Source: a virus
Virus record (IMG/VR): IMGVR_UViG_3300044695_006482
Span: 7,968-71,967 of that record
Length of the DNA stretch: 64,000 bases
Reading direction: 5' to 3' (one strand)
Shown: piece after piece, positions 1-64,000 of the stretch
Numbering within the stretch: the stretch's first letter is position 1
Layout: every line of letters begins with the position of its first letter
Translations under genes and position numbers: made by a program
Notes under the pieces: model-generated
The model's input: the letters and a program-made list of their open reading frames with translations, nothing else
Database searches by the model: none
What the model was told of the DNA's origin: nothing

Positions 1-31
1 CCCCAGGAGACCACCCCCCGAGATCCCAGTC

Positions 32-74
32 CGGGGCGTAGCGCAGCTTGGTAGCGCACCACTTTGGGGTAGTG
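32..74 (+). mobile_element. att core (attP or attL): 43-bp 5' half of tRNA-Pro(GGG)
   Basis: CGGGGCGTAGCGCAGCTTGGTAGCGCACCACTTTGGGGTAGTG gives the acceptor 5' strand, D arm and anticodon arm (loop TTGGGGT). No T arm follows. It lies 160 bp upstream of the integrase. Confidence 0.85.
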
Positions 75-234
75 CCTACTCCATCTACGCCACCAGAAGA
101 AAGATTCCAGGCCAGCACTCGGATTCTTTGCAGCGCAACGCTTTTCGGCCCATGGTGGCTCGCTTAATTCAGCCCGGCTTGACCAAAACAGACCTAGGCT
201 GACGCAGAAAGTAGTCCAGGTTTTAGTCCAGACC

Positions 235-1290
235 TTGGCCCTCGACGCTGCCCTACAAGAGCTGAACGCCCGCCTGAAGGCCGGGCATCAGAAGTGCGTT
301 GTCGAGCTGCGCGGGGCCTCCCTGCACCTCAGGGCCACCCTGCCAACGCGTGACGATCCGTCGCAGCGACGCCAGCAGCGCATAGCCCTAGGACTGCCCG
401 CCGAGTTCTCCGCCCTCCCCGCAGCCGAACGCAAAGCCATCGAGCTGGGTCATCAGTTGCGCACCGGCACCTTTACGTGGGCTGCATGGGAAGCTCCTGA
501 CGCATCCGTCATCACCGTGTCGGACTTTCACGCCGCCGCTCAGCGCCTGCACGCCAGCAAGTACCGCAAGTCCCCCGAGCGCGGTGCCGCCGCCTGGTCG
601 AAGAAATGGGCCCCGGCGCTCCGCAAGCTGCCGCTCTCGGGGGCAATCACCGAAGCGGTGCTGCTGCGCTGCATCCGCAAGCTGCCCGAGGGCTCCGCCG
701 CCCGCCGCGACCAGGGCAACCTGCTGGCCCAGGTGGCCAAGACACTGGGCCTGGAGACCGGCGCTCTGCTTGAAGCCTCCCGCGGCTACGGCGTCGACAA
801 GCTCGCCGAGCGCGACATCCCCACCGACAAGGCCATCGAGGCTGCCATCGGCAAGATCCGCCTACCGCACTGGCGCTGGACCTTTGCCATGTGCGCGGCC
901 TACGGCCTCCGCCCGCACGAATGCGCCGGGCTGATCTGGCTCGAGGACGACTGGATCGAGGTGGCCGACGCCACCAAGACCGGCAGTCGGCGCGTGACCG
1001 CATGCCCAAGCGCATGGGTGCGGCAGTTCGGCCTGCGCGGCCTTCGCCGCCCGACGCAATCAGCCCAGGGCCTCAGCAAGGCATTCTCCGACGCCCTCGC
1101 CCGAGATCAGGTCACGATCAAGCCGTACAACCTGCGGCATGCCTACGCGTTGCGCCTGATGAGCAAGGGCGTAGCCGCGGACCTGGCCGCCCGGCTGATG
1201 GGCCACAGCCTGGTCGTGCACCAGTCCACCTATCAGCGGTGGATCGAGGCCGACCGGATCCAGAAAGCCATGCACGGCCTAACCCTCTGA
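235..1290 (+). CDS. int: Tyrosine recombinase (phage integrase)
   Basis: YGLRPHE (Arg), TKTG (Lys), YNLRHAY, LMGHS and C-terminal Tyr (HQSTY); adjacent to the att core. Confidence 0.92.
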   Translation: MALDAALQELNARLKAGHQKCVVELRGASLHLRATLPTRDDPSQRRQQRIALGLPAEFSALPAAERKAIELGHQLRTGTFTWAAWEAPDASVITVSDFHAAAQRLHASKYRKSPERGAAAWSKKWAPALRKLPLSGAITEAVLLRCIRKLPEGSAARRDQGNLLAQVAKTLGLETGALLEASRGYGVDKLAERDIPTDKAIEAAIGKIRLPHWRWTFAMCAAYGLRPHECAGLIWLEDDWIEVADATKTGSRRVTACPSAWVRQFGLRGLRRPTQSAQGLSKAFSDALARDQVTIKPYNLRHAYALRLMSKGVAADLAARLMGHSLVVHQSTYQRWIEADRIQKAMHGLTL

Positions 1291-1328
1291 GGTTGCGCTA
1301 GGGTCTGTTCAGATCTGGTTAGACCTAG

Positions 1329-1601
1329 ATGGAGGAGATCCTCAATCGCCTGGACGACATCGAGCGCGCGCTGGACAAGCTGATCCGCGCCACAGTCGCC
1401 ACCCCCGAGAACGACTGGGTGGACTCCAAGGAGTTCTGCCGCCTTGTTGGACTGCGCGACACGAAGGCCCTGACGTACCAAATGTCGAAAGGCGTGATCC
1501 GCAGCGACGCCCTGCGCAACATCGGCACCGCACAGCGCCCTCGGTATCGCTTCCACCGCGTGAAAGCGGTTGACCAGTTCCTGAACAGGTGGGGCAAGTG
1601 A
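1329..1601 (+). CDS. Putative excisionase / small DNA-binding protein
   Basis: 90 aa directly after int; WVDSKEFCRLVG...RYRFH resembles winged-helix Xis proteins. Confidence 0.55.
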   Translation: MEEILNRLDDIERALDKLIRATVATPENDWVDSKEFCRLVGLRDTKALTYQMSKGVIRSDALRNIGTAQRPRYRFHRVKAVDQFLNRWGK

Positions 1602-1954
1602 AGAACAACGAGCAAGCGTTGGCGGACTGGGTCTACAGGCTCCACACCGAGTGGCTGCCGAACTGGCAAGACATGCCGGACAACACCTTCGTCTGGTGGA
1701 ACTTGCTGCTCACTGTCCTCGACGAGGCCAGCACTGACGAGTTCGGAGAGGTCGTCGTTCGCATGACAGCACCCGCGCTCACCTCCGCACGCCCCGCCAG
1801 TAGCGCTCCTCCGCCTTGCCCTCCCACGCCCGGTGCTGCGCCAGACGCGCAGAAGCCCGAGCGCGACGCTTGCGGAGGTTCCAGTCGTGGAAGAACTGGG
1901 CATCATCAACCAGTCGGTGCAGCAACCCGTTGGGGAGCCGTTCCGCGATCTTGA
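1598..1954 (+). CDS. Hypothetical protein
   Basis: GTGA overlap with the previous stop; Trp-rich N-terminal half; the low-complexity 3' part overlaps the convergent gene. Confidence 0.5.
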   Translation: MKNNEQALADWVYRLHTEWLPNWQDMPDNTFVWWNLLLTVLDEASTDEFGEVVVRMTAPALTSARPASSAPPPCPPTPGAAPDAQKPERDACGGSSRGRTGHHQPVGAATRWGAVPRS

Positions 1955-1997
1955 TCAACCTCTGCAAGTACCGTGCTCGGGCCTCCAGCTCGGTCAC
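1779..1997 (-). CDS. Hypothetical protein
   Basis: 72 aa, starts 5 nt after the cyAbrB stop on the same strand. Confidence 0.6.
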   Translation of the reverse strand: MTELEARARYLQRLIKIAERLPNGLLHRLVDDAQFFHDWNLRKRRARASARLAQHRAWEGKAEERYWRGVRR

Positions 1998-2002
1998 TCA
2001 GC

Positions 2003-2371
2003 TCAGACCTTGGCTGCCGAGGGCGCAGTGGCCTGAACCGGCTTGGGCACCAGGCGGATGGCGTCGTCGTCGATGACGATGTCGAGCTCGTCACCCGGTT
2101 GCAGGTTGAACTTGGCCGAGTAGGTCTTACCCAGCAGGATCACGCCGCTGCGGTGGACCGTGGTCTGGTAGGCCGCAATCTTGCCGGGAGCTTTGCCCAC
2201 AGCAATCGCGACACCTTTTGCCTTGAGCAGTGCGTTGTAGAAGTTCTTGACCAGGATTTGCTCCTTGCCAGTCTTGGTCTGACGCACGTAGCCAGCTTCA
2301 CGAGCGAGCTCTGTCTGAGTCATGTTCTCCCGATCTTTGACCAGATCGAGAAGCTCTTTGCCAACCAGCAT
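2003..2371 (-). CDS. Cyanobacterial AbrB-like (cyAbrB) transcription regulator
   Basis: L.GKELL..VK...LAREAGY...FYNALLKAKG N-terminal domain plus C-terminal AbrB motif (TVHRSGVILLGKTY...LQPGDELDI). Confidence 0.88.
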   Translation of the reverse strand: MLVGKELLDLVKDRENMTQTELAREAGYVRQTKTGKEQILVKNFYNALLKAKGVAIAVGKAPGKIAAYQTTVHRSGVILLGKTYSAKFNLQPGDELDIVIDDDAIRLVPKPVQATAPSAAKV

Positions 2372-2433
2372 CGGTAAGCGGGGAAACAACGCCCAGATTA
2401 GGACAGATAGAGGCAAAGGGAAACCTCTGTCAG

Positions 2434-4386
2434 TCATTTCGCATCAGCCCAGGTCGGCCCCCATGACACCTCAGCCAAAATCGGCACCTTCTTACAAATC
2501 TCCGCGCCTGCTGACTCCATCGAAGCCTTCAGAAGCGCCGCCCAGTGCTCTTTGCGCCCTTCTTTGACCTCGAGCACGATTTCATCGTGAACCATAGCGA
2601 TGAGGCGCGCTTCATCAGCAGGTGCTTTTACAAGCGAATCCCACAGTTTGGAGATAGCGATCTTAGCAATATCACCAGCCGTACCCTGAACTTGCGTATT
2701 GATACGCGTGGTGTACTTATCGTTAAACCCCACCAGCATGCGCCTCCGCCCGAGAGCGGTGTGCACTGCAGGCGTCGTCCGCGTCCCTTGATCCTGCTGC
2801 CACTTATAGAGAGTGGGATAAGCCTCACGAAAGCCTTCGACAATCTCCCTAGCTTCATCCATGTTCATATCAATGCCGTACTGAGCAACAGCTTGCTTTT
2901 GCAGCGTTGCTGGACCCGCCCCAAAAAGCAAACCAAAGTTTGCCATTTTTGCACTGGTGCGTTGTGACTTAGTAACCTCATCAAGACTCACCTTTGCGAT
3001 CAGGGAAGCGGTCTCGGTGTGCAGGTCACGCCCAGCCAAGTACGCGTCGATCATCCGCTGCTCCCCCGAGAGCTCAGCCGCCACACGAAGCTCCACCTGG
3101 GAGAAGTCAGCAACGATCAGCAGATATCCCGAAAGTGCAACGAACTTGCTCCGGAAGTCCTCTCCACGATTGACTTGTTGAAGGTTCGGCGAAGCTGCAC
3201 TCAGACGGCCCGTCTCGGTGCCCATCTGCCTGTAGTTGCAGTGGATGCGCCCATCCGGCCCAATAGACTCAAGCAATTTCTCGATATTCGAGACCTTGGT
3301 AACCGCTGTTTTCCACGTCAGATACTGATCAATCAGTTGGTAGTCATTACGCAGGAACGCCAACAGGTTCTGGTCCAAGCTCGGGGCACCCTTCTCATCA
3401 ACGGGCAACAAGATCCCCGCCTTCTTAAATCCCAGCGCCATTTGCTGGGCCGACCTCGGATTGAAGCCCTTGTAAAGTTTTGTGCCGAGCCGCTTATAGC
3501 CGCTGTCCTTCTCCCTGGTATTGATGCTGCCGTCCGGATCCCGCGGCAGCCACGAGTTCGGATCATCCGGCGCGTTCTTCCGGATCTCTTGGTCCAGGTG
3601 CTCGAGGAACAAGGTCTTCAGCGCCTCGGCCTCCGCGGTGAGCGAGACGCGCAGCTCCTCAGCCCCCGGCTGATCGAACCCGAACCCGTGCCACTGCATC
3701 AGCGCGATCGGCCGCAGCACGCGCATCTCCAGCTGGAACAGGTCCCACAAGGTGTAGTCCCCCCGGACGATGTCGTTCGTCAGCTTCGACTGAAGCACCG
3801 GCGCCAAGTGAGGCAGGCAGATGGCATCCCGCGCCGAGTACACGAACTGCTCGGTGGTGAGCACGCTCGCTGACCAATCGGACTTCTGAAGCTCCTTGGG
3901 CATGACCCACTTCAGATTGCGCTTGACGATCTCACCGAGGTCGTTGGGCGCACCGGTGCCGTTGTTGATGATCTTCGCCGCGACCATGGTGTCGAAGATT
4001 GGCCCCCCGAGGACGACCCCCTCCCCCCGTAGAAAGTTCAGGTCAAACGCCGCGTTTTGCAGCACTTTGCGGCACCCCCCTTCGAGCAGCGCTTTGAGTT
4101 GGCGCAGCCCGTCGGCCTCCCATGGGACCTCACGGCAGTCCGCCCGCCGCCACCCATCAAGATCGACAATCAGGGCAAACTGTGCAGTCGCCACCTGGAT
4201 CAGACGGACCTGATTGACCCGCGGATCGAGCCCCGTCGTCTCAGTGTCAACCCCAATGGGCATTGCAACAGCTTCAATCTCAGCAATGCGCCGCTTCAGT
4301 TGACCAGCCTGGGCTGGACCTTTGATGACGTCGTAATCCGGATGCAGCAGTGCTCCGATCGCGTCCTCGGTGATTTTCGATGGCAT
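2434..4386 (-). CDS. polA: Family A DNA polymerase with 3'-5' exonuclease domain
   Basis: ExoI DTETTG, ExoII NAAFD, ExoIII YSARD; TGRLS...PNLQQ; motif A ADFSQVELR; motif B KMANFGLLFG; motif C VHDE. Confidence 0.96.
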   Translation of the reverse strand: MPSKITEDAIGALLHPDYDVIKGPAQAGQLKRRIAEIEAVAMPIGVDTETTGLDPRVNQVRLIQVATAQFALIVDLDGWRRADCREVPWEADGLRQLKALLEGGCRKVLQNAAFDLNFLRGEGVVLGGPIFDTMVAAKIINNGTGAPNDLGEIVKRNLKWVMPKELQKSDWSASVLTTEQFVYSARDAICLPHLAPVLQSKLTNDIVRGDYTLWDLFQLEMRVLRPIALMQWHGFGFDQPGAEELRVSLTAEAEALKTLFLEHLDQEIRKNAPDDPNSWLPRDPDGSINTREKDSGYKRLGTKLYKGFNPRSAQQMALGFKKAGILLPVDEKGAPSLDQNLLAFLRNDYQLIDQYLTWKTAVTKVSNIEKLLESIGPDGRIHCNYRQMGTETGRLSAASPNLQQVNRGEDFRSKFVALSGYLLIVADFSQVELRVAAELSGEQRMIDAYLAGRDLHTETASLIAKVSLDEVTKSQRTSAKMANFGLLFGAGPATLQKQAVAQYGIDMNMDEAREIVEGFREAYPTLYKWQQDQGTRTTPAVHTALGRRRMLVGFNDKYTTRINTQVQGTAGDIAKIAISKLWDSLVKAPADEARLIAMVHDEIVLEVKEGRKEHWAALLKASMESAGAEICKKVPILAEVSWGPTWADAK

Positions 4387-4409
4387 TGTGAAGTAACTGC
4401 TACAGGCGG

Positions 4410-4610
4410 ATGGACAGCCTCTCGCTGAAGTTCGCGGAGGAGTCAGCTCTCAGGCAGCTCGAAGACTGCACTGATATTGCTGAGTTGAAAAAACTGACGT
4501 CAGCACTGATCAAGGCTCACTTCAATGCGAAGGCGCTGATCTGCCAGTTGATGGAGCAGGGACTGAAGGACATCTCCCGAGAACGGTGCACCTACTGCCC
4601 TCACGAATGA
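4410..4610 (+). CDS. Hypothetical protein
   Basis: 66-aa helical ORF in the gap between pol and primase. Confidence 0.6.
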   Translation: MDSLSLKFAEESALRQLEDCTDIAELKKLTSALIKAHFNAKALICQLMEQGLKDISRERCTYCPHE

Positions 4611-4754
4611 GTGGCCAGTAGGCTTGCCCCAGCGGGCTCCTCGCATCGGAGCCACGCGGCCACCAGCGGCGAACGGTGGTGACGCAGGGGGAAGGGGCGG
4701 CTGACCCCTCCCCTTGCCCTGCTCCGGTCAGCCTAGGCGCCGTTCCGGTTCTGG

Positions 4755-7679
4755 TCACCACTGGTCACCAAAGCGCGCCCAGTCCTCCGGCGTCTCCTGC
4801 CACTCCGTCAGGACGGGAACGTCCACGTCATGTCGTTGAACCGGGGGTCGCGGTTCAACCACAGCTGGACGATCGGATGGTTGTCCGTCGAGCACCGCCA
4901 GATCTGGGTCATCGCCCAGTGCCGGCCGCCCGGAGTCTTGGCCTCCCGGAACTTCCGCTCCCACGTCGCCAGGCGCTTGCACGCCTTCTCCGAGCTCGGC
5001 AGCCGCTGGATCTGGTCCTGGTTGGTCATGAGACTCCTTCTTACCCCGCGTTTTGTTGTCCGTTGTCCTTTGCCCCCCTAGATCGCCCTCGGGGACTGGC
5101 GATTTGCAAAGGACATCCTGTTCGCATTCTGGTTGATGTCCGTTCCTTTCCGGGCTTGGTGAAGCCGACCCAGAGGAAAGGACAGCGTCCTCGGGGGTGG
5201 ATTCGTTGTCCTTTGCTTTTTCCTGTTCCTGCAAGGGATCTGATGGACGAACGGACAAAAGACACTCAAATGAGGGCAACGCACGCGAGGGGGTGGGTGG
5301 AAGTGTGTAAGAAGGGACCGGCTTGTCCGAGCCTGCGACCTTGATCTTCCGCCCCTCCACCAGCACGCCATTCGTCACCCACCGGTCCAACCATCGCTTC
5401 ACGGTCTTGCCCGAGGGCGCCTGCCTGCCCTGACCCCCCATCTCACCAACCAGCCGCTCCCAGACCTCCTTGGCGGTGACCCGGTCATTCCCATCGCCGT
5501 CCTCACCCCGAGCCTTCAGCACCCGGTCCTTGACGATGCGCAGCGCCATGGTGTTCGGCTCCGGATCGCCCTGCCCCTGGTCCTCGCGCCGCTCCGTCGG
5601 CGTGTAGTCCCACACCGAGTACGCGAAGTCGTGGTCCCGCTCGACCACCAGCAGGTCGCCCTGGCGCCCCAGGCGTGACTTCTTGATCTGGATCATCCGG
5701 CAGTTGCCGGGACTCCGCCGCCGCTCCCTCAGCGACTCCCGCTCGTCCTCCGAGAGCGTCCTGAGGTGCCACTGCTCATCAACCGCCGCCACGAGGTAGC
5801 GCGTCCCCCTGGCCTCCCCATTGGCGTTGTCGTGGTGGATCCAGATGATCGACGTCGCCGGGAACCCATCGGAGCTCGGATCCCCGTTCTTCTCCGCGTA
5901 GTAATAGAAGGGGCTGGCAAAGCCCTTGTCCTTCTCCTCGCACTGCATCTTGGTGCTGCAGGAGCCGATCGAATCCACCACCACGAGAGCGGGCTTGTAC
6001 TGCCGAATCCACTCGGCGAACTCGTGGGTGTGGTTGATCTGGAAGCCGCGCTTGACGATGAACCAGCTGTCGCTGGCCGGATCGATGCCGTTGTCCTCGC
6101 AGTCCTGTAGGAGCTTGGCTGGGTTCTGATCGTTCTGGATCCAGAGCACCGGGCCCTGCTTGACCGGCAGCTCAATGCCGCGGATCCGCATCGGAGTGCC
6201 GCGCCCCACGGCGGTGGCCAGGCCCATGCAGGCCGACGTCTTCCCGAGGCCGCCGGCGGCGTGCAGCATCACCTGGGTGGGCTTCATCAGCAGGTTCGGC
6301 ACGAGGAACTGCATGCGCTCCACGTCCTGCCACCAGTGCTTCTTCTCGTTCTGCCGGCGCGAATCCTCGTAGTACCGGTACTCCTCCATCGCCGCCAGGC
6401 ACTGCGACCCGGTCAGGCGCCGCCCCGTCTCTGCCGCGAGCTCGGCCATCCGGGCCACCCGCAGCGCGGGGTTCATCTCCTCGTCGTGGATCTTGATCAG
6501 GGCCTCGTGGAAGTCCCTGGCGTTCATGACGAGCCGCGGCACCTCCTTGGTGACCTGCGCCTGCGCATCTTCGGGGTAGTTGAAGCCAATCTCCCCCGCG
6601 AGGTCGGCGACGTACTTCTCCAGATCCGCCCCAGTGGGCTTGCCGGCATAGAGGTTGTCGACCTTGATCTTGTGAATGAAGTCGAGCAGGTCACCGCCGA
6701 CCTCGCACGCCTTGCAGTCCCAGCAGCCGCTCTGCTTGGAAAACTGGAAGCTGGTGCCGCTCTTGCCGCCGTGCCACGGGCAGCCGGACATCATCTGCGG
6801 GTTGTCGCCACCGCGCTCCTTCCAGCCGTAGCGCTCAAACGCCTCGTGCCGGAAGACAAGGTCCGCCAGCCGAGGCCGCAGCTTGGCCTGCACCTCCTCC
6901 TTGAAGAACCAGCCGCGGATCTGCCGCGGCGGCAGCACGGTCTGCCCCCCGAGCTCGGCATCCAGCTCCTGCTGCACCGAATCCGGCAGCCACTGCACCG
7001 GCTTGCGGAACGGCCGCAGGGCATCGAGCACCCAGCCCGGCGCCGGCTCGACCTTGCCCTCGTTGTAGTTAAGGAAGCGGTAGCGCCCGCCGGTATCCGG
7101 ATGCGGCGAGCCCGGCAGCACGCTCTGACTCTTGTTGAAGCGGAGCACGACCTCCTCGTACTCGGGGTCGCCCTCGACCAGAGCCTTCTGCTCCAGGTCC
7201 GCGGCCTGCTCCTTGGCTTTGGAGCCCCGGTGCCAGGTGCCATCGAGGGTGAGCTTGAGCCTGGTGACGCTGTCCAGCTCCGGAATCAGCTGCCGCGGCA
7301 CTTGGTAGATGAGCTGCCGGCGCCCCGGCCTCCCCGAGGTCCAGGCCATGGTGCGCTCCTCGCCGTAGGACTCGTACTCGTCACCGGCGAGCGCCTTGTA
7401 GCGCGCATCGGCCGTAGGCCCATCGATGTCGAGGGCGATCAGCCCCTGCGAGTGCTCGCCAGTGACCACGCCAATGCCGCGGTAGCACTGCCTGGCCTTG
7501 TACGCCTCGATGCACATCTCGGCCGTGAGCGGCCTGTTCTGCCAGCCCTCGACGTAGGTGTCCTTGCCGTGTACTGGCACAAAGCGCCACCAGCGCGGGA
7601 AGACGCCGCCACGCAGCAGATCGATCGCCTTTCCCCCGAGATCGTCGGGCGGAAGGCTTGCGGACGATGAAGCAATCAT
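4755..7679 (-). CDS. Primase-helicase (Prim-Pol domain, Zn finger, RecA/AAA helicase)
   Basis: GIGVVTG..LIALDIDG and SVLPGSPHP (Prim-Pol); CPWH...CKAC Zn finger; Walker A AAGGLGKTS; Walker B LVVVDS; IHH motif. Confidence 0.9.
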   Translation of the reverse strand: MIASSSASLPPDDLGGKAIDLLRGGVFPRWWRFVPVHGKDTYVEGWQNRPLTAEMCIEAYKARQCYRGIGVVTGEHSQGLIALDIDGPTADARYKALAGDEYESYGEERTMAWTSGRPGRRQLIYQVPRQLIPELDSVTRLKLTLDGTWHRGSKAKEQAADLEQKALVEGDPEYEEVVLRFNKSQSVLPGSPHPDTGGRYRFLNYNEGKVEPAPGWVLDALRPFRKPVQWLPDSVQQELDAELGGQTVLPPRQIRGWFFKEEVQAKLRPRLADLVFRHEAFERYGWKERGGDNPQMMSGCPWHGGKSGTSFQFSKQSGCWDCKACEVGGDLLDFIHKIKVDNLYAGKPTGADLEKYVADLAGEIGFNYPEDAQAQVTKEVPRLVMNARDFHEALIKIHDEEMNPALRVARMAELAAETGRRLTGSQCLAAMEEYRYYEDSRRQNEKKHWWQDVERMQFLVPNLLMKPTQVMLHAAGGLGKTSACMGLATAVGRGTPMRIRGIELPVKQGPVLWIQNDQNPAKLLQDCEDNGIDPASDSWFIVKRGFQINHTHEFAEWIRQYKPALVVVDSIGSCSTKMQCEEKDKGFASPFYYYAEKNGDPSSDGFPATSIIWIHHDNANGEARGTRYLVAAVDEQWHLRTLSEDERESLRERRRSPGNCRMIQIKKSRLGRQGDLLVVERDHDFAYSVWDYTPTERREDQGQGDPEPNTMALRIVKDRVLKARGEDGDGNDRVTAKEVWERLVGEMGGQGRQAPSGKTVKRWLDRWVTNGVLVEGRKIKVAGSDKPVPSYTLPPTPSRALPSFECLLSVRPSDPLQEQEKAKDNESTPEDAVLSSGSASPSPERNGHQPECEQDVLCKSPVPEGDLGGQRTTDNKTRGKKESHDQPGPDPAAAELGEGVQAPGDVGAEVPGGQDSGRPALGDDPDLAVLDGQPSDRPAVVEPRPPVQRHDVDVPVLTEWQETPEDWARFGDQW
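4808..5029 (-). CDS. Small hypothetical protein nested in an alternative frame of the primase 3' end
   Basis: AAGGAG Shine-Dalgarno just upstream of the ATG; protein-like composition. Confidence 0.5.
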   Translation of the reverse strand: MTNQDQIQRLPSSEKACKRLATWERKFREAKTPGGRHWAMTQIWRCSTDNHPIVQLWLNRDPRFNDMTWTFPS

Positions 7680-7707
7680 GTAAATTCTGCAGCGTTATAG
7701 GTGCATG

Positions 7708-7732
7708 AGGGGGCAGATCTGCCCCCTTTTTT
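7708..7732 (+). terminator. Perfect 20-bp palindrome followed by a T-run (terminator or operator)
   Basis: AGGGGGCAGATCTGCCCCCT then TTTTT, in the divergent intergenic region. Confidence 0.55.
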
Positions 7733-7814
7733 GTGCGCCGGCCCAACCGGGCCTGGTCACGGTAGGGCCACAACCGTTGCGGGACAAGGGTGCTAGGTGT
7801 GTTGTCTTCCTTAA

Positions 7815-8627
7815 GTGAAGTCAAGAACGCATTTACCTGTTTTATGTTTGAGTCGCTGCCAGACACGACAAAAGGTCCGTCCTGTGACGCATCCCGCAAC
7901 GCTTGAGCCCGACTGCGGTCTAGGCCCCGACGCCACGATCCGAGACCAGTTCGAGAACGGGGTCCGGGTGTTCTCCCTCCTATTCACCAAGTGGATGGAC
8001 ACCAACGCTTGGTCCCACCCGGTGATGGTCCAGCTGGCCGCGGGCTGCCTGCAGCTCCCCGGTGGCAAGGGCTGGCTGCACTCCTCCCAGATCAGCGGCC
8101 TGCGCCACGGCAAGCTGCTCAGCCCCGGCCCGCGCACCTTCATGGCGATCGAGCGGCTGAACTTCCACCTGCACCTCTACACCACGAAGCAGCGCCTGCT
8201 CCCCGGCTCGAGTAGCAGCAACTTCTACTCCCACCCCTACGTCATCACCGAGGATGGCGCCCCACCCGAGCTCGGCTGGTGGATGGAAGTCTTCTGCGGC
8301 GCCCGCCTGCCCAAGGACGTTGACGTCAGCACGCGCTTCTTCACGGACGACCACTCTTACGCCGTGTCGGCGAACTGGGCGAAGCTGATCCGCCGCCTTC
8401 TGATCACCTCAGGCCACGACATCATCGAGGAGCTGGACAGCCTGATTCGTGCCCACTACCCGGTGCGAGAGCCCGACCGGGTGTCCCAGCTCATCGCCGT
8501 GATCCAGAACCGCACGCAGTGGAACCCGGACGAGCTGCTGCGCGAACTGCCCGCCATCACAGCGTTTACAGCAGCTCTCGGCGGCCCCGAGAACGAGGAA
8601 ACACTGCTGCAGGCCATCGACACATGA
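7815..8627 (+). CDS. Hypothetical protein, possibly a DNA-binding regulator (start may be further downstream)
   Basis: Long ORF with phage-like codon usage; LHSSQISGLRHGK is reminiscent of an HTH recognition helix. Confidence 0.7.
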   Translation: MKSRTHLPVLCLSRCQTRQKVRPVTHPATLEPDCGLGPDATIRDQFENGVRVFSLLFTKWMDTNAWSHPVMVQLAAGCLQLPGGKGWLHSSQISGLRHGKLLSPGPRTFMAIERLNFHLHLYTTKQRLLPGSSSSNFYSHPYVITEDGAPPELGWWMEVFCGARLPKDVDVSTRFFTDDHSYAVSANWAKLIRRLLITSGHDIIEELDSLIRAHYPVREPDRVSQLIAVIQNRTQWNPDELLRELPAITAFTAALGGPENEETLLQAIDT

Positions 8628-8714
8628 GGTATGTCAGCAAATGACTACAGGTAGAGCAGCCCGCTGAACCTGCCACCATTTGCGGTACATTGCGGCACCC
8701 TTGCACCGCCTTTA

Positions 8715-9074
8715 GTGCAAATCGCGACGCATCTTCCCACCCGCTACGAAACCATCAACTGGGAATACGCCTCATTAGTCGCGATCAAAGTCAGTAACAC
8801 TGGATACAGTCGCGATGTCTCACTCATCTGCGAGCAGGACGAGCAGAGCGGCTACTTTCCCGTGCGCTGCGAAGCAGCTCAGCTGGAGTACCTGCGTCCG
8901 TACGCCGAGATCCTGCGCCGCGCCACCTACGAAGGCGGCGAGCCACCGGTGGTGCCGATCTTCCGCTCAAACGGCTACGCCCACCTCTGCGTCAGCGGCG
9001 CGGTCTACGACTACCCCGAGCTCGACTCCGTCCGCCAGCGCCTCTGCACCCCCGCAAAGCGGGGGGGGGGGTGA
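8715..9074 (+). CDS. Hypothetical protein
   Basis: 119-aa ORF with typical codon usage. Confidence 0.7.
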   Translation: MQIATHLPTRYETINWEYASLVAIKVSNTGYSRDVSLICEQDEQSGYFPVRCEAAQLEYLRPYAEILRRATYEGGEPPVVPIFRSNGYAHLCVSGAVYDYPELDSVRQRLCTPAKRGGG

Positions 9075-9113
9075 CCACCCACATTTCTTCCAATTTCGGT
9101 CAACCTGATTCGG

Positions 9114-9142
9114 TTGACGCGTTGCCTGTTCGGGCCTAGGGT
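9114..9142 (+). promoter_or_regulatory. Sigma70-type promoter
   Basis: TTGACG-17 bp-TAGGGT ending just before the GTG at 9146; possibly a leaderless transcript. Confidence 0.55.
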
Positions 9143-9145
9143 GGC

Positions 9146-18214: not shown

Positions 18215-18278
18215 TTCCTAAATAGGTTGACCTATGACAAGCATCCGTCCAAGATTGAGGCGTCGCCCCCGGCACCCC

Positions 18279-18428
18279 ATGCCCCCCTGGCTCGCCGCCG
18301 AGCACCTCGCCGGCTTCCTCCTCGGCCTGGCCCTCGCCGCCATGGCGATCGACCACGGCCGCTCCACCGCCCCGACCCCGAGCGCGCTGCCTGCCGCTCA
18401 AACGCTCACCCAGTTCCCCGGCCCGTGA
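18279..18428 (+). CDS. Small single-TM protein
   Basis: LAGFLLGLALAAMAI hydrophobic helix. Confidence 0.5.
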   Translation: MPPWLAAEHLAGFLLGLALAAMAIDHGRSTAPTPSALPAAQTLTQFPGP

Positions 18429-18673
18429 CCAGCACCTACGCCCCGCGGCTATGCCCGCCTGACCCACCCCCCGATCTCGAGCCCGTCGCCGTTTGGCACT
18501 TCCTCTCAGACGACTGGGAGCACGAGCACTGGGCCCAGTCGTCCGAAGAAGCGGACGAGCTGATCGCCGCCTACGCCGAGCGCGGCGAGCCCTACACCGT
18601 CCGCCAGCTCCTGGTGGAGCCCGACGAGTGCCCTCCCCCCGAGGACAACTCCGACGCCTACTGCGACCTCTGA
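18425..18673 (+). CDS. Acidic hypothetical protein
   Basis: GTGA coupling; D/E-rich. Confidence 0.6.
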   Translation: MTSTYAPRLCPPDPPPDLEPVAVWHFLSDDWEHEHWAQSSEEADELIAAYAERGEPYTVRQLLVEPDECPPPEDNSDAYCDL

Positions 18674-18699
18674 GTCGCCTTTCCTCTCATCCTCTCGCT

Positions 18700-19059
18700 G
18701 TGACAACAACACTCACCCGGCGCACTGCGCCCCGGCGCAAACGCGCCTACGCCCCCACCGGCGACGTCGGCAAGCACCTCGCCGAGGCCCGGTCCCTGCA
18801 GCTCCGCATTCAAGAACTGACCGCTCTGTACGACACCGAGCGGGCCTGGCTGCTGACCCACATGCAACAGCAAGGTCTGCAGTCCGTGGCGCTAGGCGCC
18901 ATCCGCTGCGTGCTCAAAGAGCGCAGCCGCTGGACCTACTCCCCCGAGACCGAGCGCGACATGCAGGCGCTCCAAGTCACCCAGAAGTGGGAGCAATCCC
19001 ACGGCATCGCGCAGAACACACCCACCCACTACACCGCAATCACCGAGGCCCAGTCATGA
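18700..19059 (+). CDS. Hypothetical protein
   Basis: GTG start; coiled-coil middle. Confidence 0.65.
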   Translation: MTTTLTRRTAPRRKRAYAPTGDVGKHLAEARSLQLRIQELTALYDTERAWLLTHMQQQGLQSVALGAIRCVLKERSRWTYSPETERDMQALQVTQKWEQSHGIAQNTPTHYTAITEAQS

Positions 19060-19259
19060 GCACCACCACCCTGTCCCGCGCGGACCTTTTCCGCACCTTC
19101 CTCGCGATGGAGCGCCACGGCGGCGGCTTCTGCGCCGCCCTCGCCAACGCCTGGTACAAGGCCGACGCCGGCAACAAGGCCCGCATCGAGGCCGCTTTTC
19201 CACACCTCCTCGACGCCTACGGCCCGGATTCGAGGTTCTTCTATCTCCAGAACAACTGA
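19056..19259 (+). CDS. Conserved small phage protein
   Basis: MERHGGGF...LA.AW..AD..NKARI..AFP motif. Confidence 0.75.
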   Translation: MSTTTLSRADLFRTFLAMERHGGGFCAALANAWYKADAGNKARIEAAFPHLLDAYGPDSRFFYLQNN

Positions 19260-19262
19260 GCC

Positions 19263-19532
19263 ATGACCTACACCCCCTCCTTCCCCCTGCCCTCCGTCCA
19301 CCTCAACGGCACGGGCCGCGACCGCCTGCTCGCCGACTACCAGAGCGCCTACAAGCTGCTCTGCACCGCCGCCACCGCCTTCGCCGAGATCGAGTTCAAC
19401 GCCCGCGACTACTACGTCCAGGGCGACTATGCCTTCAACGCTGCCCGCACCGAGCGCGACCGCGCCCGCCTGCACTTCGGCGCCTTGAAGCAATACCTGG
19501 AGGCCCATCTGCTGCACCTTGCTGTGGACTGA
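19263..19532 (+). CDS. Hypothetical protein
   Basis: PSVHLNGTG...NARDYYVQG. Confidence 0.75.
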   Translation: MTYTPSFPLPSVHLNGTGRDRLLADYQSAYKLLCTAATAFAEIEFNARDYYVQGDYAFNAARTERDRARLHFGALKQYLEAHLLHLAVD

Positions 19533-19744
19533 TGCAGGACGCCTACTACTGGGCCATCGTCGGCCGCATCTCCACCGACAAGGAGGACACGCCCTTCTGC
19601 ACTGTTCTCCCGGAGACAGAGAGAGAAGCAGTTCGGCAATTCCTAGAGCAACTGCGAGAGCAGAGCGCGGAACTGTACTTCGCAAACGGCGCAATTATCA
19701 CCGCTGCATTTCGTTCAATCGAACCTATTGAGTGCATGTCATGA
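19532..19744 (+). CDS. Hypothetical protein
   Basis: TGATG coupling. Confidence 0.6.
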   Translation: MQDAYYWAIVGRISTDKEDTPFCTVLPETEREAVRQFLEQLREQSAELYFANGAIITAAFRSIEPIECMS

Positions 19745-19896
19745 AACCATTATCCCTGGACCGGTTTGAGCGGGCCTTAGCAGCCCATGCCTTGGAGTAC
19801 TACGTTCGCAATAAACAACCAGATCCCATTGCGGGAGGTGTGCCCTACCAAGAGCAAATGCAATTTTTACTCAACAAGCTTCTTGCCAATGGCTAA
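19741..19896 (+). CDS. Hypothetical protein (51 aa, not in ORF track)
   Basis: ATGA-coupled MKPLSLDRFERALAAHALEYY... Confidence 0.55.
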   Translation: MKPLSLDRFERALAAHALEYYVRNKQPDPIAGGVPYQEQMQFLLNKLLANG

Positions 19897-20125
19897 CCAT
19901 CCCACCATCCTCGCCTTTGGCTACAGCTATCTGCCGCGTGGCTCTTCTGCGCCCTCCTATGCCGTCGCCAACGCTTCTCGTCTGGAGGGGTTTCAAGCCC
20001 TCACCTACGACCTCGACAGCGTCGAGCTCCTCGACGTCCATCATGTCTCCGCCGACGACGTCTTCACGCTCACCGACGTTATCTGGAACCGTGACCACAA
20101 CCCCACGCCCTACGGGAAGTCATGA
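19889..20125 (+). CDS. Hypothetical protein
   Basis: MANHPTILAFG...; overlaps the previous stop. Confidence 0.6.
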   Translation: MANHPTILAFGYSYLPRGSSAPSYAVANASRLEGFQALTYDLDSVELLDVHHVSADDVFTLTDVIWNRDHNPTPYGKS

Positions 20126-20469
20126 GTGACCCCGCCTTCAACCTGGCGCAGTGCGCCATCCGCCCCAACTGGTACGACCACCTTCCCGCCGCCGAGGCCG
20201 CCATGGCGGACGCCGACCGCTGCACCTGGGCCCGCATCGACGCAGGCTGGGAGGGTGACGAAGGCGGCTGGTACGCCCCGGACGGCACCCACGAGTCGGA
20301 CTGGGCCACCGAGGGCTACCCCTTCCCCGAGGACGTCGCCGAGTACCGCGCCTGGCACAGCGCCTTCAACCACTACGACGCCCAGGACGCCGGCGCGCCG
20401 CAGCCCGACCCCTACCCCGAAGCCCCGGCGCACCGCCGAGCGCGCTACGCGCTGTCCTGTCCTGGATAG
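20122..20469 (+). CDS. Acidic Trp-rich hypothetical protein
   Basis: ATGA coupling. Confidence 0.7.
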   Translation: MSDPAFNLAQCAIRPNWYDHLPAAEAAMADADRCTWARIDAGWEGDEGGWYAPDGTHESDWATEGYPFPEDVAEYRAWHSAFNHYDAQDAGAPQPDPYPEAPAHRRARYALSCPG

Positions 20470-20470
20470 G

Positions 20471-20499
20471 TTGACCCTTCACCTCGACCGGCCTACCAT
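20471..20499 (+). promoter_or_regulatory. Sigma70-type promoter
   Basis: TTGACC-17 bp-TACCAT. Confidence 0.6.
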
Positions 20500-20594
20500 C
20501 TGACCAGGGCCGCACAGCCTGTCCTCCCGAGGGGTGCGTCTCGGCACAACGCACGTCATCCACACCGGCGCCTCGCCGATTCTCAACAAGGACT

Positions 20595-21680
20595 ATGCAA
20601 ATGACTATCAGCAACACCAACCGCGTCAGCACCGCCTACGCCGCCGACGGCAGCGGCCCCCTCGTCTACGGCCGCTACCGCGACCGCGGCTATGCCGTGA
20701 ACCCCCTGATCGGCCGCGTCGGCACGATGACGCCCGAGAACGCCTCCGCCTGTGAGGCATTCGCCATCGCCGGCCTCGACTGGACCGCCGACAAGCGCCC
20801 CGCCTTCTTCATGGGCCCCGACGGCCCGATCGAATCCCCCGAGCACTGCTCGATCGTCCGCAGCGACACCAACCGGCTCCTCGGCATCCACGGCGCCGGC
20901 TACACCCCGGTGCAGAACAGCGCCCTGGTGAACCTGCTCGACTACCTCCGCGAAGACATCGAGATCGAGAACGTCCTCTCGATCCGCGACGGCCGCAAAG
21001 TCTTCGCCACGGCCTCAATCCGCGCCGAGGACGAAGTGCTCCCCGGCGACCGCGTCCGCCGCTACATCCACGCCTTCAACAGCTTCGACGGCTCGAGCTC
21101 CTTCGGCGTGTTCTTCTCCGACGTCCGCCTGCGCTGCGCCAACCAGCTGAGCTACCTGACCGGCAAGGCCGCCAGCGTGGCCAGCCGCGACGGCTCCGGC
21201 TTGCGCATGAAGCACACGGCGTCCGTCACCCGCTTCGCCGAGCAGCTGCCGCACCTGATCGACCTGGAGCGCCGCTCCTTCCGCCAGTCGATCGACGAGC
21301 TGCGCTCCCTGACCAACGTCCAGCTCACCACCGAGCTCGCCCGCCGCGTCCTGGAGAGCACCTTCGCCGACAAGCTCGCAGCGCCGATCAAGGACAAGGA
21401 CACCGGCAAGCCCCGCCAGCGCACGATTGCCGACCTCCCCGAGATCGGCATCATCCGCAGCCACTACGCCGGTGACACCGGCCTGGGCATCCGCGACCTG
21501 CCCGGCTGCGCCGGCACGCTCTACGGCCTGTACAACGCCATCACCCAGTTCGAGACGCACGACGCTGGCCGCGCCAAGGACGAAACCGAGCGGGCCCGCA
21601 CCCGCCTCGAGGCCCTGTGGGGCGGCAGCGCCGCACGCCGCATCGACCGCGCTCGCGAAGCCTGCCTGGCCCTGGTGTGA
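20595..21680 (+). CDS. DUF932/DUF945-like phage/plasmid protein
   Basis: AGLDW, VRSDT..LLG...YTPVQN, NSFDGS, VRLRCANQL, KHT, GTLYGLYNAITQF. Confidence 0.85.
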   Translation: MQMTISNTNRVSTAYAADGSGPLVYGRYRDRGYAVNPLIGRVGTMTPENASACEAFAIAGLDWTADKRPAFFMGPDGPIESPEHCSIVRSDTNRLLGIHGAGYTPVQNSALVNLLDYLREDIEIENVLSIRDGRKVFATASIRAEDEVLPGDRVRRYIHAFNSFDGSSSFGVFFSDVRLRCANQLSYLTGKAASVASRDGSGLRMKHTASVTRFAEQLPHLIDLERRSFRQSIDELRSLTNVQLTTELARRVLESTFADKLAAPIKDKDTGKPRQRTIADLPEIGIIRSHYAGDTGLGIRDLPGCAGTLYGLYNAITQFETHDAGRAKDETERARTRLEALWGGSAARRIDRAREACLALV

Positions 21681-21767
21681 CCGCGCTGGCTGGCCCCGCC
21701 GTAAGCCCAGCGCATCTATGCCCCAGCCACCGGCGCTCCCCACACGCATTGCATCCCCACCACACCT

Positions 21768-22064
21768 ATGCCCGAGACCGCAGCTGTCATCACCTTCAAC
21801 AACGAATCGATCCTGGCCTGGCTGGCTGAGAAGGGCATCAAAGGCAGCCACCAGGACTACGTCCGCCCGGACGACATCCTGCACCGCCATGTGTACGGAC
21901 ATCTCCCGTACTGGCTGGCCTCCTACGCCGAGAGCGTCAGCGAGGTGACGTTGCCCAAGCTGCCCCGCGACGACCGCGACCGCTTCAACCGCGGCGAGCT
22001 GTCCGTGCAGGAGATGGACGCCGCCGGCGCCCACATCGTGACCTACCGGGTCCGCAAGGCGTAG
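21768..22064 (+). CDS. Csx16-like small protein (candidate ring nuclease)
   Basis: W..EKGI...VYGHLP..LA...LP...RGELS..EM...GA....Y.V pattern as in the Csx16/VVA1548 family. Confidence 0.6.
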   Translation: MPETAAVITFNNESILAWLAEKGIKGSHQDYVRPDDILHRHVYGHLPYWLASYAESVSEVTLPKLPRDDRDRFNRGELSVQEMDAAGAHIVTYRVRKA

Positions 22065-22166
22065 CGACAAAAAGCGCCGGGTTTCTCAGGCCCGGCGCGC
22101 TCATCCACACGACCGGCGCTGTGAGTCAACCGACCATGCCCTTCCAGTTTCCCACGCCCGGCCCAA

Positions 22167-22574
22167 ATGGCCATTCCTGACACCCCGCACGCCCTGATCG
22201 AGGGCTCCAGCGAAGCGACGCTGACGATCCTCCACGAGGGCTACGACGCGCTCACCTCCCGCGACCAACGGCTCGTGCGCCTGGTCCACGCCGAGCTGCT
22301 CAAGGGCGAGCTGAGCGACACCGCCTTCGCCCAGATGCTGACGACCATCGTCAACACCTGGCAGGCCCTGAGCTCAACCGCCCTGTCCGCGACCTACGAG
22401 CGGATCGAATCCGAGGACGAGATCGACACCGACTGGATCGATGCCATCGCCCACTTCACCCGCATGGACCAGTACCAGCAGCACCTCCTCGCCGCCATCG
22501 GCGAGAACCCAGGCGTGCCGGCCGAGGCCCCCCAGTCCGGGCGGTACACGATCCAGGGTCCCGGTGATGCCTGA
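22167..22574 (+). CDS. Hypothetical protein
   Basis: 135 aa, GC3-rich. Confidence 0.7.
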   Translation: MAIPDTPHALIEGSSEATLTILHEGYDALTSRDQRLVRLVHAELLKGELSDTAFAQMLTTIVNTWQALSSTALSATYERIESEDEIDTDWIDAIAHFTRMDQYQQHLLAAIGENPGVPAEAPQSGRYTIQGPGDA

Positions 22575-22682
22575 ACCGTTCGCGCTTCCCTCGGCTCGCC
22601 AGTCCCGACAGACTGGGGCAAACGAGCCGAGACCGCCATCCAGGGCAGGTCGTGCTCCGCACCCCCGATACCCCTCCTGCGC

Positions 22683-22874
22683 ATGGATTACGCCATGGCT
22701 GGCTTTGCTGCGTACGAATTCATGCAGATCGAGACCGGCGTCGCGCTTTACAGCACGTTTGCCACCCAAGCCGAAATCCTGAAAGCCAATGCCAATTTGC
22801 GCCGCCGCGGCTGCTCCAGCCGCTTTGTACCCGCCGGCACGTTCTCCACGCCGTCGCTTCACGCTCCGTGCTGA
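22683..22874 (+). CDS. Hypothetical protein
   Basis: 63-aa ORF. Confidence 0.5.
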   Translation: MDYAMAGFAAYEFMQIETGVALYSTFATQAEILKANANLRRRGCSSRFVPAGTFSTPSLHAPC

Positions 22875-23046
22875 CGGCGGATTCCTCGCCGCCGAGCACC
22901 GATCCTCCGGCCCGCCGGTAGCTGTGGTGCCCGACTTCCACGACGCAGTGCTGTTCGTGGACTTCTGCACCGCCGCGACCCGCGGACACCTGATGACCGA
23001 GCTCGGCTGGCCGGGCCTCCGCGTCGTCGAAGTAACGCTCGACTGA
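22789..23046 (+). CDS. Hypothetical protein (start uncertain)
   Basis: The 3' half has coding-like codon bias. Confidence 0.45.
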   Translation: MPICAAAAAPAALYPPARSPRRRFTLRADGGFLAAEHRSSGPPVAVVPDFHDAVLFVDFCTAATRGHLMTELGWPGLRVVEVTLD

Positions 23047-23091
23047 GCTGTGCTTCGCCTTTCTCATCCACACCTCTCGTTCTCACCCACC

Positions 23092-23274
23092 ATGACTGCA
23101 TCGTTCTGGACATCCCTGGCCACGTACTGCCAGGAGCTGGCCCCAGTCGCCGGCCCGCTTCTCGGCGCCGTGGGCGACACCGCCAGCGCCGTTGACCGGG
23201 CCGGCCGCTCAACGAAGGCCCTGGGCAACGACTCTGCGCGCCTCGAGCAACTGCTCTCCGCCGAGGACGCGTGA
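23092..23274 (+). CDS. Hypothetical protein
   Basis: ATG after a TCATCCACAC leader. Confidence 0.6.
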   Translation: MTASFWTSLATYCQELAPVAGPLLGAVGDTASAVDRAGRSTKALGNDSARLEQLLSAEDA

Positions 23275-23522
23275 GCGCAGCGCCCCACATCAACCCGCTG
23301 GACCTGTCCGATGCCGACTTTCTACAGCGCTCTGCCGCAATGTGCAGCACCAAGGCCGCCTACAGCAGCCGCCCCGAGGCCGTCGCCTTCACCCGGCGCC
23401 GCGGCTATGCAGGAACTGCGTATTCGTGCCCCTGGTGTAGCCATTGGCACATCACCAGTTACGACCGCGCCCGCGCCAAGGCGTACCAACGGCGATTGAA
23501 ACGACTGCTGCGCACGGAATAG
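23271..23522 (+). CDS. Small Zn-finger phage protein
   Basis: C..K..Y...AY.CPWC.HWH.T. Confidence 0.75.
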   Translation: MSAAPHINPLDLSDADFLQRSAAMCSTKAAYSSRPEAVAFTRRRGYAGTAYSCPWCSHWHITSYDRARAKAYQRRLKRLLRTE

Positions 23523-23580
23523 CAATACACGCAATGTAGATTCCTTCAACTCGGCTTAAACCATCCCATTCCTTTCTGCG

Positions 23581-23748
23581 ATGAGCCTTTCCCCTAACTG
23601 TGTTGAGACGCCCTGCGACCCCGTGGTGCAGCAGGCCCGCCAGGACCGCCTCGAGGCCCTCTACGTGCTCGACGGCCGCGACTGCCACGGCCACGAGCTC
23701 CACGGCTTGTACACGGGCCTGGCGCAGCGCTACGCCGAGGCCGCATGA
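23581..23748 (+). CDS. Small conserved cyanophage-type protein (not in ORF track)
   Basis: QQARQDRLEALY.LDGR...HGLYTGL; ATGA-coupled to the next gene. Confidence 0.65.
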   Translation: MSLSPNCVETPCDPVVQQARQDRLEALYVLDGRDCHGHELHGLYTGLAQRYAEAA

Positions 23749-24080
23749 CCTACACCGCCACCCCTCCGGTCCACGAGCCCGACCGGATCGAACGCGACTT
23801 CTGGGCGTTCCACATCGCCAACCCGCGGGTCTACACAGAGTTGCGGGAGCACGCCCTGCACCTCCGGCGCAAGGGCCGCACGCACTACGGCATCAAAGCC
23901 CTGTTCGAGGTCGTCCGGTTCCACCGCGCACTGGAGACAACGGACAAATGCGCGGAGTGGAAGATGAACAACAACTACTCCGCGCTCTACGCCCGTCTGC
24001 TGATGGCGAACGAGCCGGAACTGTGTGACTTCTTCCGCACGCGTTCCCGCCGGGCCCTGTGCGCCGGCCCGCTGCCATGA
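23745..24080 (+). CDS. Conserved phage protein
   Basis: FH.ANP.VY...GIKALFEVVR...KMNNNYSALYAR...FF.TR. Confidence 0.8.
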   Translation: MTYTATPPVHEPDRIERDFWAFHIANPRVYTELREHALHLRRKGRTHYGIKALFEVVRFHRALETTDKCAEWKMNNNYSALYARLLMANEPELCDFFRTRSRRALCAGPLP

Positions 24081-24247
24081 GCCCCGACGACCTGAGCGTC
24101 GAGTACTACGTCGACCGCCACGGCCACGACTGCTACCGGATCTGCCTCCCCGAGGGCGGCCCCTGCTCGATCGTCTCCTCCGCCCACCTGATCGACGAGC
24201 GCAAAGCGCAGCTCCTGCGCGCCTTTACCTCCACCTCGACCTCATGA
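24077..24247 (+). CDS. Hypothetical protein
   Basis: ATGA-coupled; VSSAHLI..RK.QL. Confidence 0.6.
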   Translation: MSPDDLSVEYYVDRHGHDCYRICLPEGGPCSIVSSAHLIDERKAQLLRAFTSTSTS

Positions 24248-24354
24248 AGCGCTACGCCTTGCTTGCCATCGTCCTGGGCCTGGCCCTGGGCGCCGCAGCC
24301 CATTGGGCCCGCCCCACGGCGGGCTCCACCACCCCTGACTCCTGGTTCGACTGA
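24244..24354 (+). CDS. Small single-TM peptide
   Basis: MKRYALLAIVLGLALGAAAHW; coupled on both sides. Confidence 0.55.
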   Translation: MKRYALLAIVLGLALGAAAHWARPTAGSTTPDSWFD

Positions 24355-24605
24355 TGGCGGTCAATCGCAGTGGCCCGCCCTGCCCCGAGTGCGGCTCACT
24401 GATCACTGACGTGAACCGGACCAGCCGCTCGCCGGAGGGCCACTTCTGCCGGCGGCGGGACTGCCCGAGCTGCGGCGCCCACTTTATGACGATTCAGCAC
24501 GCCGAGCTCGTTGCCCCCAAGGGCTCGGTGCGCTGGCAGAACCATATCGTGCATGTGAATTGGTCACAGTTTCGGGCTTACTTTGCATCGTTGCTTACGC
24601 CATGA
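24354..24605 (+). CDS. NrdR-N-terminal-like zinc ribbon protein
   Basis: CPECGS...SR...RRRDCPSCG..F.T. Confidence 0.7.
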   Translation: MAVNRSGPPCPECGSLITDVNRTSRSPEGHFCRRRDCPSCGAHFMTIQHAELVAPKGSVRWQNHIVHVNWSQFRAYFASLLTP

Positions 24606-24679
24606 GTACTACAACACTTGTTTTCATGATTGCTTGGTCGATCGCACTGGGTATTCTCTACGTGAAAGGAACGTCATGA
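24602..24679 (+). CDS. 25-aa single-TM peptide
   Basis: MSTTTLVFMIAWSIALGILYVKGTS; ATGA overlaps at both ends. Confidence 0.5.
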   Translation: MSTTTLVFMIAWSIALGILYVKGTS

Positions 24680-25026
24680 CTGATTCGATTACCCCACCGC
24701 CGGAGCTGGTGCAGCAGTGGCGGAAAGAACCTCAGTACACCGACGGCAACAAGCTGGTAACGATGGTCACCATGACCACAGATCGTTTAATGCAGTTGTG
24801 CGAAAAATCTGCTCAGCATGGCGCCGATCAGGAGCTGGAGGCGTGTCTAGCCAACATCCACACGATGTACGGCAAGGACAAAGCCGACTGGTTGCGTGCA
24901 ATTCGCCGCCCCAAGCCGTTGAGCTTGAAGGAGCAGGCGCTGGCTGAACTAGCTGAATGGGAGAACGTTATGGACATTGCATCCGATAGCCCCATCCGCC
25001 GCGCACTGGAGGCGCTACCTGAATGA
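24676..25026 (+). CDS. Conserved cyanophage hypothetical protein
   Basis: ITPPPELVQQW...GADQELEAC...RRPKP.SLKEQAL...IRRALE.LP. Confidence 0.75.
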   Translation: MTDSITPPPELVQQWRKEPQYTDGNKLVTMVTMTTDRLMQLCEKSAQHGADQELEACLANIHTMYGKDKADWLRAIRRPKPLSLKEQALAELAEWENVMDIASDSPIRRALEALPE

Positions 25027-25259
25027 CTGAACCTCTCTCCCCCGCCGCTCAGGCGGTGCTGGATGGATTTCGTGCTGTGCCAACTCTTATGGATGGACCG
25101 TCTATTGCTGGTGCCCTCCGCGCTGCTGCGGATCAGGTGGTGCCGGAGAATCTGCGCGAATACGAGACCTATACCAATGAGGCGATCCGCCTGAATCGTA
25201 TGCACATCCGCTCTCGACTCCTCGCCATCGCCGCCGAGCTGGAGGGTGGCAATGACTGA
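25023..25259 (+). CDS. Conserved cyanophage hypothetical protein
   Basis: LSPAAQAVLD...IA.ALRAAADQVVP...LLAIAAELE. Confidence 0.75.
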   Translation: MTEPLSPAAQAVLDGFRAVPTLMDGPSIAGALRAAADQVVPENLREYETYTNEAIRLNRMHIRSRLLAIAAELEGGND

Positions 25260-25467
25260 GATCACCCGCTACAAGCTTGACGCTGCCTTCGCGCCGCTGA
25301 GCAAGTTCGATCATCTCGCCAAGCCTAATGATTTCATCGAAGTCTCGCTATGGCACAACGGCGAAGGCTTTGATGCTCACCTGAGCAGCCATGCCGAGCA
25401 AACCATCAGGCTCTCGTGGAGAGAGTTCAAAGCGCTGAAGAAACTCATCAAGGAGCTGGATCAATGA
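25252..25467 (+). CDS. Hypothetical protein
   Basis: FIEVSLWHNGEGFD motif. Confidence 0.7.
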   Translation: MTEITRYKLDAAFAPLSKFDHLAKPNDFIEVSLWHNGEGFDAHLSSHAEQTIRLSWREFKALKKLIKELDQ

Positions 25468-26000
25468 CTGACTTTCGTGCGCTGTGCGCTGAGCTGGTTC
25501 ACCTCAACGAAGTGGAGGTAGATGACTGGACACGTAAATGGGCGGATGTTGTAAAGCGCACTAAAGCCGCCCTAGCCCAGCCCGAGTCGCAGGATGTTGA
25601 CCCATGGCCGATGCCAGGTGACGCAGAGGGCCTGGCAGAAGTGTTCTGGGGCCGTTACGACCAGCCCGAGCCGCAGGGGCCGACGGATGAGGAGATCTTG
25701 GCGCTGTCTCAAGAGCATGGAGTTTCGTACACCAGGCTCAATGGCGGCGTGATTTATGGAAGGCCGGAAGGGTATGACATGCGTGACGACGTATTGTCCT
25801 TTGCCCGCGCCGTCCTCGCCCGCTGGGGCCGCCCCGCCATCGAGCCCAAGCCGCAGGGGCCGAGCGAGACAGCATGGGCTCTTGCTCAGTTGCTAGACGG
25901 CGTTCAGCGGCACGACCTGCCGAACATGACCGGGCTCTCTGATTCCGATTGTGACCGTATCTGGGCCGCCCGCCCCGCCACTACCGAAGAGCAACAATGA
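25464..26000 (+). CDS. Modular hypothetical protein (MTDFRALCAEL family, copy 1)
   Basis: Shares sequence blocks with 26065..26607. Confidence 0.7.
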   Translation: MTDFRALCAELVHLNEVEVDDWTRKWADVVKRTKAALAQPESQDVDPWPMPGDAEGLAEVFWGRYDQPEPQGPTDEEILALSQEHGVSYTRLNGGVIYGRPEGYDMRDDVLSFARAVLARWGRPAIEPKPQGPSETAWALAQLLDGVQRHDLPNMTGLSDSDCDRIWAARPATTEEQQ

Positions 26001-26068
26001 CTGACTACCAGTCCACGTTGCTTTCTGCTGTCTTGATTCTTTTCATCGTTGCTTGGTACTTCAAATGA
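25997..26068 (+). CDS. 23-aa single-TM peptide
   Basis: MTDYQSTLLSAVLILFIVAWYFK; ATGA overlaps at both ends. Confidence 0.5.
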   Translation: MTDYQSTLLSAVLILFIVAWYFK

Positions 26069-26607
26069 CTGACTTTCGTGCGCTGTGCGCTGAACTGGTT
26101 GCAGCACTGAAGGAGTGGACTGAGTACGAGCAACCCTGCACAACGGAAGACGAAACGGATCTCGCTCAGGCAAGGCGGCTAGTGCAACGCGCCTACGCCT
26201 TGCTGGCCCAGCCCGAGCCGCAGGGGCCAACGGATGAGGAGCTAGAGGATTTCGCACTGCAAAATGGTGGTGGCTATTTCAACTGCGACTGCCAGGAAGA
26301 AGCTGACATTCTCACCCGGAAACACATGAGCAACTATCGCGCCGTACTCACCCGCTGGGGCCGCCCCGCCATCGAGCCGGTGCCGGTGAGTGAGGGGATG
26401 CCTGGCCCGGAGGATGTAAACGACGATGGCGAAGTATGGGTCGAAGAGCCCGCTTACGATTATCCGTTGGGTGACACTGGCGATTACGACAGCGAGCCCG
26501 GCAGATGGGTGCTAAAGCCGCTCTCGTCCCTTGATAAGCGCTTCAAACGACGCTGGCTCCCCCACTCGGCGTTGCCGGTGCCTGGGGTGGAGGGTGCCGA
26601 TGGCTGA
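26065..26607 (+). CDS. Modular hypothetical protein (MTDFRALCAEL family, copy 2)
   Basis: QPEPQGPTDEE, RWGRPAIEP, WLPH.ALP.P. Confidence 0.7.
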   Translation: MTDFRALCAELVAALKEWTEYEQPCTTEDETDLAQARRLVQRAYALLAQPEPQGPTDEELEDFALQNGGGYFNCDCQEEADILTRKHMSNYRAVLTRWGRPAIEPVPVSEGMPGPEDVNDDGEVWVEEPAYDYPLGDTGDYDSEPGRWVLKPLSSLDKRFKRRWLPHSALPVPGVEGADG

Positions 26608-26713
26608 CGCCCTGCTTGCCCTCGCCCTACTGCTCGCCCTCGGCGCAGCGATTGAGCTGTGCATCAAGGCGATCTTCGTGCGCCTGCTGCCGTTGCTGCT
26701 GAGGTTGCCCTGA
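26600..26713 (+). CDS. Small hydrophobic peptide
   Basis: MADALLALALLLALGAAIELCIKAIFVRLLPLLLRLP. Confidence 0.5.
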   Translation: MADALLALALLLALGAAIELCIKAIFVRLLPLLLRLP

Positions 26714-26916
26714 AGCCGCTCCAGCTGTACCGCGTGGCATTCAGCCATGCCACACCGCTCCACCTGATGGCCCGTGACCTTGCGCACGCCATCACCAGCG
26801 CCAAGGAACTATGCCCCGATACCCAGTTCCTGAGCGCCACGCTGGTGCCTGAATGGGACGAAGCCAATGACACTCAAAAGCGGTAATCTTCGGTAACCAT
26901 CAGTAAGCATCGGGCT

Positions 26917-27378
26917 GTGGTCCACCGCAACGCCTCCATCGTCGACGGCCTCCGCGAGGGCGAACGAATGGCCGCCGAACTTCTCGCCCGCGGCAAAACC
27001 TGCAGAGAAGTATCGCGCGCCTTAGGTATAGCAGAAAAGACCCTCTATAACTGGCGCAAACGCCCCGCCGTTCAACGTGCTATCTACGCCCTCCAGCAAG
27101 AGCTGATCGACATCTCCGAGTCCAAAGGACTCGCCCTGATGCCAGACGCCATCGCCACGCTGACCTCGATCATGCACGACGAGAACGCCCGCGCCAGCGA
27201 CCGCATCGCCGCCTCCCGCGCCTTGCTGAACGGCGCCGCCGCCTACCAGGAGCGCAAGCTGCTGGAGCGCACCGTGTCGGACCTGGAGTCGCAGATCTAC
27301 GGCCTGATGCAGATCCCCGAGGAGGACGGCCCCGAGCTCCTGCCCTCCGCCGACCCCGCCGACCCCGAGGACGCCTAA
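26917..27378 (+). CDS. terS: Terminase small subunit (HTH)
   Basis: N-terminal HTH (EVSRALGIAEKTLYNWRK), RIAASRALL; directly upstream of TerL. Confidence 0.75.
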   Translation: MVHRNASIVDGLREGERMAAELLARGKTCREVSRALGIAEKTLYNWRKRPAVQRAIYALQQELIDISESKGLALMPDAIATLTSIMHDENARASDRIAASRALLNGAAAYQERKLLERTVSDLESQIYGLMQIPEEDGPELLPSADPADPEDA

Positions 27379-27390
27379 GGCCCTGCGCCG

Positions 27391-28872
27391 ATGACCTCCT
27401 CCCTCTCGCAGCTCCAGCGGCGCGCCGACCGCCTCCGCCTCGAGCTGGCCCGCCGCGCTGCCCGCGCCGCGAATTTCGACCCGGCCGTACCGCCAACCAA
27501 GCTCCCCGGCGTCGATGACTGGCCGTCGTTCGCACGACGCACCTGGATCCGCACGGCCGGCACGGTGGCCCCTTTCGACCCGTACCCCTACCAGGAGGCC
27601 CTGGTCCGCTCAATCAACGCCCACCCCAACACGATCATCAACAAGTCGCGCCAGATGGGCGCCTCAGAGACGGTCTGCTCCTACCTGCTGTGCCGTGCCC
27701 TCACCGAGCGCGGATTCGCCGCCGTGGTCTTCTCCAAGACGCAGCAGGACGCCTCCGAGCTCGGCCGCCGAGTGCGCGCCATGGCCAACAGCATCGAGGG
27801 CGAATCGATCCGCTACCTGACCGACAGCAACACGCAGATCGCCATCGAGGGGCGCGGCACGCTGTACTTCCTGCCGGCGTCGCCCCGCGCGGCCCGCGGC
27901 ATCCCCAGCTGCTCCGTCCTGTTCATGGACGAAGGCGCGTTCCTTGACGGCGCTGCCGAGATCTACCGAGGCGCCATGCCGACCCTGTCGATGGTGGGCG
28001 ACGCCGCCAAGGTGATCGTCACGTCAACCCCCGACACCGAGCTTGACTGGTTCGGCCAGCTGTGGCACCAGGGCACGCCGGTCGACTGGTACGACTACGT
28101 GCGCCGCCACGAGATTGCCGCGCTGAACACAGCCCTGGCCGAAGTCCAGGACTCCTGGAACCGGGTCGCGATCCACTACAGCCAGCATCCGATCTACGGC
28201 GCCGACCCGCAGTGGGCGCAGCGGACCCGCGAGTCCCGCCGCATGACCCAGGCCGCATGGGACAGCGAATACGAGCTGGCCTTCGGTGCGACCGACACCC
28301 AGATCTACCCAACAGACCTGATCCGCCGCGCCACCCGCGGCCACTGGCGCGAGTGCGGCTCGATCGGCCGCACCTACGTGATCGGCATCGACCCGAACGC
28401 CGGGGGCAACGACTACTTCACCGCTCTGGTGCTGGACATCACCGCCACTCCCTACGAAGTGGTGGCCATGTACCACGAGAACGGCAAGAGCACTGATTAC
28501 AGCTTGCGCCATGTGAAGTCACTCATTGAGGATTACCTACCCGAGCGGGTAATCGTGGAGAAGCAGGCGATGGGAGCTGTGATCGCAGAGGCGCTCGCCA
28601 ACATCCTGCCCAACTATGCTATCGAGACGTTCAGCACAAGCCGCCCCAGCAAGGTAGTAGCAACCGACCGCATCCTTTACTACCTCGAGCGTGACGAGCT
28701 GATCTTCCCGAATGGCGCCATCCCCAACGAACTCCGCGCCTTCCAGCAGAAGGAATCCGGGTCCCGCGAAGCAGCCTCAGGCGCGCATGACGATACTGTG
28801 ATGGCGTTGGCCTTCGCCTGCAGCGCCGTCCCCGAGACCCCGAATACTGCGGGGTTCTTCGCACATATTTAA
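27391..28872 (+). CDS. terL: Terminase large subunit
   Basis: PYPYQ, KSRQMGAS (Walker A), LFMDEGAF (Walker B), TSTP, IGIDP, HDDTVMALA nuclease motif. Confidence 0.93.
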   Translation: MTSSLSQLQRRADRLRLELARRAARAANFDPAVPPTKLPGVDDWPSFARRTWIRTAGTVAPFDPYPYQEALVRSINAHPNTIINKSRQMGASETVCSYLLCRALTERGFAAVVFSKTQQDASELGRRVRAMANSIEGESIRYLTDSNTQIAIEGRGTLYFLPASPRAARGIPSCSVLFMDEGAFLDGAAEIYRGAMPTLSMVGDAAKVIVTSTPDTELDWFGQLWHQGTPVDWYDYVRRHEIAALNTALAEVQDSWNRVAIHYSQHPIYGADPQWAQRTRESRRMTQAAWDSEYELAFGATDTQIYPTDLIRRATRGHWRECGSIGRTYVIGIDPNAGGNDYFTALVLDITATPYEVVAMYHENGKSTDYSLRHVKSLIEDYLPERVIVEKQAMGAVIAEALANILPNYAIETFSTSRPSKVVATDRILYYLERDELIFPNGAIPNELRAFQQKESGSREAASGAHDDTVMALAFACSAVPETPNTAGFFAHI

Positions 28873-28904
28873 TTGTATAATCAACCCGACCAAGTCCAAC
28901 ACCA

Positions 28905-28977
28905 GGGGGTCTAGCTATCTGGTGAAAGCAGCCGACTCATAATCGGCCTCAGGCGAGTTCGATTCTCGCGACCCCCA
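28905..28977 (+). tRNA. tRNA with CAT anticodon (probably Ile2/lysidine type, otherwise Met); CCA not encoded
   Basis: Acceptor GGGGGTC/GACCCCC plus A73; anticodon arm GCCGA-CTCATAA-TCGGC; T arm GCGAG-TTCGATT-CTCGC; TATAAT upstream at 28876. Confidence 0.92.
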
Positions 28978-28982
28978 TGCAA

Positions 28983-29300
28983 CTACGCCGCTCGGGGAGA
29001 GTGGAGCCACAGCCAGATGTCCGCCTCCCGCTCCGGATCCCAGAACGCCTGAGCGCGAAACCAGCGAACCCAGTCGATCTCCGAGCCCTTGGCCCGGTTG
29101 CAATCCGCGCAGGCCGCGATCAGGTTCTGCGCGACCGTGTGCCCACCTTTGCACCGAGGGCGGACGTGATCGAGCGTGCCCGCCGGCCTACCGCAGTAGG
29201 CGCATAGGCACTTCCAGGAGTCGAGGATCCCCTGCCGGAACCGCAGCTTGGCGAGACGCTTCGAAAGGAGGACGGATCCATCGATGTGATGGTCCACCAT
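28983..29300 (-). CDS. HNH endonuclease
   Basis: CAYCG...TLDHVRPR.KGG....NL..AC..CN..KG. Confidence 0.9.
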   Translation of the reverse strand: MVDHHIDGSVLLSKRLAKLRFRQGILDSWKCLCAYCGRPAGTLDHVRPRCKGGHTVAQNLIAACADCNRAKGSEIDWVRWFRAQAFWDPEREADIWLWLHSPRAA

Positions 29301-29352
29301 GCGCCGAATGCCGCTTACCCAGCGTATGGACCCCCCGAGCACGCGTAGAACC

Positions 29353-29427
29353 GACTCTAAGTTTTTGTATGTAGAGGCTAAGTTCTTGCGCCCAGACTCT
29401 AAGTTTTTATGCCTTAAAGCTGAGTTT
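29353..29427. repeat. Four CTRAGTT motifs at an exact 21-bp period
   Basis: CTAAGTT at 29357, 29378 and 29399; CTGAGTT at 29420. Confidence 0.8.
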
Positions 29428-29513
29428 CTCTCGATTTTTCCCGACTTCTGCGACTGACAAGAATTCAGCCTCAACTCGTAGACTGTGCGTATTGCCCCCC
29501 GCCCACCCCTGCC

Positions 29514-31355
29514 GTGGAGCCGCTTGAGTCCGATAAATTCCGGAACGATATAAGTACTAACAGGAATGACGGCGCACTTGTCAACGTCCTCACCGGCATG
29601 GGTGTGAGTGGCAAAGACAAGACAACAGCAACCTCCGTCGGCTCCAGCTACCTCCTAACGCAAGGCGAACTCGAAGCCCTCTACAGCCACGGTGTCCCAC
29701 GTCGTTACGTCGACGCTATCGCCGATGAGATCCTTCGCCACCGAGCCACAATCACGATCGGCGGCGACGACCCCAACGCCCAGGACGTCATCACCGGCTT
29801 CGAGGAGTACCTGAAGGTCACGCAGTTCCACGCGTCCTTGTCTGAGGTGATCAAGCTGCAGCGCCTCTACGGTGGCGCCGGCCTCGTGCTGCTCATCGAC
29901 GACGGCCTCCCCGAGGACGAACCCGTCGATGCCACCCGCATCCGCTCGGTCCGCGGCTACGTCCCCCTGTCCCGCCACGAGCTGATCCCCGAGGACTTCA
30001 CGATCACCGACTGGTCCAAGCCCAGTCACTACCGGATCACAACAAGTCAGCGCATCACCCCGGAGCAGGACGGCCCATACGTCAACGTCCGCATCCACAG
30101 CTCACGCGTCGCCCGGTTCGACGGCCTGTACCTGCCCTGGCGTGTCCGAGCGCGGAACACCGGCTGGGGCCACAGCGTTCTGCAGCTGATCTGGGAGTCG
30201 TTCAAGCGCTACGAGTCGGCCATGTCGGGCCTGGAGTCGATGACCTCCGACGCCGACCTGTTCGTCCACAAGATCCCTGGCCTGTTCCAGCGGATCGCCT
30301 CCGGCAACGAGAGCGACCTGCGCAAGCGCCTGGAGGCCAACAACCTCAGCCGCTCGGTGTACGGCGGCATGGTGGTCGACGTCGAGGAGGACCTGCAGTT
30401 CCTCAATCGCGCCCTGGCCAACATCGCGACCGCAACCGATCCGTTCGTCAAGGATCTGCAGGCCGCCACCGGCTGGCCCGCCTCCATCCTGATGGGCGAC
30501 TCCCCCGGCGGACTCGGCAAGGAGGGTCGCTTCGAGGAGCGCGTCTGGGCCTCGCTGGTCGAGCAGTGGCAGGAGGTGTACTGCCGCACCCCGGTCACCG
30601 AGGTGTTCTCCTACATCCTCGCCGCCCGCGAGGGCCCGCTTCGCGGCAGGCCGCCGGCGTCCTGGGCGACCCACTTCCCCTCGGTGTTCACCCAAACCGA
30701 CGAGGAGAAAGCCGCCCTGCGCCTGCAAATGGCCCAGGTCGACGCCCAGTACGTGAACCTCGGCGTCCTCAACGCAATTGAAGTACGTGAATCCCGTTTT
30801 GCCGGAACGGAGTACAGCATCGAGACCACGCTGAACGAAGTCGTTTCGGAGCAGCTCGTCACGCAAGCCGACGCGTCGTTCCAGAGCCAGATGATGGGCT
30901 ACGAAGCGCAGGCCCAGGCGCTGCAGAACCCGCCGGCGCAGGAAGCGCCACCACCCGAGGCCGGAGCTCCCCCCGAGGCCGACCCGGCCGCGAAGCGTCG
31001 CGACGTCTTCGACAACTACGAGGCGCACGGCCTGCGGATCCGCGTCACGCACACGGCCGGTGAGATCCGCGCCGGCCACCTTGTTGGACCCGACGGTCAG
31101 CGCACCGACTCCAGCGCCAACGCACCGCTGATGGTCTTCGGCCCCAACCGCTCGCGCAGCTACAAGCTGTACCGCGCTCGGTTTGATGCGGCGGACGGCG
31201 CCCTGCTCGAGGGCCCCTATGTGACGGGCTTCGCCTCACTGCGCACAGCCAAGCAAGGCGTGGCCGCTCTATTCCCTCGGCAGAATGTGGCAGGGCTGTC
31301 CCCCGTCCCCGAGGGCGAACTTGAAGCCCTCCGCGCCGGATGGGAGGTGTACTGA
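29514..31355 (+). CDS. Portal protein (DUF1073 type) with C-terminal extension domain
   Basis: RLYGGA, IHSSRVARFDG, GWGHSVL, PASILMG.SPGGL; follows the terminase genes. Confidence 0.88.
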   Translation: MEPLESDKFRNDISTNRNDGALVNVLTGMGVSGKDKTTATSVGSSYLLTQGELEALYSHGVPRRYVDAIADEILRHRATITIGGDDPNAQDVITGFEEYLKVTQFHASLSEVIKLQRLYGGAGLVLLIDDGLPEDEPVDATRIRSVRGYVPLSRHELIPEDFTITDWSKPSHYRITTSQRITPEQDGPYVNVRIHSSRVARFDGLYLPWRVRARNTGWGHSVLQLIWESFKRYESAMSGLESMTSDADLFVHKIPGLFQRIASGNESDLRKRLEANNLSRSVYGGMVVDVEEDLQFLNRALANIATATDPFVKDLQAATGWPASILMGDSPGGLGKEGRFEERVWASLVEQWQEVYCRTPVTEVFSYILAAREGPLRGRPPASWATHFPSVFTQTDEEKAALRLQMAQVDAQYVNLGVLNAIEVRESRFAGTEYSIETTLNEVVSEQLVTQADASFQSQMMGYEAQAQALQNPPAQEAPPPEAGAPPEADPAAKRRDVFDNYEAHGLRIRVTHTAGEIRAGHLVGPDGQRTDSSANAPLMVFGPNRSRSYKLYRARFDAADGALLEGPYVTGFASLRTAKQGVAALFPRQNVAGLSPVPEGELEALRAGWEVY

Positions 31356-34183
31356 TGGACAACCAGCACCCCCTGACGCCCGAAGGCTTCCGCACCGCGG
31401 CGTACCTGGCCGCCCGAGAGCGGTTGGACGCACGCAAGACCACGCGCAACGTGCAGTGCAACCCACCCAACGTGCGCTGCGGCAATCGCTGCATTCCGCC
31501 GACGTGGGACTGCCGACTCAAAGGTCAAGGCGCTGATCCACATCTGCGTGCGGTCAAAACCGATCCGCTCGGTGGACTTGCCAACATCCAACGCGGCTTT
31601 GGTCGCATCAGCAAAGGCATTGTAAAAGGCAACTTCTCAGAAGTTGAAGGTGGTAAGCGCGCGATCATCCGAGGCTCGGTCAAGATCGCCCCAGGCAATA
31701 TCCAGCAGAAGAAAGAACTGCAGAAAAAACTGGAAGATCGCACGCGCGCAATCGGCATCGGCCTCGCCGTAGTAACTGGCGGCTTAGGCATCCACGCGTT
31801 GCTGATGAAGAGCGATACCTTTGGTTACCGCAATGGTGTCGGCGCCAACATCAACAATGCCACGCGGCTTGGTGTTAGCCGTGTACTGGACGCCATCCCA
31901 GGCATCGGCTCCAAGCGAGCGCGGGTACGCGCAGCTGTTTCGACTGGCGTTCAAGAGCAGCTCACCCGCCAGGCCAACCCCGCCTCAGCAGTTCTGACCG
32001 GCCAGCTTGCGCGGACTCAGGTCACCGGCGCTGATGCAGACGCCCGAACCAACCTCGTGCAGGCGCTGCAGACCGTCAACGGCAAGCATGGCGGCGCAAA
32101 CTCCGACTTCGACGCCTGGAACCGGGAACATCAGAGCGCCTTCTGGGGTGTGACGCGTGTCGAGAACGGTGTAGGGCTTACTGGTGACAAACGTGCAAGC
32201 GTCTTTGCTCGCCCTGCTACTGATGAGTTCCTGGCGCGGCAGTTCGGCCTCCAGGGGGACGATGTACTCACAAGTGGTGCGATTAAAGACGCAGTAGAGC
32301 GCCGCCTCGGTGAGTACAAGTCCGATCTCCTCGATCTAGCGCAACAGCAGGGCTACCGAGTGACGAGTGTACGAGGTGGTGCTCGCACGCTTGCCCCCGC
32401 TGATCAACGTACCTTCATCCAGGGAGTAGTACGAGGCACACTGCCTACAGGTCAGAGCAATAATCGTGTGCGCACACAGCTCACACAAAGCCTAGAAGAG
32501 ATACTAACAAATAGCCCCAAGACCCGAGCCAGAGCTGTCTACAACGAAACATTTGGTACTTTCAATGATTTCTACACGTCAAGAGCATCCGCTATCGAGA
32601 ATGCCTCTTCCTCCTCATTTTTCTCGCGTGAAATGCGGCGCGCGGGGGTGGAACAGACAGTGATCGACGGGCGTCAGGCGCGCGCGCAGTATGTCCTCGG
32701 GCTGGTGCGCCCCGGCAGCCAGGTCCAGGGCCCATCTCACGCCGAACTCGCGTTGCGCGAGTACCACGCTCGTGAAGTGGCGCGCACGCCCCGCAGCATG
32801 TACACCATCAGTGATCGCCTGGCGATCTCCGCCGCCTCCGAGATCGAGGGGCGCACTGTCGGCCGAAGCGAGGCATTTCAGATCCTGGAGCGTGAGGGCT
32901 TCACCGGCGCGGTCCCCCGCACCCAGCCGGCGCGCCAGCGCCAACGCCCCTCCACCGAGGGCGAGGCCGCCTACCAACTGATGCGACAGAACCCCGGCAT
33001 GACGTTGGAGGCAGCCAGGCGCGAAGTGAAGCGCAACCGCGGTGATGCCGAGCTCGTCCGCACGGCCACGTACCTGGCCGCCCGCGCCGATTTCAAGGAG
33101 AACCCCCGCCTGGGAAAGCCTTGCGGCGCCTCGCACATCCCGAAGGCGCATGAGTGCCGGAAAGGCGAAGGCGCTGATGCCCCCTCGCCTGCAACTCAGG
33201 CTACGGATCGCCGGAAAAAGGCTGCGGTCATTGCCGCGGTAGCCGGCGGTGCACTGGCCATAGCCGTCGCGGGCAGTGTCGCCTACAACCTCAAGAACAT
33301 CAGCGACCCGACCAAAGCCCCCTTAGCAGCCAGCCCGTCCATCAAAGATCTGACTCGTCAAATGAAGAAGGAGTCGGGGTTCAAATCCACAAGTGAGGCC
33401 ATGGGGTATTATTATACTCAAAAGTCTGGTCTCAAGCCCGGAGACGTTGTCTACTTCAGGCATGAAAAAGACCCAGCCGCCCACTTTGGAATCTACCTAG
33501 GCGAAGGCAAAGACGGCGTAGTTCGCGCCGTAATTGCCAACACCAAAGAGTCTCGCTTCAGCTGGACAGACATTGCCGAGATCGGCACGACGAAACCCGG
33601 TGTCAAGACATCTCAGGCCGCGATGACGCCCCTGCAGAAGGCCCCGAAGCCCGGCTTCGCCGACACACGCGGCGTGTCTTTCACAAACGAAGAAGTTGTT
33701 AAGCGTGCCATCCGTATTGCGGGAACCGACTACAAGTTCACTCTGACTAAGGACAACTGCGAAGCTCTGGCAAACGGTATTGCTTACGGCGTCCCTGAAT
33801 CCGAGCAGCTACAGCGGTTTCGCCGTGCCACCCGCGCCGTTGTCGACATCGCAGTGACGCGCGACCAACGGCGTGAAGCTCGTGAAGCCATCTACAGAGG
33901 TAAGGCCCAAGGCCGGAGCTACAGCGCAGCCCAGTTCGTCACCTTCTTGGAGGGCAAGCGTGAGTTCAGCTCCCCCATCGGGCGTGATCTGTCTGCGCAG
34001 TATGCCCAGTACTTCGAGCGAAGCCGCACCGATGCCGAGGACGCACCCACCCTCGGCCTAATCCCGGTCTCCGAATTATGGAGTCGCATCGAGTCCTACG
34101 GCCCCGTCATCCGCGCCCAAGCTATGGGCGACTACCTGTTCCTTCAGCGCACCCTGGTTGAAATCAATCGTGGAACTCCTTGA
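31355..34183 (+). CDS. Large modular head-associated protein: two RxD/CGx3Ix5C/TM modules and an LRAT-like domain
   Basis: TGATG-coupled to portal; Cys motifs at 31478 and 33122; PGDVVYF..HFGIYLG...NCE. Confidence 0.8.
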   Translation: MDNQHPLTPEGFRTAAYLAARERLDARKTTRNVQCNPPNVRCGNRCIPPTWDCRLKGQGADPHLRAVKTDPLGGLANIQRGFGRISKGIVKGNFSEVEGGKRAIIRGSVKIAPGNIQQKKELQKKLEDRTRAIGIGLAVVTGGLGIHALLMKSDTFGYRNGVGANINNATRLGVSRVLDAIPGIGSKRARVRAAVSTGVQEQLTRQANPASAVLTGQLARTQVTGADADARTNLVQALQTVNGKHGGANSDFDAWNREHQSAFWGVTRVENGVGLTGDKRASVFARPATDEFLARQFGLQGDDVLTSGAIKDAVERRLGEYKSDLLDLAQQQGYRVTSVRGGARTLAPADQRTFIQGVVRGTLPTGQSNNRVRTQLTQSLEEILTNSPKTRARAVYNETFGTFNDFYTSRASAIENASSSSFFSREMRRAGVEQTVIDGRQARAQYVLGLVRPGSQVQGPSHAELALREYHAREVARTPRSMYTISDRLAISAASEIEGRTVGRSEAFQILEREGFTGAVPRTQPARQRQRPSTEGEAAYQLMRQNPGMTLEAARREVKRNRGDAELVRTATYLAARADFKENPRLGKPCGASHIPKAHECRKGEGADAPSPATQATDRRKKAAVIAAVAGGALAIAVAGSVAYNLKNISDPTKAPLAASPSIKDLTRQMKKESGFKSTSEAMGYYYTQKSGLKPGDVVYFRHEKDPAAHFGIYLGEGKDGVVRAVIANTKESRFSWTDIAEIGTTKPGVKTSQAAMTPLQKAPKPGFADTRGVSFTNEEVVKRAIRIAGTDYKFTLTKDNCEALANGIAYGVPESEQLQRFRRATRAVVDIAVTRDQRREAREAIYRGKAQGRSYSAAQFVTFLEGKREFSSPIGRDLSAQYAQYFERSRTDAEDAPTLGLIPVSELWSRIESYGPVIRAQAMGDYLFLQRTLVEINRGTP

Positions 34184-35042
34184 GCGCTACAACCGCCTCC
34201 TCCACACCTCCGAGAGCGGCACCATCACCATGCTCAACCGCGTCCTCGACGCGAGTTTCAACCGCCTGGTCCGCCGCGCTCGGGTGCACATGCAGGCGGG
34301 CTACAACGACCCCGCCCAACGCAACCTGGCCCTGTTGCAGGAGTTCCGGATGCTGGTGCCGTCGTTCAACCCCAACGCCGTGGACGGCTACGACCGCATC
34401 CTGCGCAACCTCGTGGGCACCGCCGGGCGCTTCGGTATCACCGTCGCCGATGAGCTCACCGGTCAGGTGAAGACCGGCCCGCGGGTCGACGTCTCCATTC
34501 CGCTGGAAGCGACGATCGCCGCCGCCGGCCAGGCCAAGGGCTACCTGCGCCGCCACGGCGAGAAGTTCGCCGAGACCGCGGCCGAGACCGTCGCCCAAGG
34601 CATCGCCGAAGGCCGCCCCACCGACGCCATGGTGCAGGACATGCGCTCTCGGCTCGGTGTGGTGAAGTCCCGCGCTGAAGCGATTGTCCGCACCGAGTCA
34701 CTGCGCGCCTACAACGACGCCTCGAACACGTACTACGCCGCGCAGGGCATCGAGCTGGTGATGTACTACGCCACTGCTGACGACAGGCTTTGCCCGTTCT
34801 GCGCCCCGAGAGCGGCCCAGATCTACCGCCGCGCCGAGATCAAGGTGCCGCTGCACCCGCGTTGCCGGTGCTACCTCGCCCCGTGGGACGCCGACGTGGC
34901 CTCGATGGACCCGGACTACGCAGCTATGCGGAAAACGCATAAGTCCGACGTCGCCAAAGCATTCGCCAGCGCCGGCACCGAGCCTGTTTCTCTCAACAAG
35001 GCCGCGGTGTTCGAGCAACTCGCCCCAACGCCGCTGTCCTAG
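34170..35042 (+). CDS. MuF / SPP1 gp7-like head morphogenesis protein
   Basis: RAEAIVRTE..RAYN, DDRLCPFC, PLHPRCRC. Confidence 0.9.
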   Translation: MELLERYNRLLHTSESGTITMLNRVLDASFNRLVRRARVHMQAGYNDPAQRNLALLQEFRMLVPSFNPNAVDGYDRILRNLVGTAGRFGITVADELTGQVKTGPRVDVSIPLEATIAAAGQAKGYLRRHGEKFAETAAETVAQGIAEGRPTDAMVQDMRSRLGVVKSRAEAIVRTESLRAYNDASNTYYAAQGIELVMYYATADDRLCPFCAPRAAQIYRRAEIKVPLHPRCRCYLAPWDADVASMDPDYAAMRKTHKSDVAKAFASAGTEPVSLNKAAVFEQLAPTPLS

Positions 35043-35099
35043 GCCGGAACTGGTTCTTACACTGGCCTATCACATCCTGGGCGGCGTCGCCCTACTGCT

Positions 35100-36158
35100 A
35101 TGCCCGCCGCCACCAAGAAGCGCCCACCGATGGAGATGGAGCCCGGCGAGGGCAAAGCCCACGAGAGCGCCGAATCCGCTGCTGAAGAGACCCGCGAAGG
35201 CGCCGAGCCCGACGACGCCCCGAAGGCCAAGACCAACCGCAAGCGCAGCGCGAAGAATGCCAAGGCCACCAAGGCTCCGATGGACAGCGACTGCAGCTGT
35301 GGTGCGGCGAAAGGCAAAAAGTGCTCCTGCGACGGCGGATGCGGTAGCGGCTACGCCAAGAAGATGGACCGCAACGACGCCCTGACCCCTCAGGAGTACC
35401 TCGCCGCCTGCGACCTCGGCATCCAAGGCCGCAGCCGTGCCTACATCCGTTCCCGCCTCGACACCGCCATGAATCTCACTCCTTCCACCGTCCGCAACGA
35501 TCTCAAGTGCGGCAATGGTTCCATCTCCGAGGGCGAAAAGTGCACAAAGGGAGCCGCTCAGAAGGTCGATCCGAAAGCAGAAGCAAAGAAGGAGTTCAGA
35601 AATTTGATGAACAATCCTACTGCAGCTTTTGAATTCAGCAGAGCCCGAGGTTCTACCAAAGGAGTTGGTAACAAGATCAAGGTCGCCGGTGAACTCGCCG
35701 CCCGTGTCGGCGGCGGGTTCGCCCTCGGTGCCGGCTTGGTGCAGATTTCTGAAGGCGCTATGCGTGGCAACCTCGGGGAAGTCAGTCGCGGCTACCGCAA
35801 CATGCAGCTCGGCGCCGCCGCGACTCATGTGGCAGCTGCGAGTAAGGCCGGTCGTATGGGCAAAAAAGAACTCTCGAAGGAGTTCCTGAAGAGTGCGGGC
35901 CGTCAGGCAGCCATCGGCGTAGGCCAGGAAGCTGCCATTGGCGCATACGCCGGCTTCAAGCGCGCCGGGGGAGCAGCGGGTATTGGCCGCAACGCACGCC
36001 GTGCCTACCAGGGCACACGCATGCGCACCTCCGGCATGGGCTCCACCCCACGCGGCACGGGCTGGGCCTCGAGCGCCTACGACCGTCCACTGCCTGGGCG
36101 CCGCGACTCCGTCTACGCCAACGGCTTCTCCCCCGAGCTCGACCAACTCGCGATCTGA
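35100..36158 (+). CDS. Modular head-associated protein (RxD/CGx3Ix5C family)
   Basis: LTPSTVRNDLKCGNGSISEGEKC; C-terminal RRDSVYANGF. Confidence 0.8.
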   Translation: MPAATKKRPPMEMEPGEGKAHESAESAAEETREGAEPDDAPKAKTNRKRSAKNAKATKAPMDSDCSCGAAKGKKCSCDGGCGSGYAKKMDRNDALTPQEYLAACDLGIQGRSRAYIRSRLDTAMNLTPSTVRNDLKCGNGSISEGEKCTKGAAQKVDPKAEAKKEFRNLMNNPTAAFEFSRARGSTKGVGNKIKVAGELAARVGGGFALGAGLVQISEGAMRGNLGEVSRGYRNMQLGAAATHVAAASKAGRMGKKELSKEFLKSAGRQAAIGVGQEAAIGAYAGFKRAGGAAGIGRNARRAYQGTRMRTSGMGSTPRGTGWASSAYDRPLPGRRDSVYANGFSPELDQLAI

Positions 36159-36161
36159 GCC

Positions 36162-36656
36162 GTGGTACTTACTCCGACTTTAGTACGCAGCGATGTTTTC
36201 ATTGGCAACAAAAAGCTGAACTGCGGTCCTGGCTCCAAGCCCTGTGGCAACGCCTGTATCCCCAAAGACCACAAGTGCAGGGCTTCGTGGAACAAGCCAG
36301 TCAAGCTGGCCGCCGGCGCAGCGGCTCTTACCGGGGCCGCAATCGTCGGCACTGCGTTTCTCCACCCGAGAGCGAACATGCGCAGCGCCGCTCGTTCTGT
36401 GATCGACCCGACCCTGCAGACCGGCTTCGGCATAGGCAATGTGGCCCGTGGCAACTGGGCCGGTGCTGCGAAGAACGCCGCCAACGTGGCAGCTACAGGC
36501 CAGGATCTCGGTAAGAACCTAGGCACCCTCGCTAAGGGCTACGGCACCGACATCAAAGGGGCAGTCAACCGAGGGCGTAACGCTGCGTTCAAGTGGCGCA
36601 ATCACCGCCCCGCAAAGCGTCGCGACTCCGTCTGGGCCGAGGGCTTCGCACCATGA
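36162..36656 (+). CDS. Modular head-associated protein (RxD/CGx3Ix5C family)
   Basis: LTPTLVRSD...CGNACIPKDHKC, TM helix, C-terminal RRDSVWAEGF. Confidence 0.8.
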   Translation: MVLTPTLVRSDVFIGNKKLNCGPGSKPCGNACIPKDHKCRASWNKPVKLAAGAAALTGAAIVGTAFLHPRANMRSAARSVIDPTLQTGFGIGNVARGNWAGAAKNAANVAATGQDLGKNLGTLAKGYGTDIKGAVNRGRNAAFKWRNHRPAKRRDSVWAEGFAP

Positions 36657-37597
36657 CGCTCACCCCTGCCTCGCTCCGCCTCGACGCCCCCGGCCGCGCC
36701 TGCGGCCAGGGCTTCATCTCCGCTGGCAAGACCTGCCGGCAAAAAGGCGCCTTCCCGACGGGCAAGGCCATCGCCGCGGGTCTAGGTGTGGCCGCCCTCG
36801 GTGTCGGGGCTTATGCGTTGTCCCGGCGTGGCAAGGGCGCCGCAACCTCCAGCAGCGGTGGCAGTTCCCCCTCCGGCCCTCCGCGCCTTCCGGGTCTGAC
36901 ACCTCGCGGTCTCCTCGCCGCCGCACCCCCGCGCAAGTCCAAGACCCAGCGCATGCGCGAGAACACCGCCGCCGCGGTGCGCAACGCCGAGGGTGCCATC
37001 GCTCAAACCGCCCGCGAAGAAGTCCGCCGCGTCGGCCAGATCGGCAACACCATGGCCACCGCCGGTGAAGCTGCGGGCATGGCCACCAAGACCACCCTGC
37101 GCGAACTCCGCCTGCGCACCGAGGCCGCCCGTCGTCGCTTTGAGCCTGGTTATCGCGCTCCGGACCAGCGCCGACTGCCCGGTGGGATCCAAGCCCAACT
37201 CCCCCAGAGCAACCAGCAGCCGGAGACCATCCCCTTCGACCCCCGCACTGGCCAGCCACGCCGGCGCAAACCCCGAGGCTTCGGTCGCACCGACAACTTC
37301 ATCCAGCACTACGCCCCAGTCCTGCTGCAGCCGCCGACACGCCGCGACGCTGAGGACGGCAAGAAGTACGCCAAGACCGTCACCAACCCCGAGACCGGAC
37401 GCAAGAACACCGTCCGCTATGGCGCCAAGGGCTACAAGATCGCCCCCGGCACGGACAAAGGCGACCGCTACTGCGCCCGCAGCTTTGGCGACATGAAATC
37501 CGAGGGCTACGACTGCTCCGGCGCTGAGCGCAACACGCCGCTGTGCCTCTCACGGGCGAAGTGGAAGTGCTCGGGCAAAGCCAGTCGCCGCTCCTGA
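36653..37597 (+). CDS. Modular head-associated protein (RxD/CGx3Ix5C family) with basic C-terminal domain
   Basis: LTPASLRLD...CGQGFISAGKTC, TM helix; C-terminal KKY...VRYGAKG...YCARS...W.C. Confidence 0.8.
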   Translation: MTLTPASLRLDAPGRACGQGFISAGKTCRQKGAFPTGKAIAAGLGVAALGVGAYALSRRGKGAATSSSGGSSPSGPPRLPGLTPRGLLAAAPPRKSKTQRMRENTAAAVRNAEGAIAQTAREEVRRVGQIGNTMATAGEAAGMATKTTLRELRLRTEAARRRFEPGYRAPDQRRLPGGIQAQLPQSNQQPETIPFDPRTGQPRRRKPRGFGRTDNFIQHYAPVLLQPPTRRDAEDGKKYAKTVTNPETGRKNTVRYGAKGYKIAPGTDKGDRYCARSFGDMKSEGYDCSGAERNTPLCLSRAKWKCSGKASRRS

Positions 37598-37607
37598 GCA
37601 GACTGAG

Positions 37608-37772
37608 GTGAAACCCGCCCATCCCCCCGAGCACGCCTTCACCCGCCTGTGGTTCTGGAACAGCGCCGGCGCTCAGACTCTGCTGTGCCCAGTGCACGAA
37701 GCTGCAGACATCAAGCGCCGCCTAATTGCCGAAGGTGCCGTTGTCTGGCACACAGAAGTGTATAACGCCTAG
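37608..37772 (+). CDS. Hypothetical protein (54 aa)
   Basis: GTG start; MKPAHPPEHAFTRLWFW... Confidence 0.5.
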   Translation: MKPAHPPEHAFTRLWFWNSAGAQTLLCPVHEAADIKRRLIAEGAVVWHTEVYNA

Positions 37773-37984
37773 ATCCCTACAATCAACTGCTCCAAAGTAA
37801 TCCTGTACAACTCAGCCAAAGCAAACAGCTTACTAATCGATACCTCAATCTCACCATGTTCCAACCTGCTGTAAGCAGCTTGGCTGACTCCTAGCACCTC
37901 TGCAACTTGCATTTGTGTCAGTCCAGCAGTAATACGCAGCATACGAATTCTGCGACATAGCTCCAGCTGCCTGTGAATGGCCAC
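37769..37984 (-). CDS. XRE-family HTH regulator
   Basis: IRMLR..AGLTQMQVAEVLGVSQAAYSRLEHG. Confidence 0.85.
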   Translation of the reverse strand: MAIHRQLELCRRIRMLRITAGLTQMQVAEVLGVSQAAYSRLEHGEIEVSISKLFALAELYRITLEQLIVGI

Positions 37985-38045
37985 ACCGCTGACTCGCTCA
38001 CCGTTTAAGGCTACTCACTACACCGAAACCACGTAATCTGACGCC

Positions 38046-39338
38046 ATGGAAACGTCTGTTTCTCGTTACGACTTCGCGCCCATCACGGGAAGCGAAACCA
38101 CCGAGGAGGGTTACCTCCGCGTCTGGTGTCGTGCGGCGCGCACGGGGACCCAGCTCTACCGACGTGCAGACGGCTCTCAAGTTCGGGAATACCGCCCGCC
38201 GGAGGAGGTCAGCAACCCTGACTCCCTCACGACGTTCGGCATGAAACCCGCGACCTGGGGCCACCCCCCGGTCCTGCTCGATTCGGCGAACACCAAGCAG
38301 TTCCAGATCGGCTACTCCGGTAGCCAGGTCCGGTACAACGACGGTTTCGTCGAAGTCGCCCTGGTTGTCACCGACCAAGACGCCATCGAGAAGATCAAGC
38401 GCAAGGACGCCACCGAGGTGTCCGCCGGCTACAAAGTCGACTTCGACCCCACCCCCGGTCTTACCCCCGAGGGCGAGGAGTACGCCGGCGTCCAGCGCAA
38501 CATCCGGGTCAACCACATCGCCATCGTTCCCCGCGGCCGGGCTGGCCCGGAGGTTCGACTCCTAATGGATCGCATGGATGCGGCCGACGCCGTCTCCTTC
38601 GATCCCGAGTGGATCCGCGACAGCGGATCGGCGCTCCAGCCCTGTCAACCTGCATCTCCCGTTATGGCCACCGTCAAACTCGACGGCCTGGAGATCGATC
38701 TGCCCGCAGAAGCAGCCACCGCGGTCCAGTCCTTCGCACGGGACATGGGGCGCCAACTCAAAGCTGTGACTGACGAGCGCGACGAGCTTTCTTCCAAGCT
38801 CGACGCCCTCCAAGCAGATCTCGACTCCCTCTCCTTCGAGAAAGAAACCGCTGAAGGCCGCGCCGACGCCCTCGAAGAGCGCCTGGCCGAAGTCGACGCC
38901 GGCGCAAGTCGCATCGACACCGCCGAGCTCGACCAACTCGTCGCCGCCCGCCTCGCCACCCTGCAGAAGCTGGCTCCCGCATTCGCCGAAGACTTCCACT
39001 TCGACGGCATCGACGACGCCGCTCTGTACACCCAAGCCTTCGAGAACCTCACCGGCTCCGCCCCCCGCGAAGACGCTGAGCCCGCCTACATCCAGGGCGT
39101 CGTGGAGGGCATCCTTGCCGCTCGCGCCGACTCCGAGGACGGCGACGAAGAGGAAGGCGATGACACCGAGGACGCCGGCGACGGCGAAGCCAAGGAAGAC
39201 TCTGCCGACCGCGCCGACAGCACCGCCAACCTGCGCGATGCCCTCAAGGGCGCCGGCCGCAGTCCCGCTTCCCCGGTGGACACCTACCGCGCGAAGCAGG
39301 CGGATGCCTGGAAGCGTCCCCTCACTGCCACCAAGTAA
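38046..39338 (+). CDS. Prohead protease/scaffold (DUF2213 type)
   Basis: TEEGYL...ARTG.Q.Y, YRPPEEV, T.GHP, EVSAGY, QRNI.VNHIAIV.RGRAG; acidic coiled-coil C-terminus. Confidence 0.88.
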   Translation: METSVSRYDFAPITGSETTEEGYLRVWCRAARTGTQLYRRADGSQVREYRPPEEVSNPDSLTTFGMKPATWGHPPVLLDSANTKQFQIGYSGSQVRYNDGFVEVALVVTDQDAIEKIKRKDATEVSAGYKVDFDPTPGLTPEGEEYAGVQRNIRVNHIAIVPRGRAGPEVRLLMDRMDAADAVSFDPEWIRDSGSALQPCQPASPVMATVKLDGLEIDLPAEAATAVQSFARDMGRQLKAVTDERDELSSKLDALQADLDSLSFEKETAEGRADALEERLAEVDAGASRIDTAELDQLVAARLATLQKLAPAFAEDFHFDGIDDAALYTQAFENLTGSAPREDAEPAYIQGVVEGILAARADSEDGDEEEGDDTEDAGDGEAKEDSADRADSTANLRDALKGAGRSPASPVDTYRAKQADAWKRPLTATK

Positions 39339-39350
39339 GGAGCTCCTGCC

Positions 39351-39959
39351 ATGCCCGTTACGTTCACCCCCACCACCGTCACCAACCCCTCCGGCGCTCA
39401 GGGCAGCTACCCGCTGCGCGAGGCCGTAGGCCACGAGGGCGGCATTGCTGATCTGCAGGCTTATGTCTGCCGCAGCTACCGCAACCAGTCCGGCGCCGCG
39501 ATCCCGTTCGGGAGCCTGGTGATGACGGACAACGCCCCCACCACCAACGATCCGTACGCCGTTGAGCTGGCGACCGGCATCACCCTGATTCAGGGCATCG
39601 CTGTCCACTCCCTGGTCACTGAGGGCACCACCCTCGGTGCTGCTTACACCCCGATCCCGACTCCTTACTTCTCCGACGGCCGCATCGGCTATCCGGACAA
39701 GGAGACCGTCAACGTCGTCTCGAAAGGCGTTGTCTGGGTGTTCTCCGTCGATGCAATTGCACTCGGCGACGCGGTCCGCTTCTACAAAGCCGACCACTCC
39801 GGCACAACTGCTGGCGCCTTCCATGGCCGCTTCGGCAAAACCGCCGTGGCGACGAAGACTGTTGCAGTCGCAGGCGCACGCTGGCTGTCGGAAACCACTG
39901 CCGCAGGTCTGGTTCTCCTCGAGCTGGACATCCCCGGTCAGACCTACACCGCCGACTGA
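39351..39959 (+). CDS. Capsid decoration/cement protein
   Basis: Between scaffold and capsid; IPFG..V, V.V..KG.VWV motifs. Confidence 0.75.
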   Translation: MPVTFTPTTVTNPSGAQGSYPLREAVGHEGGIADLQAYVCRSYRNQSGAAIPFGSLVMTDNAPTTNDPYAVELATGITLIQGIAVHSLVTEGTTLGAAYTPIPTPYFSDGRIGYPDKETVNVVSKGVVWVFSVDAIALGDAVRFYKADHSGTTAGAFHGRFGKTAVATKTVAVAGARWLSETTAAGLVLLELDIPGQTYTAD

Positions 39960-39974
39960 CGGAGACCCTCCCCC

Positions 39975-40892
39975 ATGACCACCGAAATCCGCAACGACGA
40001 GGTCGGCGTCTTTCTCGCCCGTGAGCTTGAGACCATTCTCAGCCGCACGTTCGAGGTCGAGTACGCCGACATCAAGTACAGCCAGCTGATCCCGATCTCC
40101 ACCGAGGTCGGTCCTGGCGCTGACTCCTTCACTTATCGCGTCTTCGACAAGCAAGGCTCGATGAAGGTGATCAGCGACAAGGCCCAAGACCTGCCCCGCG
40201 CTGACGTGCTCCGCAAGGAAGTCACCCTGCCGGTTCGCAGCATTGGTGGCTCCTTCGCCTACACCATCCAGGAAACCCGTGCCGCCGCCATGGTGCCCGG
40301 CATGAACCTGGAGCAGCGCCGCGCCAACGCTGTGCGCCGGGCCTACGAGGAGAAGATGCAGGAGATCGCCTACTTCGGCGACGCTGCCTCGGGCATGAAG
40401 GGCTTCTTCAACAACGACCAAGTCGACAAGCTTGTCCCTGACAAGTGGTTCGATGGTGGCAGCACCACCACCGACGAGATGCTGTCGTTGCTGAACGAGG
40501 TGCCCACCCGCCTCGTGCAGAACTCCAACATGAAGGAGATGCCCAACACGATGCTGGTGCCCTACAACGTGTACCGCATCATCTCCACCACCCCGAGGTC
40601 GACCACCTCGGACACCACCGTGATGGAGTTCTACCTGCGCACCAACCCGATGATCACGGCGATCGAGCCCATCAACGAGCTCGAAGCCTCCAAGTCGGGT
40701 GGCGCCCTGTCCAAGGACCGCATCCTGGTGTACGACCGCAGCCCGGACAAGCTGCAGCTGCACGTCCCGCAGCCGCTGGAGTTCCTGCCTCCTCTGCGTC
40801 AGGCCCTCGAGTTCACGGTGGCCGCCCACGCCCGCGTTGGTGGTCTCTCGCTCTACTACCCCAAGAGCGCGATGGTGCTGGAAAAGGCTTGA
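39975..40892 (+). CDS. Major capsid protein (DUF2184 type)
   Basis: FLARELE.I, G.F.YTIQE.RAA, AYFGD....GFFN; strong codon bias; position in head module. Confidence 0.9.
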   Translation: MTTEIRNDEVGVFLARELETILSRTFEVEYADIKYSQLIPISTEVGPGADSFTYRVFDKQGSMKVISDKAQDLPRADVLRKEVTLPVRSIGGSFAYTIQETRAAAMVPGMNLEQRRANAVRRAYEEKMQEIAYFGDAASGMKGFFNNDQVDKLVPDKWFDGGSTTTDEMLSLLNEVPTRLVQNSNMKEMPNTMLVPYNVYRIISTTPRSTTSDTTVMEFYLRTNPMITAIEPINELEASKSGGALSKDRILVYDRSPDKLQLHVPQPLEFLPPLRQALEFTVAAHARVGGLSLYYPKSAMVLEKA

Positions 40893-40950
40893 TCTTTCTC
40901 GCCTTTTCCCACCTACCCTGAATGGGTTGCACTGTTCTTCACACCTAGTC

Positions 40951-41364
40951 ATGATCATCGTTTACCGCCCTGAACTTGAAAACCCTCCGATGGACAAGGA
41001 GTGCACCATCGGCTTCTCGTTCGTCGATGGCGGCGGCCTTCCTGATCACATCCAAGTCACCTCGGGCGTCACCCGTGACTTCCCCGAGGACACCTGGGAC
41101 AGGATCAAGGACTACGACGTGGTCAAGAACCTCCTCTCCCTCGGCGCCCTGCGCGTCCAGGACGAGGAGCCCGCGGCCGAGGCCACGACGACCCCAGTCG
41201 CGCACGACTCCATCGCCGACCTGCCCCTCACCGAGGCCATGAACCTCGTGGAGGCCAGCTTCGACCTGGACCAACTGCGCCGCTGGGACGCCAAGGACTC
41301 CCGCATCCGGTTGAAGAACGCCATCGCCAAGCGCATCAGCGCCATCACTGAAGGCAACGGCTGA
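40951..41364 (+). CDS. Hypothetical head-associated protein
   Basis: Lies directly after the major capsid gene. Confidence 0.7.
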   Translation: MIIVYRPELENPPMDKECTIGFSFVDGGGLPDHIQVTSGVTRDFPEDTWDRIKDYDVVKNLLSLGALRVQDEEPAAEATTTPVAHDSIADLPLTEAMNLVEASFDLDQLRRWDAKDSRIRLKNAIAKRISAITEGNG

Positions 41365-41672
41365 TGGCAGTCCCCACGTCCAGTGCCTTGCTCCTCCGCT
41401 TCCCCGAGTTCGGCGAGCAATCGCTCTCGGTGGTCGAAGGGGCGCTGACCGAGGCCGGGCGTTCCGCTCCGGTCACTACGTGGGGAACTGTCCACACCGA
41501 AGCCGTCAGCTACCTGGCGGCCCATCTGCTCGCCACCCGGACGATGCAGATCGGCCAACAGGTTGGCTCACCCTCCGGCACCCCCATGGGCACTGGTTTC
41601 GCCACCACGCTCTACGGCCAGGAGTACAAGCGGCTGCTCGACAGCCTCCCTCTCAGCGGCTTCGCCCTCTGA
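41364..41672 (+). CDS. Head-tail adaptor (DUF4054-like)
   Basis: RFPEF, YLAAHLL, TLYGQEY.RL. Confidence 0.82.
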   Translation: MAVPTSSALLLRFPEFGEQSLSVVEGALTEAGRSAPVTTWGTVHTEAVSYLAAHLLATRTMQIGQQVGSPSGTPMGTGFATTLYGQEYKRLLDSLPLSGFAL

Positions 41673-41674
41673 CC

Positions 41675-42073
41675 ATGGCAATCCCGGCAAGCACGGTTTC
41701 CGCCTACGCGCCTTGGGGTAATGCCCAGCTGGCGTTTGAAGTGGGCACCGGTTACGCCGCCACGGATGCCGCCACGGGCAACGCGGTCCAGGCCACTGAG
41801 GTGATCGAGTACCTCGCCGCCCTCAGTCTCCAGGCCCCAAATTGGAAGCCCGAGAGCGGCGTCGATGGCACGACCTACGCCTGCCGTGGTCGCCTACTGA
41901 GCCCGGCAACCCTCGACCCGCGGATCACGAACGGCGCGCAAGCCGAAGCCGTGGTCAACGGCTACCGCGGGCGCTTCGAGCTGGTCTTCGACCTGGCAAT
42001 GGACGCAGCTCACCGCCGCGACCTGCGCCAGTCGATCGAAGGCACGTTCCGCGTCGTCGGAGGTCCGACCTGA
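41675..42073 (+). CDS. Head closure/neck protein (putative)
   Basis: Position in the neck module. Confidence 0.6.
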   Translation: MAIPASTVSAYAPWGNAQLAFEVGTGYAATDAATGNAVQATEVIEYLAALSLQAPNWKPESGVDGTTYACRGRLLSPATLDPRITNGAQAEAVVNGYRGRFELVFDLAMDAAHRRDLRQSIEGTFRVVGGPT

Positions 42074-42447
42074 TGCCCGCCCCCAAGCGCCAACTCAGCC
42101 AGGCCCTCGAGAACGCCACCGCGCAGGCGGTGCGCCAACTCGGCACCTGGCTCGACGCCCGCTTCACCCAGGAGATCTCCGAGGTGAAGTGGCCCTACCC
42201 GACACCTCCCAAGGTGCGGGACATCGTGGACACCGGCCGCCTGCGCGCCAGTCAGACACGCGTCGTCAACTCTGACGGCTCTGTGACTTTCACCTGGCCC
42301 GTGGAGTACGCCAGCCAAGTCCACGAGGGCGGAGTCTCCACCGAGGGGCTTCGCTTTCCCGGCCGACCCTGGACGAAGGCCCCTCTCGAGGAGGCCCCGG
42401 CCAAGTTCGGCCAGCTGTTGCGCTCCGCCCTGGAGGCACAGCAATGA
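42073..42447 (+). CDS. Neck protein, HK97 gp10-like
   Basis: VDTGRLRAS, EYA..VHEG, RPW. Confidence 0.78.
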   Translation: MPAPKRQLSQALENATAQAVRQLGTWLDARFTQEISEVKWPYPTPPKVRDIVDTGRLRASQTRVVNSDGSVTFTWPVEYASQVHEGGVSTEGLRFPGRPWTKAPLEEAPAKFGQLLRSALEAQQ

Positions 42448-42917
42448 CGATCTCGACGGCCTACCCACCGGTCACGCTGCTGCGCAGCAACCTTGAGCGC
42501 TACGTCCTCGACCTGTTCGAGGCCAATAGCTCCACTCTCAAGGCGTACACGGCATGGCCCGGCTACTACACGCTGCCTGACCGTAGCCGCATCCCCGCGG
42601 TCTACGTCACCGGTGCTTCGATGGTCCCCTCGAACTGGACCATCACCGGCATCGAATGCGTCATCGAGGACGTCCCCACGATCACAAGCCCCGGTTCGTA
42701 CACCGGCGTCCTCTCCTTTGAGAGCTGGAACGTCCGCTTCACGAACTACGGCACAAATCAAGGCACGCGCATGCCGGTTTCGATGCTCGACATCAGCCGG
42801 CGCATGGCGCGCGCCTTTCCACGGGACCCAGTCACGTACATGGCCCGGACCGAGGTCACCTTCGAGGCCCTCACGGCCCGCATCCGCGGGGCCGTTCTGA
42901 ACCCCCCGATCCCCTAA
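42444..42917 (+). CDS. Tail terminator (putative)
   Basis: Lies directly before the major tail gene. Confidence 0.6.
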   Translation: MTISTAYPPVTLLRSNLERYVLDLFEANSSTLKAYTAWPGYYTLPDRSRIPAVYVTGASMVPSNWTITGIECVIEDVPTITSPGSYTGVLSFESWNVRFTNYGTNQGTRMPVSMLDISRRMARAFPRDPVTYMARTEVTFEALTARIRGAVLNPPIP

Positions 42918-42929
42918 GGAGTCACCACC

Positions 42930-43919
42930 ATGGCCGACTACGCCATCGGGCTGTCGTTCCACAAGGCTCACCGGACCCTGGTCCGCGCCGTGGAACTGGT
43001 CGCCCCCGCCCGCTACTTCGCAAACCGTGACAGCGCTGGCAACATCACGCTGCCGTCGCTGGCAACCGGTTTCAGCTACATCGAGCTGCAGGGCCTGACC
43101 CAGGCCAACTTCCAGATCAACGACAACAACCAGGAGTTCCGCCTGCTGGGTGATGACGGCTGGATGGACTCGGTGATCACCGGAGCATCGGTGCAAGCCT
43201 CGTGCACGGGCTACTTCCTGCGTCAGACCGAGATCCCGAGCGGCGCCACCACGCCGAGCTACTTCGGCAACTACGACGAGGGCTTTGACCTCATCCAGCG
43301 CGCCCGCTACGACAAGAGCTTCGAGATCTACATCGAGTTCTTGAAGGAGCTGGGCCAGGCCAATGGCAGCACCGGCAACTTCATCTACGACTTCACCGGC
43401 TTCAACGCCGTCATCCAGAACTACTCCGAGAACGTCACGGCTGAAGGTCTCACCGAGATCTCCTTTGACCTGATGTCCCGCGGTCGTCCTGTGTTCGGCA
43501 AGTACGACGCCGGCTCCACCGCGCTGAACTTCGGCGCTGTGCAGGCCAGCCTGCTGTTCCTGGTGGCCGGCACCCGTCAGGTGGCCTACAGCCCCGCGGA
43601 CAACACCAGTGCAGTGGTGACGTCGTCCACAGTGACGGCCACCTACACGAGCAACGGCAGCGTTGCCCTCGCTGGCCTCGCACTGGGCCAGACCGATGGT
43701 TCCGGCTTCCGTCTGGAAGTCGCCTCCTCCGGTGTGCGCGTCCCCGCGACCGTCGCCCTCGGTGGTGCCGGCACCAACGTCGTCACCCTCACCCCGAGCT
43801 CGGCACTGGCTGCGGCCACCATCTACCGCCTGAAGGTCGCCGACGGCGCCATCACGCAAGTGGTGGGTGGCGTGCGGCGCCCGATCCAAGGCGGTGTGAT
43901 CGAGTTCCGGACCGCTTGA
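42930..43919 (+). CDS. Major tail tube protein with C-terminal Ig-like domain
   Basis: AAGGAG SD; strong codon bias; SPADN...VTLTP...L....Y.L.V Ig-like repeat; terminator follows. Confidence 0.82.
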   Translation: MADYAIGLSFHKAHRTLVRAVELVAPARYFANRDSAGNITLPSLATGFSYIELQGLTQANFQINDNNQEFRLLGDDGWMDSVITGASVQASCTGYFLRQTEIPSGATTPSYFGNYDEGFDLIQRARYDKSFEIYIEFLKELGQANGSTGNFIYDFTGFNAVIQNYSENVTAEGLTEISFDLMSRGRPVFGKYDAGSTALNFGAVQASLLFLVAGTRQVAYSPADNTSAVVTSSTVTATYTSNGSVALAGLALGQTDGSGFRLEVASSGVRVPATVALGGAGTNVVTLTPSSALAAATIYRLKVADGAITQVVGGVRRPIQGGVIEFRTA

Positions 43920-43941
43920 TCCAGTCGAACGATCGCCCTAT

Positions 43942-43964
43942 GGCCCCTACCAAGGGGCCTTTTT
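43942..43964 (+). terminator. Intrinsic terminator
   Basis: GGCCCCT-ACCA-AGGGGCC-TTTTT. Confidence 0.8.
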
Positions 43965-43970
43965 ATTGCC

Positions 43971-44237
43971 ATGAACTACGACCTGCTCGTCGAACCCGAA
44001 ACAAGCTGCGTGTACGCGGTGAACTGCCGAGTGGAGGACTCCACGCTCCACTGTGGAGCCCTCTATCTCGAACCCCAGATCCCGGACCAGCATATACGCT
44101 TAGCGTATGGCGACGCTAGATTTGAGGTTGAACTTCCGACGGAGCTGATCAACCGGCCAGACCCGTACAGGGCGTGGCAGGTTGCTCTACCACTACGCGA
44201 TGAGCAAGTACGCCAGCCTTCTGTTCCCGGCCGATAA
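43971..44237 (+). CDS. Hypothetical protein
   Basis: 88-aa ORF between the major tail gene and the chaperone. Confidence 0.55.
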   Translation: MNYDLLVEPETSCVYAVNCRVEDSTLHCGALYLEPQIPDQHIRLAYGDARFEVELPTELINRPDPYRAWQVALPLRDEQVRQPSVPGR

Positions 44238-44748
44238 GTACCACGAGATCGGACCTTTTCGTTTTCCTGTGTACAACGACCTCGTCCCTGGTGAGGCCAA
44301 ACAGATCGAGGCTATTTCGCGTAAACAGTCCAGGTCGACATTCGCGTCAATCAAACTGGCGCAGCGTATTGCTAAAGACAAGAGCATCAGCACGAAAGAA
44401 GCTATCGAGCTGCTTGGCAACACCAGCGAAGAAAATCAAGACCTCCTCTACGACTACGCCGCCGAGCTCGAGGAGCTCCAGAAGAACAGTGTCGGCGCCG
44501 TCGAGCAGCAGGTTGCCTTCGTGACCCTGTTCATGCAGTACCGGGCCGAGGTCAAGCTCCCCAAGGCCAAGGACTGGCAGCGCCTTGAGGACTGGACCGA
44601 AGCCGACACCGAAGCCATGCCCTCAAAGCTGATGGAGGACGTGTTCCGCATGATCGGCTGGGAACGTGACGGCTGGCCGAAGCCCGAAGCAGAGGGAAAG
44701 CCCGAGGACGAGGAGCAGGAGTTCAGCCCTCCCCCGACGAGATCCTGA
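44200..44748 (+). CDS. Tail assembly chaperone (gpG-like)
   Basis: Position upstream of tape measure; contains the slippery site G GGA AAG at 44694-44700. Confidence 0.8.
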   Translation: MSKYASLLFPADKYHEIGPFRFPVYNDLVPGEAKQIEAISRKQSRSTFASIKLAQRIAKDKSISTKEAIELLGNTSEENQDLLYDYAAELEELQKNSVGAVEQQVAFVTLFMQYRAEVKLPKAKDWQRLEDWTEADTEAMPSKLMEDVFRMIGWERDGWPKPEAEGKPEDEEQEFSPPPTRS

Positions 44749-45182
44749 AGGACTGCGAAGCAGTTCTACGCACAGCGCCGACGGACTGGGACGCGATCTA
44801 CATCCGCCTGCGCACGTCTGCGCTGAGTGACGACTTCCCCCGAGAGCGGTTCCTACGCACTCCGGTGAGCACGATCCGCATGGTGTTGCGCGAGCTCGAG
44901 CAGCGGGAGCAGGCCGAGGCGAACATGAACGCGCTGGCGACGGCGCGGCTGACACAGCTGGTGCTGCAGGTCGCGCACGGGTTCTCGGGCTCGAAGCGCC
45001 CCGCGCCGAAAGTCGCGGTCAAGGACTTCTTGCCCTACCCGGACTGGCGGCCGTCTTCAACCGCGGAGGCTCAAGGTCCGGACCAGCCGACGAAGTTCAT
45101 TCTCAGCGAGCTCGGGAGAAAGCACCTGATTCCGATCCATGTGCTCGCCGCGCTGATGACCCCGCCAGATCAACGGCCGTAA
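44694..45182 (+). CDS. Tail assembly chaperone -1 frameshift extension (gpT-like)
   Basis: The -1 frame is open from GGGAAAG to the TAA at 45182. Confidence 0.8.
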   Translation, partial: GKARGRGAGVQPSPDEILKDCEAVLRTAPTDWDAIYIRLRTSALSDDFPRERFLRTPVSTIRMVLRELEQREQAEANMNALATARLTQLVLQVAHGFSGSKRPAPKVAVKDFLPYPDWRPSSTAEAQGPDQPTKFILSELGRKHLIPIHVLAALMTPPDQRP

Positions 45183-45209
45183 CATACGGCTAGCGCATAG
45201 GGAAGGTCA

Positions 45210-48200
45210 GTGGCTGATTTTCAGCTCAAAGTAACGGCTGAGACTCAGAACGCTGAGAAGGACTTACGACGGCTAGATAAAACAGCAAATGAAGCGACGA
45301 AAGACAGGAAAATCAAACTAGATGTACCATCAATCGGCCAAGTATCCAAAAACTTTTCTGACCTAAGTAAAAACCTTGAGACTGCTGCCAACGACATCAA
45401 GAAGTTCTATGGTGTTGCGCGGCAACTGCCCGGCATAGGGGCGCAGATACAGACTTACGAGAAGGCTGTAGCGGGGACAGCAAAGACTGCCAACGCCCTT
45501 GCTAGCAATACCAAAGCTGGCGAAATACTTACCCACAGCTTCGAAAAGGCAACAGGAGCCGTCGGAAAACTTGTCAACAATCTTGCCAAAGTAGGTTTCG
45601 CACTGTTTGGTATCAAAGAAATTGTCGGCGTTCTCCAGACTGCATTTGGCGGACTGTTCAACCAGACAATTGGGAGGGAGATAAAGTTACGTGAAACGAT
45701 CCTAAAGACACAAACTACGCTTGCATCTACGGCAAAAGTATTTAGCAACGGCAAAGAGATAACTGATCCATATCAGAAGATCGTCAGTCTGACAGGTGCA
45801 GTCAGAAAGAACATCGACTCAATCCGAGAACGATCGGTCGCCCTGGCTGGAGTCACATCGGGGGAAGTCATCGAAGTCTTCGGAATCGTGGCTACTCAGA
45901 TTAGTCAGATCGGCGGAGGCTTGAAGGAAGCCGAGGACTTGGCGATCAACTTTGCAGCAGCACTGGGCACCTTTGGGATCCCGCTCTACCAAGCTCGCCA
46001 GGAGATCGGGTCGATCCTACGTGGTGACATCACAATGGATTCATACCTGGCAAAGGCGCTGGGTATCACCAACGAAGACGTTGCAAAAGCAAAAACACAA
46101 GCAGGTGGACTGGTCAAGTTTCTTGAGGATAGGCTGGCTGCCGCTGTTGCTGGGCAAAAAATTGCAGCACAGGGTTTCTCTGGAATTGTTTCTAATATCA
46201 AAGATCTTGCCGAACTACTTGGGCAGCGATTCGGTGCTGCTTTGCTTGATCCGCTACTAAATGTACTAGCAGCCGTATTTGAAAATCTGTTCAGAATTAA
46301 AGAGCAGATTTTCGCCATTGCCGATGGCGCGGGTCAAGCATTCGGGCGTGTGGCAGCAATAGGTCGCGAGATACGTTCTCGTGCGGGGCTTGTCTCCCTA
46401 GGCGAGATCGGCCTGAAGGATGACTCTGGACAGAAAGCACTGAACGCCATCAAGGACGCAGTCCAGGACGTGACTGTGCTGGTCGAGGGCGCGGCCCAAC
46501 GAGCAATTGGAGCAATCGCCCAGGCCATCCAGACACTGAAACCCTCTGTGGTGACAGTTGCCGACGCATTCGTCCGTCTCGGCAAAGTCTTTATTGAAAT
46601 TAAGGTCGACACGTTTGAATCGCTAGCCCGAGTTCTCGCCAATCTCATAACTCTAGCCACACCACTGCTGGCGACATTCACGACACTATTCAATCTGTAT
46701 AGCCGCTTCCTGGATCTGCCGGTAATTCAGGAGTTTGCGAAGCTTGCAGCAACGATGAGTCTGCTAAAGCGCGCGGGCATGGATTTCATCACAAATGCAA
46801 TCTTAATTGGCAATACTTTGTTTCGCGTTGTGATTCCAGCTGTAGGCGCGCTCGGCACAGCCTTTGGAGTCGTCATCGGGGGGGTTGGAGCTGTCGTTCT
46901 CGCTCTCGGGAAACTAACACTAACCCTTGCGGGTCTGACAGCAGCTCTAGCTGGAGTTCCCGGAATTGCCGCGGGGGTTGCAAAGGCTCTAGTTGACGTG
47001 TCGAAGAACCTCGGTCAATCAGGACAACAGAGTGTTCAAGCCGGCAACAACATCAACACTTTGGCTGGGGGCTTTAAGAATCTAGGCGAAACCGCCAAAC
47101 TAGCTGGCCTCAACATTGTCAAGTCGCTGGGCTGGACGCTATTGATTCAGGCCGCCGTAACGGTTGCGATAAATGCAGTCGGAGAATTCCAGAAGGCATC
47201 GGAGGACACCGCCCGCCAAAAAAGAGCTGAGCTGGCGTTGACGCGGCTGAGCAGTGTTTATAGAAATGTTGGAGATGATGCGGACTACGCAACTAAAGCT
47301 GCGCGTGACTTTGAACAACAGCTTACACAAGCTGAATACGGGCGGGCTATCGAAAGGCTTGAGGAGATACGCAAAAAACTGAATGATATGCGATACGAGG
47401 CGCAGATCGGCATTCAGACCTGGGGCGAGTTCTTTCGTATATTCGACTTAGGCAGAACGATACAACGCGCGCAGGGATTAAACCCGGTCTCAATTGATGC
47501 TGCAAAGCTGATCGGCGAAGAGAAGCGCCTGCGCGACTACCAGCGCAAGTATGAAGCCGATCAAGACAAACGAGAACTAGAGAAGAACATACAACTCCAG
47601 GCTGACAAGAGGGTCAATCTCGAGAAGGAGATCCGAGACCTGCAGCGGCAGCACCAAGATGAACTCTTCCAGCAGCGCCAGACCCTCGCCCAGAAGGAAG
47701 TCGAAATCTTCCGCGCCGCCGGCGAACTGCGCATCTTCCAGATGGAGCAGGCGAACCAGAAGCTGATCGAAGGCGAGGAAGGTGCATCCCGCGCCGCCCT
47801 CGAGTCCCTCAACAACTACCTCTCGGTCCGCGAGCGCGGTGAGCTGGAAATTGAATCAGCTAAAAAGAACCTTGCAATAGAAATCGCCAATCTGGATAAA
47901 CAAATTGCAGATTACAGGCTAGATAATGAAAAGAAAATTGCCGAAATACGAAAAAGAGCTGGTGATTACGAGAAAAACATCAGTGACTATAGGCGCCAGG
48001 TGGCTGGTCAAATCGCCGCGGGTAGCGGAGGAGGGGCTGCCACATTTGGTGCCACTGGCAATGTTAAGAATGCACCAGGGTGGGTCCACGGTCACTTCCA
48101 AACAAACACTGGTACACTCAACGATTTAATACAGGATGTCATACCTGTTCTCAAAGGACTTCTTGACCAGGGAATCCCGGTCGAGTTGTCGAGTGGTGTA

Positions 48201-50009
48201 AAAGTACAGGGAGGCAAAGACGACAATTACTACAAGAGAATCCTCACAAGCGCGGCTCAGCAGCACAGACACAGCGGAGATGGTCGTTCCATTGACCTCT
48301 TCGTGCCCCAAGGCACCAAGGTGCCCGTACCTCTATCCGATGTTTCAGGACCCTCGGGCCGTGGTGGCATCAGCGGAGTGCTACCCGGCAGCGGTAAATC
48401 CTGGGTGGGGCACCTTGCCCCCGGATCCAAGGCTGGGGGTGCGGCCGCCGTGGCACCACCCCAAGCGCCTGATTTCTCTTCAGTCGCCGCCCCAGCTGTC
48501 GAAAAGTACGCCGCCGCTGTTCGCTCAGTAGCGTCCGCAATGGAGCGGCTGCGCGCACTGCAGGAAGCTCTCACCCAGGCGCGGACTGCCGCTGCTTTCA
48601 CCGAGATCGCCAAGGCGGCCTTTCCACAGGTTCAAGTTGAGCAGTACCTAGACAAAGTCAACGAGTCAAAGCTTGCAATGACTCTGCTCAGCCAAGTCAC
48701 AGAAGCGACTTATGATCCAGAGCGGTTGCAGCTGGCAGCCGAGTATCAGAACGAGATCAATATCAAACAACGTGAGTTTGACCAGATCTGGAGCAAGGCG
48801 CTTAATACGAAAGGCATACAGCAGCAGGAACTGAATCGCCTGCAGAATGAACTTAACGAGCGAAGCGCTAAGTACACCAAGGACTTGCAACAGCAGTACC
48901 AATACAAGTTGCAGCAACTGCAGTTGGATCGCCTACGCGCATCGCTTCAAGACTCGCTCAACCGAACCAAATCCTTAGGTGAATCCACACAAGACATCGA
49001 AACCCGCACACGCCGTGGACTCGAGGGAGTACGAGCTGAGCTGATCGACGCTGAGATCGCGAAGCGCGAGCTACGCCGTCGGCTCAACGAGGCACTCAAG
49101 AACGCCAACGGAGATCCTGGGTTGGAAGCCCAGGCCCGCTCAACCTTCAACAATGAGGCCGCTGCGATCGATGCCGAGGCCCTGGCCAAGATCGCAGCGA
49201 ACAACCCGATCACCGGGCTGATGAGCCAGTGGAAGCGCGAGCTCACCGACACCAAGGCCATGGTGGCGAGCCTGGCGCAGACCATCCAGTCCGAGCTCGG
49301 CAGCGCCATGTCCAACGCCGTCAGCGGCGTGATCAACGGCACCATGACGGTGCAGGAAGCCTTCGGCCAGATGTTCGCCAACATCGGCCGGGCCTTCATC
49401 GAGATGGCGACGCAGATGATCGCCAAGGCGCTGATACTGCAGGTACTGGGGCTGTTCGCTGGCGGAGCTCCAGGCGGTGGTGGCGGTCTGAGCAAACTGT
49501 TTGGCGCCGGCGCACCCGCGGCAGTTGCCGGCGGCGGAATCTTCTCCGGTGCCGGACCCTTTCAATTCCGTGCCTCCGGCGGCCCCATCAGCGCCGGGCG
49601 CCCCTACATCGTCGGCGAGCGCGGCCCCGAGCTGGTCTTCCCCGGCGCCGACGGCTACGTCCTGCCAGCCGACCGCACGGCAGCTGCACTGGCGCAATCC
49701 CGCGCCGCCCTCGGGGGTGGGGGCAGCTCCGCGGCCAGCAGCAGCGCCTTCAGCGAGAACCGCGACGCGCTCAGTTCGGTCACATCCATGTCCCGAGAAC
49801 GGCAAGTCGAACGCTGGCTCACGTCCGGTGCGGGCAGCACGGAGATCAAGTACAGCCGTGTTGGCTCTGGCGATCTGCCATTCGTGACCGAGCAGGACAT
49901 GCTGCAGGCGACGAGGATTGCGGCGCAAGAAGGAGCCAAACTGGGTCAGCAGCGTACGTTGGCGGCCTTGCGTAACAATCCGGCTACACGCCGTTCAATC
50001 GGAGTGTGA
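45210..50009 (+). CDS. Tape measure protein with putative M23-like peptidase insert
   Basis: 1599 aa, helical and Ala-rich; C-terminal RASGGP...YIVGERGPELV. Confidence 0.9.
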   Translation: MADFQLKVTAETQNAEKDLRRLDKTANEATKDRKIKLDVPSIGQVSKNFSDLSKNLETAANDIKKFYGVARQLPGIGAQIQTYEKAVAGTAKTANALASNTKAGEILTHSFEKATGAVGKLVNNLAKVGFALFGIKEIVGVLQTAFGGLFNQTIGREIKLRETILKTQTTLASTAKVFSNGKEITDPYQKIVSLTGAVRKNIDSIRERSVALAGVTSGEVIEVFGIVATQISQIGGGLKEAEDLAINFAAALGTFGIPLYQARQEIGSILRGDITMDSYLAKALGITNEDVAKAKTQAGGLVKFLEDRLAAAVAGQKIAAQGFSGIVSNIKDLAELLGQRFGAALLDPLLNVLAAVFENLFRIKEQIFAIADGAGQAFGRVAAIGREIRSRAGLVSLGEIGLKDDSGQKALNAIKDAVQDVTVLVEGAAQRAIGAIAQAIQTLKPSVVTVADAFVRLGKVFIEIKVDTFESLARVLANLITLATPLLATFTTLFNLYSRFLDLPVIQEFAKLAATMSLLKRAGMDFITNAILIGNTLFRVVIPAVGALGTAFGVVIGGVGAVVLALGKLTLTLAGLTAALAGVPGIAAGVAKALVDVSKNLGQSGQQSVQAGNNINTLAGGFKNLGETAKLAGLNIVKSLGWTLLIQAAVTVAINAVGEFQKASEDTARQKRAELALTRLSSVYRNVGDDADYATKAARDFEQQLTQAEYGRAIERLEEIRKKLNDMRYEAQIGIQTWGEFFRIFDLGRTIQRAQGLNPVSIDAAKLIGEEKRLRDYQRKYEADQDKRELEKNIQLQADKRVNLEKEIRDLQRQHQDELFQQRQTLAQKEVEIFRAAGELRIFQMEQANQKLIEGEEGASRAALESLNNYLSVRERGELEIESAKKNLAIEIANLDKQIADYRLDNEKKIAEIRKRAGDYEKNISDYRRQVAGQIAAGSGGGAATFGATGNVKNAPGWVHGHFQTNTGTLNDLIQDVIPVLKGLLDQGIPVELSSGVKVQGGKDDNYYKRILTSAAQQHRHSGDGRSIDLFVPQGTKVPVPLSDVSGPSGRGGISGVLPGSGKSWVGHLAPGSKAGGAAAVAPPQAPDFSSVAAPAVEKYAAAVRSVASAMERLRALQEALTQARTAAAFTEIAKAAFPQVQVEQYLDKVNESKLAMTLLSQVTEATYDPERLQLAAEYQNEINIKQREFDQIWSKALNTKGIQQQELNRLQNELNERSAKYTKDLQQQYQYKLQQLQLDRLRASLQDSLNRTKSLGESTQDIETRTRRGLEGVRAELIDAEIAKRELRRRLNEALKNANGDPGLEAQARSTFNNEAAAIDAEALAKIAANNPITGLMSQWKRELTDTKAMVASLAQTIQSELGSAMSNAVSGVINGTMTVQEAFGQMFANIGRAFIEMATQMIAKALILQVLGLFAGGAPGGGGGLSKLFGAGAPAAVAGGGIFSGAGPFQFRASGGPISAGRPYIVGERGPELVFPGADGYVLPADRTAAALAQSRAALGGGGSSAASSSAFSENRDALSSVTSMSRERQVERWLTSGAGSTEIKYSRVGSGDLPFVTEQDMLQATRIAAQEGAKLGQQRTLAALRNNPATRRSIGV

Positions 50010-50485
50010 TCATGAGCGAGATCGCCATAGGGACATACATCAACTTTCAACTTTCAGAAGGCGTTGAAACAGGCTACGCATTTCAGAATTTTCACTCGCA
50101 ACAAACCCGCCCGTACGAAGGGGTCGATTACGTGTACGCCGGCTTTGGCTTTAGTGGTACAAGCGTAGACCTGCAAGGCAGCAACATTCGGGCACAGCTA
50201 GTTTTCGCAGTCTCACAACTCATCCTCAACTTTGTCCAGCAAGCCGCAGATGACCGCTGGATCATCCGCATTCGTACTGTGTGGCTCGATCCGGACTCGC
50301 TAGAAGAAACATCGACGTTCATGGAAGAGACATACCAAATAACCGGTTTTCAGCATGATGGGATCCGACTTGCAATGGATCTTGGCAGTCCACTCGATGC
50401 TGTTTCAGGTCAATCACCGCGGCGTACACTGACTCAGTACCTTGTCGGCTCATTGCCGGCTACAGGCCAGATTTCGTTTGTGTGA
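50006..50485 (+). CDS. Minor tail protein (gpL-like/hub)
   Basis: FQNF, FGFSG, SPLDAV..Q.PRR.L...LVG.LP; follows tape measure. Confidence 0.65.
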   Translation: MIMSEIAIGTYINFQLSEGVETGYAFQNFHSQQTRPYEGVDYVYAGFGFSGTSVDLQGSNIRAQLVFAVSQLILNFVQQAADDRWIIRIRTVWLDPDSLEETSTFMEETYQITGFQHDGIRLAMDLGSPLDAVSGQSPRRTLTQYLVGSLPATGQISFV

Positions 50486-53400
50486 TGCTCAATCCGGGCG
50501 GCCACCAGATTGTTCTTTTGCCACAAGATCGCGATCTAATCGCAGTACTTGGCTGCACCGAGGCAGAATATCGCGCATTCGTAAAGCACTGCTATAAGCA
50601 CAGCAGAATTGAGCCAGGGAAGCCGGTCAACTTCCTCATAATTCCATTCCTAATTCAGCTAGTAATTGGGATAGCTCTATCCGTAGTAGCAAGCCTTCTG
50701 TTTCGCCCGAAGCTGGCGGGCGGGCGGCCCGCCGAGATCCGGCAGAGCTCACTGCCCGGCCAGAACGTAGTCGGCCGCTCCGAGTACGCCCCCAAGGCCG
50801 GTTTCGACTCGCTACAGAACGTCGTAGAGATCGGTTCCACAATTCCACTGGTTTACGCCAAGCGCGAGACCATCGATGGTGTGACCTACGGCGGAGTGCG
50901 GGTTAACACCAACTTGCTCTGGAGCCAAATGCTGTCACTAGGTGGCAGCCAGATGCTGCGAGCCGTATTCCTGATCGCCGAGGGCGGAGTCGGCGCAATC
51001 GATCCCACCCAGTTCGCATTCGGCGATAACGTCCTCGGTGGTTACGATCTTGGCACTGCGAATGCCGCAAGTAGCCGCGTGACGTTCTACGTGTCGCGTG
51101 ACGGTGGCCGACTCACCAATGCAGACTGGATCGCTGGTCGGTCTCCTGCAAATGACATCGGCAACGCCCAGAACAATGGTGGCACCGATGTGTTCCAGAT
51201 TGTCGGACTGAATGGTGCTTGGGCTACCGACTTCTCCTACGCGTTCAAGCCCTCGACGCAGACGCAGTTCGGCGTCTATTCACTACTAGGCAACGGTCTC
51301 GCATTTCGCGTTAATCCAGCGCTGCGCCCCGCTGTACAAGTAAAGACCGAACCCTCGGGCAAACAAGATACACGACTCGTCTGCGAGCCTGACGGGGTCT
51401 CACAGGCTCAACGCGACAAGTACAACACACTCTTCGCAAGCCGCGGGGGTGTAACTGCCAAGAATGGAGTCGGCTTTAGCGGCACGACAACATTTGCGAT
51501 AGGTGACACGATCGCCTACACCCTCGATTCCAGCAGCGAAGCAAACCGAGTCTTTATCGGTGTCCAATCAGGCCCATACCACCAAGAGACCTGTCGCGAT
51601 GTCGCGCAAACGGTCTCCGGCCGCCAGCGTGGGTGGGACGATGCCCTGAGCGCCGGTGAGCTGTACCGGTTCGGCAGCGCGCTCTTCGTCTGCGAAGCCC
51701 GCAGCCCGAACGACGAAATCTTCGCCTCCGAGATCGATAACGAACCCATCGGCGGTGGCCAGTCCATGTCGTACACGCTGCGCTGCGTCAGAGCAGGCGT
51801 AGCTGTACTGAATGGCACAAGCGGAACACTAACAGCCACTAACACCTCTCATCTACTAAAAGTCGCCATCGCTGGCTTTGCCATCCCCCGCGCGGCCCAG
51901 ATCGTCGAGATCGGCCTCCGCAGCAGCCTCGGGATCCGAATCAGCGGGCTGTGCAACTTCCGCGACTCGCTCAGCCAGACCGAGATCGATGGCAGGGCCT
52001 GTTCCTACTTCAACGGTCGGGTCTACGCCCCCGGTCAAAGCCTCGAACTCAGCACGTATCAATCCGGCTCATTCAGCGGCTCTGAAACGCGCTACGCCTT
52101 CTTCAAGATCGGCTACCGCATTGCCGGTAGCGACGCGGACTTCGTGTACCTCGACCAATGCTTTGGCGCCCGCAGCCTGACACAGCAGGCCGTCTACAAC
52201 TACATCCGGCTGCAGATGCCATCTGTGCAGCGCTGGGAGTTCCGGATCGAGCCCGTGAGCGGCTGGGAGGTACGCAGCAACGTGAGCTTCGCCAGCGGCA
52301 GCCTGGAAGTCCTGGACGCCCGGATCAGCGGCATCCGCACCGTCAGTTCGGGTAGCGGTGCCAACATCGTCACCGTGGCCTACAGCGGCGAGCCTGTCGC
52401 GCGCACGCAAGACACCTTCGCGGTTGCGGCGACCAGGGATAAGGGGCTCGGCGTGGCCCTTGCCGACAGCGGGGACTACGCCGACGCCTGGGGCAAGCTC
52501 GCGGAGGCATTCGTCTTTGAAGAGGTCCAGAGCTCAGCGCGCAGCCCCGAGCACGAAGTGGTGTATGTGAACCTGCTAGCTGGTAATCCCAACGTACCGA
52601 ACTACGACAATATCGCACTTGTGGGGGTGAACCTCCGCAGCAGCACTGAGTTCAGTCAGTTGAATCAACTGTCTGTTTACGTCAACGAAGGAATCAACAG
52701 TGTCCATACTTTTCCAGAAGTCTTTCAAGATCAGCTCACGAACACACGCTACGGCGTCGGTTCAATACTGAGTCCCGAACTGATTGACGGTGAAGCATTC
52801 GACTTCTGTGCTCAATGGACCCGCGACCGCCGCTACTTCTTCGACGGCGCAATCGCGCAGCCAATTAACTTGCGCCAGTGGGGCAGTCAGACAGCAGGCT
52901 ACTTCCTACTGGATCTTGTCATACGCAATGGAAAGTTCTCGCTGCAGCCTGCGGTCTACTTCAATCAGCCTGAAACAATCACCGGCATGTACACCGCCGG
53001 CAACATCATCGAGGACTCGTTCGAATTCACCTACGCCGAGGTCGATCAACGCATCCCCAAACGCGTCTCAGTCAAGTGGCGCCAGGAAAAAGCCAGCGGG
53101 GACAGCACGACGAAAGGATTGTTCCCCGTCATCCGCGAGGTCACTGTCCGCGAAATCGGAACCCCCGAGAACGCACCACTCGAGAGCATCGATCTCTCTG
53201 ACTTCGCTACCAGCGAAATCCACGCAATTGATGTAGCCAAGTACTTCTGCCGCGGGAGCCGACTGATCACGCACTCGGTGCGCTTCAAGACCGTTCCGAC
53301 GCAGGCCGCCCTCGAGATCGGACGCTGTTTCAAGCTCGGGCTCGAGACGAGCGCTTACCTGCAGCCAAATAACGGGGCAATTGATAGCAAAGGGAAGGTG

Positions 53401-54441
53401 ACAACGGTAGAACCGCTCGCTGACGGCGCCTACGAGGTACTGCTGTGGAACGGGTCTACAAGTGAAATCATCGAAACCGAGCTGAATGTAGTCAATCAAG
53501 CTACCAGTCAGTACACCAACGCAGTCTTCTGTGTCAAACAAGGCAGCACTGAAACGCGCGCCTACAAGGTGCAGTCGCTTGGGTTTGATGAAGACGGAAA
53601 CATTCAAGTAGAAGCAGTCTACTTCCCACTAAACGAGCAAGACTTCAGTCTAATCACAATCGGCTGGGATGCTGAAACCAACTGGATAATTGAGGGACGT
53701 ATCGGGACGAGCGAGAACACAGGTACGACCGTGAGCACGTTCACAGGCGTTCAAATAACAGGAAAAAACAGCACCATTGTTGGCGCTCCGTCGAGCTACA
53801 GCGCTCTGGTGAGTGGGGGCGCCGGGACCTACACCTACCTCTGGACTGGTTCCGGCGTGACGTTCGGAAGCCCAACTGCAGCGTCCACCACAGTCACGGC
53901 CACCAGTGCAGGGGTCCGCACAATTACGTGTACGGTGACGCGTGGTGCAACGACAATCGCGGCGACAAAGACAATTACGGCAATAGCATCAACCACTATT
54001 GGAACAATTGGCGCGGTGACACTCACAGGTAGCACCGCAGTGGCAATCAACACAGCGACTGCCTACACGGCGACGTATGTCAACAAGCCGGTTGCCACAA
54101 CTGCTGGATCATTCACCGTCGGTCAGCAGTATCAAATAGTCACTGTTGGCACGACAAACTTCACAACGATCGGCGCCGCAAGCAACACGGTGGGTGTGGT
54201 CTTCACCGCAACTGCAGTGGGGTCAGGTACAGGGACCGCCGACTCGCTCGGTGCTGCTTTTGTCAACTGGACTTGGACCTCGAACACATCCGGTGCATCC
54301 GCGTCAATCACGAACTCCAACGCCCCGAGAGCGACAGTCACTTTCGATGTGGCCGGCACCTATACAGTGAGGTGCACGATCAGCTCGCCGACTGCTAGCG
54401 ATAGCCCGCAGACGCAAACCCGCACAGTGACCGTGACATGA
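50482..54441 (+). CDS. Tail tip / central fibre protein (gpJ-like)
   Basis: GSTIPLVY...GGVRV...LLWS; Thr-rich Ig/PKD-like C-terminal repeats. Confidence 0.8.
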   Translation: MMLNPGGHQIVLLPQDRDLIAVLGCTEAEYRAFVKHCYKHSRIEPGKPVNFLIIPFLIQLVIGIALSVVASLLFRPKLAGGRPAEIRQSSLPGQNVVGRSEYAPKAGFDSLQNVVEIGSTIPLVYAKRETIDGVTYGGVRVNTNLLWSQMLSLGGSQMLRAVFLIAEGGVGAIDPTQFAFGDNVLGGYDLGTANAASSRVTFYVSRDGGRLTNADWIAGRSPANDIGNAQNNGGTDVFQIVGLNGAWATDFSYAFKPSTQTQFGVYSLLGNGLAFRVNPALRPAVQVKTEPSGKQDTRLVCEPDGVSQAQRDKYNTLFASRGGVTAKNGVGFSGTTTFAIGDTIAYTLDSSSEANRVFIGVQSGPYHQETCRDVAQTVSGRQRGWDDALSAGELYRFGSALFVCEARSPNDEIFASEIDNEPIGGGQSMSYTLRCVRAGVAVLNGTSGTLTATNTSHLLKVAIAGFAIPRAAQIVEIGLRSSLGIRISGLCNFRDSLSQTEIDGRACSYFNGRVYAPGQSLELSTYQSGSFSGSETRYAFFKIGYRIAGSDADFVYLDQCFGARSLTQQAVYNYIRLQMPSVQRWEFRIEPVSGWEVRSNVSFASGSLEVLDARISGIRTVSSGSGANIVTVAYSGEPVARTQDTFAVAATRDKGLGVALADSGDYADAWGKLAEAFVFEEVQSSARSPEHEVVYVNLLAGNPNVPNYDNIALVGVNLRSSTEFSQLNQLSVYVNEGINSVHTFPEVFQDQLTNTRYGVGSILSPELIDGEAFDFCAQWTRDRRYFFDGAIAQPINLRQWGSQTAGYFLLDLVIRNGKFSLQPAVYFNQPETITGMYTAGNIIEDSFEFTYAEVDQRIPKRVSVKWRQEKASGDSTTKGLFPVIREVTVREIGTPENAPLESIDLSDFATSEIHAIDVAKYFCRGSRLITHSVRFKTVPTQAALEIGRCFKLGLETSAYLQPNNGAIDSKGKVTTVEPLADGAYEVLLWNGSTSEIIETELNVVNQATSQYTNAVFCVKQGSTETRAYKVQSLGFDEDGNIQVEAVYFPLNEQDFSLITIGWDAETNWIIEGRIGTSENTGTTVSTFTGVQITGKNSTIVGAPSSYSALVSGGAGTYTYLWTGSGVTFGSPTAASTTVTATSAGVRTITCTVTRGATTIAATKTITAIASTTIGTIGAVTLTGSTAVAINTATAYTATYVNKPVATTAGSFTVGQQYQIVTVGTTNFTTIGAASNTVGVVFTATAVGSGTGTADSLGAAFVNWTWTSNTSGASASITNSNAPRATVTFDVAGTYTVRCTISSPTASDSPQTQTRTVTVT

Positions 54442-54818
54442 CGAACTTCCCAGCGCTGGTCCCAACGTCACGCTCGGTTACGCAAGGTCAGTACCCGGTC
54501 AAGCGCTTCACCAGCATCGCAGGCACGGGCACGACGCGGGCCTACGGGAGTCAGCCATTCGGCGCCTCACTCGAGGTGGAATTCGGCAACGTGCCCGATC
54601 TGCAGGCTCTGGCCGTCGTCACCTGCTACGAGAGCGCACGAGGTAGTTACGCTTCACTCTCGCTTCCCATCACTATCTGGGACGGCATGGATGACTTGCT
54701 CCGAGAGCAGCTCGAACGTGATTACACATGGCGCTTCTCCGAGCAGCCGCGGATTACCTCGGTGCGTCCGGGCATCAGCAGCGTTACTGTGCGCCTGGAG
54801 GGTATGCGTGACGGCTGA
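54438..54818 (+). CDS. Minor tail protein (gpM/Dit-like)
   Basis: FPAL.PTSRS...G.YP...WRF.E.P.I...PG.SSVTV.L. Confidence 0.6.
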   Translation: MTNFPALVPTSRSVTQGQYPVKRFTSIAGTGTTRAYGSQPFGASLEVEFGNVPDLQALAVVTCYESARGSYASLSLPITIWDGMDDLLREQLERDYTWRFSEQPRITSVRPGISSVTVRLEGMRDG

Positions 54819-55213
54819 TGGCTGTTCTGACAGGAAGCAACGGAGAACTTCGCTATCAGGGGTTGCGAGTCGGCAAATGTCGCAACTTCTCGCTGGACAT
54901 CAGTCGAGATGCCCTCGAGACGACCGCGATGGGTGTCTACGACAGGACGTACGTTGAAGGGCTGAGAGGTGCGACAGGCTCAGCAACGATTATCTACGAC
55001 AGAGACAACGTCGCAACACGTGCAGTTCTAAACTCGATCTTCCGCAACGATGATGGTGCGCAGAACGTCGGTTTTGTCCTGAACACTGCTTCTGGCATCG
55101 AACTTAGTGTCGAAGCTCTCGTCACTAGCGTTAGTGCTCCTGTCAGCGTCGGTGAAGTGATCGCCTGCTCATTGAACTTCCAGGTCTCCGGCCCGATCGA
55201 AGGTGAGTTCTAA
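54818..55213 (+). CDS. Tail-tube-fold protein
   Basis: FSLDISRDALETTAMG..DRTYV.GLR..TGS...FQVSG. Confidence 0.65.
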   Translation: MAVLTGSNGELRYQGLRVGKCRNFSLDISRDALETTAMGVYDRTYVEGLRGATGSATIIYDRDNVATRAVLNSIFRNDDGAQNVGFVLNTASGIELSVEALVTSVSAPVSVGEVIACSLNFQVSGPIEGEF

Positions 55214-56310
55214 TGGCGATTCTTGGTGTCGGAGGAAGGCTTCGGCTCAAGCGTGAAGCACCGGAACCGACCGTCCTCCGCCCCGGCAACGTCCACGTCG
55301 GCAGTCGGTCGATCTACATGCGCAACCCAGCGTTCTGGTCAGGCGACCAGATCACGCTGAGCTGCGCCAACGGGCTGCCCCTCGACACGAGCACGAATGG
55401 ACCTGACTGCCCCGATGGGTTCTCGATGTTCTTCGGCGGCGACTGGACACTGGGGTCAAACCGCAGCCATGTCACCAGTGACACAGGCAATTTCTATAGT
55501 GCAACTGATACTATTCAGTTCTATATGCGGCCAGAAGAGTGTGGGCTAACTCAGACCGCAACATACTTTATTTACAGAGATCAACTGGATCGCATCAGCT
55601 TTTACACGACGCGCTCGGCTGCCCTGAACGGCCAAACAGCAAATCGGATACCACTCTTTAGGGTTGACTTCAACGCACTCATTGTCTCCGCTACGGGAAC
55701 CGCCGAGTACGAAAGCGCGATTGCAACGTGCTCAACTGATATAGGCGACTACTACTTCAGTGATTCACAGGACGAAGTAACACTGGCCTCGATCTGTGAC
55801 TTTGCCCCTGATTACACGAGCCCGCCCGCCTGGATCACCGAGTACGACAACGCGGATCTGACGCCGCGCTACTACATCAATGCAGGGGGGACCGGCGCAC
55901 TGTGGATGATCCAGGCCGATCTGCAGAGCTGGTCACTCACGCTCAATGCCCCCGAGGTCGACACAACAGCAGTAGGCGAAAAGTTCGGTGATGCTGTAAA
56001 GAGCATTGTCAACGGAGGCGGGTCACTTGACTTCCTAGTTGATCGTAAAGATTTTACGACTGGTAGTGACTCGACCGGTCTAATGCAGCTGCTACTACTC
56101 ACAGAAAAGGGCTGCAAAGCTGAAGCTGAGTTTTGGATGCTTGTTAACAGGCCCACGAACCAAGGCACCTTGTTGCCTGGCGATCTGTACTACACAGCAG
56201 AGATACTGGTGACATCATCAGCAATAAATGTCAGGCCCGATGAAATTATTGCTGGCTCTGCTGATTTTGTTACTGTCGGTGAAATCGCCCTGCGAATGGG
56301 GCCAAACTAG
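55213..56310 (+). CDS. Structural protein with C-terminal tail-tube-like domain
   Basis: WSLTL...EVDTTAVGEKF...GGGSLDF...DFVTVGEI.L. Confidence 0.65.
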   Translation: MAILGVGGRLRLKREAPEPTVLRPGNVHVGSRSIYMRNPAFWSGDQITLSCANGLPLDTSTNGPDCPDGFSMFFGGDWTLGSNRSHVTSDTGNFYSATDTIQFYMRPEECGLTQTATYFIYRDQLDRISFYTTRSAALNGQTANRIPLFRVDFNALIVSATGTAEYESAIATCSTDIGDYYFSDSQDEVTLASICDFAPDYTSPPAWITEYDNADLTPRYYINAGGTGALWMIQADLQSWSLTLNAPEVDTTAVGEKFGDAVKSIVNGGGSLDFLVDRKDFTTGSDSTGLMQLLLLTEKGCKAEAEFWMLVNRPTNQGTLLPGDLYYTAEILVTSSAINVRPDEIIAGSADFVTVGEIALRMGPN

Positions 56311-56357
56311 ATTCGCCTGACGTCGCTAGTCTTGCTTCAGACTGCTGCGTTGTTGTT

Positions 56358-59300
56358 GTGGCGAAGATTGTCCGTGGTGGCCAAAGCGGCGCTGCCGATC
56401 ACATCAATTCGTCCCAGGCAACCTTCCGTGCGCAGATCTCCGCCATCACTGACGCACTGCGCCAGATGGGCGGAAACCCCGAGATCGGCTCAGGGGCCCT
56501 CGTCAATGACCCACTGTCTGCGCCGTACGTTCTCTACGTCAATCCGTACACAGGTAAAGACACATTTGTAGGCGGTAGCTATAGCACGAGTGGTACTGCT
56601 ACTGAGCGCATCGAACTGCAGCGCCTTGAATGCGGCTATTCAGAAGCACGCCCATTCAGAACAATTAACAGAGCTATTATTGAAGCAGGCATCATAACAG
56701 CCAAGAGTTTCTACACCCAGCCACTTACCAGCACCGATCTGGTCTCGATTATGCTGGCCCCGGGTGCCTGCACCCTACTTAATGGCACGGGTGCCGCATC
56801 AGTTACTGAATGGGCAAGCAATAAAAACCCCACCGACGCAGAACTGCAGCAGTTCAACCCCCAAGCAACGGGCGGGATCCTGCTGCCCCGCGGTGTCAGC
56901 CTCTGCTCGCTCGATCTGCGCAAGACCATCTTCCGGCCTGACGTGGTGCCGGCTGTGGCCGACGAAGCGTCGGACCGCTCGAACAGGCGCGAGATCTTCA
57001 AGGTCACCGGCACCGGTTACTACTACGGCTTCACCTTCATGGACAAGGCGGGAAGCACCGCCAGCCACCATCTGCTGAGCTGCTTTGGCTTTGCCAGCCA
57101 AGCCGAGCTCGACGAGTTCTACGCCAAGATCCGGCAAGCGTTCGGTGGCACGAATAACACCGGCGGCCTGAACCTCGCCTTTGCTGTTACAAACACCGCT
57201 GAGTACCAGATTGTTGGACCCGCACCAGCCGCGGGTTCACAAACGATCGCGACAGACACTACAGACTCAGCTTCCCCCTACATCTTCAACTGCTCTATTC
57301 GCTCCAAGTACGGCCTCTGCGGGATCTACGCAGACGGTGCTAAGCCAACAGGTTTCAAGAGCATCGTCACCGCCCAGTTCACTGGGGTCTCGAAGCAACG
57401 TGATCTGACCTGCTGGCAACGATACGTCAGTGGTAACTGGGCGAGCATGGAGCTCGACACCTACGCCACATACATCAGCACCAATCCCGACGATGTGCGT
57501 ATGAACCCTGCGCGGCGGTCGTTCCACGTGCGCGCAGTCAATGGTGCGTTCATTCAGGAGGTCAGCGTTTTTGCTATCGGCCAAGGCGTCCACCACTGGG
57601 TCCAAGCAGGCGGCGAGATCATCAGCAACGGCGGATTCAGCAACTTCGGTGGGGTGGCCGGCCTCGCCGAGGGCTACCGCACCTCGAGCTTCCCGACGGA
57701 TGTCGACTGGACGATCAATCGCATCAAAGTTGCGAACAATCTGACAGCAGTAAGCAACAACGTCAAACGCATTTATCTAGGCACGGTGACGGCTGTCACC
57801 AGTACCACCATCACGCTAGAAACCGCACTCGGGGATTCGCTGACTGTCCCTGGTGTTCCTGATCTGGTCGCACGCGACGGCTACACGCTGCGCCAGAACA
57901 GCTATGTGTGGGTCGAAAACCCGCTGGGCGATGACTGGCGCGCTCCCTTCACGAGCACGGCATGGAGCTCAGGAACCCCCGCGCAGCTGAACATCACGAC
58001 AGCGCTGACTGATCCTAGTAGCGTTGCTGTCCCCATCACAAGTGGAGCTAGCGAAGCAATTGGTAAACGCGTTTATATCCGCCGTCTCGTTGACACTCGC
58101 ACTCCTGCACAGCGACGCTACACGCTAAAGCTGAACAATACTAACCAGCTTGCCCGCACACCTGTTCGGGATTACGTGCTGCAGGTCAAAACAGGCGGGG
58201 CGCCTATCGTCAGTGAAATTCCGACCACCAGCGTACTTATTGTTAACAACACAGCCAACATTCGCCCGAACGGAGTCGCCTTCTCTGCTGAGATCACGTT
58301 GCGGCGGGGCAACTCCGCTGTTACCTGGGCAAGCGGCGTCAGCTACATGCAAGGTGAAACCGTCAAACGCAACAACAAACACTACACCTGCATCGAAGCC
58401 AATGCCGACGTAACTTTTGACGCCTTCAAGTGGCAGGAAAGCTACGTGCACATGGCCTCGGACTTTAACCCCGAGGACTTTTACAAGAACGAAGCACCAA
58501 TTCTCACTTTCGACAACGACACTGACGGCGCTGACGCGTCCACCACGCTCGGCTATAACCTCACCACGCTGTGGAACACTGATGCCCTGGTGCAGGCGCA
58601 GTACCGGGCTGCCACCGACTACCGGGCGATCCACCTGTTGCTGACTGCCCTCGGTTTCAGCAGCGTGCAGGCCCACACCATCCTCATCCCCCGCGTTGAG
58701 GCATCCCGAGAGCTCAATCCAGCCACCAGTGGTGACATGGGCGGCTTTGTGCCGAATGGGGCAGCAAACGCGATCGGCAACTGGCCGATTCAGTTCCGCC
58801 GTCCGTCGTTCATGCAGCTGCTCACCCACAACTGGGCCTGGAGTGGTTTCTTGAACTACACCAAGAGCCTGCCGCAATACCAGCGACAGCTATCAGCGCA
58901 GAATAAGTTCACGTATTATTTTACGAATGCGGATGGTGGACGAGTCTATCCGACCGGATTTAACGAAGAAGGTTATCAAGTCACACCTCGTGGCATTGAA
59001 GATCTAGCAACAGGCCAGACCCTTACTGTTGAGAACCTCGGCTCAAACGATCTAACGCTGCCTGAACCTCAGACAGCATTCGATTCGCTGAGCGCCACCA
59101 ATCTATCTGCGGGTGCAATTACTGTTTCTGGTGTTGCGACGTTGAACGGCAACACTGCACTGAACGGCAATGTGAGTATGAACAATACTGCGCGAGCATC
59201 ACTTGCCGCCTCTACCACACAAGCCGGTCTTGTTGAACTAGCTACTGCGGCAGAAGCAGCCTCAGGTCAGTCGCAAACTGTAGCTGTAACACCGATCGGG

Positions 59301-60914
59301 TTGAGCCAGTGGGCAAACAGTAAGAAAGTCGCGTTTCGAACTACCGCCAACCAACGTGTCTACATCGGCACATGGGATGGTGTAGCTCCTGTAAGCTTTG
59401 ACTCGACATATCGTAGCAACTACTGGCCTGCACCTTCGGGTGTTATCGATGGCAACGCTCCAGATGGAGTGACATTTAAGCCATTCGCAACTCTTGGTGA
59501 TGCAGCGGCGTGGGCCAATGAGTATCTAGGAACAGAACAGCTGGCTCAATTAGTGATGAAGCCCGGCTTCTATCAAATTACTGACGTTGAGTTTAAGTGC
59601 AGAATTCAGATAAATGGTGCACATACCGGCACGACAGGAGCGCTTACAGGCGGCGAAATCGGGGACTACGACATTAGCAATCCCGGCAACAGCATAATGC
59701 TCTACAGCGTCCCATATATTCAATCGTACTACGCCCCCGGCTCCACAACACCTTACGTTGATTCTGGTAGCGGCATGCTGCTCTCCAACGGAGGGGATAT
59801 TCGCCGCGTGCATTTTATTAGTGTTGACATGACACTCGGCGCGACACAAATTCCAGACAGCGCTTTCCCATATGGCTCCGCAGTACGCACAACAACTGTA
59901 AAAGCAGCGGCAGGAAATAGGATGAAAGAATGGGTCGCCGCTTTCATAGCCTACTACAGATCGTTTAACTCTACATACCCCATAACACCCGGCGGGATTG
60001 TGTGTTTTAGTAGAGGGTTAATTACCATTAAAAAAGGCGACAGTCTTTTGTGGGAGTGCACTTTAGGCGCAAGAGGCCCCTGGCAGTCACTGAATCCAGG
60101 TAGTGTGCCGGGAGTTGGATACATCACAGTCCAGGATGCCAGACTTACGATAGGGGGGCTACGACTACGAGGAAACGAATACTGGGATTTCACAAGTATT
60201 ATCGTGGGTGCACCAAAAGTCTCAGGGTGGTGCGCTTCACTAATTTATTGCCTTGGGAATGTAAATTTAGCTTCATTTGGATCTTACACAGGCGATCTAC
60301 CAAGTCCCGGCCTGAACTATAATCTCGACTCGAATAATGTTCACTTCGAGCGGACACACTACGGTTCAGATAGCCGCAACGGAGGGACTAATCCCGCTAC
60401 TTCAATTGCGGCTGCGGCTGGTTCAACAGACCCAGGTAACCCGTGGGCGGCGGGCGAAGATGCTACCACTCGAACCGCCAGGGGGCCTCAGTTGTATTGC
60501 ATGCTGTATGCACCACTTGGGGCGACAATAAACTTCCCATCTTATACTTTCTGGTCTCGTAATGGCACCGCAAATACGGCGTCGCGATCTGGCTTCAAGG
60601 GAAAGCTAGGCTCAATAGGCGTTACATACTTCGCTGGGATCACTCAACCACTTTTTACTCTGGCGTCAAAAGCCACGATCAAGTACTTGTATCAGTACGA
60701 CACTACTCCTATTCAAGAAGCAGGAGTGGCTGACGGCGCCAACTGGACCACGGCGGCAACAGCTCTCGACTGGGGCGACACGGCCTATGTCACAGCAAAT
60801 GTGAGCGTACAAACAAGCTTGAATCTTGCCGCGATCCGCAGTAAAGGTGGTATCTACTACAAAATAGGTACTACGATCCAAACCATTAACGGCAACAACG
60901 AACTGACCATCTAA
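56358..60914 (+). CDS. Large tail fibre/spike protein (start is probably the GTG at 56358)
   Basis: LYVNP..G.D, RPFRTINRA, CBM-like W.SG.SY..G..V....Y.C, ASTTQAGLVELAT fibre motif. Confidence 0.8.
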   Translation: MAKIVRGGQSGAADHINSSQATFRAQISAITDALRQMGGNPEIGSGALVNDPLSAPYVLYVNPYTGKDTFVGGSYSTSGTATERIELQRLECGYSEARPFRTINRAIIEAGIITAKSFYTQPLTSTDLVSIMLAPGACTLLNGTGAASVTEWASNKNPTDAELQQFNPQATGGILLPRGVSLCSLDLRKTIFRPDVVPAVADEASDRSNRREIFKVTGTGYYYGFTFMDKAGSTASHHLLSCFGFASQAELDEFYAKIRQAFGGTNNTGGLNLAFAVTNTAEYQIVGPAPAAGSQTIATDTTDSASPYIFNCSIRSKYGLCGIYADGAKPTGFKSIVTAQFTGVSKQRDLTCWQRYVSGNWASMELDTYATYISTNPDDVRMNPARRSFHVRAVNGAFIQEVSVFAIGQGVHHWVQAGGEIISNGGFSNFGGVAGLAEGYRTSSFPTDVDWTINRIKVANNLTAVSNNVKRIYLGTVTAVTSTTITLETALGDSLTVPGVPDLVARDGYTLRQNSYVWVENPLGDDWRAPFTSTAWSSGTPAQLNITTALTDPSSVAVPITSGASEAIGKRVYIRRLVDTRTPAQRRYTLKLNNTNQLARTPVRDYVLQVKTGGAPIVSEIPTTSVLIVNNTANIRPNGVAFSAEITLRRGNSAVTWASGVSYMQGETVKRNNKHYTCIEANADVTFDAFKWQESYVHMASDFNPEDFYKNEAPILTFDNDTDGADASTTLGYNLTTLWNTDALVQAQYRAATDYRAIHLLLTALGFSSVQAHTILIPRVEASRELNPATSGDMGGFVPNGAANAIGNWPIQFRRPSFMQLLTHNWAWSGFLNYTKSLPQYQRQLSAQNKFTYYFTNADGGRVYPTGFNEEGYQVTPRGIEDLATGQTLTVENLGSNDLTLPEPQTAFDSLSATNLSAGAITVSGVATLNGNTALNGNVSMNNTARASLAASTTQAGLVELATAAEAASGQSQTVAVTPIGLSQWANSKKVAFRTTANQRVYIGTWDGVAPVSFDSTYRSNYWPAPSGVIDGNAPDGVTFKPFATLGDAAAWANEYLGTEQLAQLVMKPGFYQITDVEFKCRIQINGAHTGTTGALTGGEIGDYDISNPGNSIMLYSVPYIQSYYAPGSTTPYVDSGSGMLLSNGGDIRRVHFISVDMTLGATQIPDSAFPYGSAVRTTTVKAAAGNRMKEWVAAFIAYYRSFNSTYPITPGGIVCFSRGLITIKKGDSLLWECTLGARGPWQSLNPGSVPGVGYITVQDARLTIGGLRLRGNEYWDFTSIIVGAPKVSGWCASLIYCLGNVNLASFGSYTGDLPSPGLNYNLDSNNVHFERTHYGSDSRNGGTNPATSIAAAAGSTDPGNPWAAGEDATTRTARGPQLYCMLYAPLGATINFPSYTFWSRNGTANTASRSGFKGKLGSIGVTYFAGITQPLFTLASKATIKYLYQYDTTPIQEAGVADGANWTTAATALDWGDTAYVTANVSVQTSLNLAAIRSKGGIYYKIGTTIQTINGNNELTI

Positions 60915-60919
60915 GCATC

Positions 60920-61099
60920 ATGACATCGATCATCCGCGCCCACCGCCACCCTTCCGGCTACATCGAGGTTTACCTCTCGTCCGAGCCCGACTTCCCGCAA
61001 TACGCCAACCCCACCAGCGGCACTGGATGGCTGGATCGAGCACTCGCCCAGTGGCTCGCCGAAGGCCATGAGCTGACGCCACTCCCCGCGCCCGAGTAA
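60920..61099 (+). CDS. Small tail-fibre-associated protein (59 aa)
   Basis: ...LAQWLAEGHELTP..., a pattern typical of genes after fibre genes. Confidence 0.6.
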   Translation: MTSIIRAHRHPSGYIEVYLSSEPDFPQYANPTSGTGWLDRALAQWLAEGHELTPLPAPE

Positions 61100-61166
61100 G
61101 CGTTAACCAGCGCCATCGCTACATTGCGCCTAGCCGGTATGGCTACCCGAGAGCGGAGGTATTCCG

Positions 61167-64000
61167 ATGGCGCTACAGCACATCCTCAAGAACTCCGCTG
61201 TCAGCGGCAAAGAACCAACTGCGTCGCAGCTAGCTAATGGCGAGATCGCCCTTAACTACCACGTTGACGGTCCATTCCTCACTTGTAAAGACACCAGCGG
61301 TGCGATAAGACGCATCACCGGTGTCTGGATCAGCGCCACATCCCCGAGCACACCTACACCCGGTGAATTCTGGCTCGACCTTTCAGTAACGCCAGCGCAG
61401 CTCAAGATCTACAAAGACACCACAGATACCTGGATTCAAACCTACACAGTTGCCATCGCATCAACCACAGTCTCCGGCATTGTCGAGCTCGCGACCGATG
61501 CTGAGACCATCACCGGTGCGGACGCACTTCGAGCTGTAACGCCAGCCTCGCTCCAGGCCAAGCTCAGCGATTCGACCGGCCTGGCCAACAGCGCGCGCAT
61601 CGCCAGCAGTACAGCCGTCAAAAGCGCGTATGACTTAGCTGACGCAGCACTACCACGTACCGGTGGGACGATCACTGGAGCTGTTCAGTTCGCTCTCGGT
61701 GCTGCTGCTACACCCAGTATCACCTTCACCGGCGATACAAACACGGGGCTCTTCTCCCCGAGCGCGGACCAGCTGTCGGTCACGACGGGCGGTACTGAGC
61801 GGCTGCGCATTGACGCTGCTGGCCAGATTGAGGCTGTCAGCCTCGGCACTGCTGCGGCACCGGCGTGGAGCTTCGTAAGCGACCCCAACACCGGCCTCTA
61901 CAGCCCCGGCGCCGACCTACTGGCTCTGAGCACCGCTGGTGCCGAACGCCTCCGCATCGACAGCTCCGGCCGGCTCTTAGTTGGCACGTCTACGACTCGT
62001 AGTGTTGGTTCCGTTACGCCCGCATTTCAGGTAGAGGGGACCAGTTTCAATACTGCGTCTATGCATTTAGCTATCAACGCAAATGATACTCAGCCTTCTT
62101 ATTTAACATTTGCTAAAACCCGAGGAACAGCTCTTGGGCAAAATACTATTGTTCAATCCGGTGACAATCTCGGAATTATAAGGTTTTACGGAGCAGATGG
62201 TACAACTTTAGTTCATGGTGCATCTATTGTCGCCCTAGTAGACGGCACCCCCGGCGTTAACGACATGCCGGGCCGCCTGGTCTTCTCCACCACCGCCGAT
62301 GGCGCGAGCACCCCGACGGAGAGGCTACGCATCGACAGCGCCGGCCGCGTGGGAATTGGGACGACTAGTCCTGCCACGCAGCTACATGTTTTGGGTACGG
62401 GCACACAAACATTTCGTATTTCAAATACATCCCTTGGTTCAAATGCGTCCCCAGAACTGACCCAAATTGTTTTTACCGGTTTTAATGACACAGTAAAAGC
62501 AAGCGTAGAAGCAGAAGATAAATCTCTTAATTTTACTGGTGGTTGGCTAAATCTAAAAACAACAGACAGCAGCGGGGTTCTTCAAACTGCATTGCATATT
62601 GATCGCGAACAGCGAGTCGGTATTGGGACGAGTAGTCCTGCGGCACGGCTCCACGTGTTTGGTGGTGCAGAAGGACTACGCGTAGAGACATCAGCCTCTA
62701 GCGAGGGTTACATTCGTTTTGTGAACACAAGCGGCTCAATGTCAATCGGCATGAGCGGATCAGTTGGAAACAACTTATTGATTTATGATCGAACTAACAA
62801 TCAAGCTGTATATGCATACGCTGGAGGCGCTAGTGGCTATCATGGCTGGTCCACAAACAACATTGAACGCCTCCGCATCGACAGCGCTGGCCGCGTGGGG
62901 ATTGGGACGAGTAGCCCTAGCCTTGGATTGCTGGAAGTATCAAGTACTAATGGCGTTACGCTAGCAATTAAAAATACATCAGGAACTGCAGTAGGCAATG
63001 AGTTTTGCCAGCTTACGTTTAACAACACAAGCAATAGTGCTACAAATTTTGAATCAGCAAAAATTAAAGCTATCTCCACAAACGGTGGATCTAACCTTGC
63101 TCATCTAACCTTTGAAAATAGCGGCACCGAGCGCCTCCGCATCGACAGCTCCGGCAACGTGGGGATTGGGACGACTACTGCTGGAGCTAGGCTGCAAGTT
63201 AATGCACCTACAACATCAAGGGTATATACATCCAGTGTTTTGGATTTTTCAAACATACATTTAGAAGGCATTACTGCAAGTACTACAACATCAGCATTAA
63301 CGTTTAGTTCTGGTAATGGGGGTGGAGCTGCTGTAGCATTTAGCCGAGACAATGCTTTTGGGACATTTATTGGATTTTGGACCAATTCAGCCGCTAGCGC
63401 CAACGCTGCCACCGAACGCCTTCGCATCGACAACTCCGGCCGCGTAGGGATTGGGACGAGTAGTCCTGGCTACAAGCTTGAAGTATTTGGCACATCAAAC
63501 GCAAACGAAATTCGCTCCAGCGATGGAACTACTATTGGCCAGTGGTATCAAGACAGTGGTGGAATTTCCATTTTTGGTACTGTTAGTAATCACCCGCTTG
63601 CGTTTAGAACCAACTCAAGCGAGCGAATGCGGATTGACAGCTCCGGCCGGCTGCTGGTGGGGACGAGTACTAGCATCAACAACTTGCTAGATGCAGCAGT
63701 TCAGATTGCTGGAACGAGCACCGACTCGTATTTGTCAGTTACGCGTTTTAGCTCTGTTGCAGGAGACCCTGCGGGTATTATTCTTGGACGATCCAAGTCT
63801 GCTACTAAAGGGGTTAATACCGCTGTTAGCAATGGGGATTATTTAGGCGCCATTAGCTTTTCTGGAGCAAATGGAACGTCATACACCCAGGCTGCATCTA
63901 TTGGTGCAGAAGTTGACGGTGCTGTAACCGGTGGAGGCGCAGGCGACATGCCAGGTCGCCTGGTCTTCTCCACCACCGCCGACGGAGCGAGCAGTCCGAC
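61167..64000 (+). CDS. Long tail fibre protein, truncated by the window end
   Basis: GGAGGT SD; MALQHILKNS...LANGEIALNY; repeated ERLRIDSSGRVGIGT units; same frame at 63960. Missing from the ORF track, consistent with no stop in the window. Confidence 0.88.
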   Translation, partial: MALQHILKNSAVSGKEPTASQLANGEIALNYHVDGPFLTCKDTSGAIRRITGVWISATSPSTPTPGEFWLDLSVTPAQLKIYKDTTDTWIQTYTVAIASTTVSGIVELATDAETITGADALRAVTPASLQAKLSDSTGLANSARIASSTAVKSAYDLADAALPRTGGTITGAVQFALGAAATPSITFTGDTNTGLFSPSADQLSVTTGGTERLRIDAAGQIEAVSLGTAAAPAWSFVSDPNTGLYSPGADLLALSTAGAERLRIDSSGRLLVGTSTTRSVGSVTPAFQVEGTSFNTASMHLAINANDTQPSYLTFAKTRGTALGQNTIVQSGDNLGIIRFYGADGTTLVHGASIVALVDGTPGVNDMPGRLVFSTTADGASTPTERLRIDSAGRVGIGTTSPATQLHVLGTGTQTFRISNTSLGSNASPELTQIVFTGFNDTVKASVEAEDKSLNFTGGWLNLKTTDSSGVLQTALHIDREQRVGIGTSSPAARLHVFGGAEGLRVETSASSEGYIRFVNTSGSMSIGMSGSVGNNLLIYDRTNNQAVYAYAGGASGYHGWSTNNIERLRIDSAGRVGIGTSSPSLGLLEVSSTNGVTLAIKNTSGTAVGNEFCQLTFNNTSNSATNFESAKIKAISTNGGSNLAHLTFENSGTERLRIDSSGNVGIGTTTAGARLQVNAPTTSRVYTSSVLDFSNIHLEGITASTTTSALTFSSGNGGGAAVAFSRDNAFGTFIGFWTNSAASANAATERLRIDNSGRVGIGTSSPGYKLEVFGTSNANEIRSSDGTTIGQWYQDSGGISIFGTVSNHPLAFRTNSSERMRIDSSGRLLVGTSTSINNLLDAAVQIAGTSTDSYLSVTRFSSVAGDPAGIILGRSKSATKGVNTAVSNGDYLGAISFSGANGTSYTQAASIGAEVDGAVTGGGAGDMPGRLVFSTTADGASSP

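What the first reader, a model, noticed from the sequence alone, without database searches (positions are those of the whole stretch)
31355..37597. Modular capsid-cargo system: five RxD / C-G-x3-I-x5-C / hydrophobic helix / variable cargo units around MuF
Seen: four genes between portal and protease hold five copies of an exactly spaced motif: CGNRCIPPTWDC (31478), CGASHIPKAHEC (33122), CGNGSISEGEKC (35508), CGNACIPKDHKC (36243), CGQGFISAGKTC (36701). Each closely follows an R-x-D; three are in LTP-x3-R-x-D and two follow RTAxYLAAR. Each is followed by a basic stretch, a Gly/Ala-rich TM-like helix and then unrelated sequence; one cargo is an LRAT-like enzyme. Part of the first cargo (about 31520-32620) is visibly lower in GC, suggesting exchange. 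Known: MuF regions host polymorphic toxins, and T4 internal proteins use a cleaved capsid-targeting peptide. Inference: a shared targeting tag loads diverse membrane-active effectors into the head, where they are processed and later injected. I know no description of this tag.
Basis: partly seen in the sequence, partly recalled or inferred. Interest (0 to 1): 0.9.

Follow-up and report, generated by a model that had tools for sequence, protein, structure and literature searches.

The report
Header-tagged cargo proteins in phage head
A 72-kb cyanophage-like virus encodes, among its head-assembly genes, a set of proteins whose interchangeable parts each begin with the same small cysteine hairpin placed just after a probable head-protease cutting site, which suggests (without proof) that they are loaded into the capsid, trimmed and injected with the DNA.

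Summary
CG-x3-I-x5-C occurs exactly five times in the six-frame translation of the 71,967-bp genome. All five lie at the stated coordinates, in four tightly packed genes between portal and head protease (0.33 expected by chance).

In 26 related viral contigs the same unit heads up to 8 modules per locus, with 23 cargo families. These include LRAT/NlpC-P60, kinase-like, J-domain and ADP-ribosyltransferase domains.

Against near-identical relatives, homology breaks 8-47 nt after three headers. It resumes at an R-x-D site or at the start of the next gene.

R-x-D is best read as the cut site of the T1-type (DUF2213) head protease. It is over-represented in the scaffold, and the capsid-protein site aligns with the Edman-sequenced cut of coliphage TLS.

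A profile of the unit finds 677 protein clusters. Among them are classic "polyvalent" proteins, where the unit punctuates domain borders. In one Mu-like phage it is fused to the head protease.

Most likely this is a split, polyvalent-type capsid cargo system with an undescribed header. Packaging, cleavage and injection are all untested, and the header's own role is open.

I found no paper or family model for it. Earlier notes of this scan report similar header tags on other DNA.

The parts
29514..31355 (+). Portal protein (PF06381). A conserved K-R-R-D site at 30996-31004 precedes a conserved ~118-residue C-terminal add-on domain.
   Evidence: Pfam 1.7e-50. [RK]-x-D before the C-terminal domain is kept in the 22 portal sequences shown of 47 distinct ones aligned.
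31355..34183 (+). ORF A, a 942-aa two-module polyprotein whose start overlaps the portal stop. Parts: leader with LTP and RLD (31355-31429); header 1 (31478-31513, four invariant Cys); helix 31751-31807; conserved cargo 1 (to about 33037); linker with RGD (33038-33046) and RAD (33083-33091); header 2 (33122-33157); helix 33224-33280; LRAT/NlpC-P60-like cargo 2 (about 33431-33793); RTD at 34025-34033.
34158..35042 (+). Stand-alone MuF-type minor head protein with no fused toxin.
   Evidence: PF04233 4.8e-12 and phrog_115 2.9e-23. It lies directly after the ORF A homologue in 37 of 38 loci.
35100..36158 (+). ORF C, 352 aa. Parts: Cys-rich N-terminal part; R-x-D sites at 35370-35378, 35454-35462 and 35493-35501; leader MNLTPSTVRND (35469-35501); header 3 (35508-35543); variable cargo 3 (35566-36098); C-terminal RRD (36099-36107) plus tail SVYANGFSPELDQLAI.
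36162..36656 (+). ORF D, 164 aa, the most conserved unit protein. Parts: leader (36162-36194); header 4 (36243-36278, with a further Cys 7 residues upstream); Gly/Ala-rich helix 36306-36362; helical body; RRD (36618-36626) plus tail SVWAEGFAP.
   Evidence: AlphaFold2 model: mean pLDDT 61.6, with leader and tail below 50.
36653..37597 (+). ORF E, 314 aa from the ATG that overlaps the stop of D. Parts: leader (36653-36685); header 5 (36701-36736); helix 36767-36823; variable middle (36784-37291); RTD (37286-37294) and RRD (37340-37348) before a conserved C-terminal part.
37769..37984 (-). Small HTH_3 regulator on the opposite strand, between the cargo array and the protease. It is kept at this place in every related locus that reaches that far.
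   Evidence: PF01381 2.8e-14; synteny. S-CBS4 has an annotated repressor at the same place.
38046..39338 (+). Head maturation protease (DUF2213, residues 1-172) fused to a scaffold-like part (173-430) that carries six R-x-D-[AST] sites.
   Evidence: PF09979 1.2e-41, phrog_530 5.7e-84. Six sites against 0.66 expected, reached by 0 of 5000 shuffles. Most sites recur at matching positions across the 10 distinct related sequences.
39975..40892 (+). Major capsid protein (PF09950). Its N-terminal I-R-N-D site (R-N-D at 39990-39998) aligns with the sequenced cut site of the TLS capsid protein.

Best explanation
The four genes around MuF encode capsid-internal cargo proteins. They form a 'split' version of the polyvalent effector proteins that phages carry in the head.

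Each module reads, from the N-terminus:
1. A short disordered leader that ends in R-x-D, the cut site of this phage's T1-type (DUF2213) head protease.
2. A 12-residue Cys-bounded hairpin header (CG-x3-I-x5-C).
3. Often a Gly/Ala-rich helix that could be soluble in the capsid and membrane-inserted later.
4. A variable cargo.

Many modules also end in a second site, RRD, followed by a conserved tail (S-V-Y/W-A-x-G-F).

Proposed course:
- The proteins enter the procapsid with portal, MuF and the protease-scaffold.
- The protease trims leaders and tails and separates the modules of ORF A.
- The products leave with the DNA at infection.

The core modules (cargo 1 of A, D, E) are likely ejection or membrane components. 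The swappable ones are likely host-directed enzymes: LRAT/NlpC-P60 here; kinase-like, J-domain and ADP-ribosyltransferase domains in relatives.

The header is also the fixed 5' border at which cargo cassettes are exchanged.

Shown here: the motif, its conservation at the peptide level, the synteny, the cargo diversity, the breakpoints, the distribution of R-x-D, and the homology of the capsid site to a sequenced TLS cut.

Inferred: packaging, cleavage at the module sites, ejection, and what the header does.
For: 1. Five exact copies against 0.33 expected.

2. Conservation. There are 26 related loci with up to 8 in-frame units. Within one genome, paralogous tags differ at 86 synonymous and 49 non-synonymous codons out of 243, so the peptide is under selection.

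3. Synteny. The portal is directly upstream in 44 of 44 testable loci. MuF is directly downstream in 37 of 38.

4. Cargo. 139 cargo pieces fall into 23 families. Among 42 non-redundant unit proteins:
- LRAT in 5 (4 above cut-off)
- J-domain in 4
- kinase-like in 7 (5 above a cut-off)
- ADPrib_exo_Tox in 1
- no family in 24

5. Breakpoints. The comparison is against relatives that are 93-98% identical elsewhere. Homology ends 27, 8-22 and 47 nt after headers 2, 3 and 5. It resumes at the MuF start, at the RRD tail of C and at the RTD site of E.

6. R-x-D as a cut code.
- The scaffold part has 6 R-x-D-[AST] against 0.66 expected.
- Most of these sites recur at matching positions across the relatives.
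- The Edman N-terminus of the mature TLS capsid protein (passages of PMC11447400) follows K-N-D in the TLS record. That position aligns with I-R-N-D here and F-R-M-D in S-CBS4.
- 82 of 90 distinct units have R-x-D within 20 residues upstream, against 230 of 1800 control windows.
- R-x-D is depleted inside cargo 1: 92 against 192 expected over 80 related, non-independent homologues. It averages 2.0 per 45-residue linker.

7. Reach.
- The profile finds 677 clusters at E<=1e-3, and 147 of the top 150 carry the regex.
- It sits at domain borders of proteins with ART-PolyVal, InPase, LPD1 and NUDIX domains.
- In a Mu-like 105-kb contig it lies in head-region genes and is fused to a Mu-type head protease. 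Each of the 11 copies there follows a hydrophobic-x-Asn motif that is itself enriched in the head proteins.

8. The AlphaFold2 model of D gives a disordered leader and tail and two small hairpins over the Cys region, at low confidence.

9. A canonical endolysin lies elsewhere in the genome.
Against: - There are no virion proteomics, no measured cut and no injection assay for any header-bearing protein.
- No cultured phage in the 50,697-record collection matched ORF A or D.
- Two cultured phages with homologous cargo domains lack the header.
- The residue after the proposed cut next to the header is often Leu, Val or Phe. Scaffold and TLS sites have Ala, Ser or Thr, so not every R-x-D need be cut.
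- The hydrophobic helix is present in only 49 of 87 distinct units.
- Only one of five cargo parts in this window has a recognisable domain.
- Among 253 stored unit proteins, none is fused to the portal, MuF, protease or capsid protein of this lineage.
- The close head-module relatives S-CBS4 and TLS have no header at all, so the units are dispensable for head assembly.
- Homologue counts come from related sequences, not independent events.
Confidence: 0.6

Rival explanations
1. The unit proteins are late membrane proteins that act in the producing cell and are never packaged. Possible roles are envelope remodelling, lysis control, superinfection exclusion or assembly help. On this reading the header and helix are a membrane-targeting or topology device, and R-x-D near them is incidental.
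For: - Gly/Ala-rich helices follow 4 of 5 units here and 49 of 87 in relatives. They resemble signal-anchor-release segments (recalled, not tested).
- An NlpC/P60-LRAT domain behind such a helix looks like a membrane-tethered wall enzyme.
- No virion data exist.
Against: - The array is fixed between portal and protease and is translationally coupled to them.
- R-x-D is concentrated at module borders and avoided inside cargo 1.
- Cargo in relatives is cytoplasm-directed: kinase-like, J-domain, ADP-ribosyltransferase.
- The same header punctuates polyvalent proteins that have no hydrophobic helix, and it is fused to a head protease elsewhere.
- A standard endolysin exists at genome 6326-7471.
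Confidence: 0.15
2. All the unit proteins are structural ejection (pilot) proteins that build the DNA conduit through the host envelope, as T7 gp14-16 or P22 gp7/16/20 do, rather than host-directed effectors. On this reading the header is an assembly or threading element of that machine.
For: - Cargo 1 of A, D and the E type are the most widely kept cargo families, found in 14, 25 and 18 of 27 loci.
- They have no enzyme domain and carry hydrophobic helices.
- A wall or lipid-acting enzyme in the same polyprotein fits an envelope-crossing device.
Against: - Siphoviruses of the same head type (TLS, S-CBS4) infect without any of these proteins.
- 18 of 23 cargo families are absent from this window, and some are enzymes with cytoplasmic targets.
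- Cargo is swapped between phages that are 93-98% identical elsewhere, which is unusual for a fitted machine.
- This rival overlaps the best explanation for the core modules.
Confidence: 0.15
3. The repeated unit is mainly a DNA-level recombination junction that lets cassettes shuffle, and it has no function as a peptide.
For: Breakpoints between near-identical phages fall 8-47 nt after the headers. Gene number varies from locus to locus.
Against: - Paralogous tags in one genome are only 66-87% identical in DNA.
- They differ mostly at synonymous positions: 86 synonymous against 49 non-synonymous codon differences.
- The five copies in this window share only the spaced residues.
- The motif is kept across phage lineages with different base composition.
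Confidence: 0.05

Closest known systems
Capsid targeting sequence (CTS) of phage T4 internal proteins IPI-III and Alt. Passages of the review PMC9026906 were read.
   Same: - A leader of about 10 residues ends at the head-protease site and is removed after loading.
- Alt is an ADP-ribosyltransferase trimmed at both ends.
- The IP genes vary among related phages and keep CTS-like leaders.
   Different: - The protease family and code differ: gp21 with L/I-x-E against DUF2213 with R/K-x-D.
- There is no sequence likeness.
- T4 has no Cys hairpin behind the cut.
- Here the modules also occur fused as polyproteins.
- Nothing has been measured here.
Phage-type polyvalent proteins and portal- or MuF-linked effectors (Iyer, Burroughs, Anand, de Souza, Aravind 2017, PMC5512222). 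Passages found by term search were read.
   Same: - The cargo repertoire is shared: ADP-ribosyltransferase, kinase, NlpC/P60, NUDIX, InPase.
- The genes are encoded with virion head genes.
- Cassette-like variation was noted there too.
- The header occurs inside proteins that carry that paper's Pfam families ART-PolyVal, InPase and LPD1.
   Different: - Here the system is mostly split into separate small genes.
- That paper proposes processing by zincin-like metallopeptidases.
- Its text holds 0 occurrences of 'cysteine', 'linker', 'transmembrane' or 'Zn-ribbon', so it does not describe this header.
- Its supplementary files on an FTP site were not seen and could hold an alignment of it.
MuF polymorphic toxins of temperate phages (Jamet et al. 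2017, PMC5576092; search listing and abstract only).
   Same: The cargo is linked to the MuF head protein gene, with variable toxic or enzymatic C-terminal parts.
   Different: - MuF here is a stand-alone 294-residue protein.
- None of the unit proteins contains a MuF domain.
- No immunity gene is evident.
Head module of T1-like coliphages (TLS gp31-gp36; PMC11447400, passages read).
   Same: - The gene order is shared: portal, MuF-type protein, DUF2213 protease-scaffold, decoration/cement protein, PF09950 capsid protein.
- The K/R-x-D cut before the capsid N-arm is shared.
- The scaffold part is rich in K-x-D.
   Different: TLS has no unit proteins and no header (0 six-frame hits).
Propeptide-dependent loading of inner-body and ejection proteins in giant phages (SPN3US, phiKZ; PMC10052503 and PMC5694885, abstracts from search listings only).
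   Same: Many head-internal proteins are cut by the prohead protease and ejected.
   Different: The protease is T4-like with an A/S/G-x-E code (recalled, not from a call). No shared header is known to me.

Membership tests
Phage-type polyvalent proteins / head-linked effectors (Iyer et al. 2017) | Several unrelated effector domains in one polypeptide | tested here: inconclusive
   ORF A has two modules, only one with a recognised enzyme domain. Relatives have up to 3 units in the ORF A homologue. The header also occurs in proteins with 4-7 Pfam domains (P0050, P0076). C, D and E are single modules.
Phage-type polyvalent proteins / head-linked effectors (Iyer et al. 2017) | Encoded beside virion head genes (portal, MuF) | tested here: met
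   (portal upstream 44 of 44; MuF downstream 37 of 38).
Phage-type polyvalent proteins / head-linked effectors (Iyer et al. 2017) | Cargo drawn from the conflict-domain repertoire (ART, kinase, peptidoglycan or lipid enzymes) | tested here: met
   LRAT here. Kinase-like, DnaJ and ADPrib_exo_Tox in relatives. ART-PolyVal, InPase, NUDIX and the ATLF-type metallopeptidase domain in distant carriers.
Phage-type polyvalent proteins / head-linked effectors (Iyer et al. 2017) | Delivered into the host with the DNA | not testable with these tools
   No virion or infection data exist for any header-bearing protein.
T4-type CTS internal proteins | Short N-terminal propeptide ending at the head-protease site | tested here: inconclusive
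   An 11-residue leader M-x-LTP-x3-R-x-D lies at the N-termini of D and E and inside C. It is predicted disordered in D. The cut code is anchored only on the capsid protein of TLS. No cut has been measured on a unit protein.
T4-type CTS internal proteins | gp21-family protease with the L/I-x-E code, and sequence relation to the T4 CTS | tested here: not met
   The protease is DUF2213. The leaders end in Asp. Hence: works like, not a member.
MuF polymorphic toxins | N-terminal MuF domain fused to a C-terminal toxin | tested here: not met
   MuF is solo (PF04233 at residues 143-240 of 294). No MuF similarity was found in 253 unit proteins.
T1-type head module with the R/K-x-D protease code | DUF2213 protease-scaffold plus PF09950 capsid protein, with the capsid cut site at the homologous position | tested here: met
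   PF09979 1.2e-41 and PF09950 1.6e-55. The alignment places I-R-N-D of this capsid protein on the K-N-D that precedes the sequenced TLS N-terminus.
LRAT / NlpC-P60 papain-like enzymes | Family profile above the curated cut-off; catalytic His and Cys | tested here: met
   PF04970 at 35.7 bits against 24.3. A His in 'AAHFGIY' and a Cys in 'DNCEAL' are visible in the translation. Their catalytic assignment is recalled, not tested.
SAR (signal-anchor-release) endolysin | The phage's lysis muralytic enzyme with an N-terminal weakly hydrophobic anchor | tested here: not met
   The domain is the tail of a 942-residue head-module polyprotein. It is absent from the ORF A homologue in many relatives: the LRAT-type cargo family is found in 13 of 27 loci. 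A Glucosaminidase plus Peptidase_M15 protein lies elsewhere in the genome.

The most novel reading that the evidence does not exclude
The Cys hairpin, together with the cleavable leader before it, is a portable address label that works across unrelated head types (T1-like and Mu-like). Any protein that carries it would be loaded into the procapsid, cut free by whatever protease the phage has, and injected.

On this reading the cut code next to the header co-varies with the protease: R-x-D with DUF2213, hydrophobic-x-Asn with the Mu-type protease.

If so, the header lets one read the injected effector set of uncultured phages straight from sequence. It could also be used to load foreign proteins into phage heads.

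A further untested twist: cutting at R-x-D before Leu or Phe (42 of 77 header-adjacent sites) would expose a destabilising N-terminal residue, which could set the lifetime of the injected proteins.
Probability: 0.3. Interest if true: 0.8.

Novelty: new variant of a known kind. Interest (0 to 1): 0.6.

Why it matters
Phages are known to carry proteins in the head and inject them: T4 internal proteins and Alt, P1 Dar, N4 polymerase. How diverse cargo is addressed to the capsid is understood only for T4 and its giant relatives.

This region supplies three pieces that make the question testable:
- A recognisable header, found in hundreds of protein clusters and in at least two unrelated head types.
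- A cut code tied to an experimentally sequenced site.
- Natural cassette swaps that begin just after the header.

If the header or leader proves to be the loading signal, two things follow:
- It would give a sequence rule for listing the injected effectors (kinases, ADP-ribosyltransferases, J-domain proteins, wall or lipid enzymes) of abundant aquatic phages.
- It would give a handle for packaging foreign proteins.

If not, the region is still a clear case of a split polyvalent system.

Tried and rejected

- Complex prediction (MuF + protease-scaffold + ORF D) was not available, so no binding partner of the header was tested.

**Searches that found nothing**
- The ORF D model is of low confidence and had no BFVD match at E<=1e-3.
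- Profiles of ORF A, of the unit and of the protease found no solved structure at a meaningful E-value.
- The protein atlas gave nothing.
- Pfam, NCBIfam and PHROGs have no model over the unit.
- Megablast and tblastn against 50,697 phage records found nothing for the region, ORF A or ORF D.
- The scan of 185,579 prokaryote genomes found only 3 short MAG contigs, so no host or prophage link emerged.

**False leads and negative checks**
- Three of the top 150 profile hits were false: insect chitin-binding repeats P0002 and P0027, and a junk repeat P0056.
- Two cultured phages with related cargo lack the header.

**Readings rejected**
- Gene conversion or a pure DNA junction.
- The LRAT cargo as the lysis enzyme.
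- The R-I-D sites of the last ORF as cut sites; they belong to a tail-fibre repeat.

**Other**
- The DOI of the paper on the nearest named phages is not held.
Full report
**Setting**

The window is bases 7968-71967 of a single 71,967-bp contig that the tools treat as a virus record.

Around the finding lies a head module on the + strand:

| Gene | Coordinates | Evidence |
|---|---|---|
| Large terminase | 27391-28872 | |
| Portal | 29514-31355 | PF06381 |
| ORF A | 31355-34183 | |
| MuF-type protein | 34158-35042 | PF04233 |
| ORF C | 35100-36158 | |
| ORF D | 36162-36656 | |
| ORF E | 36653-37597 | |
| HTH regulator (opposite strand) | 37769-37984 | |
| Protease-scaffold | 38046-39338 | DUF2213 1.2e-41; phrog_530 5.7e-84 |
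| Cement protein | 39351-39959 | |
| Capsid protein | 39975-40892 | PF09950 |

- The genes from portal to E abut or overlap by a few bases.
- The nearest named phage by capsid protein is Synechococcus phage S-CBS4, at 54.6% identity.
- T1-like coliphages share the same protease and capsid families.
- DNA of the region, ORF A and ORF D found nothing among 50,697 phage records.

**The observation**

- The pattern CG...I.....C occurs five times in the six-frame translation of the window and of the whole genome. The hits are at the coordinates given, all in frame in A (twice), C, D and E.
- Shuffled genomes give 0.33 hits on average.
- A hydrophobic Gly/Ala-rich stretch follows units 1, 2, 4 and 5 (best 19-residue hydropathy 1.75-2.21). 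It is weak after unit 3 (1.24).
- Cargo 2 matches LRAT above Pfam's cut-off. The other four cargo parts match nothing.
- The stretch 31514-33034 has 60.7% GC. That equals the genome mean of 61.4% and is lower only than the tags and head genes at 66-72%.

**Relatives**

ORF D retrieved 26 viral contigs.
- All keep the order portal, A, MuF, C, a variable number of extra unit genes, D, E, more unit genes, HTH, protease, cement, capsid, as far as each contig reaches.
- Units per locus run up to 8, in L011, L016 and L018.

The relatives sharpen the grammar.
- A unit gene typically begins M-x-LTP-x-T-h-R-x-D-L-K-CG-K/N-G-S/A-I-S-x-G-E-K-C-T-K-G.
- 58 of 122 unit-bearing ORFs end in R-R-D-S-V/I-Y/W-A-x-G-F plus 0-10 residues.
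- In some loci the tail of one module and the leader of the next are fused in frame (L015, L011). Split and fused forms are therefore interchangeable.

A wider scan with ORF A found 308 encoding stretches.
- In the 53 loci kept, the portal lies directly upstream in 44 of 44 testable cases.
- MuF lies directly downstream in 37 of 38.

Public sources call all these proteins hypothetical, or give automated misnomers.

**Cargo diversity and exchange**

139 cargo pieces from 27 loci fall into 23 sequence families, of which 5 are present in this window.

The most widely kept families:

| Cargo family | Loci (of 27) |
|---|---|
| D body | 25 |
| E type | 18 |
| Cargo 1 of A | 14 |
| LRAT type | 13 |

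Pfam results on 42 non-redundant unit proteins:

| Family | Proteins |
|---|---|
| LRAT | 5 (4 above cut-off) |
| J-domain | 4 |
| Protein-kinase-like (RIO1/ABC1/APH/Kdo) | 7 (5 above a cut-off) |
| ADPrib_exo_Tox | 1 |
| DUF5872 | 1 |
| No family | 24 |

Breakpoints against L002 and L005, which are 93-98% identical in DNA elsewhere:

| Homology stops at | Distance past header | Homology resumes at |
|---|---|---|
| 33184 | 27 nt after header 2 | 34171, the MuF start |
| 35551 / 35565 | 8 / 22 nt after header 3 | 36099, first base of the RRD of the C tail |
| 36783 | 47 nt after header 5 | 37292, at the RTD site of E |

- The header is therefore the fixed 5' border of exchangeable cassettes.

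This is not recent gene conversion.
- Paralogous tags within a genome are 66-87% identical in DNA.
- They differ at 86 synonymous against 49 non-synonymous codons of 243.

**R-x-D as the protease code**

- The scaffold half of the DUF2213 protein has six R-x-D-[AST] sites against 0.66 expected; 0 of 5000 shuffles reach six.
- Most of these sites recur at matching positions across the 10 distinct related sequences, even where the surrounding sequence differs.
- The capsid protein begins M-T-T-E-I-R-N-D. S-CBS4 has F-R-M-D at the same place.

- PMC11447400 (passages read) reports the Edman N-terminus of the mature TLS capsid protein.
- In the TLS record that peptide starts at residue 28, directly after K-N-D.
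- The position aligns with the R-N-D here.
- The TLS scaffold part holds at least eight K-x-D-[AGS] sites.

Among the unit proteins:
- 82 of 90 distinct units have R-x-D within 20 residues upstream, against 230 of 1800 control windows.
- The spacing from D to the header takes discrete values: 2, 5, 9-10 and 16 residues.
- Across 80 ORF A homologues (related, not independent), R-x-D is depleted inside cargo 1 (92 against 192 expected). It averages 2.0 per 45-residue linker before unit 2.
- The portal carries a conserved [RK]-x-D before a conserved 118-residue C-terminal domain.

I take R/K-x-D to be the cut site with fair confidence. Whether the sites next to the headers are cut is inferred. 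The residue after them is often Leu, Val or Phe rather than Ala, Ser or Thr.

**Reach of the header**

A 44-position profile of 47 units was searched against 1.84 billion representatives.
- It found 677 proteins at E<=1e-3 and 182 at E<=1e-10.
- 147 of the best 150 carry the regex; the other three are unrelated repeats.
- Most are ORF A-like.

Some are classic polyvalent proteins in which the header sits at domain borders:

| Protein | Header copies | Pfam domains |
|---|---|---|
| P0050 | 6 | InPase, ART-PolyVal, PolyA_pol, HD |
| P0076 | 5 | LPD1, InPase, NUDIX, two ART types |
| P0077 | | ART-PolyVal |

- In those proteins the consensus is h-x-N-[SAG]-(0-5 small residues)-Q/K-P-CG-D/E-S-F/H/W-I-x4-T-C-H/R-V-G.
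- No hydrophobic helix follows the header there.

P0029 and P0050 lie on one 105-kb viral contig with a Mu-like head block. It holds, in order:
- a four-unit protein;
- a protein with one unit in front of a Mu-type head protease domain (PF10123);
- scaffold, capsid protein and a Mu gp36-like protein;
- the six-unit polyvalent protein.

All 11 units there follow an x-N within 12 residues. Hydrophobic-x-N-[GSA] is enriched in two head-region proteins, 7 against 0.83 and 6 against 0.77 expected.

Two further viral contigs carry the header on a kinase-like protein and on a NUDIX/DarB-like polyvalent protein.

So in two unrelated head types the header sits just behind that lineage's recurrent, probably protease-related, motif.

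Over 562 distinct unit strings:
- Ile-6 is 98% conserved.
- Position 7 is Pro or Ser in 89%.
- 131 have Cys or His at positions 5 and 10, so a four-ligand metal site is possible.
- 206 have only the two Cys.

**Structure**

- AlphaFold2 on ORF D with 12 sequences gave mean pLDDT 61.6.
- The leader (1-14) and tail (150-164) are below 50.
- There are four short strands over residues 11-34 (two hairpins across the Cys region, pLDDT 51-65).
- A helix spans 45-67, followed by a helical body.
- There was no BFVD match.
- This fits accessible cut sites and a small hairpin, but it is weak evidence.

**Prior description**

- The 2017 paper on polyvalent proteins holds no occurrence of 'cysteine', 'linker', 'transmembrane' or 'Zn-ribbon' (passages only). 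It proposes zincin peptidases for processing. Its FTP supplements were not seen.
- Pfam, NCBIfam and PHROGs have no model over the unit.
- Text searches for capsid targeting, ejection proteins, DUF2213 and packaged effectors found no description.
- Within this scan, earlier AI notes report cleavable header tags on head cargo in at least 39 genomes. One is a 'small basic hairpin' behind a protease site. I did not test those notes.

**Verdict**

- The best reading (0.6) is a split polyvalent-type capsid cargo system. It has a T1-type R-x-D processing code and an undescribed Cys-hairpin header that also marks where cassettes are exchanged.
- It works like the T4 CTS system but is not a member of it.
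- Against it stand the lack of any virion, cleavage or injection data, the absence of cultured carriers, and the unknown role of the header itself.

Noticed in passing
window 30996-31352: The portal carries a conserved ~118-residue C-terminal domain behind a variable Pro/Glu-rich linker and a conserved [RK]-x-D. S-CBS4 has an unrelated C-terminal domain behind R-G-D at the matching place. It looks like a portal-fused cargo without the Cys header.
   Followed up: partly
window 61167-64000 (runs off the window end): A tail-fibre-like ORF with seven copies of a T-E-R-L-R-I-D-S-S-G-R-V-G-I-G-T repeat. Its R-I-D matches are part of this repeat and are not protease sites.
   Followed up: no
window 35100-35468: The N-terminal 123 residues of ORF C are acidic/basic low-complexity with a Cys-rich stretch (C-S-C-G...C-S-C-D-G-G-C-G). 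They contain two more R-x-D sites and a second LTP. The stretch is kept in relatives at 36-97% identity and has no family match.
   Followed up: no
window 37769-37984 (- strand): An HTH_3 regulator gene sits on the opposite strand between the cargo array and the protease, in all related loci that reach that far. S-CBS4 has an annotated repressor at the same place.
   Followed up: no
genome 6326-7471 (- strand; L043), outside the window: A probable endolysin with Glucosaminidase and Peptidase_M15 domains.
   Followed up: partly
window 235-1290, 2003-2437, 13190-14059, 11864-12841, 28983-29474: Other genes: a weak integrase-like match below Pfam's cut-off; an AbrB-like regulator; a full sigma-70 factor; ThyX; and an HNH endonuclease between terminase and portal.
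   Followed up: no
L011 7177-7395: One cargo gene of a relative holds a 15-nt tandem repeat of about ten copies (units such as GGCGCCGGCTACAGA).
   Followed up: no
L028 7438-11286: In the Mu-like contig a second peptide, N-x-G-T/N-S-E-G-x3-G/S-W-x-T-R-R, recurs three times in head-region proteins, each time just after a hydrophobic-x-Asn motif.
   Followed up: no
L032 (TLS) 15087-16061: The Edman peptide reported for the mature TLS capsid protein starts at residue 28 of the deposited gp36. That means 27 residues are removed, whereas the paper's text surmises 45.
   Followed up: yes
window headers 3-5 and relatives: The residue after the header-adjacent R-x-D is Leu or Phe in 42 of 77 distinct cases. 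If these sites are cut, the products would start with residues that bacterial N-end-rule adaptors recognise (recalled, not tested).
   Followed up: no
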